This document shows, one piece after another, positions 1 through 64,000 of a DNA stretch of 64,000 bases. This stretch comes from Deltaproteobacteria bacterium (GTDB lineage Bacteria > Desulfobacterota > JAENJC01): assembly GCA_030646755.1 (NCBI GenBank), contig JAUSKU010000036.1, positions 3,465 to 67,464 of the forward strand. Direction: 5' to 3'. Made by a program: the position numbers and the translations under genes. How positions within the stretch are numbered: position 1 is the first letter of the stretch; every line of letters begins with the position of its first letter. The notes under the pieces are model-generated. The model was not told the origin of the DNA and did not search any database. It was given only the letters and a program-made list of their open reading frames with translations.

Positions 1-459
1 CAGGCAGCAGAGGAATTCAAGGCATTGTCAGGTGCGGCAAGGGACGCAGGAGTGCATGACAAGATGTTCGGCGTGTTTCACGATGCCGGTTACAAGGGGA
101 TGTACGCAGGAATGGGAAGAGACTCTATTAAAAAACATAAAAACATCCCCGAAAAAGAAAACCTTATGGACCGCATGGGAACAACCGAACTCGCTGCAAA
201 CCAGTTCCGCATGACACAAACCCGCGACAAACTGGCGCGTGAACGCGTAAAGGATCAACAGATTGCGATAAGGACCCATGAAAACGTTGGGAAAGAAGTT
301 AGAGACGCAATAAAGCGCATTGGTGGTACACTCCCTGAGCATATCCCACCGGCAGAACATATAAAGCAAGTTGAAAAAAGAGTAAAAACTACATCACCTA
401 AGTTGGAACTGGATGATAAAGACGCAAAGGGTCTAATCGGAGATTCGGAAAGTGAATAA
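1..459 (+). CDS. dinD: DNA damage-inducible protein D (DinD) family, C-terminal part; the 5' end lies outside the window
   Basis: The frame is open from base 1 and is in frame with the listed ORF 25..459. Segments HDAGYKGMYAGMG, MGTTELAANQFRMTQT and VGKEVRDAIKRIGGTLPE match the C-terminal half of E. coli DinD as I recall it. Confidence 0.7.
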   Translation, partial: QAAEEFKALSGAARDAGVHDKMFGVFHDAGYKGMYAGMGRDSIKKHKNIPEKENLMDRMGTTELAANQFRMTQTRDKLARERVKDQQIAIRTHENVGKEVRDAIKRIGGTLPEHIPPAEHIKQVEKRVKTTSPKLELDDKDAKGLIGDSESE

Positions 460-537
460 GAATACCTGAAATGCCTTTTTATGAGGGAAGGACTTTAAGG
501 CGATAGGTGGTTCGATAAAAGCAGGAGATATTTTTTA

Positions 538-1749
538 ATGCGTTCAGTGGACGTCATAATAATAGGTGCAAGTCTTTCCGGCGCTGCGGCGGCCAAGAGG
601 CTGGTGGATGCGGGACTTGAGACCCTAATTATAGAGAGGGCATCTCTTCCCCGCCACAAGATATGCAGCGGCATCCTTTCACCGCGCGGGCACAGGTTCC
701 TCCTTGAAAACTTCGGCCCCCTGCCGAGGGAGGTCCTTCATGATCCCACATCGTGCAGGGGCGTTACATTCCATTTCCCAAGCATGGTATCTTTCCCCAT
801 GGATTTTTTCGGAGGGACAACGCCGCACCTCTACAGGAAATTCTCGGACTACTGGGCAGTAAAGAGGAGCGGGGCCGAGGTCCACGACAGGACTACATTC
901 ACCGGCCTCGAAGACAATGGAGATCATGTAATAGTCCACACCCGCGACAGAGAGGGCGGATCCGTGAGTTACAGGGCGAAATACCTCATAGGGGCCGACG
1001 GGCCAACCTCTCCAGTCGTCAGGGCCTTATACCCCAACTATCCAAAGCAGATACCGTGGTTCTTTGTTGGGCAGAAGCTGCACGAGATAATAGAATGCCC
1101 ATTGGATGAGGAGTATTTCCACTTCTGGTTCCACCCCGGGCTTGGGCATTACACCTGGAGCCATGCCAGGGACGGGAAGCAGATAGTTGGAGTCGGGTTC
1201 AAGGTAGGGGAAAGCTTTGACCGGAAGCAGGCGAACGTTGTGAGGTATCTGGAGGAGAAGCATGGGGTCATATTGAATCCCCAGCCGGAGCCTGACGGTA
1301 CGGCTGAAAACTTCGGCCCTTCCCTGATAAACCGCTATGTCTTCGGCAAAGGCAACGCCATCATTACAGGCCAGGCAGCCGGTTTCTTGAACATGATTGG
1401 CGAAGGGATGAGCTGTGCCCTTCACTCCGGTGCCATTGCAGGAGAGGCTATAATAGACTCTAATGTCAGGAACCGTTCGCTCCAGGAACTGTACAGGAAG
1501 ATGATCGCCTCCGAGGTGCGCCGGACATCGGACCAGTGGAACCCCTTTAAGGTTGCCCTTGGACGCCCCCACGAGGCCGACTTCCCAGAGGCGTTCCTGA
1601 AGCTTAGCATGAAGGATAGGGCCAGGGTGCTCAAGGACACATGGAACTTCCTCCTCCTATACAAGGAGTTCAAGTGGGGCCGCCAGATCATCGCTGCAGG
1701 CGCCGAAAGGATGCTCAAGGGCGGATACTCGATGAAGGAATGGAAGTGA
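538..1749 (+). CDS. FAD-dependent oxidoreductase, geranylgeranyl-reductase family
   Basis: 403-aa ORF with an N-terminal dinucleotide-binding motif VDVIIIGASLSGAAAAKRL..IIER. An aggaga sequence lies upstream of the ATG. Confidence 0.75.
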   Translation: MRSVDVIIIGASLSGAAAAKRLVDAGLETLIIERASLPRHKICSGILSPRGHRFLLENFGPLPREVLHDPTSCRGVTFHFPSMVSFPMDFFGGTTPHLYRKFSDYWAVKRSGAEVHDRTTFTGLEDNGDHVIVHTRDREGGSVSYRAKYLIGADGPTSPVVRALYPNYPKQIPWFFVGQKLHEIIECPLDEEYFHFWFHPGLGHYTWSHARDGKQIVGVGFKVGESFDRKQANVVRYLEEKHGVILNPQPEPDGTAENFGPSLINRYVFGKGNAIITGQAAGFLNMIGEGMSCALHSGAIAGEAIIDSNVRNRSLQELYRKMIASEVRRTSDQWNPFKVALGRPHEADFPEAFLKLSMKDRARVLKDTWNFLLLYKEFKWGRQIIAAGAERMLKGGYSMKEWK

Positions 1750-1859
1750 TTTAGGTAATCAAAAGGCTTGGAAAAATAATCAGCGCACATTATCCGTCTC
1801 CAGTTAAGGTTACTGCAAACAGCGACTCGGAGGCGTATGCGGGGATTAACGCCAGCGAA

Positions 1860-2306
1860 TTAAGGGAGATGGTGGCGTAAGATTTTTTCAAGTTTTTTTC
1901 GGGCCATATCTGCCCTTGCGGGGTCTGTCTTCTTGAAAAACCCCAGGATATCATAAGCAATCTTCTTATAATCAAAAGGTTTGACTATATACCCCTGAAT
2001 CCCTAATCGTTCAAATTTGCTGACTTCATCGATGTCATCTATTGAGGTAGAGATAATTACTGTTGTATTGCCATCTTTAAGCGCCTCACGTATCTCCTTT
2101 AGTGCCAAATACCCCGTCATAACCGGCATAACTATGTCCAGCACAAGGATGTCAGGGTGCCACGTTTTATAAGCTTCCAAAGCCTTATCTCCGTTAATGA
2201 CAAGCTTTTTGTCGAAGACGAGATCAGGAAGGGCCTTATCGTAAAGGGCCAGAAGGTCCACATCGTCTTCGGCAATAAGTATCTTGAGCTTAGCTTTCTT
2301 ATTCAT
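1860..2306 (-). CDS. Single-domain response regulator (receiver only)
   Basis: Receiver signature KILIAEDDVD..DILVLDIVMPVMTG..VKP. The ATG at 2306 follows a gaggtgg SD and overlaps the HPt stop (ATGAATAA). The longer track start at 2318 is less likely. Confidence 0.85.
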   Translation of the reverse strand: MNKKAKLKILIAEDDVDLLALYDKALPDLVFDKKLVINGDKALEAYKTWHPDILVLDIVMPVMTGYLALKEIREALKDGNTTVIISTSIDDIDEVSKFERLGIQGYIVKPFDYKKIAYDILGFFKKTDPARADMARKKLEKILRHHLP

Positions 2307-2610
2307 AAACCACCTCAACTCGCCCTATATAAACTGCAAGTTCGTCTATTCTTCTCCTTATCTCATCTGTACTGTTGTGCTTCGCAGCCTGCTCCAGTGC
2401 CGTGCCTATCTCTGAAATAGCGCTGAATCCATAACCTTCTCCTGAGCCTCTCATGCTGTGTCCAATAAAGTTGATAGTCTCATAATCACCTTTGCCTAAA
2501 GCCTCCAGCATCCTGGCGATATCCTTTTTCCTGTTTTCGAGGTACCCCGGAATCAGGTTCGCTATCTCCGGGTCTGCCTGGATGACGATTTTTTCACTGC
2601 TACCTGCCAT
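2299..2610 (-). CDS. Stand-alone histidine phosphotransfer (HPt) protein
   Basis: 103 aa with an HPt-type motif GHSMRGSGEGYGF. Tightly packed between the hybrid kinase (stop 2613) and the receiver gene. Confidence 0.75.
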   Translation of the reverse strand: MAGSSEKIVIQADPEIANLIPGYLENRKKDIARMLEALGKGDYETINFIGHSMRGSGEGYGFSAISEIGTALEQAAKHNSTDEIRRRIDELAVYIGRVEVVYE

Positions 2611-2612
2611 AA

Positions 2613-4436
2613 TTATCCTTTCTTAGCATATTTGGCAATCACCTCCAGTAGGTTTGCCTTCTTAACGGGCTTTGAGATATGGGCCGTGCAACCTGCCTGA
2701 ATACTCTTTTCCGCATCTTCTTTCAGGGCATAGGCAGTGAGGGCTATGATAGGCGTCTGACTTTTCCCGGTTTCCATCTCCCACTTCCTTATCTCCCTCG
2801 TCGCCGTGTAGCCGTCCATTACCGGCATCTGCATGTCCATAAGGACAATGTCGTATCTCCCTTTCCTGAACTTGGCTACTGCTGACTCGCCGTTTGCCGC
2901 TGTCCTTATCTTGTGAGACGATTTCTTGAGATAGGACTCTATCAGCATGCGGTTGTCCTCCGAGTCATCTACCAGAAGGATATTTAGAGGCTTTTGTCCT
3001 TCCGACATGCGAACTTCCCCTTTTTTTACAACCTCCCTTGCTGCTATACTGAACCTTGCTGTAAAGTAAAAGATGCTTCCTTCTCCAACCTTGCTTTCCA
3101 CCCATATTTTACCGCCCATCATTTCAACAAGCCTTTTGGCAATGGTGAGGCCGAGACCTGTCCCGCCATATATCCTTGCAGTTGATGAGTGGGCCTGGCT
3201 GAAGCTCTCAAAGATTCTATCCAGCTTTTCAGGTTGAATACCTATCCCTGTATCGCGTACAGAAAAAAGGAGGTCGACTTTATCCTTCTCCTGGCCGCTG
3301 GCTGCTGACCGTTGACCGCCGACTGTCAAGACCACTTCCCCCCTGTCTGTAAACTTTATCGCATTTCCGATCAGGTTAACAATGATCTGGCGCAATCTGG
3401 CGGGATCGCCATTTAAAAAATTTGGCACATCTGGACTTATGTGGTAGGAAAGTTTAAGACCCTTTTCACGGGCATTTAACCCGAACATCTCCACTGTCTT
3501 TTCGATTGTGCTATTCAGGTCGAAGTCCGCCTTTTCGAGCTCGAGGCGCCCGGCTTCCACCTTGGACAGATCAAGGAGGTCGTTGATGAGGCTCAAAAGA
3601 TTTTCCCCTGCCCTCCTGAATATATCCACATACTTCCGCTGCTCCTCGGTCAGAGATGTCTCCGAAAGAAGGTCTGACATGCCGACAATGGCGTTCATGG
3701 GGGTCCTTATCTCATGGCTCATATTGGCCAGAAAGATGCTTTTTGCCTGGTTAGCAGCCTCCGCCTCTTCCTTGGCTTGTTGTATCTTTTCTTCGGCCTT
3801 ATTGCGCTCCGCAATGTCACGGTTTATTATAATGATTGCGAAGATAACGATGCTCAAAGCCAGGACGCTTCCAAAAATGATTATATAAACGGCATTCTGT
3901 GTACTTGTCTTGACCTTCTCTGACCGTTGCAATAACAACGCATATTCTTCACCTTCCATCTCATGAATAATCCCCCGTATCTCATTCATGAGATACGTTC
4001 CTATATCGGTTTCTATGGCCTTTTTTGCAGCCTCATATCCACTGTTTCGTCTTAGGTCAACTAGCTCCGCCTGAAAAGCCCTGTTTGCATGAATTAACGG
4101 CTCAAGGTTATGCAGCATCTCGTGTAGATTCGGGTTGTCTGCGGTTAACGCGAGAACACCTATGACTTGTTCATCTATAACCATAGATGCTGCATAGTAT
4201 GGTTCGAGATGGTCCTCGTCCCCGGTTATGACGTATCCGCGGCTTCCGGTTTCGAGATCCTTGATTAGTGAAACAATGTCTTCAAGGTCTGCAAGGGTCT
4301 CATAAGTATGCGTCTTCAAGACGCTGTCCCCGACAAGCCTTATTATGCTCCGGAAGGAAACTATACTGACTAAGAGCAAAAGTAACAGCGCGAACCCGAA
4401 ACCCACATTCATCTTTTTTGCTATAGAAAGTTTCAT
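2613..4436 (-). CDS. Hybrid sensor histidine kinase (CHASE3 sensor, HisKA, HATPase, C-terminal receiver)
   Basis: N-terminal TM segment followed by a CHASE3-like region ([19 protein letters not shown]) and a second TM segment. H-box [15 protein letters not shown]-boxes DTGIGI and GGTGLGL, and receiver [23 protein letters not shown]. Confidence 0.9.
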
Positions 4437-4517
4437 AACTCTTATTTGTTCCTTATCATTACCTTTTACCCGATATAAAGCCTTATCGCCACACCAGTAT
4501 ATGCCAAACCCTTAAGC

Positions 4518-4625
4518 TAAGCCGTCGTTCAAAATTAACCTGGACATCAGAATGGCGGGAACGGCATAAGGGGCCGTAAAGGCTTAACCAGAAAAGCACT
4601 GGTTATTCCTTAACGACTCCTAAGT
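4518..4625 (-). repeat. 108-nt dispersed structured element, copy A (reverse orientation relative to copy B at 22887..22994)
   Basis: Its reverse complement aligns by eye to 22887..22994 with about 7 mismatches in 108 nt. It lies in the divergent kinase/polX intergenic region. Confidence 0.8.
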
Positions 4626-4725
4626 TTGCATATGAAAATATACCTTTAACGACTACATCCTGCAACCAAAATTAGGATAATTGCCGGAGTTGACGATTTT
4701 CGCATCCTCGTATAACCTTTGGAAC

Positions 4726-6459
4726 ATGGAAAATCTCGACATAGCAAAGGTGTTTTACGAGATAGCGGACCTCCTTGAGATAAAGGGGGAGAACCCTTTC
4801 AGGATACGTTCCTACAGGAATGCAGGACTTGTCATAGAGGGGCTGCCTGTGAATATTAAAAGCATAGTTGAAAGGAACGAGGAGGAGTTGGAGGAGATAC
4901 CGGGGATTGGCGAGAGCCTCCATGAGAAGATAGTCGAGATACTTAAGACAGGTAAAAGTCATTTTCATCAGGAACTATTAAGGGAGCTTTCGCCAAGTCT
5001 CCTTGATCTCCTGAAGGTTTCCGGCGTTGGTCCGAAAAAAGTGAAGCTTTTCTATGACGAGCTTGGAATAAAGTCTATTGAAGAGCTTGAAAAGGCGGCT
5101 ACTGCTGGGAAACTCCGAGGTCTTCCGGGAATGGGAGAGAAGAGCGAGGAGAAGATCCTAAAGGGGATCAAGAGCTTCCAGGCCACCGTCGGGAGGTTCG
5201 GACTGGCTGTCGGGCTTTCTTATGCAGACCAGATTGTTGAATACCTTAAAAAGACACCGGGAGTGATAGATGCAGTTCCTGCCGGAAGCCTCAGGAGATG
5301 GAAGGAGACAATAGGGGACTTAGACATCCTCGTGACGGCAAAGAAGGCGAGTACTGTCATGGACAGATTCGTTTCATTCCCTGATGTGGCGAGCGTTGTC
5401 GCAAAAGGGGATACTAAAACTACGGTAATGCTGAAGAACGGGATGCAGACTGATGTTCGGGTACTGGATAAGAAGTCCTTCGGCGCTGCCCTTCAGTATT
5501 TCACTGGCTCAAAGGCCCATAACGTGGCGTTGCGAGACAGGGCGAACAGGATGGGGCTTAAGATAAGCGAATATGGAGTATTCAGGGAGAAGGACGAGAA
5601 ATGGATTGCTGGCGAAAAAGAGGAGGATGTATACAAGGCAGTGGGTCTTCCCTACATCCCGCCGGAGCTTCGCGAGAACAGGGGCGAGATTGGGGCCGCA
5701 GAAAAGGGAAAACTGCCGAAGTTGATCGAGGTTGATGATATTAAAGGCGACCTCCATATCCACACAAAGGCGAGCGACGGCGGGAACACCATCGAAGTGC
5801 TGGCGGAGTATGCCGTTAAGAAGGGATATGAATACATAGCAATAACAGACCACTCAAAGGCCGTTGGAATCGCCCACGGGCTTAATGAAGAAAGACTTCT
5901 TAAACAGATTGAAGAGATTGACAGGTTCAATAAACGTCTCACTTCTCACGGCTCACCTTTCACGGTTCTTAAAGGCACAGAGGTTGATATTAAGGGTGAC
6001 GGGACCCTTGACCACAGCGAGGAGGCATTGAAAAAGCTTGATGTAGTGGTCGCCACCGTCCATTCCAAGTTCAACATGACCGAAGAGGATATGACGAAGA
6101 GGATAATAAACGCCATTGAGACCGGCTTAGTGCATGTCATAGCCCATCCCACGGGGAGGCTCCTCACGGGAAGGGAGCCTTACCCTGTGAATATGGAAAA
6201 GCTCCTGGAGGCTGCTAAAAAGCATAATGTCGCCATGGAGGTCAACGCATATCCCGACAGGCTTGACCTGAACGACGTCCATTGCAAGATGGCAAAGGAT
6301 ATGGGGGTGATGCTTGTCATATCAACGGACACCCATCATTACCTACAGATGGATTATATGAGGTTCGGGGTCAATAACGCCCGGCGTGGATGGGTTGAGA
6401 AGAAGGATGTATTGAATACAAGACCGTTAAATGAGCTATTGAAAATGATAAACAGGTAG
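4726..6459 (+). CDS. polX: Family X DNA polymerase with C-terminal PHP domain (PolX)
   Basis: Starts MENLDIAKVFYEIADLLEIKGENPFRIRSYRNA (helix-hairpin-helix N-terminus). Contains GSLRR..IGDLDILV and PHP-domain motifs LHIHTKASDG and ITDHS. The TTG at 4681 in the track is probably an artefactual extension. Confidence 0.88.
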   Translation: MENLDIAKVFYEIADLLEIKGENPFRIRSYRNAGLVIEGLPVNIKSIVERNEEELEEIPGIGESLHEKIVEILKTGKSHFHQELLRELSPSLLDLLKVSGVGPKKVKLFYDELGIKSIEELEKAATAGKLRGLPGMGEKSEEKILKGIKSFQATVGRFGLAVGLSYADQIVEYLKKTPGVIDAVPAGSLRRWKETIGDLDILVTAKKASTVMDRFVSFPDVASVVAKGDTKTTVMLKNGMQTDVRVLDKKSFGAALQYFTGSKAHNVALRDRANRMGLKISEYGVFREKDEKWIAGEKEEDVYKAVGLPYIPPELRENRGEIGAAEKGKLPKLIEVDDIKGDLHIHTKASDGGNTIEVLAEYAVKKGYEYIAITDHSKAVGIAHGLNEERLLKQIEEIDRFNKRLTSHGSPFTVLKGTEVDIKGDGTLDHSEEALKKLDVVVATVHSKFNMTEEDMTKRIINAIETGLVHVIAHPTGRLLTGREPYPVNMEKLLEAAKKHNVAMEVNAYPDRLDLNDVHCKMAKDMGVMLVISTDTHHYLQMDYMRFGVNNARRGWVEKKDVLNTRPLNELLKMINR

Positions 6460-6564
6460 GGTGAATTTGGCGACCACTTAACCTTATGTATTTTTTTAAA
6501 CTTCCCTGATATAATGCCAGGATCAAGAGTATCCGGGTTATAAATCTCGTGTAGGGGGGTATAT

Positions 6565-7794
6565 ATGGCAATTAAAAACATGAGGGTCCTTGCAATGGTT
6601 ATGGCTGGGGGAAAAGGGACGAGGCTTTTCCCGCTGACACAGGAGAGGGCCAAGCCCGCTGTGCCGTTTGGAGGGAAGTACAGGATCGTGGATTTTGTCC
6701 TGAGCAACTTGGTAAATTCCGGCATCTACTCGACTTATGTGCTGACACAGTTCAAGGCCCAGTCCCTCATGGAGCACCTTAAGGACGGCTGGCGATTCGG
6801 GACCATGCTGAGAGACCAGTTTGTGACCATAGTCCCCGCCCAGATGAGGACAGGAGAGGAGTGGTACAAGGGGACCGCTGATGCCATATACCAGAACGTC
6901 AACCTCATAAAGCGTTTTGCCCCCGACATAGTCCTCATCTTCGGCGCAGACCACGTATACAGGATGGACATCAGGCAGATGATTGATTTCCATATTAAGA
7001 ATAAGGCTGATGTGACCGTTTCAGCCCTGCCAGTCTCATTGGAGGAGGCCAGCCAGTTTGGGATCATCCAGACCGACAAAAAGGGGAGGATTGAGGGGTT
7101 TCAGGAAAAGCCGAAAAAACCCATCCCAATGCCCAATGACCCCACAAAGGCGCTGATCTCCATGGGGAACTACATATTCAACACCGACTTCCTGATAGAC
7201 GTTCTTGAGAAGGATGCAAAGGAAGACACTGAACATGACTTCGGGAAATCAATCTTACCGAGCATCTACAAGAAGTCCCGCCTATTCGTCTATGACTTTA
7301 TGACCAACAATGTCCCAGGCGCATCTGAAATAGAGAGAGGATACTGGCGGGACGTGGGTACCATAAAGACATACTGGGAGACCAATATGGACCTGAGGAG
7401 GATAGATTCCACATTCAACCTTTACAACACTAAGTGGCCCATCAGGACTGCCAGCTACGGAGCGCCGCCGGCCAAGTTCTGCTATGACAAAAAAGGTAAA
7501 AGGGGAAGCGTGATAAACTCCGTGGTATCGGAGGGATGCATTGTGACAGGCGCTAATGTCCAGGATTCTGTCCTTGGGAGAAACGTTCACATCAACAGCA
7601 GCGCCAGTATAATCAACTCGATAATCATGGATGGCGTGGAGATAGGCGAAGGGTGCAAGATCAACATGGCTATTATAGACAAGAACGTAAAGATACCAGC
7701 GGGAACAGAGATAGGATACAATTTTGAGGAAGATAAAAAGAAATATTACATGGACAAGGAGTCCAGTATCATCGTCATCCCGAAGGCGGATTGA
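6565..7794 (+). CDS. glgC: Glucose-1-phosphate adenylyltransferase
   Basis: Motifs MAGGKGTRLFPLT, FGGKYRIVDFVLSN and a C-terminal left-handed beta-helix region. 409 aa. Confidence 0.92.
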   Translation: MAIKNMRVLAMVMAGGKGTRLFPLTQERAKPAVPFGGKYRIVDFVLSNLVNSGIYSTYVLTQFKAQSLMEHLKDGWRFGTMLRDQFVTIVPAQMRTGEEWYKGTADAIYQNVNLIKRFAPDIVLIFGADHVYRMDIRQMIDFHIKNKADVTVSALPVSLEEASQFGIIQTDKKGRIEGFQEKPKKPIPMPNDPTKALISMGNYIFNTDFLIDVLEKDAKEDTEHDFGKSILPSIYKKSRLFVYDFMTNNVPGASEIERGYWRDVGTIKTYWETNMDLRRIDSTFNLYNTKWPIRTASYGAPPAKFCYDKKGKRGSVINSVVSEGCIVTGANVQDSVLGRNVHINSSASIINSIIMDGVEIGEGCKINMAIIDKNVKIPAGTEIGYNFEEDKKKYYMDKESSIIVIPKAD

Positions 7795-8032
7795 GGCCTT
7801 CTCATCTTCTCTTTCACCTGCTATTTTTAATACATGGAGATAAATGAGGTAATGCAGAAGCTTCCCGGCAAGGACTGCGGCCTGATGAATTATGATAAGT
7901 AAGGCAAAGGATGGCGTCAAGGTGAGGCTGGAAGGGATATGGATAGAATAACCGTAACCACCTTTACATCGTAACGCTGGCCAAGCATTACTTATTGCTG
8001 CAATACTGACCAATTATTTTTCTTGACAAGAG

Positions 8033-8061
8033 TGCTCAATATTGGTATAAAAAACCACTTA
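8033..8061 (+). promoter_or_regulatory. Sigma70-type promoter for tRNA-Val (and possibly thrS)
   Basis: TTGACA (8033-8038), a 17-nt spacer, then TATAAA (8056-8061). This sits 12 nt upstream of the tRNA 5' end. Confidence 0.5.
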
Positions 8062-8073
8062 GGTGCCAGATTT

Positions 8074-8148
8074 AGGCGCGTAGCTCAGTGGGAGAGCACT
8101 TCCCTGACACGGAAGGGGTCGGCAGTTCAATCCTGCCCGTGCCTACCA
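8074..8148 (+). tRNA. tRNA-Val (anticodon GAC)
   Basis: Manual cloverleaf: acceptor AGGCGCG/CGTGCCT, D arm GCTC..GAGC, anticodon arm CTTCC-CTGACAC-GGAAG, T arm GGCAG-TTCAATC-CTGCC, with an encoded CCA. Confidence 0.92.
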
Positions 8149-8257
8149 TGAAAGAACTGTTAGCCGTCAGGGCTAACATAAAAAAGTGCCGGTCTGTTCA
8201 TGACCGGCCGCCTACGCCCGTCTTGGGCTCGGGCCGTTTATCCAGAGTGGAGATGTT

Positions 8258-9979
8258 TTGAGTACAGAGGAAATTGAAGTCTTACGTCACAGCTCGGCGC
8301 ATATCCTTGCCCAGGCCGTGAAGGAGCTTTATCCTAATGCTAAGCTTGCCATAGGGCCGGCCATTGAGGAAGGCTTCTATTACGACTTTGATTTTGACAG
8401 GCCTTTTACCCCAGAAGACCTGGAGGCCATAGAGAAGCGTATGGCCGAGATAGTAAAGCGCAATCTCCCAATCGTCAGGAAGGAGCTTTCCAGGGATGAG
8501 GCCATCGGGCTTTTCAGGGAGAGGGGAGAGGATTACAAGCTTGAGTTGATAGCTGGTTTCCCTGATGAGACCTTTTCCGTCTACGAACAGGGGGATTTTA
8601 TTGACCTGTGCAGAGGGCCTCATGTTCGGTATACCGGCAAGGCGAAGGCGTACAAACTCTTGTCCATAGCAGGTGCCTACTGGCGCGGTGACGAAAAGAA
8701 CAAGATGCTTCAGAGGATCTATGGGACTGCATTTCCTACCAAGGACGAACTGAAGGCCCATCTTGATAAGCTTGAAGAGGCAAAAAAGAGGGACCACAGG
8801 AAGCTTGGAAAAGAGCTTGATCTGTTCAGCATACAGGATGAGGCCGGGGGAGGCCTTGTCCTCTGGCATCCAAAAGGGGCCAGGGTCAGGAAGGCGATAG
8901 AAGACTTCTGGAGGGATGAGCATTACAAGGCCGGTTATGAGCTGGTGTTTTCTCCTCATATAGCAAGACTGGATATCTGGAAGCAGAGCGGTCACTGGGA
9001 TTTTTACAGGGAAAACATGTATTCCCCCATGGATGTTGAAGGGATTGAGTACGAGCTCAAGCCGATGAACTGCCCCTTCCATATGATGATATACAACTCC
9101 TCCCTTAAGAGTTACAGGGACCTTCCTGTAAGGCTGGCAGAGCTTGGCACGGTTTACAGGTTTGAGAGGTCCGGTGTCCTTCACGGCCTGATGAGGGTGA
9201 GGGGTTTTACCCAGGATGACGCCCATATATACTGCACCCGTGAGCAGCTTGGAGAAGAGATTGACAGGGTCATTGACTTTGTCCTCTACATACTTAAGAC
9301 ATTCGGGTTCACCGAATTTGAGGCCTTTCTTTCCACCAGGCCGGAGAAGTTTGTCGGGGAGCCTGCTGTGTGGGACGAGGCAACGGCGGCTCTAAGAGGA
9401 GGGCTTGAAAGGCATAATCTGGCATACAAGGTGGATGAAGGCGGCGGAGCCTTTTACGGCCCTAAGATTGATTTAAAGATAAAGGATTGTTTGGGGCGTT
9501 CCTGGCAATGTTCGACCATACAGGTAGATTTTAATCTCCCAGAGAAGTTTGATGTAAGTTATGTGGCAGAGGACAGCAAAAAGCACAGGCCAATAATGAT
9601 ACACAGGGCCCTAATGGGCTCCCTGGAGCGGTTCTTCGGCGTCCTTATCGAGCATTATGCCGGGGCCTTCCCGACATGGCTTGCCCCTGTTCAGGCAATG
9701 GTCATGTCCATAACCGACAAGCATGTCCCTTATGTAAATAAGGTCGTAGACAGGCTCAGGCAGGCTGGAATGAGGGCAGAGGCCGACAAGAGGAATGAAA
9801 AGATAGGTTACAAGATCAGAGAGGCCCAGATGAAGAAAGTCCCATATATGCTGGTCATAGGGGACAAGGAGATGGAGAAGGAAGGCGTTGCGGTGAGGAA
9901 GAGGAGCGGGGAAGACCTTGGATTTATGGATATAGACGGCTTTATATCTATAATTAATGAGGAAAGCAAAAAACAGTAG
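8258..9979 (+). CDS. thrS: Threonine--tRNA ligase (lacks the N-terminal TGS domain)
   Basis: Editing-domain start [37 protein letters not shown], class II motifs and an anticodon-binding C-terminus. TTG start 6 nt after GGAG. Confidence 0.93.
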
Positions 9980-10068
9980 GTAGTTGACGGCAGACAGTAG
10001 ACGGAAAATCCGAAGTAGTTTTTCTCTGCATGCTGTCTACTTAATTTAATGAACGGGAGGTAACTAAT

Positions 10069-10581
10069 ATCGCTAAGGAAACTGTAAGAATCAATAGGAT
10101 GATCAGAGGGACTGAGATAAGGGTAATCGGAAACGATGGTGGTCAGCTTGGGGTCATGAGCGTAAGGGACGCGCTGGCGCAAGCTGAAGCCGAGGGACTG
10201 GATCTGGTTGAGATATCTCCCCAGGCAACCCCTCCTGTGTGCCGTATCATGGACTACGGGAAGTTCAAGTACCAGCAGAGCAAGAAGGCCCATGAGGCAA
10301 AGAAAAAGCAGAGCGTTATACTGGTTAAAGAGGTCAAGCTGGGGCCAAAGACCGAGGAGCATGACTTCCAGTTCAAGTTTAAGCACGTCCTCAGGTTTTT
10401 GGAAGATGGGAATAAGGCCAAGGTCAGCGTATTTTTCAGGGGTAGGGAGATGGCCCATACCGACATAGGCAGGGTGCTGTTAGACAGGATGGCGGAGATG
10501 GTAAAGGATTTCGGCGTTATCGAACAGTCGCCAAGGCTGGAAGGAAAGAATATGACCATGATTATTGCACCGAAAAAATAA
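10069..10581 (+). CDS. infC: Translation initiation factor IF-3, probable non-AUG (AUC) start
   Basis: The conserved N-terminal motif ..[18 protein letters not shown] lies upstream of the first ATG (10099). The frame is open from 10045. GGGAGG at 10055-10060 is 8 nt before ATC 10069. Confidence 0.85.
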
Positions 10582-10588
10582 TAAATGC

Positions 10589-10642
10589 CGTGAGGCGTTA
10601 GGAGTGAGGAGTGAATTTACACCTTACACCTTACGCTTTACG
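10589..10642 (+). promoter_or_regulatory. Long imperfect RNA hairpin in the infC-rpmI spacer
   Basis: The 5' arm (10589-10613) pairs with the 3' arm (10619-10642) at 21 of 24 positions, including 3 G:U pairs. It ends 9 nt before the rpmI SD. Confidence 0.45.
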
Positions 10643-10660
10643 AATAATAAAGGAGGTAAC

Positions 10661-10858
10661 ATGCCAAAGTTAAAAACACATAGGGGAGCAGCAAAGAGGT
10701 TCAAGTTGACTGCCTCTGGTAAGGTTAAGAGGAGTAAGGCCTTCAGGAGGCATATCCTTACAAGTAAGTCAACATCAAGGAAGAGAAGCTTGAGAGGCGG
10801 AGCTCTTGTATCCCCAGCTGATCAGAAGAACATGAAAATGTTGATACCATATCTTTAA
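10661..10858 (+). CDS. rpmI: 50S ribosomal protein L35
   Basis: Starts [24 protein letters not shown]. An AGGAGG SD lies at 10651. The track start at 10565 is an upstream extension. Confidence 0.93.
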
Positions 10859-10865
10859 TAGTAAT

Positions 10866-10923
10866 GTAGGGGTGGCCCTATGTGGCTACCCAAGATAGGG
10901 CAACCACGCAGGGTTGCCCCTAC
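10866..10923 (+). promoter_or_regulatory. Long imperfect RNA hairpin in the rpmI-rplT spacer
   Basis: gtaggggtggccctatgtggctaccc / agggcaaccacgcagggttgcccctac. The arms pair with several G:U pairs and 3 mismatches around a 5-nt loop. Confidence 0.45.
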
Positions 10924-10947
10924 GGAAAATAAATCAAGGAGTCAGAT

Positions 10948-11304
10948 ATGCCCAGAGTAAAAAGAGGACCTAAAGGGAAAAATAAGAGAAAGGCAGTACT
11001 GAAGTTAGCTAAGGGTTACTACAGCAGCAGAAGGATACGTCTGAAGACTGCTCAAGAGACCATTGACAAAGGTCTTAACTATGCATTCAGGGACAGGAAG
11101 GTCAAAAAGAGGGAGTTTAGAGCCCTCTGGATCACCAGGATAAACGCGGCAGTCAGAATGGCAGACCTTTCATACAGCAAATTCATTGCAGGTCTCAAAA
11201 AAGGCGGCGTGGATCTTGACAGGAAGGTCCTTGCAGACCTTTGTGTGAACGACCCTGCCGGCTTTGGTAAACTTGTGACCATCGCCAAAGAAAACATTCA
11301 GTAA
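10948..11304 (+). CDS. rplT: 50S ribosomal protein L20
   Basis: Starts [25 protein letters not shown]; contains [21 protein letters not shown]. Confidence 0.95.
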
Positions 11305-11305
11305 T

Positions 11306-12322
11306 ATGAAAGAAAGGCTCGAAAGTCTGAAGGAAGAGGCAGAGGCCCTTGTTAATAAGGTATCTGATGAGCAGGGGCTCCTTTCCATTAAGGCCCGTTA
11401 TCTCGGGAAGAAGGGTGAGATTACGTCGATCCTTAAGGAGATGGGCTCTCTTCAGCCATTAGAGCGACCGGCCTTCGGTCAACTCGTAAACCTTGTAAAA
11501 GACAGTCTTGAGAAAGCGGTCGAAGAAAGGCTTATCTTTCTAAGAAAAAGAGTCACTGAAGAGGCGCTCAAGGGTGAGAAGGTCGATGTGACCTTGCCGG
11601 GAAGAAGGATGCCGGTTGGGAAGAGGCATCCTCTGACCCAGGTGATGGATGATGTTGTAGGTATATTCACAAGGATCGGGTATTCCGTGGCGGATGGTCC
11701 TGAGATTGAGACGGATTATTATAACTTCGAGGCCCTGAATATCCCCAAGGACCACCCTGCCAGGGATATGCAGGATACCTTCTACATATCTGAGGAAAAG
11801 GTCCTAAGAACCCACACATCCCCTGTTCAGATAAGGACCATGGAAAGACAGGCGCCTCCAGTGCGGATAATAGCCCCAGGCTCTGTTTACAGGTGCGATT
11901 CAGATGTTACTCATTCGCCTATGTTTCACCAGGTAGAAGGGCTTATGGTCGATAAGGGGATATCGTTCGGCGACCTCAAAGGGACATTAAAAATCTTTGT
12001 CAGGGAGATGTTCGGAGAGGATATCTCAATTAGATTCCGGCCCAGCTTTTTCCCATTTACCGAACCTTCCGCTGAGGTTGATATCCAGTGTGTAATGTGT
12101 AAAGGTAAGGGATGCAGGGTCTGCTCGGGATCAGGATGGCTGGAGATAATGGGCTGCGGGATGGTAGACCCAGCGGTTTTGGGTTTTGTCAACTATGACC
12201 CCGAACTGTACACGGGGTTTGCCTTCGGTATGGGAATAGAGCGGATTGCCATGCTTAAATACAAGATAAACGACATAAGACTGTTTTTTGAGAATGACGT
12301 ACGATTCTTAAACCAATTTTGA
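11306..12322 (+). CDS. pheS: Phenylalanine--tRNA ligase alpha subunit
   Basis: Motifs [28 protein letters not shown] and [16 protein letters not shown]. Starts 1 nt after the rplT stop. Confidence 0.95.
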
Positions 12323-12346
12323 TTTTTTAAAAAAGGAAACGCCCCC

Positions 12347-15300
12347 ATGAAAATCCTTAAGTTTGCAATATTAATGATGCTTGGACTACTCTTCTTTATT
12401 CCAACACCCTCATCCGCCTACACCTTGCAGGATGTTCAGAACTATCTCGATACCCATCCAGCGCCTTCTGGCTGCTCCAACTGGACGGAAGAATATACGT
12501 CAAATGGCCAAAAAGGGGTGAAGGTGTGGAAGAGGTGCGGGGATTGGACTGTGGCAAGCTATGAAGTAACCGCGACCGGTCCCCAGGATAATTGGGGTTA
12601 TTACGGTGGCGCACGATTTTGTGATGGAACTCAGAATACAGGTGCTGGTTGGCCGGTTTATAAACTCTGTGATGTTACATCAAAATACACATACTGTAAT
12701 GGCGCTGTATGGGAACGTCATCAAAATAGCTGTGTGTCTAGTTGGACGTGGGGAATTGCCAGCCCATGTCTTCTTGAAAAAACTGTCTATTCTGACTGTA
12801 AGAATTTAGACACCCTTCTCACCACCTTCTTTCCAATAACAAATTGCGTCGACGGCGATTATGACGGTTTTTACAAATATGACGCCGTATGGTGTTCCCA
12901 AGGTAATGACTGTGACGACGGTAACTTAAAAATCAATCCAAATACTTACTGGTACAAGGACGCCGATAATGACGGCTATAGTGATGGAACAACGACAGGT
13001 CCACAATGCCAGAGGCCGGCTGGATATAAACTTGCATCAGAGCTTAAATCTATGGAAAACGACTGCGACGACACGCAATCGCAGTTTAACCCCGAACACC
13101 CGTGCTGTGATTTAAAGATCAATATGGACAAAAACGCAGTTACGATCAGTCCAAGCACAGGAGGGGGAATACAAATTACGGGTAGCATAAGCGACAGTTC
13201 AAACAAAGCCGTTGAATGGGAAGTTGCTTTGCCCAATGGTAAAACAGAAAAAGGGACTGGAAAGACCATATCCGTTACATGGGACGGCAAGGGGAGTGAT
13301 GGCAAGGTCATCAAGCCTGAGCCTGGACAGACGATGGAATTGGCAGCAAGCGTCAATGCAAAAGAAACGGATAATCCCGATTGCAAAGACTCAAAGAGCA
13401 TACCAATAAAGATAGAATGGGTGAAAGATGCTTGTATGCTCAAGGTGACGGTCGGCTCTTCCGCCAACGTTGCCAATGGCAATCTCTCCCATTCCCAAGA
13501 GTTGTTCTCCACAAAAGGGACAGGATTGACCATCTATTACAACAGTCTCGACTCATACACCGGCCCCCTTGGTAAAGGATGGAGCCATAACTATGATATG
13601 GAGATCGGGGAAAGCATCGACGGGTATGTAATCGTTAGAGAAGGGGACGGGGGAAGAAGAGTCTACACAAATAACGGCGGCAGCTACACAAGCCAGCCGG
13701 GTGACTATACCGCCCTTATCAAGAACGCGGACGGCACATTCATAATAACCTACAAAGAAGGCACAAGGTACGACTACAACGCCATAGGGAAAATTGCTGC
13801 AATAGCCGACAGGAACGGCAACGCCGTCTCGTTTACTTACAATTCAGGCAATGACCTTGCATCAATAACTGACTCCGCAGGAAGGACAACGAGCCTTAGC
13901 TACAACGCAGACCATCGTATAAGCACGATCAACGATCTCAACGGCAATATTCACAGCTTCACGTATTCAGGAAGTGATCTTATAAGCGTCACAACGCAGT
14001 CGTCAGTCGTCAGTCAGCAGTCATGGAGTTACACATATTACGAAAACTCTTTCATGCACACAAAGACCGACCCCAACGGATACACGACCACATACACATA
14101 CGATGAAGACCACAGGGTGGCAACCTCGACAGACCCGGAAGGGAATGTAAAGAGCATAGCGTATCCTCAAGCAGATGACACAAGCCAGACAAAGACGACA
14201 ACAGTAACGGAAAAAGACGGAGGAAACTGGACATATACATACGACACTCAGGCAGGGACACTTACATCAAAGACAGACCCGGAGAACGGCACAGCCAGCT
14301 ATACATACGACGAAAACAGGAACATGACGTCAAAGACGGAGCCGGATGGCAGCGTGACAAGCTACACCTATGATTCAAACGGCAACATGGCATTACAGAC
14401 AGACGCCTTAGATCAGACAACAACGTATACGTATAATGCCTACGGGCTGGTCACAAGCATCACAGACCCACAAAACAACACCACAACCTACGAATACGAC
14501 ACGACCGGAAACTTGACAAAGACCACAGATGCAACCGGGGCAAGCACAAGCTATCAGTATGATGCAAAAGGAAACGTTATCCAAATTAAAGATGCTGTAG
14601 GACAGACAACCTCATTTACTTACGATCAACAAAACAACCTAAGCAGCATTACAGACCCCACCGGAGCAACCATCAGCTTTACTTATGACACAGCAGGGAA
14701 CATGACGAGCCAGACAGACGCAAGCGGAGCAACCACCAGGTTTGAATACAACTCCCTTGGCCGACTCATAAAGGTCATAGACCCAAGCGGGAACTCCACA
14801 AACTCGACTTATGACAATAACGGCAACAAGACCTCTGAAACCGACGCCAACGGGAATACAACGGATTACGAATACAACTACAAAGGGCAGCTTATAAAGG
14901 TAAAAGACGCCCTCGGCAATGTGACGACCTACACTTACGGCGGAACCGGCTGCTCATCCTGCGGCGGAGGGACGGACAAGCTGACGGTGATTACCGATGC
15001 TAACGGGAACACGACAAGTTATGAATACGACAAGCTTGGAAGGCTTATCAAAGAAACAGACCCGCTTGGAAATGCAATCAGCTATTCTTATGATTCTAAA
15101 GGGAATCTGCTTTCAAAGACCGATGCCAATAGTGCTGTAATAAGCTATTCATACGACAGCCTTGGAAGGCTCTTAAAGAAGGCATATCCAGACAACACAA
15201 CAGAGAGCTTTACTTACGATTCCAAAGGCAACATCCTGACGGCCACGAATTCCAATACCTCCTACACCTTTGGTTACAACACCAGCGGCAAAGTCACGTC

Positions 15301-16897
15301 TGTGGCTGATTCAAATAGCAGGACTGTAAGTTATCAATATGATTCTATTGGAAACAAAACGAAGCTGACATATCCAGAAGGCTCAACGGTTACCTATTCC
15401 TATGACACAGCAAACAGGCTTAAATCCATCGTTAACGGCGGCGGTAGGACCTACACATATTCATACGACAGCCTGGGAAGAAGGTCAAAACTGAGCCTGC
15501 CTAATGGGACAAGCGCAAACTATTCCTATGACGCAAGTGGGAGGCTGATAGGTCTGATTCATAAGGCTTCCAATGGCTCTGTAATCACACAATACAGCTA
15601 CACCCACGATAAGGTCGGCAACCGGCTATCTAAGACCAACACCGATGTTAAGAATGATTATAGCTATGATGCTATATACAGGCTTCTCCAGTCCTTACCA
15701 GCAAAGCTTCAGGGAAAAGATATAACTCAAGACAATAAGGCCGAGGCTTTTAACTATGACCCTGTAGGAAATAGACTCACAGGGCCGGAAGCAAAGGACG
15801 GCTATACTTACAATACTGCAAACCAGCTAACCAGTGACCGCATGCATCAATACGAATATGATAAGAACGGAAACCTTGTAAAGAGGGTTGAGACCGAAGA
15901 CGATGGAGCGGCAAAGGTCTGGACGTATTCTTATGATTATGAAAACAGGCTGAACAAGGTTGTTAAGCAGGAAGATACCAAAATCACAACGGTCGCCTTT
16001 AGGTATGATCCTTTTGGAAGAAGGCTTGAAAAGAAGGTAGAGGAAACTAAGGACGGGAAGACCGACACAAAGACTTATGCCTATGTTTACGACAACGAAG
16101 ATATAATCCTCGAATATCTCACAAAGACGGAGGACGGCAAAACTAAGACAGAAGCCACTAAATATGTTCATGGCCCAGGAATTGATGAACTTTTGGCTAT
16201 TGAACGCAAAGGAGAGGTCTATTTCTATCATGCCGATGGGCTTGGCTCTGTCACTGCTTTAACAGATAAAAAGCAAAAGGTGATTGAAAGCTACACTTAT
16301 TCGTCATTTGGTGAGGTTAAGAGAAAAGGAGATAAGGTAAAGAATACCTATACGTTTACTGCACGAGAGTGGGATGAGGAAATAGGCTTATACTATGTGC
16401 GCGCCCGTTATCTCGACCCCGTGACCGGACATTGGACGTCGTTTGACCCACTGTTGCATCCCGCAAATGGGGCATCAAAATTCAAAGGATGTTCACAAAA
16501 CATTGGCCATCCTACTTTTGATAAGTTAATGAAAAAGCCGCAGAAACTCAATCCGTACAATTATGTCGAGGCAAACCCTATAATGCTAAAAGACCCAACT
16601 GGATTAGGTTCATGTGGCTCTGGGAAGAATGAACCATATGTGCCAGACAATTATGGATTCTATAATCTTACAGGACCTTGTGAGAACCACGATAAGTGTT
16701 ACGGCACATGCGGCAATTCAAGAATTATGTGTGACCTATTTTTATTTGCGGACATAATGAAGGAATGCTCAAAACTGACCTGGGACCCAATAAATCAAGT
16801 CGGTTGTATTGAGGTTGCATATATCTATTATGGGTTCGTGGCTACTTTTGGCCAAAAACCATATAATGAAGCACAAAAAGCTGCTTGCTGTACATAA
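12347..16897 (+). CDS. Secreted RHS/YD-repeat polymorphic toxin with a Cys-rich C-terminal tip
   Basis: Signal peptide MKILKFAILMMLGLLFFIPTPSSA; DCDD..NP metal-binding-like motifs; an Ig-like segment; about 40 YD repeats (YxYDxxGN); RHS core end YYVRARYLDPVTGHWTSFDP; demarcation motif DPTGL; then a 96-aa tip. Confidence 0.9.
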   Translation: MKILKFAILMMLGLLFFIPTPSSAYTLQDVQNYLDTHPAPSGCSNWTEEYTSNGQKGVKVWKRCGDWTVASYEVTATGPQDNWGYYGGARFCDGTQNTGAGWPVYKLCDVTSKYTYCNGAVWERHQNSCVSSWTWGIASPCLLEKTVYSDCKNLDTLLTTFFPITNCVDGDYDGFYKYDAVWCSQGNDCDDGNLKINPNTYWYKDADNDGYSDGTTTGPQCQRPAGYKLASELKSMENDCDDTQSQFNPEHPCCDLKINMDKNAVTISPSTGGGIQITGSISDSSNKAVEWEVALPNGKTEKGTGKTISVTWDGKGSDGKVIKPEPGQTMELAASVNAKETDNPDCKDSKSIPIKIEWVKDACMLKVTVGSSANVANGNLSHSQELFSTKGTGLTIYYNSLDSYTGPLGKGWSHNYDMEIGESIDGYVIVREGDGGRRVYTNNGGSYTSQPGDYTALIKNADGTFIITYKEGTRYDYNAIGKIAAIADRNGNAVSFTYNSGNDLASITDSAGRTTSLSYNADHRISTINDLNGNIHSFTYSGSDLISVTTQSSVVSQQSWSYTYYENSFMHTKTDPNGYTTTYTYDEDHRVATSTDPEGNVKSIAYPQADDTSQTKTTTVTEKDGGNWTYTYDTQAGTLTSKTDPENGTASYTYDENRNMTSKTEPDGSVTSYTYDSNGNMALQTDALDQTTTYTYNAYGLVTSITDPQNNTTTYEYDTTGNLTKTTDATGASTSYQYDAKGNVIQIKDAVGQTTSFTYDQQNNLSSITDPTGATISFTYDTAGNMTSQTDASGATTRFEYNSLGRLIKVIDPSGNSTNSTYDNNGNKTSETDANGNTTDYEYNYKGQLIKVKDALGNVTTYTYGGTGCSSCGGGTDKLTVITDANGNTTSYEYDKLGRLIKETDPLGNAISYSYDSKGNLLSKTDANSAVISYSYDSLGRLLKKAYPDNTTESFTYDSKGNILTATNSNTSYTFGYNTSGKVTSVADSNSRTVSYQYDSIGNKTKLTYPEGSTVTYSYDTANRLKSIVNGGGRTYTYSYDSLGRRSKLSLPNGTSANYSYDASGRLIGLIHKASNGSVITQYSYTHDKVGNRLSKTNTDVKNDYSYDAIYRLLQSLPAKLQGKDITQDNKAEAFNYDPVGNRLTGPEAKDGYTYNTANQLTSDRMHQYEYDKNGNLVKRVETEDDGAAKVWTYSYDYENRLNKVVKQEDTKITTVAFRYDPFGRRLEKKVEETKDGKTDTKTYAYVYDNEDIILEYLTKTEDGKTKTEATKYVHGPGIDELLAIERKGEVYFYHADGLGSVTALTDKKQKVIESYTYSSFGEVKRKGDKVKNTYTFTAREWDEEIGLYYVRARYLDPVTGHWTSFDPLLHPANGASKFKGCSQNIGHPTFDKLMKKPQKLNPYNYVEANPIMLKDPTGLGSCGSGKNEPYVPDNYGFYNLTGPCENHDKCYGTCGNSRIMCDLFLFADIMKECSKLTWDPINQVGCIEVAYIYYGFVATFGQKPYNEAQKAACCT

Positions 16898-16918
16898 ATG
16901 AAACGCTAAAGAGGATTT

Positions 16919-17287
16919 ATGAAGAAAAAAACTTTTAAAAACGCAAAAGCATTATCACTTTTTCTGGGCATCATTCATGCTGGCGGTTTTTTTTGGTTTA
17001 GTGAGTTCTATCTATCGGAATCAGTCTTCTTTATATTTTTTACAGCATCAACAGGACTCGCTTTGCTTGTATCTCCATTGGTTTCAGATGTCTTATTAGG
17101 CTTTACTGTTGTTCGCATGTTAGTAATACTTCTTGTGAGCATAGGTATCTTAAACAATCTATATATGATGTATGGCGATTTAACGGCTCTTTATTTCCCT
17201 GACATTCATGCATTTATTATAAGAATACTTGTGTTATATGTCCTTATAATAATGTTACGCAGAATCATTAATTCAAAACTGGTATGA
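16919..17287 (+). CDS. Small multi-pass membrane protein, candidate cognate immunity protein
   Basis: 122 aa with about 4 hydrophobic helices. An agagga SD precedes it, and it starts 21 nt after the RHS stop. No family recognised; the role is inferred from position only. Confidence 0.45.
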   Translation: MKKKTFKNAKALSLFLGIIHAGGFFWFSEFYLSESVFFIFFTASTGLALLVSPLVSDVLLGFTVVRMLVILLVSIGILNNLYMMYGDLTALYFPDIHAFIIRILVLYVLIIMLRRIINSKLV

Positions 17288-17326
17288 GAGTAAACGAGTG
17301 AAAAGTCCGTAGAGAGAAGAGATAAG

Positions 17327-18365
17327 GGGTCAGGTCTACATTCTTGACAGAATAAAATTCCTTTGATAAGTTTCGAGGCAAATACTTGAAACACTCAAAG
17401 GAGGCGAAGATGGCCAGGCCGTTAAGAATCGAATATCCCATGCGTTTTACCATGCGACATCGCGAGGGAATGAAAAGAAGGAGATATTTAAAAGCTCGGG
17501 GGATCGGGAGAAGTTTCTTGAATACCTGGAATCAGCCGTCACTCGATATGGAGCCGTCATTCATATATACTGCCTTATGAGCAACCATTACCACATACTG
17601 CTTGAAACGCCTCTGGGGAATCTATCTCAGATAATGCGCCACATTAACGGCGCTTACACGACATATTACAATACGAAGAGAAAAAGGGCCGGGCATCTAT
17701 TCCAAGGTCGGTATAAAGCCATACTTATACAAGCGGATGAATACGCAAAAGAGCTTTCCAGGTACATACACCTGAACCCGGTAAGAGCTGGGATAACAGC
17801 CAGGCCGGAAGAATACCACTGGTCCAGTTACAAAGCCTATGCTGGTAAAGGAAAGAGACCCGAATGGCTCACGACTGACTTTATCCACGGATTCTTTGAC
17901 AGGAACAAGACAAAAGCCCAGGAGAAATACCAACGGTTTACAAATGAACTGATTGGTAGTGAATACGAAAGCCCGCTAAAAGAAACAATTGCATCCACGA
18001 TACTTGGAAGACAAGATTTTATAAGCGAAATAACGGAAAAACACATAGGCAAAAAAAAGAAAGACCGCAATATTCCTGCACTGAGAGAGCTTTTGAGGAT
18101 GCCGACAATAGAAGAAATCATAAACAAAGTCAAGGCGGCAATGGGAGAAGATGAGTATCTGGCAACATCTGCAAGCATCTATTTATGTCACAAGCACAGC
18201 GGAGCAAGACTAAAAGAGATAGGCACCCGCTTTGGAATAGGAGAATCAGCGGTATCGCAGGCAAGCCGCAGGTTTGCGTTTAAAATAGCAAAGGATGTTA
18301 AATTGAAGAAGGCGATAGAAAGGATAGAGGGTGAGTTAAATGTGTCAAGAGTGTAGACCTGACCC
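17327..18365 (+). mobile_element. RAYT/IS200-like Y1 transposase unit bounded by 23-bp inverted repeats (decayed)
   Basis: 17327-17349 gggtcaggtctacattcttgaca matches the reverse complement of 18343-18365 at 22 of 23 positions. The repeats enclose the Y1 transposase pseudogene. Confidence 0.55.
17410..18356 (+). pseudogene. Y1 (HUH) tyrosine transposase with a DnaA-C-like HTH tail, frameshifted near 17440
   Basis: MARPLRIEYP reads in one frame, then AFYHATSRGNEKKEIFKSSGDREKFLEYLESAVTRYGAVIHIYCLMSNHYHILLE continues in the +2 frame. HUH motif NHYHILL; Tyr motif RYIHLNPVRAG; C-terminal LKEIGTRFGIGESAVSQASRRF. Confidence 0.6.
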
Positions 18366-18386
18366 TTTTAGGTCCTTTTAGGTCCC

Positions 18387-18421
18387 TTTGCCTTCGGTAT
18401 GGGAATAGAGCGGATTGCCAT
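18387..18421 (+). repeat. 35-nt exact duplicate of an internal pheS segment (12218..12252)
   Basis: tttgccttcggtatgggaatagagcggattgccat is present at both positions. The second copy lies outside any pheS reading frame context. Confidence 0.85.
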
Positions 18422-18542
18422 AAACATTAGTCACAGAGGTCTCAGAGTAACTCCCTCCAACCCCCTCTTAAATTAAGAGGGGGTGCCGAAGGCGGGGGCG
18501 TTAGTATTTTTCTGTGTGCTCTGTGGCAAAAAGGATTTTCAG

Positions 18543-20933
18543 GTGAAAATTTCACTAAACTGGCTAAAAGATTTTGTTGATATAGACATCTCCCCAGAGA
18601 GGCTTGCTGAGATACTGATAACTGCAGGTCTTGAGGTTGAGGGTATTACAAGGCTTGGTGAAGGGCTTGATAATGTGGTAATGGCCCGCATCCTTTCCAT
18701 GAGACCCCATCCAAATGCCGACAGGCTTACATTGTGTTCTGTGACTACAGGGGATAAGGACCATGCCATAGTTTGCGGCGCCAAGAATATGAAGGAAGGG
18801 GATATAGTCGCATTGGCTCTTCCGGGCGCCCATCTCCCCAGCGGGATGAAGATAACAAAGAGTAAGATAAGGGGCGAGGTGTCAGAGGGGATGCTCTGTT
18901 CCGAAACTGAACTCGGACTTGCCAAAGAATCCGCAGGGATAATGATCCTGCCGGAGGGGCATGGGGGGGTGACGCTTGGAAACACTCTTGCCGATGCATT
19001 GATGATGAGAGATATTGTCTTTGACATAAACCTGACGCCAAACAGGTCTGATTGTCTTTCTGTTATCGGGATTGCGAGGGAGGTTGTAGCCTTAACCGGG
19101 AAGGTGTTGAAAAGGCCGGAGATCAAACTCACAGAGGGAGATTTTGACACATCTTCCTCAGTAACTATCGAGGTTTTGGACCCGGGTGCATGTCCAAGGT
19201 ATACGGCCAGGGTTGTAAAAGGTATTAAGACTGGACCATCCCCATTATGGATGAAGAGAAGGCTTGAGGCTTCAGGGATCAGGTCTATAAACAACATCGT
19301 TGACGTTACGAACTACGTGATGATGGAGATGGGGCAGCCCCTTCATGCCTTTGACCTCGGCCTCATTGGCGGCGATAAGATTAAAATAAGAAAGGCTGAA
19401 GACGGTGAGAGGATAACTACCCTTGACGGCATAGAGAGGGTTCTTGACCAAGATGTCCCGGTTATTTCCGACAATAAAAGGGCTGTGGCCGTTGCAGGAG
19501 TGATGGGAGGGACAGGGTCTGAGATTTCAGAAGCAACCGTCGACATTTTCCTTGAGAGTGCCTATTTCAAGCCGTCCGTAGTCAGGAAGACTGCCAAGAG
19601 ATTTGCCATGCATACGGAATCTTCTCATCGCTTTGAGAGGGGGATTGACCCCAACGGAGTACTGGAGGCGTCGGACAGGGCCGTTCAATTGATACTGCAG
19701 GTTGCAGGAGGTTCAGCATCCTCAAAACCGATAGATATATACCCGAAGAAGATAGCCCCGGTGAATATAGAGATGAGGGTAAGCAGGGCCAAAAGCATTC
19801 TCGGTCTGGATACGGACATTGGTTCGGTTGTAGAGATATTTAAGATGCTTGAATATGGTGTAGAAGAGGTTGATGCGGACCGTATAAGGGTCACCCCTCC
19901 GACCTCCAGGGTCGACCTGACCAGGGAGATAGACCTCATAGAAGAGGTGGCCAGGCTCAGGGGTTATGACAGCATACCGACTACTTATCCGAAGGTGGAG
20001 GCTAAGGCTGGTGAAAGGGATAAGAATGGAGCCCTTCAGGATAAAATTCGGGGGTTCCTTTCAGGGAACGGTTTTTATGAGGCAGTGACATACACCTTCT
20101 TGTCTCCCACGGCCCTTTCACCGTTTCTTCCACCAGGTGTTGAACCAATAAGACTTTTGAACCCTTTGAGCGAGGACCAGTCTGTTCTAAGGACAACCAT
20201 TATCCCATCATTGCTTGAGGTTGTCGGCAGGAATCTCAGTTATCAGAATGAAAACCTGCGGTTCTTCGAGATAGGGAGGGTCTTTCCCTTACCTGGCGAC
20301 GAAGAGGGTGAGAAGGTTGTTGTCTCCGGGATCATGATCGGCCTGAGGTATCAAAAGGCCTGGAATCTCCCGGCTAACGAACTTGACTTCTTTGATGTAA
20401 AGGGTGTTGCAGAAAGTCTATTGGAGATGGCCGGCAGTTCAGCGACTTTCGTACACGATGAAACCATCCGATTCCTCCACCCCGGCAAGTCTGCTGTAGT
20501 CCAGGCGGACGGACTGGATGTGGGGATCTTGGGAGAGATCCATCCTGATGTTATGGAAAGGTTTGATATAAAGGGAAGGGCCTATATATTTGAGATCGAG
20601 CTTGGTGGAGTTACAGGGTTGTCAAGGGAAGCCTCCTTTACTCACATCCCTAAATTCCCTGCGGTTTACAGGGATATAGCCATTCTGGTTGATGACCATA
20701 TCCCTGCCGATATGGTTTTGAAGGCGACCAAGGGTGTGGATCCGCTTATAGCAGATGTTTCTCTCTTCGACCTTTATCATGGGGAACATATCCCAGAAGG
20801 TAAGAAGAGCTTGGCCTATTCCATCAGGTATCAGGCCCAGGACAGGACATTAAGGGAAGAAGAGGTGAACTTGTTGCACGAGAAGGTTCTCTCGGTTATT
20901 AAAGAAAATGTGGGTGGAGTTTTAAGGGGGTAA
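18543..20933 (+). CDS. pheT: Phenylalanine--tRNA ligase beta subunit
   Basis: GTG start giving VKISLNWLKDFVDI, the typical PheT N-terminus. tRNA-binding, B3/4, B5 and FDX-ACB regions are recognisable. The track start at 18483 runs through an upstream hairpin. Confidence 0.93.
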   Translation: MKISLNWLKDFVDIDISPERLAEILITAGLEVEGITRLGEGLDNVVMARILSMRPHPNADRLTLCSVTTGDKDHAIVCGAKNMKEGDIVALALPGAHLPSGMKITKSKIRGEVSEGMLCSETELGLAKESAGIMILPEGHGGVTLGNTLADALMMRDIVFDINLTPNRSDCLSVIGIAREVVALTGKVLKRPEIKLTEGDFDTSSSVTIEVLDPGACPRYTARVVKGIKTGPSPLWMKRRLEASGIRSINNIVDVTNYVMMEMGQPLHAFDLGLIGGDKIKIRKAEDGERITTLDGIERVLDQDVPVISDNKRAVAVAGVMGGTGSEISEATVDIFLESAYFKPSVVRKTAKRFAMHTESSHRFERGIDPNGVLEASDRAVQLILQVAGGSASSKPIDIYPKKIAPVNIEMRVSRAKSILGLDTDIGSVVEIFKMLEYGVEEVDADRIRVTPPTSRVDLTREIDLIEEVARLRGYDSIPTTYPKVEAKAGERDKNGALQDKIRGFLSGNGFYEAVTYTFLSPTALSPFLPPGVEPIRLLNPLSEDQSVLRTTIIPSLLEVVGRNLSYQNENLRFFEIGRVFPLPGDEEGEKVVVSGIMIGLRYQKAWNLPANELDFFDVKGVAESLLEMAGSSATFVHDETIRFLHPGKSAVVQADGLDVGILGEIHPDVMERFDIKGRAYIFEIELGGVTGLSREASFTHIPKFPAVYRDIAILVDDHIPADMVLKATKGVDPLIADVSLFDLYHGEHIPEGKKSLAYSIRYQAQDRTLREEEVNLLHEKVLSVIKENVGGVLRG

Positions 20934-20945
20934 AGGAGGTGCAGG

Positions 20946-21224
20946 ATGACAAAGGCTGAGATAGTGGAAAAGGTTTATGAGACGGTAGGGTTCCCAAAGA
21001 GAGAATCATATGAGATAGTTGAATCTGCCTTTGAAATTGTCAAAGAGGAGTTGAAGCAGGGTGGCAAGGTTAAGATAGCCGGGTTTGGAAACTTCTCCGT
21101 GAAGGAGAAGAAGAGCAGGAGAGGGAGGAACCCTCAGACCGGCGAGGAGATAGAGATACCCGCCAGAAGGGTGTTGACTTTCAAGCCCAGTAATGTCCTT
21201 AGGGACGCATTGAATAAAGAGTAA
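20946..21224 (+). CDS. ihfA: Integration host factor alpha / HU-family DNA-binding protein
   Basis: MTKAEIVEKVYE..GFGNFSVKEKKSRRGRNPQTGEEIEIPARRVLTFKPS. It occupies the conserved position after pheT. Confidence 0.85.
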   Translation: MTKAEIVEKVYETVGFPKRESYEIVESAFEIVKEELKQGGKVKIAGFGNFSVKEKKSRRGRNPQTGEEIEIPARRVLTFKPSNVLRDALNKE

Positions 21225-21227
21225 ATC

Positions 21228-21295
21228 AGGTAGAGGTAAAAGTACAGGTAAAGGTATAGCAAAAAGGCATTTTCTCTACCTCTACCTATTTTTTA
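21228..21295 (+). terminator. Putative intrinsic terminator after ihfA
   Basis: An 11-bp stem, aggtagaggta (21228-21238) with tacctctacct (21277-21287), has a large loop and is followed by a T-run (attttttag). Confidence 0.5.
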
Positions 21296-21303
21296 GGGTT
21301 CCT

Positions 21304-21660
21304 ATGAATTTAGAACTCCCTTCCACCAAAAGGTATTTCAGGATAGGTGAAGTCAGCAAGATAACAGGGGTGAAGCCCCACGTGTTGAGATATTGGGAGA
21401 CAGAGTTCAGGATAGTTTCCCCTGATAAGACAAGGTCTAATCACAGGATTTATGACAGGGATGACCTTGCACTCATAATGGAGATCAGGAGGCTCCTTTA
21501 TGAAGAAAAGTATACCATTGCAGGTGCCAAGAACAGGGTAAGGGAGATAAAAAGGGAAAAGAAGCAATTAGATATTCCATTTTCTGAACAAGCTGATATA
21601 ATGACCTCGATTAAAGGGGAGCTTGAACGGATAAAAGAGATGTTAAATGTCGGGGCGTAG
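21304..21660 (+). CDS. MerR-family transcriptional regulator
   Basis: HTH YFRIGEVSKITGVKPHVLRYWETEF..SNHRIYDRDDL. It occupies the conserved position after ihfA. Confidence 0.85.
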   Translation: MNLELPSTKRYFRIGEVSKITGVKPHVLRYWETEFRIVSPDKTRSNHRIYDRDDLALIMEIRRLLYEEKYTIAGAKNRVREIKREKKQLDIPFSEQADIMTSIKGELERIKEMLNVGA

Positions 21661-21727
21661 CGCAGTCTGGTAGCGCACACGCTTGGGGTGCGTGGGGTCG
21701 TGGGTTCGAATCCCGCCGCCCCGACCA
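21651..21727 (+). tRNA. tRNA-Pro (anticodon GGG)
   Basis: Manual cloverleaf: acceptor CGGGGCG/CGCCCCG, anticodon arm CACGC-TTGGGGT-GCGTG, T arm GTGGG-TTCGAAT-CCCGC, with an encoded CCA. The 5' 10 nt overlap the merR stop. Confidence 0.92.
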
Positions 21728-21836
21728 TAAAATTTATACCAGGTTGCTTTCAACCAATTATTGCCATTACTGAAAGCTTACTTGGTATTATGCACGGGCA
21801 TTCAAATGTTTTTATTTGAATGCGAATTGGTATAAG

Positions 21837-21871
21837 GGCCGGTGTTCGGATAAAGGGCACTGGCCTTTTTT
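21837..21871 (+). terminator. Intrinsic terminator downstream of tRNA-Pro
   Basis: An 8-bp stem ggccggtg/cactggcc (one G:U) is followed by T6. It lies inside the long version of the next ORF, which argues for the downstream GTG start. Confidence 0.6.
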
Positions 21872-21888
21872 ATAAAAAAGGAGCAGAA

Positions 21889-22872
21889 GTGGTGAACGTC
21901 AACCTTGACAAGCTTAATGAGACATTAGAGAACTTCTCTGGGGCCAGCGTCCTTGTCATCGGCGACATCATGATGGACGAGTATATATGGGGGAAGGTTT
22001 CAAGGATATCACCTGAGGCCCCTGTTCCCGTTGTAAACGTGACAAAGGAGACTTTACTTCTGGGAGGGGCTGCCAATGTCGTAAATAATATAAGGTCTCT
22101 TGGCGGGAAGGCCTATCTGGCCGGTGTTGTTGGGCCTGATGATATGGGGAGAAAGTTGATCAGTGAGCTTAGGAGTAAAGGGATAGATGCTGACGGTGTG
22201 ATTGTTGAGCATGACAGGCCGACTACTGTAAAGACAAGGATAGTCGCCCACAGCCAACAGATGGTACGATACGACAGGGAGTCGAAAGGCCTTATAGCAC
22301 CTGACAGCACCCAGAAGATAATTTCTTATCTTATTTCTATTTTGGATGCCATAGATGCAGTGATTATTTCCGATTACAGTAAAGGGGTCATCTCTGGACA
22401 GTTACTTAAAGAGGTTTTGAAGGCAGCGGGAGGAAAGACAATAGTTGTAGACCCAAAGATGGGGAATTTCCCTTTTTACACAGGGATTACGGCTATGACA
22501 CCAAATCATCATGAGGCCGCGGAAGGTGCGGGAATAACGATTTCCAATGAAAATGACGTCATCACAGCCGGTCGGATACTCCTTGAAAAGCTCAAATGCA
22601 AGTCGATCCTTATAACCAGGGGTGAGGAAGGGATGAGCCTGTTTGAAGCGAATGGCGATGTTACCCATATCCCTACGGTTGCCAAAGAGGTCTATGATGT
22701 AACAGGCGCAGGAGACACTGTCATAAGTGCCTTTACCCTCGCACTGGCTGCTGGAGCAGGATTTAAAGAGGCTGCCTATCTTTCAAATTACGCTGCCGGG
22801 ATAGTGGTTGGAAAGGTCGGGACCGCCGCTGTTACGGCGGATGAACTAAGAGAAGTGATCAAAGAATCGTGA
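21889..22872 (+). CDS. D-glycero-beta-D-manno-heptose-7-phosphate kinase (RfaE domain I / PfkB family)
   Basis: VLVIGDIMMDEYIWGKVSRISPEAPVPVV and C-terminal DVTGAGDTV. GTG start 5 nt after aaggag. Confidence 0.85.
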   Translation: MVNVNLDKLNETLENFSGASVLVIGDIMMDEYIWGKVSRISPEAPVPVVNVTKETLLLGGAANVVNNIRSLGGKAYLAGVVGPDDMGRKLISELRSKGIDADGVIVEHDRPTTVKTRIVAHSQQMVRYDRESKGLIAPDSTQKIISYLISILDAIDAVIISDYSKGVISGQLLKEVLKAAGGKTIVVDPKMGNFPFYTGITAMTPNHHEAAEGAGITISNENDVITAGRILLEKLKCKSILITRGEEGMSLFEANGDVTHIPTVAKEVYDVTGAGDTVISAFTLALAAGAGFKEAAYLSNYAAGIVVGKVGTAAVTADELREVIKES

Positions 22873-22886
22873 GAAGCACTTACGGT

Positions 22887-22994
22887 ATTTAGGGGCCGTT
22901 AAGGAATAATCAGTGCTTTTCTGGTTACGCCTTTACGGCCTCTTATGCCGTTCCCGCTATTCTGATGTCCAGGTTAATTTTGAACGACGGCTTA
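22887..22994 (+). repeat. 108-nt dispersed structured element, copy B
   Basis: See copy A (4518..4625). It ends 2 nt before the yicC ATG. Confidence 0.8.
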
Positions 22995-22996
22995 AT

Positions 22997-23869
22997 ATGA
23001 TAAAAAGCATGACTGGTTACGGAAAGGGTGAGGCCGAGGGGGATGGCCGCAGGTTTAGCGTAGAGATAAGGTCTGTAAACCATCGTTACTGCGATATAAG
23101 CGTGAGACTTCCCAGGCGCTATGCCTCACTGGAAGGTGAAGTAAAGAAGGCGATTTCCGGCAGGATATCAAGAGGAAAGCTGGATGTAACCATTATGGCA
23201 GAGGAGGGCGAAGGAACATCTGCGACCCTTGAAGTAAATATACCACTCGCAGATAGTTATTATTCCGCCCTTTGCAACCTTAAGGAGCGGCTCGGGCTTG
23301 CCGGAGACATAACGGTGAAGGAACTGAGTTCCGTCCCCGACATCATAACATTCAGGGAGGAGCCCTTAGATGTAGAAAAGGACTGGCCCTTCATACGGTC
23401 GGCGATAAACAAGGGTATGGATGCCTTAGACGAGATGAGGAGGGCAGAGGGTGACGCCCTGACATCAGAGGTATTAGGTAGACTTGACAGGCTAAGCCTG
23501 GCCATAGACAGTATCGAGGAGCGTGCTCCGGCTACGGTGCAGCTTTATAAGGACAGGCTGGCGGAGAAGATCGGCAGCCTCGGATATGAATTAGATCAAG
23601 GACGTTTGGCCCAGGAAGTAGCCTACTTTGCTGACAGATGCGATATATCTGAAGAGTTGGTGAGGCTCAAGAGCCATCTCGAACAGTTCAGGATAATCTC
23701 GCGATCCCCTGAGCCTGCCGGAAGAAAGCTTGATTTCCTTTTACAGGAGATAAACCGCGAGGTTAACACGATAGGTTCAAAGGGGAATGACGCCCTGATA
23801 TCTCAGAAGGTTATAGAGGTGAAGGCGGAGCTTGAAAAGATCAGAGAACAGGTACAAAATATAGAATAA
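22997..23869 (+). CDS. yicC: YicC-family stress-induced protein
   Basis: Starts MIKSMTGYGKGE; contains SVNHRY and a C-terminal EINREVNTIGSK motif. The track N-terminal extension crosses the repeat element. Confidence 0.88.
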   Translation: MIKSMTGYGKGEAEGDGRRFSVEIRSVNHRYCDISVRLPRRYASLEGEVKKAISGRISRGKLDVTIMAEEGEGTSATLEVNIPLADSYYSALCNLKERLGLAGDITVKELSSVPDIITFREEPLDVEKDWPFIRSAINKGMDALDEMRRAEGDALTSEVLGRLDRLSLAIDSIEERAPATVQLYKDRLAEKIGSLGYELDQGRLAQEVAYFADRCDISEELVRLKSHLEQFRIISRSPEPAGRKLDFLLQEINREVNTIGSKGNDALISQKVIEVKAELEKIREQVQNIE

Positions 23870-24127
23870 ATGGTGATAAAGGTTTTGAACATAGGTTTTG
23901 GAAATATAGTTTCTGCTGCAAGAGTTGTGGCAGTTATATCACCTTCTTCTGCGCCTATGAAGAGGTTGAAGGAAGAGGCCAGGGAGAGAGGCAAGCTCGT
24001 GGATGCCACCGAGGGAAGGATGACACGTTCAGTAATCATTACAGACAGCGACCATGTCATACTTTCTGCCCTTCAGACGGAGAGGCTTGCAGAGAGGCTT
24101 GCAGAGGGAAAGGTTGCTGATGCGTAA
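23870..24127 (+). CDS. remA: DUF370 / RemA-family regulator
   Basis: [56 protein letters not shown]. Confidence 0.85.
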
Positions 24128-24725
24128 AGGGCTTATCTTTGTTGTGTCTGCCCCTTCGGGGGCAGGAAAGACATCTTTGTGCAAAAGGGTCGTTGACCTT
24201 TTCACAGACCTTCGCCATTCCATCTCATATACAACAAGGGCTCCGAGGGGAAGTGAGAGGGACGGGGTTGATTATAATTTTGTATCTGAAGGCAGATTCC
24301 TTGAGATGGTAGAGAATGATGAATTTGTTGAGTGGGCATTTGTCCATGGAAACAGATACGGGACTGCCGAGGATTCGTTAAGGAGATGTGAGGAAGAAGG
24401 GATAGATGTCATCCTGGATATAGATGTCCAGGGTGCGGCACAGATAAGGAAAAAGCTTAAGCGCGGCGTCTACATATTCGTTCTCCCTCCCTCCCCGGAA
24501 GACCTTGAAAAGAGGCTTAAGGGAAGGGGAACAGATGGGGATGAAGTGATAAGGGAAAGGCTCTCGAATGCAAGGGAGGAGGTAAGTCAGATATCTAATT
24601 ACGACTACATAATCATTAATGACCTGTTTGATGATGCAGCAGAGAGGCTTAAATCAGTCATAGTTGCGGAGAGATGTGGAAAGGACGCAGTTTTCCCGCA
24701 GATAAAGGAGAAATGGAAATTTTAA
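24120..24725 (+). CDS. gmk: Guanylate kinase
   Basis: Starts [20 protein letters not shown] (P-loop); contains [20 protein letters not shown]. The ATG overlaps the remA stop. Confidence 0.93.
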
Positions 24726-24778
24726 ACGCAAGGCATAGGGTCGATTCACCAATTAACCGTTTTTAAAGGAGGAGTAAT

Positions 24779-24976
24779 ATGGCAAGAATAACCGTTGAAG
24801 ATTGTTTGCAGAAGGTAGAAAACCGGTTTGCGCTGGTGATGCTGGCAACCAAAAGGGTCCGTCAGCTCAAGCATGGGGCCCACCCGCTGGTCAACCCGAG
24901 GGAGAATAAAGATATCGTGATTGCTCTTAGGGAAATTGCCGAGGGGAAGGTCAAGGCTGTAGCTCCTGGTAAATAA
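24779..24976 (+). CDS. rpoZ: DNA-directed RNA polymerase subunit omega
   Basis: Starts [30 protein letters not shown]. Confidence 0.92.
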
Positions 24977-24993
24977 TACTCAAGGTTAATAGG

Positions 24994-25037
24994 CTAAGAG
25001 GTTAAGAGGTTACTCCCTTTTGACCTTTTAGTTTTTT
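24994..25037 (+). terminator. Intrinsic terminator of rpoZ
   Basis: A 16-bp hairpin, ctaagaggttaagagg / ccttttgaccttttag (13 Watson-Crick pairs plus 3 G:U), has a 6-nt loop and is followed by T6. Confidence 0.7.
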
Positions 25038-25178
25038 CTGTTCCTTCTCCTCATTTTTTTCTTCTTTTGCCGTCCGTGGATGGTATCTCAATTATCTTTG
25101 CGCCAGACCTGGCTATTTAGATTGTTTTGTTATGTCAAAATGTGCTATTTTTTAACTTAAATTTTGATAATAGCAAAT

Positions 25179-28061
25179 ATGAACTTTACCCCATACCACG
25201 CCAAATACTTTGCTTACGAACTCACAAAGAGGAGTTCTTCTGACAGCATCCAAAAGCTGGCTGCGACACTTCTGGATGCTCAGGTTGACCTGAACCCGCA
25301 TCAGGTCGAGGCTGCACTTTTCGCCTTTCGTTCCCCGTTGTCCAAGGGGGCTGTTCTGGCAGATGAAGTTGGTCTGGGAAAGACCATAGAGGCCGCGCTT
25401 GTGATCTCCCAGAAGTGGGCGGAGCGTAAGAGAAAGATACTTGTCATAACCCCTGCCAATCTCCGCAAACAATGGAGCCAGGAACTATTGGACAAGTTCT
25501 TCCTCCCTTCCATGATTATGGAAACAAAGTCTTTCAACGAGGCGGTAAAGGCCCGTAACCTTAACCCTTTCGAATCTAAAGAAATAGTTCTTTGTTCATA
25601 CCAGTTTGCCCGTTCTAAAGAGGCTTATATCCACTCAGTTCCGTGGGACCTGGTCGTAATTGATGAGGCTCACCGGCTAAGGAATGTTTACAAGTCGTCA
25701 AACAAGATCGGAAAATCCATTAAAAAAGCCCTTGAACATGCCCCAAAGATATTGCTTACCGCCACGCCACTTCAAAACTCATTACTTGAGCTTTACGGTC
25801 TTGTAAGCATTATAGATGACTACGCCTTTGGAGATATAAAAAGCTTCCGGACACAATACAGCCGGGCCAACAGTACACCGGATGAAAAGGTCTTTCAGGA
25901 ACTCAAGGAAAGGCTCAAGCCCGTTTGCAAGAGGACCCTTCGCAGGCAGGTCCTTGAATATATCAAATACACCAACCGCATAGCATTGGTTGAAGAGTTC
26001 TACCCTACTCCTGAAGAACAGAGGCTTTATGACCTTGTCTCGGATTATCTGCAAAGCGAGAGCCTATACGCCCTTCCTACCAGCCAGCGCCAGTTGATGA
26101 CCCTGATACTCAGAAGGCTCCTGGCCTCTTCAACCTTTGCCATTTCCGGCACTCTGGCGGTATTAGCAGGGAGGCTTGATAATCTCGTTTCAACCCATAC
26201 CCCCGGCAACGGTGGTGTAGATGAGACCATTTCAAGCGACTTTGAGACCTACGATGAACTAAAAGACGAGTGGGAAGAAGACGGTGAGGAGGCGGGAGAA
26301 GAGCCAAAATACACAGAGCATGACATTGAAAATATTAAGGCCGAGATAAGTTCCCTGAATGAGTTCGAGAAACTGGCAAAATCCATTAGCAAGAACTCAA
26401 AGGGTGAAAAGCTGATTACTGCCCTTGAGAGGGGTTTTACGGAGCTTGAAAGACTGGGCGCTAAGCGCAAGGCAATTATCTTTACCGAGAGCACCCGCAC
26501 CCAGGAGTATCTGCGGAAAACCCTTGAAGAAAGGGGATATGCCGGGAAGGTCGTTCTTTTCAACGGTTCAAACAACGATCCAAAATCAAGGGAGATTAAC
26601 AAGAACTGGATAGAACGACACAAGGGCACAGACAGGGTATCCGGCTCAAAGACAGCGGATATGAGGGCGGCCATTGTGGATTACTTCCGTGAGGAAGCAA
26701 CCGTAATGATTGCCACCGAGGCAGCAGCGGAAGGGATTAACCTTCAGTTCTGCTCCCTGGTGGTCAATTACGACCTTCCATGGAATCCGCAGCGGATAGA
26801 GCAGCGCATTGGCCGTTGCCACCGTTACGGCCAGGAGTTCGATGTGGTTGTTGTGAACTTCCTGAACAAGGCCAACGCCGCAGACCAGAGGGTCTATCAG
26901 TTGCTTAACGAGAAGTTCAACCTGTTCAATGGCGTGTTCGGTTCCAGTGATGAGGTCTTGGGAAGCATAGAAAGCGGTGTGGATTTTGAAAAGAGGATCG
27001 CAAGGATATACCAGGAGTGTCGCACCTCTGAACAGATAGAAACGGCCTTTAACGAATTACAGTCTGAGCTTGAGGGGCAGATATCGGACACCATGAAGCA
27101 GACCAGGACGCAGTTGCTTGAGAACTTTGACGAGGAAGTTCACGAAAAGCTCCGTATCAACCTGGAAGAGAGCAAGGCTTACCTGTCAAAGTATGAAAAC
27201 TGGCTCTGGAGCATTACCCGCTTCTATCTCGGCAACGATGCAGATTTTGCAAGTGATGAACATTCTTTCAGCCTCAAACGCAACCCGTTCCCGGACACAC
27301 AAATACACCCAGGCCCTTATCGCATAGGAAAGAATATTGACGAGTCCAACGTGTACCGCATAAGCCACCCATTGGCACAGGGTATTATCGCCCGGTGTAA
27401 AGAATACAGTTTGCCCGAAAAGGAGTTGGTCTTCGATTATTCAGGTACGCCAAAGAAGATTTCCATACTTGAACCGCTTGTCGGTAAGTCAGGCTGGTTA
27501 ATGGCACAGGTGCTCTCCGTCTCTTCTTTTGAAACAGAAGATTATGTCCTGCTGAGCGGGTTCGCCTCCGGTGGCCTGGCATTGGATACGGAGCAATGCC
27601 GCCGCTTGTTCTCACTGTCTGCTGCCGAAAGGGGCGCAGATATTCAAATCACGAATACCGATAATAAAAGCCTGAAAGATAACCTTGCGTCCCAGAAGAA
27701 CGTCATATTGAGCGATATAAACACCCGGAATGCCGATTACTTTGAGCAAGAGCTGGAAAAGCTGGATAAGTGGGGAGAAGACCGCAGGAATTCGCTGAAA
27801 ATCACCCTGAAGGAGTTGGACGACCAGATCAAGGAAATAAAGAAGCAGGCCCGTCTTGCCCCAAATCTGCCTGAAAAGTTGAAGTTGGAGAAGGAAAGGC
27901 GTAAACTGGAGGCCCAAAGAGACGAGGCCTGGAGAGAATACGATGGGGCAGCAAAGGAGATTGAAAAGAGCAAGGACGGCCTGATTGATGAGATTGAAAA
28001 GAAGCTCAGTCAGGAGATAAAGGAAGAACAGCTCTTTTTGATTAGATGGACGTTAGCGTGA
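25179..28061 (+). CDS. SNF2-family ATPase/helicase with a long C-terminal extension ending in a coiled coil
   Basis: Motifs LADEVGLGKTIEA, VIDEAHRLRN, LLLTATPLQNSL and NYDLPWNPQRIEQRIGRCHRYGQ. The C-terminal ~340 aa belong to no recognised family, and the last ~100 aa are K/E-rich heptad-like. Confidence 0.85.
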   Translation: MNFTPYHAKYFAYELTKRSSSDSIQKLAATLLDAQVDLNPHQVEAALFAFRSPLSKGAVLADEVGLGKTIEAALVISQKWAERKRKILVITPANLRKQWSQELLDKFFLPSMIMETKSFNEAVKARNLNPFESKEIVLCSYQFARSKEAYIHSVPWDLVVIDEAHRLRNVYKSSNKIGKSIKKALEHAPKILLTATPLQNSLLELYGLVSIIDDYAFGDIKSFRTQYSRANSTPDEKVFQELKERLKPVCKRTLRRQVLEYIKYTNRIALVEEFYPTPEEQRLYDLVSDYLQSESLYALPTSQRQLMTLILRRLLASSTFAISGTLAVLAGRLDNLVSTHTPGNGGVDETISSDFETYDELKDEWEEDGEEAGEEPKYTEHDIENIKAEISSLNEFEKLAKSISKNSKGEKLITALERGFTELERLGAKRKAIIFTESTRTQEYLRKTLEERGYAGKVVLFNGSNNDPKSREINKNWIERHKGTDRVSGSKTADMRAAIVDYFREEATVMIATEAAAEGINLQFCSLVVNYDLPWNPQRIEQRIGRCHRYGQEFDVVVVNFLNKANAADQRVYQLLNEKFNLFNGVFGSSDEVLGSIESGVDFEKRIARIYQECRTSEQIETAFNELQSELEGQISDTMKQTRTQLLENFDEEVHEKLRINLEESKAYLSKYENWLWSITRFYLGNDADFASDEHSFSLKRNPFPDTQIHPGPYRIGKNIDESNVYRISHPLAQGIIARCKEYSLPEKELVFDYSGTPKKISILEPLVGKSGWLMAQVLSVSSFETEDYVLLSGFASGGLALDTEQCRRLFSLSAAERGADIQITNTDNKSLKDNLASQKNVILSDINTRNADYFEQELEKLDKWGEDRRNSLKITLKELDDQIKEIKKQARLAPNLPEKLKLEKERRKLEAQRDEAWREYDGAAKEIEKSKDGLIDEIEKKLSQEIKEEQLFLIRWTLA

Positions 28062-28155
28062 GAGTCTAATAACCGGATGCCCGACAGTAGGCTTCGGGCA
28101 TGACAAATTAAATGCAATGGTGATTTAGAAGATGAAAAAACAGTTACCAAAAAAC

Positions 28156-28182
28156 TTGACACAGGTAAGCGACTGTTATAGT
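28156..28182 (+). promoter_or_regulatory. Putative extended -10 promoter in the SNF2/DUF1016 spacer
   Basis: TTGACA (28156-28161), a 15-nt spacer, then TGT-TATAGT (28174-28182). Confidence 0.45.
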
Positions 28183-28293
28183 TTAGCATCAACAACACCT
28201 GCCACGCCTCTCGTGATAAACGATGCGCACCCCGGCGGGTTTTTTTATGCCTGAAATATGGGAACAGTCTATGTCGAAAGGGTCGTCTGAACT

Positions 28294-29334
28294 ATGACAA
28301 AAAAAATACCGGTTCAATCACATCGGAAACTGTTCGAGAATATTAAGACTCTTCTGAACGATGCGAGAAAAGCCGTTGTCAGGAATATCAACTCCGCCAT
28401 GGTGATGACCTATTTTGAAATAGGCAGAATGATAGTGGTGGACGAACAGCAGGGAAAAGTACGGGCTGACTATGCCAAGGAGACCCTGAAGAATCTTAGT
28501 CTTGATCTTACAAGGGAATTCGGCAAAGGATTTTCCGAGAGAAACCTTGAAAATATGAGAAAGTTTTACCTATCGTATGCCCCAAAGATTTCGCAAACAC
28601 TGTCTGCGAAATCCGAGACAGTGTCTCGTATCTCAGCGCAGGCCTTACCCCTTGGCTGGTCGCACTATCTCCTTCTGATAAGGATAGCCAATGAGGAAGA
28701 GCGGCGCTTTTATGAGATAGAAGCAGCCAGTCAGAACTGGTCAGTTAGAGAGTTGGAGCGTCAGTTTAATAGTTCTCTATACGAACGGCTGGTATTAAGC
28801 CGGGATAAAAAGAAGGTTAATGATCTCAGTGAAAAAGGGCATATCCTTGCAACAGCGCAGGATGTCATTAAAGAACCGTATGTTTTAGAATTCCTGGGCA
28901 TAAAGGAAGAGAGCGCCTACTCGGAAAACGATCTTGAATCCGCAATTATCAACAGGATAGAACACTTCATGCTGGAATTGGGCAAAGGGTTTCTTTTTGC
29001 GGGGAGACAGGTCAGATTTTCTTTTGATGAGGAGCATTATTATGTTGATCTGGTATTCTACAACCGCCTGCTTAAATGCTTCGTGCTCATTGACCTGAAG
29101 ATCGGCAAGCTTAAACATCAGGATCTGGGACAGATGCAGATGTATGTCAATTATTACGACCGCTATGTGAAATCTGCGGATGAAAACAAGACTATCGGCA
29201 TCATTCTATGCAAAGATAAGCACAAGGCATTGGTTGAAATAACCTTGCCTGAAGACAATGAGCAGATTTTTGCCCAGAAATACCAGTTGTATCTGCCAAG
29301 TAAAGAAGAACTTAAAAAGCAGTTGGAGGAATGA
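28294..29334 (+). CDS. DUF1016 / YhcG-family PD-(D/E)xK nuclease
   Basis: C-terminal YVLEFLG..FLFAGRQVRF..YYVDLVFYNRLLKCFVLIDLKIGKL..GQMQMYVNYY is typical of YhcG-like proteins. Confidence 0.8.
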   Translation: MTKKIPVQSHRKLFENIKTLLNDARKAVVRNINSAMVMTYFEIGRMIVVDEQQGKVRADYAKETLKNLSLDLTREFGKGFSERNLENMRKFYLSYAPKISQTLSAKSETVSRISAQALPLGWSHYLLLIRIANEEERRFYEIEAASQNWSVRELERQFNSSLYERLVLSRDKKKVNDLSEKGHILATAQDVIKEPYVLEFLGIKEESAYSENDLESAIINRIEHFMLELGKGFLFAGRQVRFSFDEEHYYVDLVFYNRLLKCFVLIDLKIGKLKHQDLGQMQMYVNYYDRYVKSADENKTIGIILCKDKHKALVEITLPEDNEQIFAQKYQLYLPSKEELKKQLEE

Positions 29335-29365
29335 AGTAATAGGTGTTCCGGGCGACAAAAGGGGG

Positions 29366-29401
29366 TGTCATTCCCGCAGTTTTTAGGCGGGAATCCATAG
29401 G
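29366..29401 (+). repeat. Conserved hairpin element, copy 1 (attcccgc/gcgggaat)
   Basis: An 8-bp stem with a 9-nt loop, 32 nt after the DUF1016 stop. A related copy with a compensatory stem change lies at 46630..46665 (minus). Confidence 0.6.
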
Positions 29402-29452
29402 AGTTTTCTGGATGTCCGACAGAAGCGACAATAGGCATGAGGAGATGTAAAA

Positions 29453-31357
29453 ATGGCAGAGATAGAAAAACTGGACCTGACTTCTATGGACATAAAGGAG
29501 CACCAGATTGAAAAGCTGAAAGAGCTTTTCCCTGAAGCGTTTACGGAAGGGAATAAGATAGATTGGGACAGGCTCCGCCGCACCCTTGGAGAGCAGATAG
29601 ACGCCGGGAAGGAACGCTATGGCATGAACTGGCCGGGAAAGGCCGATTGTTTCAGGACCATCCAGCAGCCAAGCATCGCAACCCTTGTCCCTGCCCGTGA
29701 GGAGAGCGTTGATTTTGATACCACGCAAAACCTGTTTATAGAAGGCGATAATCTGGAGGCGCTGAAGCTGCTGCAAAAATCCTACCTCGGCAAGATCAAG
29801 ATGATCTACATAGACCCGCCGTATAATACAGGGAACGACTTCATTTATCCCGACAACTACACAGAGAACCTTGATACATATCTTGCCTACACTGGACAGG
29901 TGGACGCGGAAGGCCGCAAGTTCGCTACCAACACCGAAACAGATGGACGCTTCCACAGCAAATGGCTGAATATGATGTATCCAAGGCTGTTTCTGGCAAA
30001 AAACCTGCTGAGAGAAGACGGGGTGATTTTCATTTCTATTGATGATAACGCGGTGCTGAACCTGCGGACAATTTGTAATGAGGTTTTTGGGGAAGAAAAT
30101 TTCATCGCTGAACTGGTGTGGCAGAAAAAAACTGGCGCAGGGGCAAAGAGCAAGGGATTTATTAGACTTCATGAATACGTACTTTGTTACGCTAAGTCAA
30201 TTAGTCCAACTTGGGATATAGCGGCTCCCATGTCCGAAAAGACAAAGGCCATGTATAACAAGAAAGATGAGTACTTTGATCAATTAGGGCCTTTCGCAAC
30301 ATGGCCACTTGATACTACCAGCATGGATGAGCGAGCTAATCTTAGATTCCCGATTTTCCACGAGGGGAATGAGATTTGGCCGAGAAAGCAATGGCTCTGG
30401 TCACGGGAACGAGTGGAGCGTGCGCAACAACAGAACAAACTTGTTTTCAATCATAATGAGAAGGACAACAGCTGGAGTGTTAGATTTAAGGGATATCTTT
30501 ATGACGAGGATGGAGAAGAGAAGTCGGGCAAGCCGACTTCAGTAATGATTGGCCCTTATACCCAAGAAGGTACTAAGGACTTCCAAAAATATTTCGACCG
30601 CGACGTTTTTCCTTTTCCGAAGCCGGTCTCTCTTCTGAAGCAACTTCTGTCAATTCGGGTAGAAGGGGTGGAAGCTACTGAAGAAGATATAGCGCTGGAT
30701 TTTTTTGCTGGTTCGTCAACGACAGGGGAGGCAGTACTCCGTCTGAATCAGGAGTGCCCAAAAAAGACAAAATTCATACTGGTACAGCTCCCTGAGCCCT
30801 GCACCGAAGACAGTGAAGCCTACAAAGCAGGCTACAAAACCATAGCCGATATTGGCAAAGAGCGCCTCCGTATGGTTATCAAGAAGATTAAAGAGGAACA
30901 TTCGGAAAAGACCGATATGTTCAAAGGAGATATTTCCTCGCTTGACCTGGGCTTCAAGGTCTTCAAACTTTCCAAATCTAACTTCAACATCTGGGATTCC
31001 AACGTGGAAAAGACCCCGGAGGCCCTTGGCCGACAGTTGGAGCTTCATACCAGCCATATCTCAGCAGAGGCTTCTCAGGAGGCCATTCTCTTTGAACTGC
31101 TTTTAAAGTCCGGGTTTGAGCTTACAACGCCCATCGAAAAGCTGACGTTGGAGGGCAAGACAGTTTACAGCATTGCGGAAGGGGAACTGCTTATCTGCCT
31201 TGATAAGCATCTGACAAACGAGGTGATTAAGGCAATGGCCGAAAGGAAGCCAAGCCGGGTGATATGTCTGGATGAAGGGTTTCAGGATAATGACCAGTTG
31301 AAGACAAATGCAGTGCAGATAATGAAGAGCAAAAACGTTGTTTTCAGGACGGTGTAA
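29453..31357 (+). CDS. mod: Type III restriction-modification methyltransferase (Mod, N6-adenine, beta class)
   Basis: Motif IV IYIDPPYNTGNDF precedes motif I DFFAGSSTTGEA, with a variable central region between them. gaggag SD. Confidence 0.9.
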   Translation: MAEIEKLDLTSMDIKEHQIEKLKELFPEAFTEGNKIDWDRLRRTLGEQIDAGKERYGMNWPGKADCFRTIQQPSIATLVPAREESVDFDTTQNLFIEGDNLEALKLLQKSYLGKIKMIYIDPPYNTGNDFIYPDNYTENLDTYLAYTGQVDAEGRKFATNTETDGRFHSKWLNMMYPRLFLAKNLLREDGVIFISIDDNAVLNLRTICNEVFGEENFIAELVWQKKTGAGAKSKGFIRLHEYVLCYAKSISPTWDIAAPMSEKTKAMYNKKDEYFDQLGPFATWPLDTTSMDERANLRFPIFHEGNEIWPRKQWLWSRERVERAQQQNKLVFNHNEKDNSWSVRFKGYLYDEDGEEKSGKPTSVMIGPYTQEGTKDFQKYFDRDVFPFPKPVSLLKQLLSIRVEGVEATEEDIALDFFAGSSTTGEAVLRLNQECPKKTKFILVQLPEPCTEDSEAYKAGYKTIADIGKERLRMVIKKIKEEHSEKTDMFKGDISSLDLGFKVFKLSKSNFNIWDSNVEKTPEALGRQLELHTSHISAEASQEAILFELLLKSGFELTTPIEKLTLEGKTVYSIAEGELLICLDKHLTNEVIKAMAERKPSRVICLDEGFQDNDQLKTNAVQIMKSKNVVFRTV

Positions 31358-31359
31358 CA

Positions 31360-32121
31360 GTGGATATGTCTCAGCATATTTCTGAATATATCGAGAAAAT
31401 AGGGGAAGAGGTTCTGCTGGATTACAGCAACTACCCTTTTCTTTCGCAGCAAGATTACGATTTTGGATATAGCATTGCGGCCTCCGCCGTCTTTTCATCC
31501 AATATCGAGGGAAACACTGTTGACCTCAACTCTTACATGAATTGGCGAATGGCCAAAAAACCCTCAAAACCAACCAAAGAGATTGAAGAGATTGAAAACC
31601 TTATCCGGGCGTATGAGTTCTGCCGACAGCATCCCCTGACGGAGGACTCTCTTTTAAAGGCCCATCGGCTCCTGTCGCAGACGCTGCTGATCAAATCTAA
31701 ACGCGGACGTTACAGGCAGGAGCGGACTGGCGTATTCAGCGAGAAAGGGTTGGTCTACCTTGCAGTAGAGCCTGAACATCTGGAAGGCGAAATGACCCTT
31801 TTTTTCAAGGAAATTACCGGCCTTCTCCATCAAAAAATGAATCCGGCAGAGATTTTATATTATGCAGCCTTCATCCATCTGCAGTTCGTTCATATTCACC
31901 CCTTTGCCGACGGCAACGGCAGAATGGCCCGGCTGCTGGAAAAGTGGTTTCTGATCGCCCATCTCGGAGATAAACTCTGGACTCTGCCTTCGGAAAAATA
32001 CTACAGGGAACGACAACAGGAGTATTACCGCAACCTGAATCTGGGGGTGAATTTTTATGAACTCGATTATGGACGGGCATTGCCATTTTTATATATGCTC
32101 CCCCGCACACTGAAGAGGTAA
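31360..32121 (+). CDS. Fic/DOC-family protein (AMPylase-type motif) embedded between mod and res
   Basis: Fic motif HPFADGNGRMAR (31897-31932). N-terminal inhibitory-helix-like motif SSNIEGN. Starts 2 nt after the mod stop and ends 4 nt before the res start. Confidence 0.88.
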   Translation: MDMSQHISEYIEKIGEEVLLDYSNYPFLSQQDYDFGYSIAASAVFSSNIEGNTVDLNSYMNWRMAKKPSKPTKEIEEIENLIRAYEFCRQHPLTEDSLLKAHRLLSQTLLIKSKRGRYRQERTGVFSEKGLVYLAVEPEHLEGEMTLFFKEITGLLHQKMNPAEILYYAAFIHLQFVHIHPFADGNGRMARLLEKWFLIAHLGDKLWTLPSEKYYRERQQEYYRNLNLGVNFYELDYGRALPFLYMLPRTLKR

Positions 32122-32125
32122 AGTT

Positions 32126-35035
32126 GTGAAGATAAAATTCGACAGCACCCAGCAATATCAGATAGACGCGGTTCACAGCATAGTGCAACTGTTTGATGGT
32201 CAGCCCATTGAAAAAGGGGATTTTACCATCATAGAGCAGCATGACTTCATGGGCAGCCGGATACAGACGGAACTTGGGCTTGGGAACAATCTTGTTTTGA
32301 ATGAAGAAGCCTTGCTCAAGAATCTTAGAGCTGTCCAGGAGCGTTACGACCTTGACCATATCCCTGAAAATGAGTTTAAAAAGAACGGCCTGAACTTTTC
32401 TGTGGAGATGGAGACGGGGACAGGCAAGACTTACGTTTACCTGCGCACTATCTTTGAACTGAGCCTTAAATACGGTTTTAAGAAGTTTATAATTGTGGTG
32501 CCAAGCGTGGCCATAAGGGAAGGCGCTCTGAAGAACATAGAGATTACCGGGGACCACTTCAAGGCCCTTTACAACAATATCGAATTTGAACACTTCGTAT
32601 ATGATTCCAAGAAGGCCAACAGGTTGAGGCAGTTTGCAACAAGCAATCAGATTCAGATAATGGTGATAAACATTGACGCCTTCCGCAAGGACTTCTCGGA
32701 CAGTGAAGACGAGAAGAAGAGCAACGTGATATTCAAGGAGAATGACAGGTTGTCAGGCCGCAAGCCTATTGAATTTGTCCAGGCAACAAACCCGATAGTA
32801 ATAATTGACGAGCCTCAGAGTGTGGACAGTACCCCTAAATCTCAGGATGCCATTAAATCGCTCAATCCCTTATGCATCTTCCGTTATTCCGCAACCCATA
32901 AGAACCCCTACAACCTGGTCTATAAGCTGGATCCAATCAAGGCGTATGGCCTGCGCCTTGTGAAGCAGATTGTGGTTGCCTCCGTGACAGGGGAGAATGC
33001 CCAGAATAATGCATACGTGAAGCTATTGGCGGTAGACAACAAAAACGGAATCCGCGCCAGGGTCAAGATACATGTTCAGACCAAGAGTGGGGTGAATGAA
33101 AAGGATATTTGGGTAAAACAGAGCGCTGATTTATTTACTCTTTCCAATGAAAGGGAGGCTTATCGGCACGGCTTTGAGGTGCTGGACATAAGCGCTGAGC
33201 CTGGAAATGAGTTCATTGACTTTAATACAGGACGCATCTACCAGGGGCAGGAGCGCGGAGGAATCCAAGAAGACCTGATGGAAATTCAGATCAGGAACAC
33301 GATAAAAAAGCATCTGGAAAAGGAGTTGCAGCTAAAGGACAAGGGTATAAAGGTCCTCTCCCTTTTCTTCATTGACAGAGTGGCTAATTACCGTACTTAC
33401 GACGAGTCGGGACAACCTAAGAAGGGGACTTTTGCAGAGTTATTTGAACGGCATTATCTCGACTTGTTAAAGATGCCGCAATACTTGGGACTTGATACCC
33501 ACCCGGTTGATAAGATACACGACGGGTATTTTTCGCAGGACAAAAAAGGGGTCATCAAAGACACCAACGGAGCAACGCAGGCGGACGACGATACCTATGC
33601 AAAGATCATGAGAAACAAAGAGCAGCTTCTTTCTCTGGAGGAGCCGCTGAAATACATCTTCTCCCACTCAGCATTAAGAGAAGGCTGGGACAATCCAAAC
33701 GTCTTTCAGATATGTAACCTTAGAGAGATGAGGGTTGAGACGGAAAGGCGGCAGACCCTAGGGAGGGGCCTAAGACTTCCGGTGAATCAGAACGGCGAGA
33801 GGGTCTTTGATGACAATATTAATAAGCTGACAGTTATAGCAACCGAAAGCTATGCAGAATTTGCTTCGGGCTTGCAGACAGAATATGAGAAGGACTGCGG
33901 CGTTACCTTCGGCAAAATTCCTATGATCGGATTTGCCAGGATCGCCCGTGTCATAGAAGACCGGGAAGAGCTTATCGGCAGGGAACAGTCTGAAAGGATT
34001 TGGGCGGAGCTGGTTGCAAAGGGATTTATTGATGGAGGCGGAAAGATTCAACCTTCCTTTAATCCACAGAAAGAAGGCTTTACATTAGGCCTGTCCGGCG
34101 AGCTGAAGGACATCGAAGAAGAAGTAATGGCCGTTCTTCAATCATACCAGCTTGACCGTCATATCAAGAAGGATGAGGAACCTAAGCGCTTACGCATCAA
34201 CAAGCATGTTTTCCTCGACCCGGAATTTGAACGGCTCTGGAACAAGATCAAGCACAAGACCACCTATGAGGTGAAGTATTCCACTGATGAACTCATGGTC
34301 AATACAGTCAAGGCCATAAAGAAGATGGAAAAGATCGAGCCTGTGAAGGTGTCTTACAGGGAAGACCTCTTAAACCTGGAAAACAAGGGAGTTACAACCA
34401 GCCATATCAGAGGGAATGAAATAAAGCTGGACTACATAGGGACATTGCCGGACGCTATCGCTTACCTGCAAAAAGAAACGGAGCTAACCAGAAAGACCCT
34501 TGTTAGGATACTGACCGGAAGCGGGCGGCTTGATGAGTTTGCTGTCAACCCCCAGCGGTTCATGGATGCAACGGCAGCCATTATGAACCGGGAGTTGCAC
34601 AGACTTATGATTGACGGCATCAAGTACGAAAAGATTGCCGAACAGGAATGGAGTATGCGCCTGTTTGAAGATAAAGAGGTCTTGAGCTACCTGAACAATA
34701 GGCTGGAGGTGAAGAATTCCATCTATGATGCTGTAGTATACGACAGCGACATAGAAAGGAGATTTGCGCAAGAACTGGATAAGAGGGAGGATATAAAGCT
34801 GTTCGTAAAGCTTCCAGGCTGGTTCAGGGTTGAAACACCGATAGGAGAATACAACCCGGACTGGGCCGTTGTTAAACACAATGATGAAACCATTTACCTT
34901 GTAAGGGAAACCAAGGGAACAAGAGACTTTGAGAAACTACGTAACAGTGAGGCGGATAAGATCAGGTGCGGCAGAAGACATTTTGAGGCCCTTGGAGTTG
35001 ACTTTAATGTGGTTGTAGAGGCGGGGGAGGTATGA
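32126..35035 (+). CDS. res: Type III restriction endonuclease (Res: SF2 helicase plus C-terminal PD-(D/E)xK nuclease)
   Basis: METGTGKTYVY (Walker A), IIDEPQS (DEPQ box), ALREGWDNPNV, and a C-terminal nuclease region YNPDW..LVRETKG. Confidence 0.9.
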   Translation: MKIKFDSTQQYQIDAVHSIVQLFDGQPIEKGDFTIIEQHDFMGSRIQTELGLGNNLVLNEEALLKNLRAVQERYDLDHIPENEFKKNGLNFSVEMETGTGKTYVYLRTIFELSLKYGFKKFIIVVPSVAIREGALKNIEITGDHFKALYNNIEFEHFVYDSKKANRLRQFATSNQIQIMVINIDAFRKDFSDSEDEKKSNVIFKENDRLSGRKPIEFVQATNPIVIIDEPQSVDSTPKSQDAIKSLNPLCIFRYSATHKNPYNLVYKLDPIKAYGLRLVKQIVVASVTGENAQNNAYVKLLAVDNKNGIRARVKIHVQTKSGVNEKDIWVKQSADLFTLSNEREAYRHGFEVLDISAEPGNEFIDFNTGRIYQGQERGGIQEDLMEIQIRNTIKKHLEKELQLKDKGIKVLSLFFIDRVANYRTYDESGQPKKGTFAELFERHYLDLLKMPQYLGLDTHPVDKIHDGYFSQDKKGVIKDTNGATQADDDTYAKIMRNKEQLLSLEEPLKYIFSHSALREGWDNPNVFQICNLREMRVETERRQTLGRGLRLPVNQNGERVFDDNINKLTVIATESYAEFASGLQTEYEKDCGVTFGKIPMIGFARIARVIEDREELIGREQSERIWAELVAKGFIDGGGKIQPSFNPQKEGFTLGLSGELKDIEEEVMAVLQSYQLDRHIKKDEEPKRLRINKHVFLDPEFERLWNKIKHKTTYEVKYSTDELMVNTVKAIKKMEKIEPVKVSYREDLLNLENKGVTTSHIRGNEIKLDYIGTLPDAIAYLQKETELTRKTLVRILTGSGRLDEFAVNPQRFMDATAAIMNRELHRLMIDGIKYEKIAEQEWSMRLFEDKEVLSYLNNRLEVKNSIYDAVVYDSDIERRFAQELDKREDIKLFVKLPGWFRVETPIGEYNPDWAVVKHNDETIYLVRETKGTRDFEKLRNSEADKIRCGRRHFEALGVDFNVVVEAGEV

Positions 35036-35210
35036 GCCAGACAGATAGCGAAAAAAGCTGTTGTATTTCCATGTTGAGAAATTAACGGAAACAGAATTCG
35101 GAAAATCCTCCTCCAAAGTACCGACCTTCTAAAACCGATTTCCCTGTCAATATTAGGATTGCTTCCTCTCGGATGTTGATTTCCCACCATTTTTAAGCTA
35201 TCATAAAAAA

Positions 35211-37349
35211 ATGATAAGGCTTGACGATATCATAGAAAGGGTTTCTACCTATAATCCCACAGGCGACCTTGACATCATAAAGAAGGCCTATATTTTTTCA
35301 GCCAAGGTACACAAGGGACAGCTGCGTCTTTCCGGTGAGCCTTACCTCAACCACCCCATAGAAGTGGCGATGCTTCTGGCTGAGCTTAAGCTTGACCCTC
35401 AAACAATTGCAACAGGACTGCTTCATGATACGGTGGAGGATACCTTTGCCACTATTGAGGAGATCAGGGAGTTTTTTGGCCCTGAGGTGGCCGACATGGT
35501 TGACGGCGTGACAAAGATAGGAAAAATTGCCTTTGCCACCTCTGAAGAAAAACAGGCCGAGAACTTCAGGAAGATGGTCCTGGCCATGGGAAAGGACATA
35601 AGGGTCATCCTGGTCAAGCTTGCCGACAGGTTACACAACATGAGGACCCTGGAGCACCTATCACGGGAGAAACAGCTTTCCATCTCCCAGGAAACCCACG
35701 ACATATACGCCCCAATAGCCAACAGGCTCGGCATAGGATGGGTGAAGTCCGAACTTGAGGACCTTTCTTTAAGGTATTTAAAGCCGGACCTCTTCAATAA
35801 AATCTCCCGGATGGTGTCGGAGAAGTGGGCTGAAAGAGAAAAGTTTATAACTGACTTCAAGTCCGTTATCCAAACGGAGATGGAGAAGAATGGTATCCAG
35901 GGCGAGGTAACAGGGAGACCAAAACATATTTACGGTATAAGCAAGAAGGTGAGTGGAGAGCATATTGATCTCGACCAGCTAAACGACATCATGGCCTTTA
36001 GAATCAAGGTGGACTCCGTAAAGGACTGTTATGGCTCTCTCGGTATGATACATTCTCTTTGGAAGCCTGTCCCCGGTCGTTTTAAGGACTTCATAGCAAT
36101 CTCCAAGGCTAATGGGTATCAATCGCTGCATACTACCGTTATAGCTCCGAACGGCGAGAGGGTTGAGGTGCAGATAAGGACCAGGGAGATGCACAGGGTT
36201 GCCGAGGACGGGATTGCTGCCCATTGGAAATATAAGGAAGACAAGGCCTTCAGTCAGAAAGACGACAAGAGGTTTTCTTGGCTCAGGCAGCTTCTTGAGT
36301 GGCAGAGAGACCTGAAGGACCCTGGTGAATTCATGGAAACGGTAAAAGTGGACCTGTTTTCTGAGGAGGTCTACGTATTTACCCCAAAAGGCGAAGTAAA
36401 GGAGCTGCCCAGGGGTGCAACCCCACTTGATTTTGCATATAACATCCATTCCGACATAGGCCACAGGTGCGTCGGGGCAAAGGTCAACGGAAGGATAGTC
36501 CCTCTGAAGTATCAGCTAAGAAACGGCGACACGCTCGAAATACTAACATCCCCTACACACCATCCCAGCAAGGATTCGTTAAAGTTCGTAGTTACTCCCA
36601 AGGCCAAGGCCAGGATCAGGCAGTGGATAAATACCGAGGAGCGGGAGAGGAGCATTTCTCTGGGAAGGGAGATGATAGAAAAGGAACTTAAGAAGTATTC
36701 CTTTGAGTTAAGAAATGAGGACATCGGAAAGGTCGTGGCGGATTTGAGTATCCCTTCTGCTGAAGACCTTTACGCCAGGGTAGGATATGGGAAGCTCCCG
36801 GTTCATAATGTGTTGTCCCGCATAGTTCCAAAGGACAGACTTGCCGAATTTCAACAGAAACCTAAATTGGGACTGGCCAGTGTTATCAGCAGATTCAGGA
36901 AGAAGCCGGAAAGCGCCATAAAGATCCAAGGGTTGGAGGATGTCTTGGTCAGGTTTGCCAACTGCTGCAACCCTCTTCCGGGAGACAAGGTAATAGGGTT
37001 CATAACGAGAGGGAGAGGGGTTACAGTACATAGAGTGGAATGCCTTCTGGCTAAGGATATAGACCCTGAAAGGAAGGTAGATGTACAGTGGGACAGTAAG
37101 GCTGCCGGATCCAGGCCTGCAAAGATAGAGGTTGTTTGCGTTGATAAAAAGGGACTCCTGGCCGACATGAGTTCAACCATAACCTCTGCGGAGGCTAATA
37201 TAACAAGCGCCCAGATAAGGACCACTGAGGACAAGAAGGCCATAAGCGTCTTTGAGCTTGAGGTAGGGAGCGTTGAACAGCTTCAGAGGGTTATGGCGTC
37301 ACTTAGCCGGGTCAAGGGTGTGTTAAAGGTGGAGAGGCTGAGGGCGTAA
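35211..37349 (+). CDS. rel: Bifunctional (p)ppGpp synthetase/hydrolase (RelA/SpoT homolog)
   Basis: HD domain HPIEVA..LLHDTVEDT, synthetase YQSLHTTV, and TGS and ACT regions. 712 aa. Confidence 0.93.
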   Translation: MIRLDDIIERVSTYNPTGDLDIIKKAYIFSAKVHKGQLRLSGEPYLNHPIEVAMLLAELKLDPQTIATGLLHDTVEDTFATIEEIREFFGPEVADMVDGVTKIGKIAFATSEEKQAENFRKMVLAMGKDIRVILVKLADRLHNMRTLEHLSREKQLSISQETHDIYAPIANRLGIGWVKSELEDLSLRYLKPDLFNKISRMVSEKWAEREKFITDFKSVIQTEMEKNGIQGEVTGRPKHIYGISKKVSGEHIDLDQLNDIMAFRIKVDSVKDCYGSLGMIHSLWKPVPGRFKDFIAISKANGYQSLHTTVIAPNGERVEVQIRTREMHRVAEDGIAAHWKYKEDKAFSQKDDKRFSWLRQLLEWQRDLKDPGEFMETVKVDLFSEEVYVFTPKGEVKELPRGATPLDFAYNIHSDIGHRCVGAKVNGRIVPLKYQLRNGDTLEILTSPTHHPSKDSLKFVVTPKAKARIRQWINTEERERSISLGREMIEKELKKYSFELRNEDIGKVVADLSIPSAEDLYARVGYGKLPVHNVLSRIVPKDRLAEFQQKPKLGLASVISRFRKKPESAIKIQGLEDVLVRFANCCNPLPGDKVIGFITRGRGVTVHRVECLLAKDIDPERKVDVQWDSKAAGSRPAKIEVVCVDKKGLLADMSSTITSAEANITSAQIRTTEDKKAISVFELEVGSVEQLQRVMASLSRVKGVLKVERLRA

Positions 37350-37420
37350 GAAGCAGTGGTCAGTGGCCAATCGTCAGTTTCGAGTAGGGTGGGCTGTGCC
37401 CACCATTTGGAGGAAATTTA

Positions 37421-37807
37421 ATGAAAAAAGAGATTATAATAACTGACAAGGCGCCGAAGGCTATTGGCCCTTATTCGCAGGGGGTAAAGGCCGGAGGTTT
37501 CATATTCGTTTCAGGCCAGATCCCGCTTGAGCCGGAAACGGGAATTGTCGTAACTGGCGACATAGATGTTCAGACCGAGAGGGTATTGAAGAATATCGCT
37601 GGAGTGCTTGAGGCTGCCGGTTCATCCCTGGAAGGCGTTGTGAAGACGACGGTATACCTGAAGGATATGGCGGATTTCCCGAAGTTCAACGAGTGCTATG
37701 CGGGATTTTTCCCTGTGAATCCGCCTGCCAGGGCCACAGTCGAGGTCAGCCGTCTTCCGAGAGATGTAAGGATTGAGATTGATGCCGTTGCAGTGGCAGG
37801 CTCTTAG
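37421..37807 (+). CDS. ridA: RidA / YjgF-family imine deaminase
   Basis: [43 protein letters not shown]. Confidence 0.9.
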
Positions 37808-37995
37808 ACAGCCTTGACCACTGACCCTGTGCGGATGCAGCGGGTGCAAACCTTAGTCTTCCGGACTGTACCGTTCTGGATGACCTTTACCTTCTGTACG
37901 TTGGGATACCAGACCTTCCTGGTCTTATTGTTTGCGTGGCTAACATTGTGGCCGAAAACCGGTCCCTTGCCGCAGATGTCACATGCTCTTGACAT
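37804..37995 (-). CDS. rpmB: 50S ribosomal protein L28
   Basis: Starts [42 protein letters not shown] is present. The track start at 38037 is an extension. Confidence 0.92.
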
Positions 37996-38084
37996 GGTTA
38001 ATACCTCCGAGTTGAGTTGAAATAAACCTTTTACCATGAAGCATGGTTTTTTGCAAGCATTTTTATCGCAGGAGATAAATAGCG

Positions 38085-38669
38085 TTGAATAAAAAAGGGA
38101 TTACATTGTTGTCGATTGCTATAGCTATGCTGGCGGCCGTATCCTTGTCCTTTTTACTTTTTCTGAGAGGCTTGGGTTCGCCTGCTGATGAGGTATCTTA
38201 TGCCGATGCCATTGTTGTCCTGACAGGGGGTTTTGGGAGGGCGGAAGAGGGGTTTAATCTGTTTAAGGAGGGGAAGGGAGGGTATCTCGTAATATCTGGC
38301 GTCGAGGGCAGTAGTAGGCTTATTGAGATATTCCCAGGCAAGGACTTGAAGGCTACTGTAGACACCTCCAGGATTCTTCTCGATGTAGAGTCGAGAAGTA
38401 CGGTTGACAATGCGGTCAATGTGAAAAGGATTGTCGATGATAAGGGTTTTAAATCAATGGTCCTTGTGACCTCCAACTACCACATGAAAAGGGCCTATAC
38501 TATCTTCAGCAAGGTCATGGATGGGGATGTGAAGATCTACAGGCATCCTGTTAAGGGGCCAAATTTCAGGGGCGAGTGGTGGAAACACCTTAAAAGCTCG
38601 AAGCTTATTTTGAATGAATACTTTAAATACTGCGGGTTTTATGCCTGGCAGAGATGGGCGAAGCTGTAA
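38085..38669 (+). CDS. DUF218 (YdcF/SanA/ElyC-family) protein
   Basis: An N-terminal TM segment, then [17 protein letters not shown] and [12 protein letters not shown]. Confidence 0.8.
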
Positions 38670-38677
38670 GTTATAAA

Positions 38678-39472
38678 ATGAGAAAGATAAGACTTAAAAC
38701 AATCATACTGTTCCTTTTTTCTGTAATCGTTCTGTTTCTCGGCTTCTATCTTCTATATCCTAATGTTTCGAAGCTTAAAAAAGAGAACCCCAAGAAGACC
38801 TCTTTTATGGAATACCGGGAAAGGGAATGGGAGAGGAAAGGGAAAAAGATAAAAATAAGGCAGGCATGGGTTCCCCTTTCTCGTATATCACCTTATCTTA
38901 TGAAGGCCGTCCTGATTGCGGAGGATGACAAGTTCTGGTCCCATGAGGGTTTTGATTTCGATGCTCTTCAGAAGGCCGTTGAGAGGGATATAAAACAGAA
39001 GAAATTCAAGTTCGGCGGAAGCACCATAAGCCAGCAGCTCGCTAAAAACCTCTATCTAAGTCCAGCCAAAAATCCTGCAAGAAAGGTAAAAGAGGCGATC
39101 CTTACCTGGAGAATAGAGAGGAGCCTTTCCAAAAAAAGAATACTCGAGCTGTATCTGAATGTTGCCGAATGGGGGGAGGGGATATTCGGGATAGAGGCCG
39201 CCTCCAGACATTATTACGGGAAGCCGGCATCTGGCTTAAATCCTGAAGAGGCCGCAAGGCTTGCGGCCGTCCTTCCGAATCCGAGGAGATTTAATCCATT
39301 AGGGAATTCAAGGTACGTGGAGAACCGCTCCAGGATCATATACAAAATAATGGTCAAGAGGGGGATAGTTGTCCTGGAATACGAGGACGTCGCTGATGAT
39401 TCTGAAATACAGGAAAGCATAATATCTCCGGGGAGCCTTGGTGTTTATTCAAGTGAGGGTAAGCTACAGTGA
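38678..39472 (+). CDS. mtgA: Monofunctional peptidoglycan glycosyltransferase
   Basis: AVLIAEDDKFWSHEGFD, GGSTISQQLAKNLYL and RKVKEAILTWRIE. ATG 38678 is preferred over the overlapping track start at 38654. Confidence 0.88.
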   Translation: MRKIRLKTIILFLFSVIVLFLGFYLLYPNVSKLKKENPKKTSFMEYREREWERKGKKIKIRQAWVPLSRISPYLMKAVLIAEDDKFWSHEGFDFDALQKAVERDIKQKKFKFGGSTISQQLAKNLYLSPAKNPARKVKEAILTWRIERSLSKKRILELYLNVAEWGEGIFGIEAASRHYYGKPASGLNPEEAARLAAVLPNPRRFNPLGNSRYVENRSRIIYKIMVKRGIVVLEYEDVADDSEIQESIISPGSLGVYSSEGKLQ

Positions 39473-39515
39473 GAAAAGCTTGACGTATATACAATGTCGG
39501 GATATAAACAACTGC

Positions 39516-39764
39516 ATGGAAGAAAGAGTCATAAATATCCTTTTGGACATCAAAGCCGACATCGGTGGCCTTAAAAAGGACGTTGGAGAGCTTAAAGATG
39601 ATGCTGCTCATCTTAAAGAAGGACAACAGAGGCTTTAGGCCGATATTTCGGAGATTAAGACTGATATGGTAGAGCTCAAAGGCACTGTCAACGCCTTGGC
39701 TGATGTCTTATTGGAAACATCGAGAGAAGTTAAGCAGATGAAAGGCAAGTCGGTTCACATGTAA
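39516..39764 (+). pseudogene. Small coiled-coil ORF interrupted by one in-frame TAG (39636-39638)
   Basis: MEERVINILLDIKADIGGLKKDVGELKDDAAHLKEGQQRL-stop-ADISEIKTDMVELKGTVNALADVLLETSREVKQMKGKSVHM. The periodic L/I-K pattern continues across the stop. No clear SD. Confidence 0.35.
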
Positions 39765-39776
39765 AATATACTTTAG

Positions 39777-39982
39777 CTATTTCCCCTTCCCACTCTCCAA
39801 CACCTGTCTCAAAATCGAAGCCGTAAACCTTATGTCATCAAGCGATTGACCCTGTAAAAGCAATACAAGCTCCTGAAAGGCGGCCTTACGTTCCCTTCCT
39901 CAAACATGAACAGTTCATATACCTCAACGCCAAGGCATTCGGCGATATGCTCCAAGGTCTTGAGGTATGGGGCCTGTTTGCC
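39777..39982 (-). pseudogene. Decayed XRE-family HTH gene remnant, copy 1
   Basis: The minus strand reads GKQAPYLKTLEHIAECLGVEVYELFMFEE, then shifts frame into ERKAAFQELVLLLQGQSLDDIRFTASILRQVLESGKGK. There is no start codon and the internal HTH is deleted. Confidence 0.5.
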
Positions 39983-39990
39983 TTATATTC

Positions 39991-40018
39991 TTGCAATATG
40001 CCAGCAAAATGATATAAT
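39991..40018 (+). promoter_or_regulatory. Sigma70-type promoter of the DUF433/DUF5615 pair
   Basis: TTGCAA (39991-39996), a 16-nt spacer, then TATAAT (40013-40018). Confidence 0.55.
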
Positions 40019-40047
40019 CACGGTGTATTTTAGGTCGGAGATATTAA

Positions 40048-40377
40048 ATGAGTGCATTGCAAGAGGCAGAAAAGCTTATTTCCACAATGAATCGGGCTGA
40101 AAAAGCCCAGGTGCTTCAATGGGTCGTTAATGATCTGGGAGATGCGTTCCCTGACATTGACAGCATAGAAGGTGTTTGTGGCGGAGAGCCGTGTATTGTT
40201 CGGACGAGAATTCCGGTATGGCTTCTGGTTCAGGCCCGGAAACTGGGGATCAGCGAGGCGGAACTCCTGACCTCCTATCCAACCTTGCGGGCTGAAGACC
40301 TGGCAAATGCCTGGGCATACTATCGCGCACACCATGAAGAGATAGACCGACAGATCAAGGCGAACGAGGAAGCCTGA
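40048..40377 (+). CDS. DUF433-family protein (antitoxin-like)
   Basis: GVCGGEPCIVRTRIPVWLLVQARKLGISEAELLTSYPTLRAEDLANAWAYY is the typical DUF433 core. Confidence 0.8.
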   Translation: MSALQEAEKLISTMNRAEKAQVLQWVVNDLGDAFPDIDSIEGVCGGEPCIVRTRIPVWLLVQARKLGISEAELLTSYPTLRAEDLANAWAYYRAHHEEIDRQIKANEEA

Positions 40378-40380
40378 AAT

Positions 40381-40722
40381 ATGGCTAAGCTGTACTCTAA
40401 CGAAAACTTTCCCTTTCCGGTGGTCAAATATCTAAGGGAACTTGGCCATGATGTTTTGACCATCCAGGGAACAGTTAGAACAGGTCAATTGCTTTCCGAT
40501 GAGGAGGTTCTTTCATTTGCGGCTTCGGAGGGAAGATGTGTGCTAACCTTGAACCGCAGGCATTTTGTTAGCTTGCATAATGATAAGCCGCAACATGAAG
40601 GCATTATTGTATGCACATTTGACCCCGATTTTGCAGGTCAGGCTAAAAGGATACACGATGCAATCGGGCTTAACTCCAATCTTTCCAACCAGCTAATCCG
40701 GGTCAACCGACCTGCGAAATGA
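40381..40722 (+). CDS. DUF5615-family PIN-like protein (toxin-like partner of DUF433)
   Basis: MAKLYSNENFPFPVVKYLRELGHDV... Starts 3 nt after the DUF433 stop. Confidence 0.8.
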   Translation: MAKLYSNENFPFPVVKYLRELGHDVLTIQGTVRTGQLLSDEEVLSFAASEGRCVLTLNRRHFVSLHNDKPQHEGIIVCTFDPDFAGQAKRIHDAIGLNSNLSNQLIRVNRPAK

Positions 40723-40753
40723 TAGGCCCTGCCGAATTAGGTTATACGAGCGC

Positions 40754-40897
40754 TTAATGTTTCCTCCCCCTCTCCAACACCTGCCTTAAAATAGAAGCCG
40801 TAAATCTTATATCGTCCGGTGATTTGTCATGCATGAGTAATACAAGCTCCTGAATGGCGGCCTTCCGTTCAGACCTTCGAGGCGCTTCTTCAAACAT
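40754..40897 (-). pseudogene. XRE-gene 3' remnant, copy 2 (retains a 47-codon ORF)
   Basis: The minus strand reads ..LGDEVYELF-MFEEAPRRSERKAAIQELVLLMHDKSPDDIRFTASILRQVLERGRKH. The HTH part is absent. Confidence 0.45.
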
Positions 40898-41039
40898 AAA
40901 CAGTTCATACACTTCATCGCCAAGCCTTCGCTTCGGCTTTTTTATTGACTTGATGATGTTTTTTTGTTAAATGTGATACAGGTTTAGTCATTAGGTGGGA
41001 TAACGTGGCATTTCAAGCTGTCAAAAAAGAGATCGTCAG

Positions 41040-41357
41040 GTGAGGACGCCGGAAAAGGCGCTGTCAGTAAATGGCGTCCCGATAAGACTCGGCAATGAAC
41101 GATGGCGGCACATAGTAGAAAACCATATTGAACTTGCCGGACATTTTTATGATGTCCTTGAGACTGTTGAATCGCCCGAGTTCGTTGTTAAAGGACACCA
41201 GGATGAATTGATAGCTGTAAAGCGGTTTGATGACGGGAAATACCTTCTGGTTGTTTATAAAGAAGTGGCTGATAACGATGGTTTTATAATAACTGCCTTC
41301 TTTACGTCAAGAATAGAGCAGGTAAAAAAGCGGGGGATTCTATGGAAAAGGGATTAG
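41040..41357 (+). CDS. Putative toxin partner of DUF2283 (family not confidently recognised)
   Basis: 105-aa ORF (GTG start, weak SD) with RWRHIVENH..VLETVESPEFVVKG. It overlaps the following DUF2283 gene by 16 nt. Confidence 0.5.
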   Translation: MRTPEKALSVNGVPIRLGNERWRHIVENHIELAGHFYDVLETVESPEFVVKGHQDELIAVKRFDDGKYLLVVYKEVADNDGFIITAFFTSRIEQVKKRGILWKRD

Positions 41358-41590
41358 CAGTCAACAATATCATGTCAGAGGTTATGACTGCCATGCCTCA
41401 TCTGATGAAACTTAAGGCAAAGCATATATGGATGGATTATGATGAAGAAGCCGATGTCTTGTACGTTAACTTTGATCGGCCCCAAGCCGCGACAGACAGC
41501 GAACTACTTGAAGATGATGTAATAGTCAGATACAGAGATGATGAGGTCATAGGCCTTACTATTTTGCACACGAAGACTAGGTTGCATTAA
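41342..41590 (+). CDS. DUF2283-family protein (antitoxin-like)
   Basis: YDEEADVLYVNFDRPQAATDSELLEDDVIVRYRDDEVIGLTILH. Confidence 0.75.
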   Translation: MEKGLAVNNIMSEVMTAMPHLMKLKAKHIWMDYDEEADVLYVNFDRPQAATDSELLEDDVIVRYRDDEVIGLTILHTKTRLH

Positions 41591-41599
41591 TATCAGCTT

Positions 41600-41749
41600 T
41601 TATCTCGTCCCTTCCCCCCTCTCCAGCACCTGCCTTAAGATAGAAGCCGTAAACCTTATCTCATCCGGTGATTTATTTTGAAGTAGCATGACCAACTCAT
41701 GAATGGCAGCCTTCCGGGCCGCTCTACTATCCACTTCCTGTGTTTCCAT
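41600..41749 (-). CDS. 49-aa ORF homologous to the XRE-remnant C-terminal region, copy 3
   Basis: METQEVDSRAARKAAIHELVMLLQNKSPDEIRFTASILRQVLERGEGTR. It has an intact ATG and stop and is divergent from the MmeI-like gene. It falls below the track length cutoff. Confidence 0.35.
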   Translation of the reverse strand: METQEVDSRAARKAAIHELVMLLQNKSPDEIRFTASILRQVLERGEGTR

Positions 41750-41770
41750 TTTCCACTCTTATTTCAATAC

Positions 41771-41800
41771 TTGACTGCAATGAGCTTAAAAAGATATTAT
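41771..41800 (+). promoter_or_regulatory. Sigma70-type promoter of the MmeI-like gene
   Basis: TTGACT (41771-41776), an 18-nt spacer, then TATTAT (41795-41800). Confidence 0.5.
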
Positions 41801-41828
41801 CAGGCATTATTTTTAAAAACCTCAACTT

Positions 41829-44672
41829 ATGCCATTATCGTTAAATGAAATCAAAGATCGGGCGCTTGCTTTTTCACGCGAGTGGGAAGGTGAACGCGCC
41901 GAAAAGGCCGAGGCCCAGACCTTCTGGAACGAGTTCTTTAATGTCTTCGGCGTGTCCAGAAAAAGGCTTGCGAGCTTTGAGGAGCCTGTGCGCCGCGCAC
42001 AGGCGCAGTACAAGGAGAAAGGCGGGAAGGGCGGATTTATAGACCTCTTGTGGCGCGGCACCTTGATAGCGGAGCACAAGTCCCTTGGCCGTGATCTCGA
42101 CTCTGCATATAAACAGGCGCTGGAATATTTTGACGGCCTCTCCGAACGCGACCTCCCTCGCTATGTCATAGTATCCGATTTTGCGCGTATCCGGCTCTAT
42201 GACCTGGAAACCAACACTCCCACAGAGTTCAAACTCAAAGACCTTTATCGCCATATCAAACTTTTTGGTTTCATAGCCGGCTATACCACCCAGCGCATCG
42301 AGGCTCAGGACCCGGTCAACATCAAGGCCGCCGAGCGCATGGGGAGGCTCCATGACCGTTTGCGCGCCTCCGGTTATGACGGCCATACGCTGGAAGTGCT
42401 GCTGGTGCGACTGCTCTTCTGCCTCTTTGCCGAAGATACTACACTCTTTGAACCGAAGGGATCGTTCAAGGATTTTATCGAAAACTCCACACGCGAAGAC
42501 GGCTCCGATCTCGGACCGCAACTTTCCCTTCTCTTCCAGGTGCTGAACACACACGAGCAGAGGCGTCAAAACAACCTGGATGAGACCCTTGCCGCCTTCC
42601 CTTATGTGAACGGGCGGCTCTTTGAAGAAACGCTGCCGATTTCGTCTTGTGACAGGACCATGCGCGAAATGCTTCTGGACTGCTGCGCGCTCGACTGGGG
42701 ACGCATCTCGCCCGCCATTTTCGGGGCATTGTTTCAGTGCGTCATGGACGAGGACGGTTCGGCCCGCCGCCGCAACCTCGGTGCGCACTATACCAGCGAA
42801 GAGAACATCCTCAAGCTCATCAAGCCGTTGTTCTTAGACGAACTATGGGCCGAGTATCATGCAGCAAAACGCAGCAACAAGAAGCTCTTTGAACTGCTGA
42901 AAAAGATATCCCGCTTGAAGTTCTTCGATCCCGCGTGCGGGTGCGGAAACTTTCTTGTTATCGCGTATAGGGAACTGCGGCTCCTTGAACTCGAAATTCT
43001 CCGCGCCGCCAGTGGAACGGGACAGATGCACCTTGATATCTTCCAACTCGTGCAGGTCAATGTTAACCAGTTTTACGGCATAGAGGTCGAGGAGTTCCCG
43101 GCACAGATCGCCCAGGTAGCGCTATGGCTGACGGACCACCAGATGAACATGCTGGTGTCCGAGGAGTTCGGCCAGTATTACCGCCGCCTGCCGCTTACCC
43201 AATCGGCGTCAATACACTGCGGAAATGCGCTGCGGATGGACTGGAACAATGTCATCTCAGCTGAGCAGGTTGATTATATCCTCGGCAATCCGCCGTTTGT
43301 GGGTCATCAATGGCGCAACTCTGAGCAAGCTGCTGATATGACAGCGGTGTGGGGCAGCGAAGGCCGTTTTGGAAGGCTGGACTATGTTACGGCCTGGTAT
43401 CTGAAGGCAGTCAAGTATGTGAAAGGCGATGATCGGATAGCCGGACTACTCGATAATCTTCCTAATATGCCGGCACACCCACGTGAGCGGGTCAAGATGG
43501 CATTTGTTTCAACAAATTCCATCTCACAAGGGGAGCAGGTAGGAATTATGTGGGCAGAACTCCTACGGCTCGGGGTACGAATCCATTTTGCGCATAGGAC
43601 GTTCCGATGGAGTAATGAAGCTCGTGGACAAGCAGCTGTTCATTGCGTCATCATTGGATTTGCATTGCACGATACCGCTCGGAAAACTATCTTTGATTAT
43701 AGCGATATAAATGCTGAACCTCATGCGCGCGCAGCAAATAATATTAATCCATATCTTGTGGATGCGCCTGATATGCTGCTTCCTTCTCGTACTGACCCAC
43801 TACAGGGCAATCCACAAATGAAGAAAGGCAGTCAACCGACTGATGGTGGTTTCCTTATTCTGGATGAGGAACAACAGAAGGAGTTGCTCAGTAAAGAACC
43901 TGGTGCAAAGAAATGGATTCATCAATACATGGGCGGCGAAGAATTGATGCAGGGAACGACTCGATGGTGTCTGTGGCTCAAACAGATTAGTCCGACCGAA
44001 TTAAAGGCGCTACCGCTTGTTCGTGCAAGAGTTGCCGGTGTTCGCACCGCGCGGCTGGAGAGTCCTACAAAAAGTGTTCGTGAGTTTGCTGAATATCCTA
44101 CGTTGTTTACTCAGGACAGGCAACCTAACAAACCATACTTGGCTGTACCAGAGGTATCTTCTGAGAACCGCCGATACATACCGATCGCTTTTTTATCATC
44201 GTCAATCATAGCCAGCAATAAACTTCAAATCGTTGTAGGAGCGACCCTTTACCATCTCGGAGTTTTATCCTCGAACATGCATATGGCCTGGGTCCGAACT
44301 GTGGCAGGTAGACTTAAAAGCGATTATAGCTATTCTCCAGCAGTCTACAACAACTTCCCCTGGCCAAGCGAACCTACTGAAAAGCAGCGTGCGGCCATCG
44401 AGCAGGCGGCCCAGGCCGTCCTTGATGCCCGCGCCGCGCACCCTGACGCCTCACTCGCCGACCTCTATGACCCTGTCGCCATGCCGCCCGATCTCAGGCG
44501 GGCGCATCAGGCGCTGGACAAGGCCGTGGACGCAGCCTACGTAGGGGCAGGTTTCAAACCTGCCCCTACAAAATCCGATGCCGAACGGGTAGCATTCCTT
44601 TTTGAGCTGTACCACAAGTACACAAGCATGCTGCCAGCGCCGGAAGCGCCAAAACGGCGGAAGAAGAAATAG
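41829..44672 (+). CDS. MmeI-family Type IIL restriction-modification enzyme (single-chain nuclease, N6-adenine methyltransferase and target-recognition domain)
   Basis: N-terminal D..EHK nuclease motif (FIDLLWRGTLIAEHKS). Also LVRLLFCLFAEDT, NLGAHYTSEENILKLIKPLFLDELW, FFDPACGCGNFLVIAYRELRLLE, GNPPFVG, STNSISQGEQV and PEVSSENRRYIP. These closely follow MmeI as I recall it. Confidence 0.88.
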   Translation: MPLSLNEIKDRALAFSREWEGERAEKAEAQTFWNEFFNVFGVSRKRLASFEEPVRRAQAQYKEKGGKGGFIDLLWRGTLIAEHKSLGRDLDSAYKQALEYFDGLSERDLPRYVIVSDFARIRLYDLETNTPTEFKLKDLYRHIKLFGFIAGYTTQRIEAQDPVNIKAAERMGRLHDRLRASGYDGHTLEVLLVRLLFCLFAEDTTLFEPKGSFKDFIENSTREDGSDLGPQLSLLFQVLNTHEQRRQNNLDETLAAFPYVNGRLFEETLPISSCDRTMREMLLDCCALDWGRISPAIFGALFQCVMDEDGSARRRNLGAHYTSEENILKLIKPLFLDELWAEYHAAKRSNKKLFELLKKISRLKFFDPACGCGNFLVIAYRELRLLELEILRAASGTGQMHLDIFQLVQVNVNQFYGIEVEEFPAQIAQVALWLTDHQMNMLVSEEFGQYYRRLPLTQSASIHCGNALRMDWNNVISAEQVDYILGNPPFVGHQWRNSEQAADMTAVWGSEGRFGRLDYVTAWYLKAVKYVKGDDRIAGLLDNLPNMPAHPRERVKMAFVSTNSISQGEQVGIMWAELLRLGVRIHFAHRTFRWSNEARGQAAVHCVIIGFALHDTARKTIFDYSDINAEPHARAANNINPYLVDAPDMLLPSRTDPLQGNPQMKKGSQPTDGGFLILDEEQQKELLSKEPGAKKWIHQYMGGEELMQGTTRWCLWLKQISPTELKALPLVRARVAGVRTARLESPTKSVREFAEYPTLFTQDRQPNKPYLAVPEVSSENRRYIPIAFLSSSIIASNKLQIVVGATLYHLGVLSSNMHMAWVRTVAGRLKSDYSYSPAVYNNFPWPSEPTEKQRAAIEQAAQAVLDARAAHPDASLADLYDPVAMPPDLRRAHQALDKAVDAAYVGAGFKPAPTKSDAERVAFLFELYHKYTSMLPAPEAPKRRKKK

Positions 44673-44734
44673 AACAACCTATAGTTCCAAATACCTGTTG
44701 ATAAATGATTGTTTCACCTGGAAATACCCTCTTT

Positions 44735-44822
44735 ACCCCATCCCCACCCTGACCCTCCCCTTGAAAGGGAGGGAGAAAAATATCTCCTCTCCTTCAGGGA
44801 GAGGATTAAGGTGAGGGTGGGT
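44735..44822 (+). repeat. Nested-palindrome REP/MITE-like element, copy 1
   Basis: Outer arms ccccaccctgaccc / ggtgagggtggg enclose hairpins ccctcccc-ttgaa-agggaggg and cctctcct-tca-gggagagg. Copies also lie at 49408..49490 (minus) and 63338..63425. Confidence 0.8.
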
Positions 44823-44955
44823 TAATTTTCATTCCCCTTTGTGACCGAAGGTCATGACAATTTCGTTTGCTTGACACTGACAGAAAATTCCTGATAAAGT
44901 CGAGTAAATTATAGAATCACTGGTAAGACCTCACAACCATTCGAGCGCATAGCCT

Positions 44956-45654
44956 ATGCCATTTCCCAGAGACGTCAGAGACCTTGCCCTAGTCAAATCG
45001 CACCGTCGGTGTTGCGTGTGTCACGAGTTCGGTGGCCGAAGCGTCAACGTTCATCATATCAACCAAGAGGCCGATGGTGGTGAGAACACCATCAATAACG
45101 CGATATGCCTTTGCCTTAGATGTCACGCTGAGGCTGGACACTTCAACCCTCGCCATCCACTTGGAACAAAGTATTCCCCCAACGAGCTTAAGGCGCATCG
45201 CGATCAATGGTGGGAACACTGCTTGAGCCACCCAGAAGAACCGCTCGGGCTCTTCCTCGATGTTCGATTCAAGGCTCTGTCAAGAACAGCCAAAGTTCAT
45301 CGCTACCGGCTCGTCGTTACCTATACGAACACTATGAGGGAAGCCCAAGACGGCTGGAAGTTGAAAATCTGCTTCCCCGCGTTCCTACCACTAAGATATG
45401 ACGACTACGACCGCTCCGAAATTAGCTTTGACAGAAAGCCATATGTTCAACTCGAATCGTCGTCGAGTGACCGCATCTTTTCGGGTGAATCAGTTGACAT
45501 TGTTCCGTTTAGGGCTCATTTCATCGAGTACGAAGTAAACGACGAGGTATATCACAATATTAGGGAGCAGCACAAAATTGCGTGGAAGTTCTACACGCCT
45601 AATGCGCCAGTAATTGAGGGAGAGAAATCACTTGACGAAATGCAGGAGTTTTGA
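44956..45654 (+). CDS. HNH-nuclease-domain protein with an unrecognised C-terminal domain
   Basis: CCVCHEFGGRSVNVHHINQEADGGENTINNAICLCLRCHAEAGH (CxxC..HH..N..CxxCH). The C-terminal ~140 aa have no recognised motif. Confidence 0.7.
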   Translation: MPFPRDVRDLALVKSHRRCCVCHEFGGRSVNVHHINQEADGGENTINNAICLCLRCHAEAGHFNPRHPLGTKYSPNELKAHRDQWWEHCLSHPEEPLGLFLDVRFKALSRTAKVHRYRLVVTYTNTMREAQDGWKLKICFPAFLPLRYDDYDRSEISFDRKPYVQLESSSSDRIFSGESVDIVPFRAHFIEYEVNDEVYHNIREQHKIAWKFYTPNAPVIEGEKSLDEMQEF

Positions 45655-45664
45655 AGCCAGGTAG

Positions 45665-45700
45665 GTCGGGTAGAGCGAAGTCGCGAAACCCGACGTTTTT
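45665..45700 (+). terminator. Putative intrinsic terminator after the HNH gene
   Basis: Stem gtcgggt/acccgac with an inner gcg/cgc, followed by gttttt. Confidence 0.6.
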
Positions 45701-45795
45701 GTAAAAGGTACATTGCAAAAGGAACAGGTACGACGATATCTGCACAGTGAGATTGTAGCCTGTTGCTTGAGGTCGAGTCCTCGATGCAGGTTTTT

Positions 45796-45865
45796 GGCCC
45801 CTCACCCTGACCCTCTCCCCTGCTTGGGGCGAGGGGAATATAAGAATGTGGTGATTCCATTGTGG
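45796..45865 (+). repeat. Second repeat family, copy a
   Basis: ggcccctcaccct..cccctgcttggggcgaggggaatataagaatgtggtgattccattgtgg. A related copy lies at 46502..46585. Confidence 0.7.
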
Positions 45866-45887
45866 CAAGTTAACCCCCCTTTTTCCC

Positions 45888-45915
45888 TTGACAGCATTAT
45901 GTGCCGCTATATACT
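45888..45915 (+). promoter_or_regulatory. Sigma70-type promoter of the AbrB-type antitoxin gene
   Basis: TTGACA (45888-45893), a 16-nt spacer, then TATACT (45910-45915). Confidence 0.55.
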
Positions 45916-45962
45916 ATGAAGACAGTGAAATGTGTATTTTAAAGGCATAACGGAGGAATATC

Positions 45963-46217
45963 ATGGGAACAACTGCCACGTTTACAGCCGAGCTTCTTGG
46001 TGACGGCCATCTTTCAATCCCTGAAAAGGTGGTAAAAGCCTTGTCCCTCAAAAAAGGGGAGAAGGTAAAGGCCGTAATTGAGGCTGAGAAATTCGATAAA
46101 GAGGGGTTTTTAGGGCTTTCCGGGATATGGAAGGATAAGTCGGCAGACGAGATCGGTATATACAATAAAATTCTTGAAGAGCGGGAGAGCTTCGGGCGGG
46201 GCGAGGTCAAGCTTTGA
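45963..46217 (+). CDS. AbrB/MazE/SpoVT-type antitoxin (VapB-like)
   Basis: GDGHLSIPEKVVKALSLKKGEKVKAVIE is a swapped-hairpin-type N-terminus. It is followed by a PIN remnant. Confidence 0.75.
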   Translation: MGTTATFTAELLGDGHLSIPEKVVKALSLKKGEKVKAVIEAEKFDKEGFLGLSGIWKDKSADEIGIYNKILEERESFGRGEVKL

Positions 46218-46336
46218 TATACTGTCTTGATACCGACATACTTATTGTAAAAAGTCATAAGGCAACTCTCGTTACAAACAATTCCTTTCATTTTTCAAGG
46301 ATTGAAGGCCTTCGCATAGAGAACTGGCTGACTTGA
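46214..46336 (+). pseudogene. PIN-domain (VapC) gene remnant with an internal deletion
   Basis: A 40-codon frame LIYCLDTDILIVKSHKATLVTNNSFHFSRIEGLRIENWLT joins a PIN N-terminus (LDTDIL) directly to a PIN C-terminus (LVTNN..F.RI.GL..ENW). It overlaps the antitoxin stop. Confidence 0.5.
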
Positions 46337-46501
46337 TTATATCCGCTTCTCGTATTTTTGGGAATCGTTTATCCCCTCATTTTACAACCCTTTCCACTCC
46401 CCGCCATGCCGCCCTTTTCTTAATGATATTTCTCGCAAAGGGTGCAAAAAATTGTTAACGCCCTCTGGCCCCCTCTTAAAATAAGTGGGGGAATATTCAT
46501 C

Positions 46502-46585
46502 GGCCCCTCACCCTCTACCCATCCGGGCATCGAGATCCCCTGCTTGGGGCGAGAGGAATATTAGAATGTGGTGATTCCATTGTGG
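46502..46585 (+). repeat. Second repeat family, copy b
   Basis: See 45796..45865. It shares both ends and has a 14-nt longer middle. Confidence 0.7.
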
Positions 46586-46629
46586 GGTCGTGGGGTCAGG
46601 CTTTGTTATTTTGATATTTTGAAATAAAC

Positions 46630-46665
46630 CCTCTGGATTCCGGCTTAAAAACTGCCGGAATGACA
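46630..46665 (-). repeat. Conserved hairpin element, copy 2 (attccggc/gccggaat)
   Basis: Its reverse complement aligns with 29366..29401. The stem C:G pair is replaced by G:C. It lies 25 nt downstream of the minus-strand vapC stop. Confidence 0.6.
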
Positions 46666-46689
46666 TTATCAAAAAGACTTTTGCGGAAA

Positions 46690-47148
46690 CTAATTCTTGA
46701 GCGGGTTTATTGTCTTTATTGTGGGCGAGAAAGGCTTAAAGTGATCGCTGTTGGCCGTATAAATTTCATAAACGCCGTTGTCTATCATGGTGGCAGCGAG
46801 AAGATAATCAAAGATAGACTGGGCTTTGGGTTTATGTTTAGCGATTAGTTCTGTAACGGTATTGAAGGTCTGAGATGTGGGGGTAATGCCTTGTATCGCT
46901 TCCTGATCTTTGTAGAAATCAATAAGCTCTTTTGCCTTCAAGGGGGATAAAGGATGTTCAACTCTTCTCTTGTCGGTTATAACGGCATAAAGCTCAATAA
47001 GGTTTTGTATGGCGATAGCTGCCCTGATTTGGCTGTTTATAGCCTTTTCAACAAGGGCCTTGCATGGGATATGGAATGGAGAGTCCTCGTTGTTGGCGTA
47101 CACGAGGATGTTGGTGTCAAGCAAGCTTACGGTCAAGGTATTCTCCAT
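46690..47148 (-). CDS. vapC: PIN-domain toxin (VapC)
   Basis: MENTLTVSLLDTNILVYANNEDSPFH.. with C-terminal DYLLAATMIDNGVYEIYTANSDHFKPF. The start is uncertain (ATG 47148, track ATG 47166, or TTG near 47124). Confidence 0.8.
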   Translation of the reverse strand: MENTLTVSLLDTNILVYANNEDSPFHIPCKALVEKAINSQIRAAIAIQNLIELYAVITDKRRVEHPLSPLKAKELIDFYKDQEAIQGITPTSQTFNTVTELIAKHKPKAQSIFDYLLAATMIDNGVYEIYTANSDHFKPFSPTIKTINPLKN

Positions 47149-47353
47149 AGAGAGCGCCTCTATCAATTGCGCCCTTTTCTATATGACCGAGATGGAAGGT
47201 CGGAATTGTCACATGGCGCGGCGTCTTCTTTGCCTTTGCCGGTATCTCTTTTGTTTTCAGGTATTCAGCAAAGTCAACTACCTCATGGAGTTTATCAGGT
47301 GGAAGCTCTTTTAGGATATTTAATATCTTTTGTTGTTCGGTCTGTTGCAGCAT
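47117..47353 (-). CDS. DUF2281-like antitoxin (VapB-type partner)
   Basis: ILKELPPDKLHEVVDFAEYLKTK is the typical DUF2281 N-terminus. It overlaps the vapC start. Confidence 0.7.
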   Translation of the reverse strand: MLQQTEQQKILNILKELPPDKLHEVVDFAEYLKTKEIPAKAKKTPRHVTIPTFHLGHIEKGAIDRGALYGEYLDRKLA

Positions 47354-47446
47354 GTTTATCCTCCTTTATTTGTTTTAAATTTATCAAAGGAGCGGGGCGT
47401 TAGTCAAGGATATTGTGGATTAGTGTGGTAGCAAAAACGCAGAGCG

Positions 47447-47617
47447 CAAAAAAGGGGAGAAGGTAAAGGCCGTAATTGAGGCTGAGAAATTCGATAAAGA
47501 GGGGTTTTTAGGGCTTTCCGGGATATGGAAGGATAGGTCGGCAGACAAGATCGGTATATACAATAAAGTTCTTGAAGAGCGGGAGAGCTTCGGGAGGGGC
47601 GAGGTCAAGCTTTGATA
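47447..47617 (+). pseudogene. 5'-truncated duplicate of the AbrB-type antitoxin gene (copy of 46049..46219)
   Basis: A 171-nt direct repeat with 4 mismatches by eye. It lacks the first ~29 codons and a promoter. Confidence 0.7.
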
Positions 47618-47989
47618 AACGGAGAAACGGGGACGCAACCCTTTGAAGGGGATCGTGGGGTCAGGCTTAGGGAGCCGAAACTGACGCGGGGTCAAGTTTT
47701 TGATCTTGAATATTTATAATATTATTGAACCGGTTCCCCGCCACAGATTGCCATCCGCCAAGCCCCTAAATCCAGATTCCCGACCACACCAATCCAATCT
47801 CATTCAAACAATTGCCACCCATTGAAGAACACAACTTCTTTAACCCTCCCTTAATCTCTCCCCCTTTATAATCGACCCATACTTAACATTAAAGGAGGCG
47901 TTTATGTCTGAGGAGATTAAAAAGAATGGAAGCAGGAGTGGCAATTATTTTAGCCATTGACTTACACAGACTAAAAACCCTTCTTTTAA

Positions 47990-49405
<1,416 letters not shown>

Positions 49406-49407
49406 TA

Positions 49408-49490
49408 ACCCCACCCTCACCTTAATCCTCTCCCTGAGGGAGAGGAAATTTCCCTCACCTTCAAGGGGAGGGTAAGGGTGGGGATGGGGT
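49408..49490 (-). repeat. Nested-palindrome REP/MITE-like element, copy 2 (inverted orientation)
   Basis: Its reverse complement aligns with copies 1 and 3. It starts 3 nt after the eno stop. Confidence 0.8.
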
Positions 49491-49511
49491 ATAAAACATT
49501 TTCGGAGCTAA

Positions 49512-49805
49512 ATGTCCCAACTCTTTCCAAGATTGCTAAAGATAGTATTGCCCATTGTTATAATAACCGGGCTCCTGACCGTCTTTGGTGAAAGGGGGCT
49601 TGTAAAGGCCTACCGTCTGTCTAACGAGAGGGATGAGATCAGGGCCAAGGTCGAAAAACTCGGAAGAGAAAATCAGTACCTGAGGGGAGAGCTGGTTGCC
49701 CTGAGGAGTGACCATCATTACATAGAGGATATGGCACGGAAGGAGCTTGGGTTTGTAAGGGAAGGTGAAACGGTTTACCGTTTCAGGGACGAATCGATGA
49801 AATGA
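49512..49805 (+). CDS. ftsB: Septum formation initiator (FtsB/DivIC family)
   Basis: A TM segment then a coiled coil, ENQYLRGELVALRSDHHYIEDMARKELGFVREGETVYRF. It occupies the conserved position after eno. Confidence 0.8.
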   Translation: MSQLFPRLLKIVLPIVIITGLLTVFGERGLVKAYRLSNERDEIRAKVEKLGRENQYLRGELVALRSDHHYIEDMARKELGFVREGETVYRFRDESMK

Positions 49806-50986
49806 GAGAGGGGTTCTTTGTGAAAAAAAGTGCAATATCGATAATAGGCATACTTATTATAGCGGCAATTGCCGCTATTTTTTTATTCAAAGGAGAGAGT
49901 AATAAAGAAAAGGGATTTAAGACGGAAAAGGCTGCCAGGGGCGAGATAGTTTCGACTGTTACTGCTACAGGAACCGTTAATGCAGTTACTACGGTCCTCG
50001 TGGGGACCCAGGTCTCAGGGACGATAAAAAGCATCTATGTGGACTTCAACTCGTCTGTTAAAAAGGGCCAGATTATAGCCCAGATAGACCCTGCCACCTT
50101 CGAGGCGCAGGTGGAACAGGCGAAGGCGAACCTCCTTTCAGCCAGGGCAAGCCTGGAAAAGGCAGAGGCAGCATTTCTTGATGCAAAGAGGACAATGGAC
50201 AGGAACAGGGAGCTCTTTTCACGGAATCTATCTGCAAAAAGTGAACTTGATACGTCAGAGACGAATTATGAATCGGCGAAGGCCCAGGTGAGCGTTGCGA
50301 AGGCCCAGATAGCCCAGGCAGAGGCTTCATTAAGGCTTTCAGAGACAAATCTCAGATATGCGAAGATAGTTTCTCCGGTAGATGGAACCATTGTCTCAAG
50401 AAATGTGGATGTGGGCCAGACCGTTGCCGCCAGCTTCCAGACCCCCACTCTTTTTAATATAGCCCAGGACCTGACGAAGATGCAGATAGACACGAACGTT
50501 GCCGAGGCGGACATCGGGAAGATCGAGGTCGGTCAACCTGTGGAGTTTACTGTGGATGCCTATCCGGAAATCACATTTAAGGGAAGGGTATCTGAGATAA
50601 GGAATGCCCCGATAGTAGTCCAGAACGTGGTAACCTATGATGTTGTAGTCAAGGTGGATAATCCTGAACTCAAGCTGAAGCCGGGAATGACTGCAAATGT
50701 CTCCATAATAGTATCTGAAAAGAAGGGCGTCCTTAAGATACCAAATGCAGCATTGCGGTTCATGCCTTCTGAGATGCGTAAGAAGGATGCGATGAAGGAA
50801 AAAGGGAGCGCGGTCTGGATAATAGAGGGAGGAAAGCCGAAGCGGGTTAAGGTGTCGACCGGCATAAGCGACGGTAGCTTTACTGAACTGGTCCTGGGCG
50901 ATATAAGGGATGGGCAGGAGATCATAGTGGAATCCCTTGCTAAGCCAAAGAATCAGACCAGGCAGACCGGTCCGAGGATGTTCTGA
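49802..50986 (+). CDS. Efflux periplasmic adaptor subunit (HlyD/MacA family)
   Basis: [40 protein letters not shown], a coiled-coil hairpin and a beta-barrel C-terminus. ATGA overlap with ftsB. Confidence 0.85.
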
Positions 50987-51678
50987 TGGCCCTCATTGAA
51001 GCTCAAGAGATTGCCAAGATTTACAGGCTCGGCGATATCGAAGTCTGCGCACTCTGCGCCGTTTCGGTCAGTATTGCGAGAGGCGAGTTCATAGCCATTA
51101 TGGGGCCGTCCGGTTCCGGTAAGTCCACCTTTATGAACATCCTGGGCTGTCTTGACAAGCCTTCAAGCGGGAGATATTCCATCGAGGGGGTCGATGTCGC
51201 AGGGCTTCCAAGGGATGCTCTCGCAGTGATCAGGAACAAGAAGATAGGTTTTGTCTTCCAGGGGTTCAACCTCCTGCCGAGGACATCCGCCCTTGAAAAC
51301 GTCGAATTGCCCATGCTTTACGACGGCTTACCTGCGGGGGAGAGGAGGGAGAAGGCGGCGGCGGCCCTTACGAAGGTCGGGCTATCAGGCAGGGAGAACC
51401 ACCACCCCAACCAGCTTTCAGGCGGCCAGCAGCAGAGGGTGGCTATAGCAAGGGCACTCGTGAACAATGCCCCCATAATCCTCGCGGACGAGCCGACCGG
51501 GAATCTCGACACAAAGACCAGCGCAGAGATAATGGAGCTTTTTGTAAGGCTGAACGAAGAGTCGAATATAACGGTGATACTCGTCACCCATGAACATGAC
51601 ATCGCCGCATACAGCAAGCGAGTAATAAGGTTCCTTGACGGCAAGGTAGTCAGCGACGGACCGGCAAGGGGTTTATGA
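50986..51678 (+). CDS. ABC transporter ATP-binding protein (MacB/LolD type)
   Basis: Walker [10 protein letters not shown], signature [15 protein letters not shown] and Walker [12 protein letters not shown]. Confidence 0.9.
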
Positions 51679-52904
51679 TCAATATACCTTCCACAATAAA
51701 GATATCTCTCAGATCAATAAGGGTAAACAAGATGCGCTCGGCCCTTACCATGCTTGGGATAATAATAGGGGTAGGGGCCGTCATCACCATGCTTGCCGTA
51801 GGCACCGGGGCCCGCCAGAAGATAGAGGAGCAGATAGCGAGCATGGGGAGCAACCTCCTCATTGTGCTACCCGGTGCTACAACAGCCGGGGGCGTCAGGA
51901 TGGGCGCTGGGACCCAGTCTACCCTTTCGATGGGTGATGCAGAGGCCATACAGAAGGAGTGCCCGGCTGTGCTTTATGTGGCCCCGGTTCTTGGCGGGGT
52001 CGCCCAAGTGGTTTATGGAAACCAGAACTGGTCAACGGGGGTCACAGGCACGACCCCCGGCATATTTGACATCAGGGATTGGCGGTTTTCTGAGGGGAGA
52101 CCCTTCACCGATGACGATGTCAGGAGCGCCTCAAAGGTCTGCATTTTGGGGCAGACCGTAGTTGACAACCTCTTCGGAAGCATTGACCCCATAGGCCAGA
52201 TCGTGAGAATAAAAAATGTCCCTTTTACCGTGATCGGCGTCGTTGAGAGAAAGGGGCAGTCCGCTACCGGGCAGGACCAGGATGACACTATTTTCATACC
52301 GGTGACGACGGCCCAGAAAAAGCTCTTTGGAACAGCATTCCCCGGCATGGTAAGGATTATTTCAGTGAAGGCAAAGAGCGCCGAGGATTTGTCGTCCGCC
52401 GAAAAACAGATAACGGAACTGCTAAGGCAGAGACATCGTATCGGCCCTAAGCAGGATGACGATTTCAGCGTGAGGAACCTCACGCAGATGATGCAGGCAG
52501 CCGAGCAGTCAACAAGGGTCATGGGCTGGCTGCTTGGCTCTGTTGCCTCAGTTTCTCTCCTGGTCGGCGGTATCGGGATAATGAACATAATGCTTGTTTC
52601 TGTTACGGAGAGGACAAGGGAGATAGGAATACGGATGGCTGTGGGGGCTAAGACTTGGGACATCAGGCTTCAGTTCCTTATTGAGGCCCTTATCCTGTCT
52701 TTAATCGGAGGCATTTTCGGGATCATTCTTGGGATATCAGGTTCACAACTGCTGTCAATGATGGCAGATTGGCCTACCATTGTTTCACCGCTATCCATAC
52801 TCCTCGCATTCAGTTTTTCCGGCATTGTGGGAATATTTTTCGGGTATTATCCTGCAATGAAGGCCTCAAGGCTTGATCCGATTGAGGCTTTGAGGTATGA
52901 ATAA
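51675..52904 (+). CDS. ABC transporter permease (MacB/FtsX family)
   Basis: MacB-type periplasmic domain followed by an FtsX-like 4-TM layout, ending [18 protein letters not shown]. Confidence 0.9.
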
Positions 52905-52946
52905 GGAATTGTGGCCGTGTGTAATGCAGTTTTTACTAAAAAATCA

Positions 52947-52975
52947 TTGACACGAAGGTCGATATTAACTATCAT
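52947..52975 (+). promoter_or_regulatory. Sigma70-type promoter of tRNA-Gly
   Basis: TTGACA (52947-52952), a 17-nt spacer, then TATCAT (52970-52975), 9 nt before the tRNA 5' end. Confidence 0.6.
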
Positions 52976-52984
52976 AAACAAAAT

Positions 52985-53060
52985 GCGGGCGTAGCGCAGC
53001 TGGTAGCGTAGAAGCTTCCCAAGCTTTTGGTCGCGGGTTCGAATCCCGTCGCCCGCTCCA
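52985..53060 (+). tRNA. tRNA-Gly (anticodon CCC)
   Basis: Manual cloverleaf: acceptor GCGGGCG/CGCCCGC, anticodon arm GAAGC-TTCCCAA-GCTTT, T arm GCGGG-TTCGAAT-CCCGT, with an encoded CCA. Confidence 0.92.
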
Positions 53061-53070
53061 AGGAATTAAG

Positions 53071-53098
53071 AAGGCGGCATATGCCGCCTTTATTTTTT
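53071..53098 (+). terminator. Intrinsic terminator after tRNA-Gly
   Basis: Perfect stem aaggcggc/gccgcctt with loop atat, followed by tattttttcc. Confidence 0.75.
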
Positions 53099-53160
53099 CC
53101 TTGCATGGTGCTTAACTTTGTGCTAAAAGAACAGAATCATTCGCATCAGGTTATTACAGA

Positions 53161-53187
53161 AAGTGGGCGTCTGCCCACTTTTTTTTT
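53161..53187 (+). terminator. Second intrinsic terminator/attenuator immediately upstream of rimP
   Basis: Stem aagtgggc/gcccactt with loop gtct, then T7. It ends 10 nt before the rimP ATG. Confidence 0.65.
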
Positions 53188-53197
53188 AGGATTTTAC

Positions 53198-53662
53198 ATG
53201 GAAAAGGAAGAAAGCGTTGCAGAGAAGGTTTCCTCCATTGTCATGCCGATCCTTGATAAGGCAGGAATGGAGCTTGTGGACCTGGAATATCGGAAGGAAG
53301 GGAGCGGCTGGGTCCTTCGGCTTTTTATAGACAGGGAAGGCGGGGTTACCCTTGACGATTGCGCCGATATAAGCCGGGAGGTGGATGCAGTCCTTGATGC
53401 CGAGGACATAATCCACCGCGAATACAACCTTGAGGTATCTTCGCCGGGTTTGAACAGGCCCTTGAAAAAGGAGGCCGATTTTAAGCGGTTTGCCGGGAGG
53501 CTGGCAAAGATTAAGACATTTGAGGCGATCGAGGCAAGCAAGAACTTTAAGGGAAGGATAGAGAGTTGCGAAGAAGGGATGGTCGCCCTTAACGTGGATG
53601 GGGTGACACACCGGATCCCGTTATCAAAGATAGCTAAGGCAAATTTGGAAATCGAGTTTTAA
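53198..53662 (+). CDS. rimP: Ribosome maturation factor RimP
   Basis: ELVDLEYRKEGSGWVLRLFIDREGGVTLDDCADISREV..YNLEVSSPGLNRPL. The track start at 53027 runs through the tRNA and both terminators. Confidence 0.9.
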   Translation: MEKEESVAEKVSSIVMPILDKAGMELVDLEYRKEGSGWVLRLFIDREGGVTLDDCADISREVDAVLDAEDIIHREYNLEVSSPGLNRPLKKEADFKRFAGRLAKIKTFEAIEASKNFKGRIESCEEGMVALNVDGVTHRIPLSKIAKANLEIEF

Positions 53663-53676
53663 TACGGAGGTAGGAT

Positions 53677-54816
53677 ATGATCCTTGAACTTAACCGGGTT
53701 CTGGAACAGGTAGGTAAGGACAAAGGGATAGACAAAGGTGTTCTTGTAGATGCTGTTGAGCAAGCGGTGCTTATCGCATCCAAGAAAAAATATGGCATAA
53801 ATAAAGAGATAGAGGCCCACTACAATGAAGAGATGGGGGAGGTTGAGCTGTTCCAGTTCAGGACGGTAGTGGAGGATGTGGCCGACCCGGACAATGAGAT
53901 ATCCATTGATATGGCCAGGGAAGAGGATCCCGGGGTTGAGGTAGGGGACAGCCTTGGCACGAAACTTGAGGCGTCCGGCTTCGGAAGGATTGCAGCCCAG
54001 GCCGCAAAGCAGATCATTGTCCAGAAACTGAGGGATGCCGAAAGAGACAATATATATAACGAATTCAGGGAAAGGAAAGGGGAGATCCTTAACGGGATAG
54101 TAAAGAGGTTCGAACACGGCGATATGGTGGTTGACCTCGGAAAGACAGAGGCAATTCTTTCTCATAAGGAGCAGGTTCCAGGGGAGAGTTACAGGCCTAC
54201 CGAGCGGGTGAGGGCCTATCTCGTTGATGTGAAAAAGACCTCAAAGGGTCCTCAGATAATCCTTTCAAGGACCCACCCCGGCATGGTTGCAAAACTCTTT
54301 GAATTAGAGGTGCCGGAGATACACGAAGGCATCGTGAAGATAAAGAACGTCGTCAGGGAGCCGGGCAGCAGGGTAAAGATTGCCGTCGTGAGCGAGGACA
54401 GGGACATAGATCCGGTGGGAGCATGCGTGGGGATGAAGGGTAGCCGTGTGCAGGCCGTGGTCCAGGAACTGAAGGGCGAGAAGATAGATATAGTTGAATG
54501 GGTGGACGACCCTGCCAGGTTTGTATGTAACGCCCTGTCCCCGGCACAGATAGCAAAGGTTCTCGTTAACGATGCCGAAAAGACGATGGAGGTCATAGTC
54601 CCTGACAACCAGCTTTCTCTTGCCATCGGAAAGAGGGGGCAGAACGTGAGGCTTGCCGCCAAGCTGACCGGGTGGAAGATTGACATATTCAGCGAATCCA
54701 AAAAGGCCCAGCTGATGGAGGTCGAGAAGGCCTTGTGGGAGATACCGACGGTTTCGGAAGAAGAAGGTACTGAAGAGGGTGCCGAGGAAGAAAAGACAAT
54801 GGAGGAGAATGAGTAG
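53677..54816 (+). CDS. nusA: Transcription termination/antitermination factor NusA
   Basis: N-terminal domain, S1 domain ([21 protein letters not shown]), KH1/KH2 ([28 protein letters not shown]). Confidence 0.95.
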
Positions 54817-55492
54817 GGCTGAAGATGATGCCGGTAATGGGGAGACAAAGGGACAGCCGCCGGAGGGTCATAGCTGTGCCCGGGAACCGGACAAAATCAA
54901 AACCAGGACTTGCCTGGGCTGCAGAGAGAGTAAGGATAAGGGGGATCTTGTCAGGCTTGTAGCAGGGCCGGACGGAGTTGTAGTTATTGACTATAAAGGT
55001 AATCTCCCTGGGAGAGGGTCTTATGTTTGCCCAAAGGAGTCGTGCATAAGGGGGGCCTTTTCAAGGAAGCAGTTGCAAAGGGCATTTAATGGTGCACGAA
55101 CAGAGGGAGTGGAAGAGTTTCTAAACCACTTGAGGAAAAAGGTTCTGGAGAGGGTCCTTTCCATGCTGTCCATTTCCAGAAAGGCTGGAAAGATAGTTGA
55201 TGGAAGGGAGGCCGTTGAAAAGGGGATGGAGAAGGGAAAGATAGTTCTTCTCCTTTTGGCGCAAGACCTTTCAGCCGGAAGCATGAAACAGATGACGGAG
55301 AAATGTCTCAGCAGAGGGATAAAATATTATATATGCCTTTCAAAGGATGAGATAGGCGACTTCCTTGGGAAAGGGGAGAGAGTCGCCGTTGGTATAACGG
55401 ATAAATCCCTTTCCGCATTGCTGGAGAAGGAGTTTTGTAGGCTGAGGAGTCTGGGGAGTATGGCTTTAGGGGGGAATAAATGTCTAAGATAA
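54809..55492 (+). CDS. YlxR (DUF448) RNA-binding domain fused to an L7Ae/YlxQ-like domain
   Basis: [30 protein letters not shown] (YlxR) is followed by [34 protein letters not shown] (L7Ae-like). ATG 54809 follows a GGAGGAG SD and overlaps the nusA stop. Confidence 0.75.
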
Positions 55493-57828
55493 GGGTCCGC
55501 GAACTTGCGAAGGAATTGGGGGTTGAGAACAAGGAACTCATTGACAGGTGCAAAGAGCTTGGATTTGGTGATAAGGGGCCGTCTCACGGTCTTGAAAACA
55601 GTGAGGTAGATAAGCTTAGGAAGGCCTTCAAGCCACGTGAAGAGGCGCTCCCGGAAGATAAGCAGGTTGTTGTGGAAAAGAAGGTTACCCTTGACGACAG
55701 GGAGATGTCTGTAGAAGAGAGAAGGGTAAAGTCTACAGTTATCAGGAGGAGGACTAAAGAGGTTGAGGTTAAACCACAGGTGGTTGAACCGCCTAAGCCG
55801 GTGATAGTGGAAATGGCTCCAGAGGCAGAGGTTACGGCCCCTGTCGAGGCAGCTCCTGTTCCGGAGATACCTCCTGCCCCTGTAGCAGAAGAGGAGAAGC
55901 CCAAGGAGGAAGTTAAGGGAAAGAAAAAAGATAAGGCCCTGAAAAAGGCAGAGTTATTGGAGCGCAAGGAGCGGGTATTTAAGCCGGTCCCGACCTTCAG
56001 AGGGAAGAAGAGAGGGGCAAGGGTAGCGCTTCCTGCCGGGGCCAAGAAGACGGAGATCACGGTTCCAAAGGCCATAAAAAGGGTCATAAAGATTTCTGAT
56101 GTCATACAGGTCGCCGAACTGGCCAAGAGGATGGGGATAAAGGCCGGAGAGGTCATAAAGAAGTTGTTCAGCCTTGGTATCATGGCCACCATAAATCAGG
56201 CTGTAGATATAGATGCGGCATCCCTTGTGGCCCATGACTTCGGTTACGAGGTTGAGAGGGTCGGGATGGAGGTCGTGGAGGAGATGCTTGAGGAGACCCC
56301 CGAAGTACCGGAAAAGATGGTGCTGAGGCCTCCTGTTGTTACCGTTATGGGGCATGTAGACCACGGGAAGACATCCCTTTTGGACGCCATAAGGCAGACA
56401 GATGTGGCGGCTGGAGAGGCCGGGGGGATAACCCAGCACATAGGCGCCCACCATGTGAAACTTGAGAGAGGGGATCTGGTTTTCCTCGACACCCCGGGCC
56501 ATGAGGCGTTTACTGCCATGAGGGCAAGAGGGGCCCAGGTCACCGACTTTGTTATACTTGTTGTAGCTGCAGACGACGGGGTAATGCCCCAGACCGTTGA
56601 GGCCCTCAACCATGCGAAGGCTGCCGGTGTTCCAATAATCGTGGCGGTTAATAAGATAGATAAACCTGGAGCCAACCCTGACAAGGTAAAGCAGGCTTTA
56701 AGTGATCACGGCCTTCTTGCGGAGGATTGGGGAGGGGACACGATCTTTGTCAACGTATCGGCAAAGCAGAGGACAGGTATAAAGGAGCTCCTGGAGATGA
56801 TAATCCTTCAGGCAGAGGTAATGGAGCTCAAGGCCAATCCCGACAAGCTTGCCAAGGGAACCATCATAGAGGCAAAGCTTGATAAGGGGAGAGGGCCGGT
56901 AGCTACAGTCCTAGTTGAGGAAGGTACCCTTAAGGTTGGAGACCCGTTCGTTGCCGGAGTCCATTTCGGAAGGATCAGGGCCATGATAGATGATAAGGGG
57001 GCAAAGGTAGAAAAGGCAGGCCCATCAATGCCGGTGGAGGTGCAGGGTCTTCCCGGAGTGCCTCTTGCCGGGGAAAAGTTTATAGTGGTCTCCGATGAGA
57101 AGAAGGCAAGGGAGATAGGCACATACAGGCAGATGAAGCTGAGGGAGACCGAGCTCTCAAAGAGCAGCAAGGTATCCCTGGAAGATCTATACAACAAGAT
57201 TAAGGAGGGAGAGGTTAAAGAACTGGGAATCATAATCAAGGCCGATGTTCACGGTTCCGTAGAGGCCTTGGCCGAATCTCTTCAGAAGCTTTCAACCGAG
57301 GCCATAAAACTAAAGGTGCTTCATGGTTCCGTAGGCGCCATAACAGAGACCGATGTCTTGCTGGCCGCAGCCTCCAATGCCATAATTATAGGCTTCCATG
57401 TCCGTCCCGATGCCAAGGTCCATTCCCTCGCAGAGCAGGAAGGCGTAGATATAAGGCTTTACAATATCATCTATGAAGTGATAGATGATGTAAAAAAGGC
57501 CATGGAGGGGCTCCTTACGCCAACACTCAAGGAAGTTGTCCTTGGAAGGGCTGAGATCAGAGAGGTATTCAGCGTCCCTAAGATCGGAAACATTGGCGGA
57601 TGCTTCATAACCGACGGAAAGATAACCAGGGTCGCCAGGGTGAGACTTATCAGGGACGGGATAGTGCTCCATGACGGGAAGATGGCCTCTTTGAGAAGGT
57701 TCAAGGATGATGTAAAAGAGGTCCAGTCCGGGTATGAATGCGGTATCGGTATAGAGAACTATAACGACATCAAGACAGGTGATGTAATAGAGGCGTATAT
57801 TCAGGAGAAGGTGGCAGCTAAATTATAA
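55480..57828 (+). CDS. infB: Translation initiation factor IF-2
   Basis: Starts [15 protein letters not shown]. GTPase domain [30 protein letters not shown]-terminal domains are present. Confidence 0.95.
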
Positions 57829-57901
57829 AGTGGCCAGTGGCCGGTGATCGGTGATCAGTTGATTGCCGACCACTGACAGCTGATCACTGACCACTGAATT
57901 T

Positions 57902-58189
57902 ATGGTAGTCGGTACTTGTCAATTAAACCTTTCTATCCCCGGTGCTCATTCCCTGAAAGACAAGAGGCAGGTTCTGAAAAGCCTCATGGCCAGGGTCAGG
58001 GGAAGCTTCAACGCTTCCGTGGCAGAGGTTGGACAGAATGACCTTTGGCAGAGCGCAGTGATTGGGATTGCGGTTGTCGGCAACGACAGGGGATTTGTAA
58101 ACTCCACCCTTGATAACATAATAGATTTTATCGAAGGGTTGAGGACAGTGGATATTGTGAGCCACGAGATCGAGATAATGAATTATTAA
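57902..58189 (+). CDS. DUF503-family protein (YlxP-like)
   Basis: G.C.L.L.IPGAHSLKDKRQVLKSL..R..FNASVAEVG. It occupies the conserved position between infB and rbfA. Confidence 0.85.
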   Translation: MVVGTCQLNLSIPGAHSLKDKRQVLKSLMARVRGSFNASVAEVGQNDLWQSAVIGIAVVGNDRGFVNSTLDNIIDFIEGLRTVDIVSHEIEIMNY

Positions 58190-58192
58190 CTT

Positions 58193-58558
58193 ATGGAATA
58201 CAAAAGAAAAGACAGGGTAGGAGACCTCCTCCACCAAGAGATATCCCAGCTCCTCATAAAGGGTGTAAAAGACCCTCGTATAGGGTTTGTTACCATCACA
58301 GGAGTTGAGGTAAGTGATGACCTTAAAGAGGCAAAGGTCTATTACAGCGTGATTGGAACAGATGAGGAGAAAAAGGCCGCTGAAATAGGGCTAAAGAGCT
58401 CTGCCGGGTTCATAAGAAAGGAACTGAGAAAGGTCCTCGCCCTCCGGCATATCCCTAACCTGCACTTCAGGTTTGACAGCTCCCTTGAGTATGGAGCCAG
58501 GATAGAGAGAATCCTTAGAGAGGTAAAGGTAGAGGAAGAGGTAAAGGAAGATGATTAG
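58193..58558 (+). CDS. rbfA: Ribosome-binding factor A
   Basis: RVGDLLHQEISQLLIKGVKDPRIGFVTITGVEVSDDLKEAKVYYSV. Confidence 0.92.
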   Translation: MEYKRKDRVGDLLHQEISQLLIKGVKDPRIGFVTITGVEVSDDLKEAKVYYSVIGTDEEKKAAEIGLKSSAGFIRKELRKVLALRHIPNLHFRFDSSLEYGARIERILREVKVEEEVKEDD

Positions 58559-58638
58559 GGGACTGTCCCTATTTACGGACGAAGTGAAACGGAGTCGTAG
58601 AATGGGGACTGTCCCCGGATAGGTAACGGAGAAATGCT

Positions 58639-59622
58639 GTGATTGATAAGATAATAGCAGAACTAAAAAATAATAACAGTTTTCTGATTGTATCCCATAT
58701 AAACCCAGATGGAGATGCCATAGGCTCGGCACTCGCCCTGGCAGCGGGTCTAAAGGCAATGGGGAAAAAGGTCACGGTATTTAATCAGGACCGGGTCCCG
58801 GATATAGTCAGTTTTTTACCAGATGCTTCAGAGATTGTTCACGAGCTTTCAGACGGAGAGTGGTTCGACGCCGCCATAGTGGTTGACTGCGGCACCCCTA
58901 AGCAGCTTGGTGATAAGTTTAACGCATTTAAGGGTTACAAGAAACTTTTAAATATAGACCATCATCTGACAAACCTCAACTTTGCCGATATAGTGCTCAT
59001 GGATCCTGATGCCTGTGCAACTGGGGTCATTATCTACCGGGTCCTGAAAAAGATGGGGATTGAAATAACGAAGGAGATAGCCCTCAGTATCTATACAACC
59101 ATAGTTGTGGATACCGGCTCCTTCCATTACGGGAATTCCAATCCAGAGGCATTTAAGGTAGCTGGAGAGATGGTGGATATAGGTGTTGAGCCCTGGTATG
59201 TGGCTGAAAACCTGTATGAGAGCCAGCCTGAAGGAAGGATAAGGCTTCACTCCTTGGCCTTGAACACCCTTTCCACCCACTACAATGGGAAGATCGGGTT
59301 TATCATGGTCTCAAACGAGATGTATAAGGCTACTGGAACGACGGCAGAGGATACAGATGGCATTGTCAACTATGCCAGGTCCCTGAAAGGGGTTGAGGCG
59401 GCCATCTTTGTAAGGGAGATCTCTCAGGGCAGGTATAAGGCCTCCCTCCGCTCCAAGGGAAGGGTGGACGTGACAAAGGTTGCAGGAAAGTATGACGGAG
59501 GCGGCCATGCCAATGCTGCTGGCTGCGTATTAAGCGGGAGCCTTACGGAGGTTAGGAGCAAGTTGATAGAGGCAACGGAGGAGTTACTATTACAGCAGGA
59601 AGGTATGAAGATTGGAAGTTGA
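58639..59622 (+). CDS. nrnA: DHH-family phosphoesterase (NrnA-like oligoribonuclease / pAp phosphatase)
   Basis: SHINPDGDAIGSALAL, IDHHLTN and a DHHA1 GGGHANAAG. GTG start. Confidence 0.85.
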   Translation: MIDKIIAELKNNNSFLIVSHINPDGDAIGSALALAAGLKAMGKKVTVFNQDRVPDIVSFLPDASEIVHELSDGEWFDAAIVVDCGTPKQLGDKFNAFKGYKKLLNIDHHLTNLNFADIVLMDPDACATGVIIYRVLKKMGIEITKEIALSIYTTIVVDTGSFHYGNSNPEAFKVAGEMVDIGVEPWYVAENLYESQPEGRIRLHSLALNTLSTHYNGKIGFIMVSNEMYKATGTTAEDTDGIVNYARSLKGVEAAIFVREISQGRYKASLRSKGRVDVTKVAGKYDGGGHANAAGCVLSGSLTEVRSKLIEATEELLLQQEGMKIGS

Positions 59623-59693
59623 GAGGCTGAGAAGTTGAGAAAATGAATCCCAACCTCGTATCTTCATAACTTCTCAACTTCGGTGTTTTGAAT

Positions 59694-60560
59694 ATGGACG
59701 GTATTCTGGTCATTGACAAGCCAAAAGGTATTACCTCTCACGATGTTGTAAGCTCTGTCAGAAGGATCGCCCTGACCAGGAAGGTAGGGCATGCGGGGAC
59801 CCTGGATCCCTTTGCTACAGGGGTCTTGGTGGTTGGGCTCAACCAGGGGACAAAGGCCCTTACGTTCTTAACGGGAGATGAAAAGGAGTACGAGGCAACC
59901 TTAAGGCTTGGTATAGAGACCGATACCCTCGACAGGGACGGCAGGGTTCTCACAAAAACCCCATGCCCTGATATTAGTTATGAATACGTGGAGAAGGTAC
60001 TGAACTCCTTTGTGGGCAGGCAGGAGCAGATTCCACCGAGATTCTCCGCAATAAAGAAGGATGGCGTTCCTTTTTACAAGTTGGCCCGAAAAGGGTTTGA
60101 TTTCGAGGTGCCGGCCAGGGAGATAGAGATATACGGGATGACCCTCCTTAACATTACCCTCCCTGATGTCTCCTTTAGGGTGAGGTGCTCGAGCGGCACA
60201 TACGTGAGGAGTCTTGCGAGGGACATAGGGATAAAGATCGGATGCGGTGGGCACCTGGAGGCCTTAAGAAGGGTTAGGAGCGGGAGATTTACGATAGGCA
60301 CGGCTGTACCGTTGGACAGGCTCAAGGAGATGGGTAGTAGCTGGAGTGAAGTAGCCGTTGGTCTCAGGGAGGCCCTGTCGCTCCCAGAGGTTGAGATTGA
60401 TTCAGAAAAGGCTGGGATGATAAGGATGGGAAAGAGTCTGACACTGGATGAGACCACGTCGGGCGGCATGTTCATGTTGACATATAACAAGGAACTGGTG
60501 GCTGTGGCTGAGGCGGGGGAGAATAGGAAATTGCATCTATTGAGGGTTTTTAACCCCTGA
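59694..60560 (+). CDS. truB: tRNA pseudouridine(55) synthase
   Basis: Starts MDGILVIDKPKGITSHDVV; contains KVGHAGTLDPFATGVLVV and QIPPRFSAIKKDG. Confidence 0.92.
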   Translation: MDGILVIDKPKGITSHDVVSSVRRIALTRKVGHAGTLDPFATGVLVVGLNQGTKALTFLTGDEKEYEATLRLGIETDTLDRDGRVLTKTPCPDISYEYVEKVLNSFVGRQEQIPPRFSAIKKDGVPFYKLARKGFDFEVPAREIEIYGMTLLNITLPDVSFRVRCSSGTYVRSLARDIGIKIGCGGHLEALRRVRSGRFTIGTAVPLDRLKEMGSSWSEVAVGLREALSLPEVEIDSEKAGMIRMGKSLTLDETTSGGMFMLTYNKELVAVAEAGENRKLHLLRVFNP

Positions 60561-60731
60561 TTCTGATGGATTTACCGCAAAGGACACAAAGAGCACAGAG
60601 TTAATGCCTTGGAATTTAATTTTTTCTTCGTGACCTTTGTGCGCTTTGTGGTTAAAATAAGGTTTTTGTTTCTTTACATAGCTATGAGAATATGATAGAA
60701 ATAATACGCTATAGAAAAAGGGGGTGAGGAA

Positions 60732-61001
60732 ATGGCAACAACTGTTGAGAAAAAAAGAGAGTTGATAGAGTCATATAAGCTGCATGATGGAGACACTGGT
60801 TCTGCTGATGTGCAGATAGCACTGTTAAGCGACCGTATCACTTATCTTACTGAACACTTCAAGACCCATGCAAAGGATCATCATTCCAGGAGGGGACTCC
60901 TCAAAATGGTAAGCCAGCGGAGGAGACTTCTTGATTATCTTAAGAGGACTAATCCTGGCAGGTATCAGGGGATTATTGCAAAGCTTGGGTTGAGAAAGTA
61001 A
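60732..61001 (+). CDS. rpsO: 30S ribosomal protein S15
   Basis: [50 protein letters not shown]. Confidence 0.95.
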
Positions 61002-61046
61002 AGAATGCGCATATTCGCGCAAAGACGCAAAGAGCGCAAACTGTTT

Positions 61047-61137
61047 TGTCACCCTGAGTGAAACGAAGGGTCTCAGCTTCTTCGCGGAGTTTATCCTGAG
61101 CGTAAAACCGAGATTCTTCGCTTCGCTCAGAATGACA
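61047..61137 (+). promoter_or_regulatory. Long hairpin in the rpsO-pnp spacer (candidate processing or autoregulatory site)
   Basis: 28-nt arms, tgtcaccctgagtgaaacgaagggtctc / gagattcttcgcttcgctcagaatgaca, pair at 24 of 28 positions (3 G:U) around a 35-nt loop. Confidence 0.5.
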
Positions 61138-61150
61138 TATTAGGCTTTCT

Positions 61151-61180
61151 TTGCGTACGTAGTGCCTTTGCGAGTATAAT
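61151..61180 (+). promoter_or_regulatory. Putative pnp-proximal promoter
   Basis: TTGCGT (61151-61156), an 18-nt spacer, then TATAAT (61175-61180). Confidence 0.45.
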
Positions 61181-61236
61181 AAAGTTTTTGGGGTAGAGTT
61201 AATTTCATACTGGAAAAATCCAGGAAAGTGGGAGCT

Positions 61237-63324
61237 ATGGTAAAAAGAGTGGAAGTGGAGTTTAGCGGTAAAACCCTGTCTATAGAGACCGGGAAGATGG
61301 CGAAGCAGGCCGATGGGTCTGTTGTTGTAAGGTACGGGGACACCATGGTCATGGTCACGGCTGTGGCAGCAAAGGAGCCGAGGGTGGGGATAGACTTCTT
61401 TCCCTTGACGGTTGACTACCAGGAGAGGACCTATTCTGCGGGTAAGATACCAGGCGGTTTCTTTAAGAGAGAGGGGAGGCCTTCCGAGAAGGAAGTCCTT
61501 ACATCGAGATTCATAGACAGGCCCCTGAGGCCTTTGTTCCCTGAAGGTTTTTCCTGCGAGACCCAGATAATAGCCACCGTCCTTTCATCGGACCTGGAGA
61601 ATAACTCTGACGTCCTGGCCATGGTAGGCGCTTCTGCAGCCATCCAGATATCCGATATCCCTTTTCACGGACCGATAGCAGGAGTGAGGGTTGCCAGGGT
61701 AAACGGGAAGCTTGTATGTAACCCGACCTTTGCCCAGATTGAAGAGAGCGACATAGAGATGATTGTGGCAGGTTCGAGGGACGCCATAGTCATGGTGGAA
61801 GGTGGAGCAAATTTTGCGTCTGAAGAAGACCTCCTCTCCGCCATACTCTTTGCCCACAAGGAGATGCAGGTTATCCTTGACATGCAGGACAAGCTGCGAG
61901 CCGAGATAGGAAAGGCAAAAAGGGCGGTTGTAGTCCCACATGTGGATGAGTGCATGGTGCAGAAAATAAAGGACATGGCAACCACCCAGATTAAAGAAGC
62001 CGTAAGCATATCAAAGAAGCAGGACAGGAAGGGCAGGCTTTCGGATATTGGAAAAGAGATTTTGGAAGCCTTGGCCGTTGAATACCCTGAAAGGGAGAAA
62101 CAGATTAAGGCAGTTCTTGGAGATATTGAATACCATGCAGTAAGGCAGATGGCTGTAAAGGACAGGGTCAGGATAGATGGAAGGGGACTTAAGGACATAA
62201 GGGCGATAACCTGCGAGGTAGGAGTGCTGCCGAGAACTCACGGTTCAGCCCTCTTTACAAGGGGGGAGACCCAGGCCCTGGTGGTTCCAACCCTTGGGAC
62301 ATCCGACGATGAGCAGACGATTGACGCCATCGAAGGAGAGAGGTCCAAGGCGTTTATGCTCCATTACAACTTCCCACCGTATTCAACAGGCGAGACAAAG
62401 CCTTTAAGGGGACCGGGCAGAAGAGAGATAGGGCACGGAGCACTGGCAGAGAGGGCCCTTGCCAAGGTACTCCCAACAGCTGCTGAGTTTCCTTATACCA
62501 TCAGGATAGTATCCGACGTGCTTGAGTCAAACGGCTCCTCGTCAATGGCCTCCGTATGCGGAGGGAGTCTTTCCCTCATGGATGCCGGTGTCCCTGTGAA
62601 GGATGCGGTTGCAGGCATTGCCATGGGTCTCATAAAGGAGGGAGATGAGTTTGCTGTCCTCTCAGATATCCTTGGCGACGAGGACCATCTGGGCGATATG
62701 GACTTTAAGGTGGCGGGAACCAAGAACGGCGTTACTGCCCTTCAGATGGACATAAAGATAGGCGGGGTCAGCAGGGATGTCCTGTTTACAGCGCTGGATC
62801 AGGCCAGGGAAGGAAGGCTCCACATCCTTTCAAAGATGGCTGAGGCCATTTCTGAGCCGAGGTCCAACCTCTCCATATATGCCCCGAGGATAGTGACAAT
62901 ACATGTGAAGCCTGAGAAGGTCAGGGAGGTCATAGGGCCAGGCGGGAAGGTCATAAAAGGTATCGTAGAGCAGACAGGGGTAAAGATAGATATTGAGGAC
63001 AGCGGCAAGATAAATATCGCATCTGCCGACTACCAGGCCATAGAAAAGGCTTTACAGATAATCAAGGAGATAACCCAGGAGGTAGAGGTAGGGAGGATAT
63101 ATCTGGGTACCGTCAGAAAGATCATGGACTTCGGCGCCTTCGTGGAGGTACTCCCCGGAACAGACGGACTTGTCCATGTCTCGCAGCTGTCTCATGAAAG
63201 GGTGCAGAATGTCACCGATATCCTCAAAGAAGGGGATAAGGTCCTGGTTAAGGTGCTGGAGGTAGACAAGCAGGGGAAGATCAGGCTCAGCAGGAAAGAT
63301 GCTCTGGGCCACGAAGTGGGATAG
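61237..63324 (+). CDS. pnp: Polyribonucleotide nucleotidyltransferase (PNPase)
   Basis: Starts [29 protein letters not shown]. Two RNase PH domains, KH ([11 protein letters not shown]) and S1 ([19 protein letters not shown]). Confidence 0.95.
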
Positions 63325-63337
63325 AATGACCTATATC

Positions 63338-63425
63338 ACCCATCCCCACCCTGACCCTCCCCTTGAAGGGGAGGGATAACAGAGGTTCCTCTCCCTCAGG
63401 GAGAGGATTAAGGTGAGGGTGGGGT
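63338..63425 (+). repeat. Nested-palindrome REP/MITE-like element, copy 3
   Basis: It aligns with copies 1 and 2 and lies between the convergent pnp and methyltransferase genes. Confidence 0.8.
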
Positions 63426-63431
63426 TGATTA

Positions 63432-64000
63432 TCATGACTTACACCCCCCAAATACCGCCCAGTTCAGATACTTGAAATAACATTCCACATCTCTAAATCC
63501 GGTCTTCCTCATTAATCCAAGCTGGTTATCAACGGTCATAGGCTTCACATCCCTGAGAAACTTCAAGATATGGGAACCTATCTCCTCATCAGAAAAACCG
63601 TTGGAGCGCATGAAGTCCTTCCATTTATCCATATACATGTTGTAGACCTTTTCTGAAGGCGACAATACGGCCTCGGAATCTATGAACATCCCTCCATCCT
63701 TGAGCAGGGCCAAGCACTTTCTAAGTATCTCTTCTTTTTCATCCTCATTTAGAAAGTGGAGGGAAAAGGCGGATACTATGACGTCAAACCCACCCTCACA
63801 AAAAAGAGGACTCCCAACTCCTGACTCCCAACTCCTGACTTCCCTTATATCCTGGCATAAGAAATCAACTCTCCATGTGGTATGTTTCACCTTTTTCCTG
63901 GCCGCTTCCAGCATATCATGGGAACTGTCTATGCCGGTGATCCTGGCAAGGGGATACTCTTTAAGGAGTGAGATAGAGGTTTCGCCTGTGCCGCACCCAA
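63432..64000 (-). CDS. Class I SAM-dependent methyltransferase; the 5' end lies outside the window
   Basis: The frame stays open to the window edge. The last codons read ..LGCGTGET.. (SAM motif I) upstream of the listed Met 63914. Also LKDGGMFI and FDVIVSAFSLHF. Confidence 0.8.
   Translation of the reverse strand, partial: GCGTGETSISLLKEYPLARITGIDSSHDMLEAARKKVKHTTWRVDFLCQDIREVRSWESGVGSPLFCEGGFDVIVSAFSLHFLNEDEKEEILRKCLALLKDGGMFIDSEAVLSPSEKVYNMYMDKWKDFMRSNGFSDEEIGSHILKFLRDVKPMTVDNQLGLMRKTGFRDVECYFKYLNWAVFGGCKS

Follow-up and report, generated by a model that had tools for sequence, protein, structure and literature searches.

A probable composite Rhs element inserted just past pheS in a single lineage of an uncultured Thermodesulfobacteriota genus from groundwater

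A lineage-specific insertion between pheS and pheT

The window, i.e. the whole 64-kb stretch of DNA that was analysed, contains the genes for both subunits of phenylalanyl-tRNA synthetase, with 6,220 nt between the pheS stop (12322) and the pheT GTG (18543). The coordinates given in the initial annotation agree with those found here, and its gene calls for the gap are borne out: an RHS polymorphic toxin of 1516 aa, a short ORF for a membrane protein and a Y1 transposase with a frameshift (Table 1). The insertion separates pheS and pheT by ~6.1 kb and neither gene is damaged. The pheS gene starts 1 nt past the rplT stop, and over its final 70 nt (12253-12322) the identity to the relatives is 91%, as in the remainder of the gene. 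The start codon of pheT is GTG, ATG being used in the relatives.

Table 1. Features of the pheS-pheT region (nucleotide positions in the window; aa, residues of the RHS protein)
Feature	Position	Strand	Remarks
pheS	11306..12322	+	intact; tRNA-synt_2d, E=1.9e-106
Left copy, perfect 35-bp direct repeat	12218..12252	+	in pheS, codons 305-316
pheS-RHS spacer, 24 nt	12323..12346	+	contains left edge of insert
RHS ORF	12347-16897	+	1516 aa, intact; 16 RHS-repeat stretches, E=3.5e-117
RHS protein body	12347..16606	+	GC 0.46
Sec-type signal peptide	aa 1-24
Cys-rich N-terminal region	aa 25-370		DCDD motifs
DUF6531	aa 374-438
YD/RHS shell	within the protein body
Rhs-associated core	aa 1318-1420		ends in DPTGL (aa 1416-1420)
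C-terminal toxin tip, PLA2-like	16607..16897	+	aa 1421-1516; CENHDKCY (His1448/Asp1449), 9 Cys
Membrane ORF, 122 aa	16919..17287	+	multi-pass; GC 0.33
IS-like unit with RAYT-like Y1 (HUH) transposase	17324..18368	+	~1.04 kb
Promoter-like site, left inverted repeat of Y1 unit	17344..17372	+	TTGACA-17-TAAGTT, read from sequence
Short spacer, right inverted repeat to pheS fragment	18369..18386	+	within tandem CCTTTTAGGTC duplication
Right copy, perfect 35-bp direct repeat	18387..18421	+	orphan pheS fragment, right edge of insert
Remaining native-type pheS-pheT spacer	18422..18542	+	SD AAGGA ahead of GTG
pheT	18543..20933	+	intact; all five PheT domains present

The flanking genes, thrS-infC-rpmI-rplT-pheS on one side and pheT-ihfA-merR on the other, had been taken for a conserved operon, and they do form a cluster that is kept in relatives and interrupted here. 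Seven contigs from relatives (91-95% nucleotide identity) keep the order rplT-pheS-(hairpin of ~100 nt)-pheT-ihfA-merR. In L082-L087 the spacing between the two genes is 99-101 nt, and alignments to the window end at 12318 and restart at 18544; the junction is empty in close relatives, as had been expected. Other groundwater runs cover the flanks at 40-70x and miss 12.6-16 kb, with contigs in which the 3' end of pheS runs into the start of pheT. The 6.1-6.2 kb are a lineage-specific, single-copy insertion missing from the relatives. Among more distant genomes, pheT starts 4-279 nt past pheS in 75 of the 76 evaluable GTDB loci, in agreement with the claim that the genes are adjacent in nearly all bacteria. 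The accompanying premise of obligatory co-transcription goes too far, given one Dadabacteria genome in which pheS is followed by dcd, STAS and gyrB.

Anatomy of the insert

The RHS protein matches RHS_repeat (E=3.5e-117), DUF6531, YD_repeat_2x and Rhs_assc_core (E=4.6e-15). Its tip is likely a phospholipase, PLA2-like by sequence: in isolation it exceeds the gathering score of Pfam PLA2G12 (37 vs 34 bits), and the His and Asp of its motif are invariant in four related tips. The toxin would be exported by Sec and undergo autoproteolysis at DPTGL, after which the tip would attack the membrane phospholipid of competitors. The 122-aa membrane protein belongs to a small conserved family of five members and is the putative cognate immunity protein of the tip, shielding the producer from its presumed PLA2 activity. 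Tip and immunity genes travel together: at a locus from another metagenome (L174), a tip of 52% identity has, 19 nt behind it, a homologue of the 122-aa protein that is likewise 52% identical.

The composition check proposed for the whole insert gives a divided answer. The tip (GC 0.40, GC3 0.34) and the immunity gene are foreign; together they show a GC of 0.36, a GC3 of 0.29-0.34 and a tetranucleotide distance of 0.0457, against 0.0279 +/- 0.003 for host pieces of equal size. The RHS body, on the other hand, has a GC near that of the host and is somewhat off in tetranucleotides (0.028-0.030 vs a host maximum of 0.0279), for which repeat bias may be the cause. The insert has the anatomy of an Rhs element, with a near-host core, an AT-rich tip and immunity gene, and then the Y1 unit.

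Inverted repeats of 33 nt, which start GGGGTCAG, form the boundaries of this last unit (17324-17356 and 18336-18368). The Y1_Tnp match is split over two frames, 17410-17441 and 17577-18356, by a 1-nt deletion after 17439, where homologous contigs in another run have an extra A; the transposase has a C-terminal HTH. The RHS-immunity-Y1 unit recurs in L090, L131 and L172, in the last of which it sits between argG and argH. L174 has a solo inverted repeat, and L089 has a transposase remnant (3' end) upstream of its RHS gene. The Y1 unit is mostly found without RHS (RHS at only one of 25 longer transposase loci), and therefore the association could partly reflect the accumulation of IS in dispensable DNA. 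The unit may be a habitual 3' companion of tip-immunity modules, in the role of H-rpt in the Rhs elements of E. coli, and the transposase, now inactivated, may help to fix the insert.

Transcription and origin of the insert

The short distance between the pheS stop and the RHS start was correctly noted before, the exact figure being 24 nt and not 25. The earlier report of no hairpin or T-run at this junction also stands: a scan of the + strand from 10500 to 13569, for promoters of sigma-70 type only, returns no terminator-like or promoter-like sites, and the junction is unstructured (z=+0.5). Since no such site lies between pheS and RHS, the two genes are likely co-transcribed. The RHS gene would then lack a separate promoter, be the sixth gene of the thrS-infC-rpmI-rplT-pheS message and rely on its own good SD (AAGGAAA, 12333-12339, 9 nt before the ATG) for translation. 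The initial annotation's view of a cassette wired into a highly expressed operon, with pheT reached by read-through or a new promoter, is a plausible one.

The pheT gene may be fed by residual read-through, which has to pass ~1 kb of pseudogene that is not translated and then a structured spacer, and by an outward-reading promoter in the left inverted repeat of the transposase. The site at 17344-17372, a new point of this analysis, is a likely candidate promoter of the transposase gene and, ~1.2 kb downstream, of pheT. Its -10 hexamer has 3/6 matches, below the scan threshold, and for this phylum no promoter consensus is established; the equivalent position in L090 reads TTGACA-17-TATTCT. At 18356-18374 there is a weak terminator-like hairpin. 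Ahead of pheT the spacer is strongly structured (z=-3.7), with a long hairpin CACAGAGG...CTCTGTGG (~18430-18527) in which a multi-copy element of 55-63 nt is nested (18448-18510). This structured spacer, the perfect 35-bp direct repeat and the 33-nt inverted repeats of the transposase had gone unnoticed in the initial annotation.

A transcriptionally insulated cassette is rather unlikely. Here the RHS gene would be silent or use its own non-consensus or alternative-sigma promoter, pheT would have a dedicated promoter in 18357-18542, and the operon would be split rather than extended. The sigma-70 scope of the scan, the structured spacer wholly unlike that of the relatives, the change of the pheT start codon and the natural unlinking of pheS and pheT (L005) are in its favour. 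However, the 24 nt between pheS and the RHS ATG leave no room for a promoter outside the pheS coding sequence, no terminator-like site follows pheS, and no -35/-10 pair is recognisable in 18357-18542, by eye or by scan.

At the right edge of the insert, 35 bp of pheS (codons 305-316) are repeated exactly, another point that is new. No similarity extends beyond the 35 bp on either side of this copy, and no comparable duplication is seen at the two other testable loci (L090 and L172). No single known mechanism accounts for the copy, which counts against the best explanation: that a composite Rhs element was inserted just past the pheS stop in a single lineage of an uncultured Thermodesulfobacteriota genus from groundwater. 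This explanation is nonetheless probably correct. The insertion would be a non-site-specific event, and the fragment either filler copied from a source ~80 nt upstream or what is left of a longer duplication.

Site-specific integration would assign the repeat another role. An attP carrying a pheS 3' end would have recombined within the 35-bp core and brought in a new tail for pheS, and the host's own tail, displaced to the right of the second core, would later have been deleted. The perfect direct repeat flanks a unit of 6,169 bp and sits within the 3' end of an essential, conserved gene, as is the case for many islands, and L089, with its transposase 3' end upstream of RHS, hints at circular permutation. 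Yet the unit has no integrase or recombinase, and the lack of similarity past 35 bp and of duplications at L090 and L172 also speaks against it. Moreover, excision of one repeat plus the unit would not regain the ancestral sequence, as the 70-nt pheS tail would be lost, so that an extra deletion must be assumed. Such an origin is improbable.

It is very improbable that the cassette is ancestral to the site and was deleted in the relatives. The GC of the RHS body (0.46 vs 0.48 in the host) and RHS paralogues of the same subfamily in the relatives' communities would fit, but the cassette is missing from at least three distinct related lineages (L082, L083 and L084-87) and from populations in X2, X3 and X23, and 75 of the 76 distant genomes have no insert of any kind. 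In addition, the best RHS match elsewhere reaches only 63%, far from near-identical, the tip and immunity genes are foreign in composition, and the hairpin spacer of the relatives is complete and without a scar.

Both junctions, where misassembly was to be excluded, are reproduced: an independent assembly of the sole run that holds the sequence recovers the same order at equal depth (18.4x), and the sequence is therefore not a chimera. The Logan contigs of this run cover 10500-12247, 12223-18416, 18392-18486 and 18475 onwards at depths of 18.4, 18.4, 14.1 and 18.9, and break only at the 35-bp repeat and one multi-copy element; none offers an alternative continuation past the pheS tail. That the repeat led the assembler to place a 6.17-kb circle or an unrelated RHS contig between the two genes is the least credible reading, although the k=31 contigs break exactly within both repeat copies and a k=31 graph alone cannot tell A-R-E-R-B from A-R-B plus circle: one unbranched contig (12223-18416) contains both the RHS gene and the final 100 nt of pheS, the depth is even on all parts (18.4 to 18.9), the window's own assembly spans the repeat, and A-R-B would give a PheS without its conserved last 22 residues.

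Comparison with known systems

Like Tn7 at attTn7 and the CRISPR-associated transposons, the insert lies a few tens of bp past a conserved essential gene that is left undisrupted, and it has ~35 nt identical to a site that precedes the insertion point by 70-88 bp, which in geometry recalls a homing spacer. The likeness is geometric only: tns and cas genes are absent, as are Tn7-type ends and CRISPR repeats around the 35-mer.

The Y1 unit resembles RAYT/REPINs in its Y1 HUH domain with HYH motif and conserved Tyr, in the inverted copies of a short repeat that bracket the gene and in the transposase-less repeat doublets of other genomes; its transposase scores 79.8 bits on NCBIfam REP_Tyr_transpos (cut-off 80). 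In contrast to RAYT, it has a C-terminal extension of ~170 aa with a DnaA_C-like HTH and acts as a multi-copy element that breaks assemblies, and further copies of its repeat are absent from the 64-kb window.

The tip is small and disulfide-rich with CxxHDxC(Y), as in the secreted phospholipases A2 (group XII, Pfam PF06951; prokaryotic/fungal groups XIII/XIV, e.g. PDB 4AUP). It differs in having only ~96 aa and no recognisable canonical YGxYCGxGG calcium loop, and its match to a PDB sequence is weak (E=0.32).

With the T6SS Rhs effectors (P. protegens RhsA, PMC8765631; Photorhabdus Tre23-Rhs, PMC8636562) the insert shares the YD-repeat cocoon, a DUF6531-type N-terminal plug, the C-terminal aspartyl autoproteolysis motif, the encapsulated toxin and the adjacent immunity gene. 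A cleavable Sec signal is present instead of PAAR, VgrG, EagR or T6SS genes, of which neither the protein nor the window has any. A signal peptide, a YD shell, a polymorphic C-terminal toxin and an immunity gene directly downstream are also found in Sec-dependent YD-repeat toxins such as WapA of Bacillus subtilis; WapA has a tRNase tip and is anchored to the wall of a monoderm, whereas the host here is presumably diderm and the tip PLA2-like.

The composite Rhs elements of Escherichia coli (RhsA-E; Jackson et al. 2009, PMC2935791; H-rpt noted in PMC3032704) have a different IS-like partner, the ISAs1-type H-rpt in place of a Y1/HUH RAYT-like unit with GGGGTCAG inverted repeats, and a PAAR/VgrG-linked clade domain in place of the Sec signal and Cys-rich N-terminus. 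The host is here a Thermodesulfobacteriota and the site lies within a translation-gene cluster. What is shared is the large core ORF of near-host GC, the AT-rich variable C-terminal tip past the hyperconserved PxxxxDPxGL, the small downstream ORF, the IS-like element on the 3' side and the displaced orphan tips, seen at the related loci L090 and L172. The cassette is real, and an ordinary kind of element at an unusual site.

The insertion between pheS and pheT

The ORF map of the window agrees with the initial annotation on the coordinates of the pheS end and of the GTG start of pheT at 18543, with the 1516-aa ORF, the 122-aa ORF and the split transposase between them. These features are collected in the table, together with the contigs that cover the region and the comparable loci in other contigs.

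Features of the pheS-pheT region, covering contigs of the independent Logan assembly, and other RHS loci (bare coordinates refer to the window)
Feature	Location	Description
pheS	11306-12322	ORF map; Pfam domains as expected
1516-aa RHS ORF	12347-16897	ORF map
122-aa ORF	16919-17287	ORF map
Y1 unit	17324-18368	33-nt inverted repeats starting GGGGTCAG bracket the gene
Two transposase ORF pieces	17386-17580 and 17577-18356	ORF map
pheT	GTG 18543 to 20933	ORF map; Pfam domains as expected
Logan contig	10500-12247	Depth 18.4
Logan contig	12223-18416	Depth 18.4
Logan contig	18392-18486	Depth 14.1
Logan contig	18475 onwards	Depth 18.9
RHS locus in the same sample as the window	L090:9538-16810	ABC ATPase-RHS-TM ORF-orphan PLA2 tip-TM ORF-intact Y1 transposase, 25-bp perfect GGGGTCAG repeats
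RHS locus	L131	RHS-immunity-GGGGTCAG repeat-transposase
RHS locus	L174	Solo GGGGTCAG repeat, 30 nt after the immunity gene
RHS locus	L089	130-nt transposase remnant, ~80 nt upstream of the RHS gene
RHS locus, NCBI CAYILT010000042.1	L172:1764-15982	argG-(112 nt)-RHS-ORF-Y1 transposase-orphan RHS fragment-ORF-partial transposase-ORF-argH

The adjacency of pheS and pheT was surveyed in GTDB genomes, one per species, with PheS as the query and tblastn to place PheT. The best PheS match among these genomes is only 65% identical, and the survey was therefore used for adjacency statistics only. The pheT start lies 4-279 nt after pheS in 75 of the 76 evaluable loci, which bears out the earlier statement that the adjacency is near-universal. 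The sole exception is a Dadabacteria metagenome-assembled genome (L005; JAJDTG010000007.1, 10001-15111), in which dcd, a STAS gene and gyrB follow pheS and pheT is absent within 10 kb of pheS. With housekeeping genes downstream and no mobile element, this locus was rejected as a second pheS/pheT insertion; it shows that the two genes can be naturally unlinked.

Close relatives were reached through PheT homologues, the nearest of which are 91-93% identical, and their contigs. These contigs, from five sources (Logan, ENA, JGI, NCBI), carry infC-rpmI-rplT-pheS-(99-101 nt)-pheT-ihfA-merR-pfkB-yicC, the empty junction that the initial annotation had expected. The nucleotide alignment between the window and the relatives, at 91-95% identity, ends at 12318 and restarts at 18544. 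Other groundwater metagenomes contain the flanks at tens-fold depth with 12.6-16 kb missing, and in one of them contigs join the pheS 3' end to the pheT start. Since the relatives' junctions are empty and these metagenomes have the flanks without 12.6-16 kb, parsimony places a gain in the window's lineage.

Only one public run, the source run SRR13727527, contains the window sequence, and no RNA run does. The independent contigs tile the region, and their breaks fall at a perfect 35-bp direct repeat and at a multi-copy short element. An exact look-up of PheS gives no match, because the Logan contig breaks within pheS. An assembly chimera is hardly credible, because one unbranched Logan contig of 6,194 bp (L001) runs from the last 100 nt of pheS into the RHS gene and the source run offers no alternative continuation of the pheS tail, so that the order in the window is the only arrangement that gives the organism a complete PheS. 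The insertion is real, has well-defined limits and is specific to the lineage; the element is of a known kind, and its position is striking. The literature search found no paper that links pheST and Rhs.

The pheT start codon is GTG in the window and ATG in the relatives. The relatives' pheS-pheT spacer is a long imperfect palindrome of CGCAGAGG-type units, and the window has retained an analogue of it, a hairpin (CACAGAGG...CTCTGTGG; 18430-18527) immediately 5' of pheT. Throughout the genus this spacer is a long hairpin of short reiterated units (window 18430-18527; L082:2316-2415; L088:1-35), which vary by lineage (CGCAGAGG, CACAGAGG or CGCCTGA) between flanking genes that are 91-95% identical. 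This REP-like structure, flanked by two essential genes, evolves fast. At its gathering threshold, Rfam finds three tRNAs only and no known leader or riboswitch in the region.

A nested hairpin element of 55-63 nt (CCCCCTCTTAAATTAAGAGGGGGTGCCGAAGGCGGGGGCG...; 18448-18510) lies inside the loop of the pheS-pheT hairpin, as a single copy in the window. It reaches a depth of 98x in the source run; in other groundwater metagenomes, where the flanks are at 10-70x, it reaches 550-1060x. This high depth and the many different sequences that adjoin it mark it as a very abundant miniature repeat. A 99-nt element with nested G/C-rich hairpins (CCCTCCCCTTGAAAGGGAGGGA...), found at 44723-44821 and 63325-63423 with 85% identity, resembles it in style. 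Another repeat, of ~100 bp, occurs in opposite orientation at 4518-4623 (-) and 22898-22994 (+), as well as at L090:1-97 and L084:6442-6547, and is conserved at 92-95% in the relatives and in L090.

The Rhs protein, its tip and the 122-aa ORF

The RHS toxin named in the initial annotation is recovered by the domain searches. PF05593 (RHS repeat) matches in 16 stretches (E=3.5e-117) and TIGR01643 in 14, an array of YD/RHS repeats long enough for a shell. Pfam also finds DUF6531 and a weak PLA2G12 match, and NCBIfam finds YD_repeat_2x and the Rhs-associated core domain (TIGR03696, aa 1318-1420, E=4.6e-15). The core closes with NPIMLKDPTGL, which ends at aa 1420; its DPTGL (aa 1416-1420) belongs to a predicted autoproteolysis motif, DPxGL, that is invariant in four related tips. 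The N-terminus bears a Sec-type signal peptide (MKILKFAILMMLGLLFFIPTPSSA), and the N-terminal region is Cys-rich, with 17 Cys and DCDD motifs of the MopE type; MopE is detected by Pfam in a 63%-identical RHS homologue. The nearest full-length RHS protein is 63% identical overall and only 36% in the tip. Judged by these domains and motifs, the predicted protein fits the sequence-level definition of a Rhs/YD polymorphic toxin.

The tip comprises aa 1421-1516. Searched in isolation, it matches PF06951 (PLA2G12) with 37 bits, above the Pfam gathering cut-off of 34, and weakly matches a prokaryotic PLA2 family and a group XIII PLA2 structure. The segment CENHDKCY (aa 1445-1452) holds the predicted His-Asp dyad H1448/D1449, and the dyad and five Cys, those flanking it included, are invariant in the four related tips (alignment A1). 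The tip has the sequence marks of secreted PLA2, namely a catalytic-type His-Asp dyad in CxxHDxC within a predicted disulfide-rich fold, and its sequence contains no recognisable canonical calcium-binding loop. RHS proteins with PLA2 tips are already present in databases.

The GC3 of the tip is 0.34 vs 0.51 in the core, as in a variable C-terminal domain. The tip and the 122-aa ORF together have a GC content of 0.36 and a GC3 of 0.29-0.34, and their tetranucleotide distance lies ~6 sd beyond that of equal-sized host pieces. The foreign composition sought for the insert holds for this segment; the GC of the RHS body is near that of the host (0.46 vs 0.48 in the window).

The 122-aa ORF starts 21 nt after the RHS stop and has three to four hydrophobic spans. 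It belongs to a conserved family of five members, its relatives being only the homologue in L174, a contig with another RHS locus, and four database proteins. In L174 a tip with 52% identity to that of the window lies 19 nt ahead of a homologue of the 122-aa ORF, also 52% identical, as co-inheritance of a toxin-immunity pair would predict. The 122-aa ORF is a putative cognate immunity gene. The ORFs that follow the PLA2-tipped RHS genes in L089, L090 and L171 have no homology to it. Copies of the immunity gene ~90% identical to window 16912-17287 occur in three other groundwater runs (X35, X37 and X38) without the window's RHS body. In X38 the toxin tip accompanies the gene. In X35 the immunity gene reaches 104x, against ~10x for the relatives' pheS. 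This indicates that the tip-immunity module circulates among different genomes.

Two other regions lie downstream in the window. The segment 25164-35035 is a likely defence island with a SNF2 helicase, a YhcG/DUF1016 PD-(D/E)XK nuclease, an N6/N4 DNA methylase and a Type III-like res helicase with a C-terminal endonuclease domain. A variable region (39789-47620) contains a DUF433/DUF5615 pair (40048-40722), an MmeI-type restriction-modification enzyme (41829-44672), an HNH protein (44956-45654) and a PIN protein (46690-47166), along with three diverged 123-nt repeats (39789, 40766 and 41615) and, at 46049 and 47447, a 174-nt repeat whose copies are 97% identical.

The Y1 unit, the 35-bp repeat and transcription

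The transposase matches Y1_Tnp (PF01797) and, weakly, a DnaA_C-type HTH in Pfam. The frame of the long piece is open over 17400-18356 without a start codon, and the natural N-terminus, MARPLRIEYP, sits in another frame. Homologous contigs from another run have one extra A after 17439; the frameshift reported earlier is thus a single-base deletion that broke the gene. In many metagenomic loci, copies of the GGGGTCAG terminal motif ~1 kb apart flank the homologous gene. The motif also occurs as transposase-less doublets in other genomes; searched for as a REP family in the 64-kb window, it yields only the two flanking copies. With the frame-corrected protein as query, the RAYT model NF047646 scores 79.8 bits vs a cut-off of 80. 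IS200/IS605 elements have subterminal hairpins, no terminal inverted repeats and often tnpB. The Y1 elements found here carry terminal inverted repeats of 25-34 nt and no tnpB, and do not fit IS200/IS605.

The segment 12218-12252 (pheS codons 305-316) recurs exactly at 18387-18421. The right copy begins 18 nt after the right inverted repeat and reproduces a pheS segment situated 70-88 bp upstream of the insertion point, with no similarity beyond the 35 bp on either side. It is not a simple att site or target duplication, because removing one copy and the intervening DNA deletes the 70-nt pheS tail, which adjoins the repeat in every relative; excision would not restore the ancestral junction. 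Two routes remain. An element that carried a pheS 3' segment may have integrated, with later deletion of the displaced host tail, or an illegitimate insertion may have been completed at the right junction by copying ~35 nt from 70-88 bp upstream. The 4-nt AAAC found at each of the presumed edges (12337-12340 and 18422-18425) is compatible with microhomology but is no proof of it. Separately, a gene 6 kb upstream (4681-6459) codes for a PHP-domain DNA polymerase of family X. Gap-filling family X polymerases act in end-joining repair.

The gap between rplT and pheS is 1 nt and that between pheS and the RHS gene is 24 nt, with AAGGAAA 9 nt before the RHS ATG. No sigma-70-like or terminator-like site is found on the + strand over 10500-13569, and the pheS-RHS junction RNA does not fold, in agreement with the earlier remark that no hairpin separates the two genes. 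Transcription of the RHS gene together with the translation genes would be the simplest reading of this arrangement. Read-through toward pheT would first have to traverse the transposase pseudogene, which is untranslated and might be subject to Rho-dependent polarity, and then to pass a weak hairpin (18356-18374) and the very stable composite hairpin. Over 18357-18542 no -35/-10 pair is found. The left inverted repeat holds TTGACA-17 nt-TAAGTT (17344-17372), and L090 has TTGACA-17-TATTCT at the same place; 17344-17372 is a candidate promoter that may now help to feed pheT.

Recurrence of the cassette and known Rhs systems

RHS genes, immunity genes and Y1 sequences recur together in several contigs (table). 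The RHS gene of L090 is a paralogous locus, 62% identical, and its displaced orphan PLA2 tip has the canonical YGSYCGPG...CKAHDECY. L172 holds two copies of a different Y1 transposase subfamily with 34-bp perfect inverted repeats, and its orphan RHS fragment begins at the transposase's right repeat. It is a second such cassette wedged, in the same orientation, between housekeeping genes that are normally adjacent (argG and argH). An RHS gene is nearby in only 1 of 25 longer transposase loci, and the RHS loci of L171 and L173 have no transposase. The RHS-Y1 partnership is read as frequent but not obligate.

The Y1 unit with GGGGTCAG ends might be a dedicated vehicle that places RHS tip-immunity modules or whole cassettes behind co-oriented housekeeping genes (pheS here; argG in L172), borrowing their constitutive transcript, and the 35-bp repeat could be what is left of a targeting step directed by sequence (guide-like or homology-primed). 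This is an improbable proposal. The RHS-Y1 loci of L090 and L172 contain no guide-like copy of the upstream gene.

The insert shows that the essential synthetase gene pair, normally contiguous, can accommodate a toxin cassette of 6 kb between its two genes, and it offers a case from nature in which expression of a competition weapon probably depends on a housekeeping translation transcript. The repeated RHS-immunity-Y1 arrangement, with argG/argH as one case, suggests that outside Enterobacteria, too, Rhs elements move in composites that include an IS-like partner, which bears on how toxin tips are exchanged. The understanding of Rhs systems is unchanged; their known genomic behaviour is extended to an uncultured groundwater lineage.

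Among known systems, a Tn7-like or CRISPR-associated transposon does not apply, as none of the three genes of the insert belongs to the tnsABC, tniQ or cas families. A site-specific integrative island is set aside likewise, with no integrase present and the pheS tail lost when the 35-bp copy and the unit are deleted. A T6SS-dependent Rhs effector disagrees with the Sec-type signal, the lack of a PAAR or VgrG match and the lack of T6SS genes in the window. In the composite Rhs elements of E. coli, a core whose GC is close to that of the host is combined with an AT-rich tip and its small ORF and with an IS-like element (PMC2935791, PMC3032704). The insert has the same layout, with a Y1 element where H-rpt stands. 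It is not a classical composite of the E. coli type, since the adjacent gene is a Y1_Tnp (PF01797) and not a DDE ISAs1 transposase, and the Y1 unit looks analogous in role to H-rpt.

Follow-up and report, generated by a model that had tools for sequence, protein, structure and literature searches.

The window analysed here, a 64,000-nt stretch of DNA from a Deltaproteobacteria bacterium, raises the question of why a gene for a Fic-domain protein lies between the mod and res genes of a Type III restriction-modification (R-M) system, and whether its product acts together with the R-M enzyme or on its own. The mod gene (29453–31357, + strand) ends with a TAA codon at 31355–31357 and is followed by two nucleotides (CA) and a GTG at 31360, with an ATG at 31366; the mod/Fic junction reads TAA-CA-GTG-GAT-ATG (31355–31368, + strand). 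The class II Fic-domain gene (31360–32121, + strand; PF02661) would encode 253 aa from GTG 31360 and more likely encodes 251 aa from ATG 31366, which is equal to the public gene call for the protein (P0001, 251 aa). Its stop codon, TAA at 32119–32121, is separated by four nucleotides (AGTT) from the GTG of res at 32126, and res ends at 35035. A Shine-Dalgarno-like GAGG run was found in the last Fic codons, 8 nt 5′ of the res start, placing the ribosome-binding site of res within the 3′ end of the Fic gene (GAGG-TAA-AGTT-GTG, 32113–32128, + strand).

The initial annotation had described this packing, and its coordinates were right to the base. It had also held that the three genes must form one transcript. 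The tight spacing was confirmed, and the gaps of 2–8 nt and 4 nt suggest that mod, Fic and res are co-transcribed and translationally coupled, but "must" is stronger than an argument from spacing allows. A consensus scan of the region for promoters and terminators gave matches at chance level and none at either Fic junction, in line with a single transcript. No compositional break was found at the Fic gene in a GC profile across the island. Two minus-strand ORFs (31103–31498 and 31871–32593) were set aside as spurious ORFs that shadow the coding strand. The Fic gene has the features by which Payne et al. (2024) recognize embedded genes: it lies between mod and res, all three genes are on the + strand, and it does not encode a transposase or integrase.

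Both R-M genes appeared to be intact. Mod, the methyltransferase/specificity subunit of 634 aa, matched Pfam N6_N4_Mtase and the PADLOC model MTase_III (686 bits), and it carries the motifs DPPY (nt 29813–29824) and FAGSSTTG (nt 30704–30727) as well as the C-terminus VFRTV-stop that is seen in its relatives. Res, the restriction subunit of 969 aa (32126–35035, + strand), combines a helicase with a PD-(D/E)xK nuclease (Pfam ResIII and RE_endonuc; PADLOC REase_III, 1015 bits). The motifs TGTGKT (Walker A), DEPQ and PDW...ETKG were present, and the N-terminus, (M/V)KIKFD, aligned with relatives from residue 1. In tblastn alignments with relatives both proteins were of full length (query positions 1–634 and 1–969). 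The order of the genes, Mod then Res, and the domains, motifs and alignments of the products are those of a Type III R-M system, and because the catalytic motifs are present and the alignments run from end to end, the system looks functional as judged from its sequence.

The protein encoded between them is a genuine Fic protein. The Fic domain was the only Pfam domain found in it (PF02661, E = 6.5e-18; 65.8 bits against a cut-off of 24), and a search returned 2161 homologues at E ≤ 1e-3, nearly all of 253–256 aa, the nearest being about 60% identical. The catalytic loop HPFADGNGRMAR (31897–31932, + strand; residues 180–191 in GTG numbering) conforms to HxFx(D/E)GNGRxxR. In an alignment of 44 family members, with a mean column identity of 63%, the loop reads HIHPFxDGNGRxxR, with every named position invariant and at least 90% of the sequences keeping the Ala that precedes the last R. 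An AlphaFold2 model based on this alignment had a mean pLDDT of 91.9 and a pTM of 0.90, and it showed a core that is helical throughout with a β-hairpin flap at residues 122–132. When the model was compared to the PDB with Foldseek, the top matches were all Fic proteins, namely 4RGL (TMq 0.78), FICD, BT_2513, SoFic and CdFic, and the probability was 1.00 for many Fic structures. The loop, the Pfam score and the fold of the model together place the protein among Fic/Fido domain proteins, and the homologues, the invariant motifs and the confident model argue that the ORF is real. The intact catalytic motif proposed from the first reading of the DNA was thus borne out.

The same reading had pointed to an N-terminal SSNIEGN as the auto-inhibitory motif of class II Fic proteins, and this held as well. 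The motif (31495–31515, + strand; residues 46–52 in GTG numbering) matches (S/T)xxxE(G/N) and aligned with SLAIENN of 4RGL and SARIEGN of 7XUX. In the family alignment S44, N46, I47, E48, G49 and N50 (ATG numbering) were invariant and the second Ser was conserved in at least 90% of the members. The inhibitory Glu is numbered E50 from the GTG and E48 from the ATG, and the catalytic His follows 134 residues after S46 of S46-SNI-E50-G51. With this motif in cis and N-terminal to the Fic core, the protein is at the sequence level a class II Fic, a class defined by Engel et al. 2012 according to the summary in PMC12249575. A class I toxin-antitoxin pair of the VbhT/VbhA type was considered and rejected, since the inhibitory motif is in cis and the gaps of 2–8 nt 5′ and 4 nt 3′ of the gene leave no room for a separate small antitoxin ORF. 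The best match among solved structures, both by sequence (E = 5.9e-18) and by structure, was Dde_2494, the structural-genomics entry 4RGL. Its inhibitory motif and catalytic loop align with those of the window Fic, but the two proteins are only 27% identical, and 4RGL is longer (343 aa) with a C-terminal extension.

PADLOC models would name the locus Type III R-M plus SoFic plus PDC-S02, and the defence protein SoFic (Millman et al. 2022; Shewanella SO_4266, PDB 3EQX) does share the class II core with the window Fic, with (S/T)xxxE(G/N) and HPFxDGNGRxxR. The PADLOC match (4.4e-30) was, however, confined to the Fic core at model positions 57–241 of 361, and the NCBIfam model ProtAdlyltaseSoFic gave 37.9 bits against an equivalog cut-off of 550. 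We took membership to mean a Fic_N, a Fic and a SoFic-like wHTH C-terminal domain in a protein of about 360–375 aa that matches the HMM over its full length. The window Fic lacks both Fic_N and the wHTH domain, and so the assignment as an equivalog of SO_4266 or E. coli Sofic was rejected. Compared to SoFic, of about 370 aa, the protein of 253 aa is about 20% identical, and the structures superimpose with a TM of about 0.66 (Foldseek). Unlike the SoFic comparison system, the window Fic is not followed by a repeat element or a small ORF; in SoFic-like cassettes a triple TTGTGGAG/CTCCACAA array was observed. Topoisomerase IV is reportedly AMPylated by bacterial Fic proteins. SoFic protects against T5 (10.1101/2022.05.11.491447; PMC12249575), and the C-terminal domain was reported to be essential for the toxicity of E. 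coli Sofic (PMC12249575). According to 10.64898/2026.07.09.737422, EF-Tu is AMPylated by SoFic, and Fic enzymes are able both to add and to remove AMP.

The R-M system was compared with 80 loci encoding Res relatives that are 42–72% identical. The core of these loci is mod-res, and an SNF2 helicase was found upstream in 42 of the 62 loci where that side was visible. Among the 42 helicases, 17 were of the kind found in the window (type A) and 25 were of a longer type B that is followed by a DUF4391 gene. The helicase of the window (25164–28061, + strand; 965 aa) is DrmD-like, with Pfam SNF2-rel_dom and Helicase_C domains and a PADLOC DrmD match of 2e-212. In 17 related loci a type-A SNF2 gene was directly upstream of mod, and the DrmD-like SNF2 protein is a conserved companion of this Type III mod-res family on its upstream side. 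Class 1 DISARM, in which DrmD goes with DrmMI, DrmA, DrmB and DrmC, was rejected as a name for the locus: the SNF2 protein scored 712 bits with the NCBIfam model DISARM_DrmD_b, under the cut-off of 950, DrmA, DrmB and DrmC are absent, and the gene stands beside those for Type III Mod and Res. The helicase-mod-res order is instead that of the third group of Murray et al. 2021 (PMC8259958), a described set of Type III systems that carry an additional helicase gene on the 5′ side of mod/res. There too the helicase is without a nuclease motif. The window differs by having a DUF1016 gene and the Fic gene as passengers at two joints.

The first of these joints is between SNF2 and mod. Here the window holds a gene of the DUF1016/YhcG PDDEXK nuclease family (28294–29334, + strand; Pfam DUF1016_N and YhcG_C; PADLOC PDC-S02, 7e-142). 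In 10 of the 17 type-A relatives SNF2 abuts mod at a distance of 12–116 nt, which identifies the DUF1016 gene as an insertion, and inserts of 1–3.8 kb were found at this joint in 7 of the 17. The SNF2/mod joint is thus a second slot and DUF1016 a second passenger.

The other joint, between mod and res, was surveyed in 69 related Type III loci in which the 3′ end of mod and the 5′ end of res were both visible. The gap was at most 167 nt in 39 of them and 440–4933 nt in 30, and in these 30 (43%) it held one or more genes on the same strand. Insert-free junctions consist of the Mod end FRTV-stop, 4–15 nt, and then the res start ATG AAA xxx AAA TTY GAC, and both ends of this junction are intact around the window's Fic. 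In 20 of the 30 occupied loci the insert is packed against res, its final gene either running 1–17 nt into the start of res or stopping at most 10 nt away. The occupants included Schlafen/AlbA_2-ATPase genes (six loci), RhuM (four), DUF1016 (two; L116 and L118) and AAA_21 with DUF4276 (two), and further a SoFic-like Fic_N+Fic+SoFic_C gene (L102), TIR with GmrSD, Abi_2, PLD-like, DUF2326/ABC-3C, Hypoth_Ymh, DUF5131, DUF3800 and DUF3368. One gene without a Pfam match was present in each of L047, L076, L085, L091, L092 and L101. The mod/res joint is therefore a general insertion slot. The initial annotation had likened the Fic gene to effector genes embedded in Type I loci, and this analogy was sound, as the same classes of passengers occupy this slot in related Type III operons.

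One explanation for a toxin gene in this position, the first of two hypotheses in the initial annotation, is that Fic is bound and kept latent by Mod2Res and is set free or activated once an anti-restriction protein of a phage blocks the Type III enzyme. The position between two subunit genes with coupled translation would favour co-assembly, this slot has taken up Fic genes on two independent occasions, and exactly such logic is known from PrrC in EcoprrI (PMC12707154). PrrC, an anticodon nuclease of the Type Ic system EcoprrI, is likewise a latent toxin gene between R-M subunit genes and is proposed to be a backup when restriction fails. It differs in being an ABC-ATPase/HEPN RNase that occurs almost solely in Type I loci and that the R-M enzyme masks physically. 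The window Fic has its own inhibitor in cis, and its family is as a rule not linked to R-M. Latency would thus already be provided by the inhibitory Glu, and the slot is empty in 39 of the 69 related Type III systems.

The neighbourhoods of the window Fic family bear on the same explanation. About 39–41 genome loci with relatives 46–60% identical were collected from Bacteroidota, Calditrichota, Chloroflexota, Patescibacteria, Desulfobacterota and other groups, and these loci were searched by tblastn with the Mod, Res, SNF2 and DUF1016 proteins of the window. Neither Mod nor Res was found near the Fic relatives in these genome loci, and a Type III gene was likewise absent from 80 metagenome loci, 48 of which were at least 4 kb long. 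Altogether, none of 119 other loci (0/39 genome and 0/80 metagenome) had Type III genes beside the Fic gene, and Type I genes were seen 2–3 kb from a Fic relative in 2 of the 80 metagenome loci. Clustering of the neighbours in 39 genomes did not reveal any conserved ones, only local synteny between near-identical MAGs. The large neighbours sampled by Pfam were transporters, gyrA, an aminotransferase and a phosphoesterase, with no R-M gene among them. When the 129 genes at most two positions from Fic in 39 loci were scanned with PADLOC there were few defence matches, and no R-M component was among the 25 most often matched models listed. A plasmid search gave essentially no plasmid relatives of the window Fic. 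A conserved partnership between this Fic family and Type III systems was consequently dropped. The family behaves like a patchy accessory gene that is spread across phyla without a conserved neighbourhood, and the window is distinctive in that its short, wHTH-less Fic belongs to a family otherwise not tied to R-M, the Type III-embedded copy being unique among the 120 sampled loci.

These neighbourhoods could also suggest that the gene is a non-defence or purely selfish passenger which landed in a defence locus that tolerates insertions, a "genomic sink", and thereby gained linkage and expression without contributing to immunity. The genomic-sink idea has been discussed in the literature. The high conservation of the family, its location mainly beside ordinary genes, the single embedded instance and the missing SoFic C-terminal domain all fit such a passenger. 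However, the patchy spread across phyla without a conserved neighbourhood is an accessory rather than a housekeeping pattern, and the great majority of the other genes found in the slot are of defence type. The insertion is also seamless, with the ribosome-binding site of res rebuilt in the 3′ end of the Fic gene, which suggests selection on the composite operon. We therefore consider a passenger without a role in immunity to be plausible but doubtful.

The order mod-Fic-res itself was found to recur with another Fic protein. The Fic encoded at L102 has 375 aa, is 27% identical to the window Fic and is of class II, with SSKIEG and HPFKDGNGR. It represents a subfamily of 371–375 aa proteins with Fic_N and a wHTH C-terminal domain that is recurrently embedded in R-M operons. 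Among 80 genome loci retrieved with the L102 Fic, 20 had a complete mod-Fic-res arrangement and five had one that was partial or cut by the end of a contig, in at least 20 species, and the typical order was SNF2-DUF4391-Mod-Fic-Res. At least eight of the other loci were Type I operons with the order HsdM-HsdS-Fic-HsdR. In the plasmid search the best SoFic-like match adjoined conjugation genes, and no useful example of mod-Fic-res was obtained. Recurrence outside this genome had been put forward as a check on the idea that the arrangement is meaningful. The architecture did recur, in at least 20 species, but not with the window's own family (0/119), and the recurring Fic is of another subfamily.

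In 14 complete Type III cases the median pairwise identity was 80% for Fic (73–98%), 47% for Mod and 37% for Res. Two Res clades that are about 35% identical to each other both occurred with the L102-type Fic, and the Spearman correlation of divergence was 0.27 for Fic–Res compared to 0.79 for Mod–Res. The low divergence of Fic relative to Mod and Res may be due to modular movement between R-M operons or to a tighter constraint on Fic; movement is the likelier cause, as this Fic also resides in Type I operons. Whichever cause holds, the divergence of the recurrent Fic does not follow that of Mod or Res, and this, together with its presence in Type I operons, argues against a dedicated partnership of Fic with Mod and Res. 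A Fic held latent by Mod2Res would seem to call for such a partnership; the comparative data point away from an obligate interface between Fic and Mod/Res, and all 119 sampled loci with relatives of the window Fic lacked R-M neighbours. Release from Mod2Res upon inhibition by a phage is on this evidence unlikely. A further explanation, the second hypothesis of the initial annotation, is that Fic AMPylates Mod, Res or a host factor that controls them and in this way tunes or delays restriction. The position of the gene between mod and res and the ability of Fic enzymes to add and remove AMP are the only points in its favour, while the recurrent loci lack co-divergence with Mod/Res, most related Type III systems do without Fic and the window's family is otherwise not linked to R-M. 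We regard a role in tuning restriction as highly improbable.

Genes embedded in R-M and other defence operons have precedents. Fic/Doc and RhuM toxins in R-M operons were described as multilevel defence by Anantharaman et al. 2013 (PMC3710099), TgvAB is nested in a Type I cluster, and "guilt by embedding" surveys have covered Hma, BREX, DISARM and Type I R-M (Payne et al. 2024, 10.1101/2024.01.29.577857). The loci in these two studies resemble the present one in having components of one system on both sides in the same orientation, and the passenger families Fic, RhuM, DUF1016 (PDC-S02), GmrSD, ABC-ATPase pairs and Abi are shared with the Type III slot. The Type III mod/res and SNF2/mod joints go beyond the systems that were surveyed. 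We found no paper, among those searched, on embedding in Type III operons, whether at the mod/res or the SNF2/mod joint, or on a mod-Fic-res unit, which agrees with the initial annotation, whose author knew of no characterised example. In the genomes themselves the arrangement is common. The mod-Fic-res locus is accordingly a fresh example of the known theme of toxins in R-M operons and not a new kind of system.

Taken together, the explanation that we favour, and hold to be slightly better than evenly balanced, is that the window Fic is a modular, co-transcribed second-layer effector, independent of Mod and Res, that was inserted at the mod/res slot. The sequence shows an intact, stand-alone class II Fic gene of the latent type inserted exactly and without a seam at the mod/res joint of an SNF2-associated Type III operon. 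Fic would be made from the mod-res transcript through translational coupling, and it would be expressed and inherited along with the R-M system. In the normal state the inhibitory Glu in cis would keep the enzyme off. Phage infection might activate it to AMPylate or otherwise modify a host protein, with EF-Tu and the type II topoisomerases known for related bacterial Fic enzymes as candidate targets. The outcome would be an abortive-infection-type layer, second behind DNA restriction, in which Fic is its own module and neither a subunit nor a substrate-specific regulator of Mod/Res.

A second-layer effector is supported by the recurrence of the slot, the defence-type occupants and their packing against res in 20 of 30 loci, the independent recurrence of mod-Fic-res with a SoFic-like Fic, the modularity of that Fic relative to Mod/Res in those loci, the precedents in the literature and the accessory character of the window's family, which had no conserved neighbours in 39 genomes. 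Counted against it are the scarce linkage of that family to defence islands, as judged from the 129 neighbouring genes, the lack of a Type III-embedded copy in the 119 other loci, the missing SoFic C-terminal domain with a score far below the equivalog cut-off, and a co-transcription that is derived from spacing.

What looked like an oddity in the raw sequence is a real, intact three-gene unit. It is not expected to surprise a specialist. The five-gene cassette SNF2-DUF4391-Mod-Fic-Res is widespread in Proteobacteria and apparently undescribed. Should the window's Fic be a true Type III guardian, assembled with Mod/Res by coupled translation, silenced by the complex and by its own Glu, and switched on by a phage anti-restriction protein, it would be the first counterpart of PrrC/EcoprrI from a Type III system and would offer a handle on the trigger of Fic-based defence; we judge this full scenario to be very unlikely. 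The mod/res and SNF2/mod joints of helicase-associated Type III systems are as busy as the slots of Type I, BREX, DISARM and Hma systems, and the six slot genes without a Pfam match are candidates for new defence genes. With two unrelated Fic subfamilies in the same slot, Fic genes embedded in R-M operons also provide a convenient system for studying the triggers of Fic-based defence, anti-restriction proteins of phages being one possibility. Both this locus and the slot in Type III operons are useful as a source of new defence genes and for tests of what triggers Fic.

The SoFic-like Fic genes, which encode proteins of 371-375 aa, carried three inverted repeats immediately 3′ of the stop codon, forming an array of ~105 nt (locus L102 and the loci retrieved with its Fic, L122-L199; for example L122:9129-9242, alignment A3). 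The array was laid out as TTTGTGGAG-N8-CTCCACAAA, then N16-18, then N8, and was present alike downstream of the gene in Type III operons (4.1 boxes per 300 nt), Type I operons (4.25) and other contexts (2.5). For the Type III-embedded loci, the density was 0.26 boxes per 300 nt upstream of the Fic gene and 0.04 within it. In some loci the boxes varied in concert, all together, and an Rfam search with the array gave no match. An ORF of 36-47 aa spanned the array, at the same position as the 'AS1 antitoxin' reported for E. coli Sofic (PMC12249575). The array may serve as an operator for the wHTH domain of the Fic protein, form a structured RNA or encode a small protein.

In the window, the 10-kb SNF2-DUF1016-mod-Fic-res island (25164-35035) interrupted a conserved yicC-gmk-rpoZ-spoT/relA housekeeping cluster (24054-37349), with rpoZ (24779-24976) on one side and relA/spoT (35211-37349) on the other. 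The 232-nt spacer past the SNF2 gene (28062-28293) had a fold z-score of -2.1. Within it lay a stem-loop (ATGCCCGA...TCGGGCAT), a perfect TTGACA, a TAGTTT 17 nt 3′ of that hexamer, and a GC-rich stretch leading into T7 (CCCCGGCGGGTTTTTTT). The spacer may hold a terminator and a DUF1016 promoter, or encode a small transcript. Elsewhere in the window, a 1516-aa RHS-repeat protein (12347-16897), whose C-terminus matched PLA2G12-like (phospholipase A2), is likely a polymorphic toxin; a truncated IS200-like Y1 transposase (17577-18356) lay after it.

Other Type III loci contained a longer SNF2 helicase (type B), and a DUF4391 gene of ~230-270 aa was its near-constant companion 5′ of mod (25 loci, in L075-L121 and L122-L186; for example L126:5197-5997). 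Within the literature searched, DUF4391 was named in just two papers, and the gene seems to be a fourth, uncharacterised member of the helicase-associated Type III systems with this helicase. Finally, six loci with relatives of the window Res had a same-strand gene without a Pfam match (none at E <= 1e-3) between mod and res, namely L047:7529-8434, L076:9379-10017, L085:4354-4926, L091:8851-9927, L092:9318-10004 and L101:8985-10004. By the logic of guilt by embedding, these six genes are candidate new defence genes.
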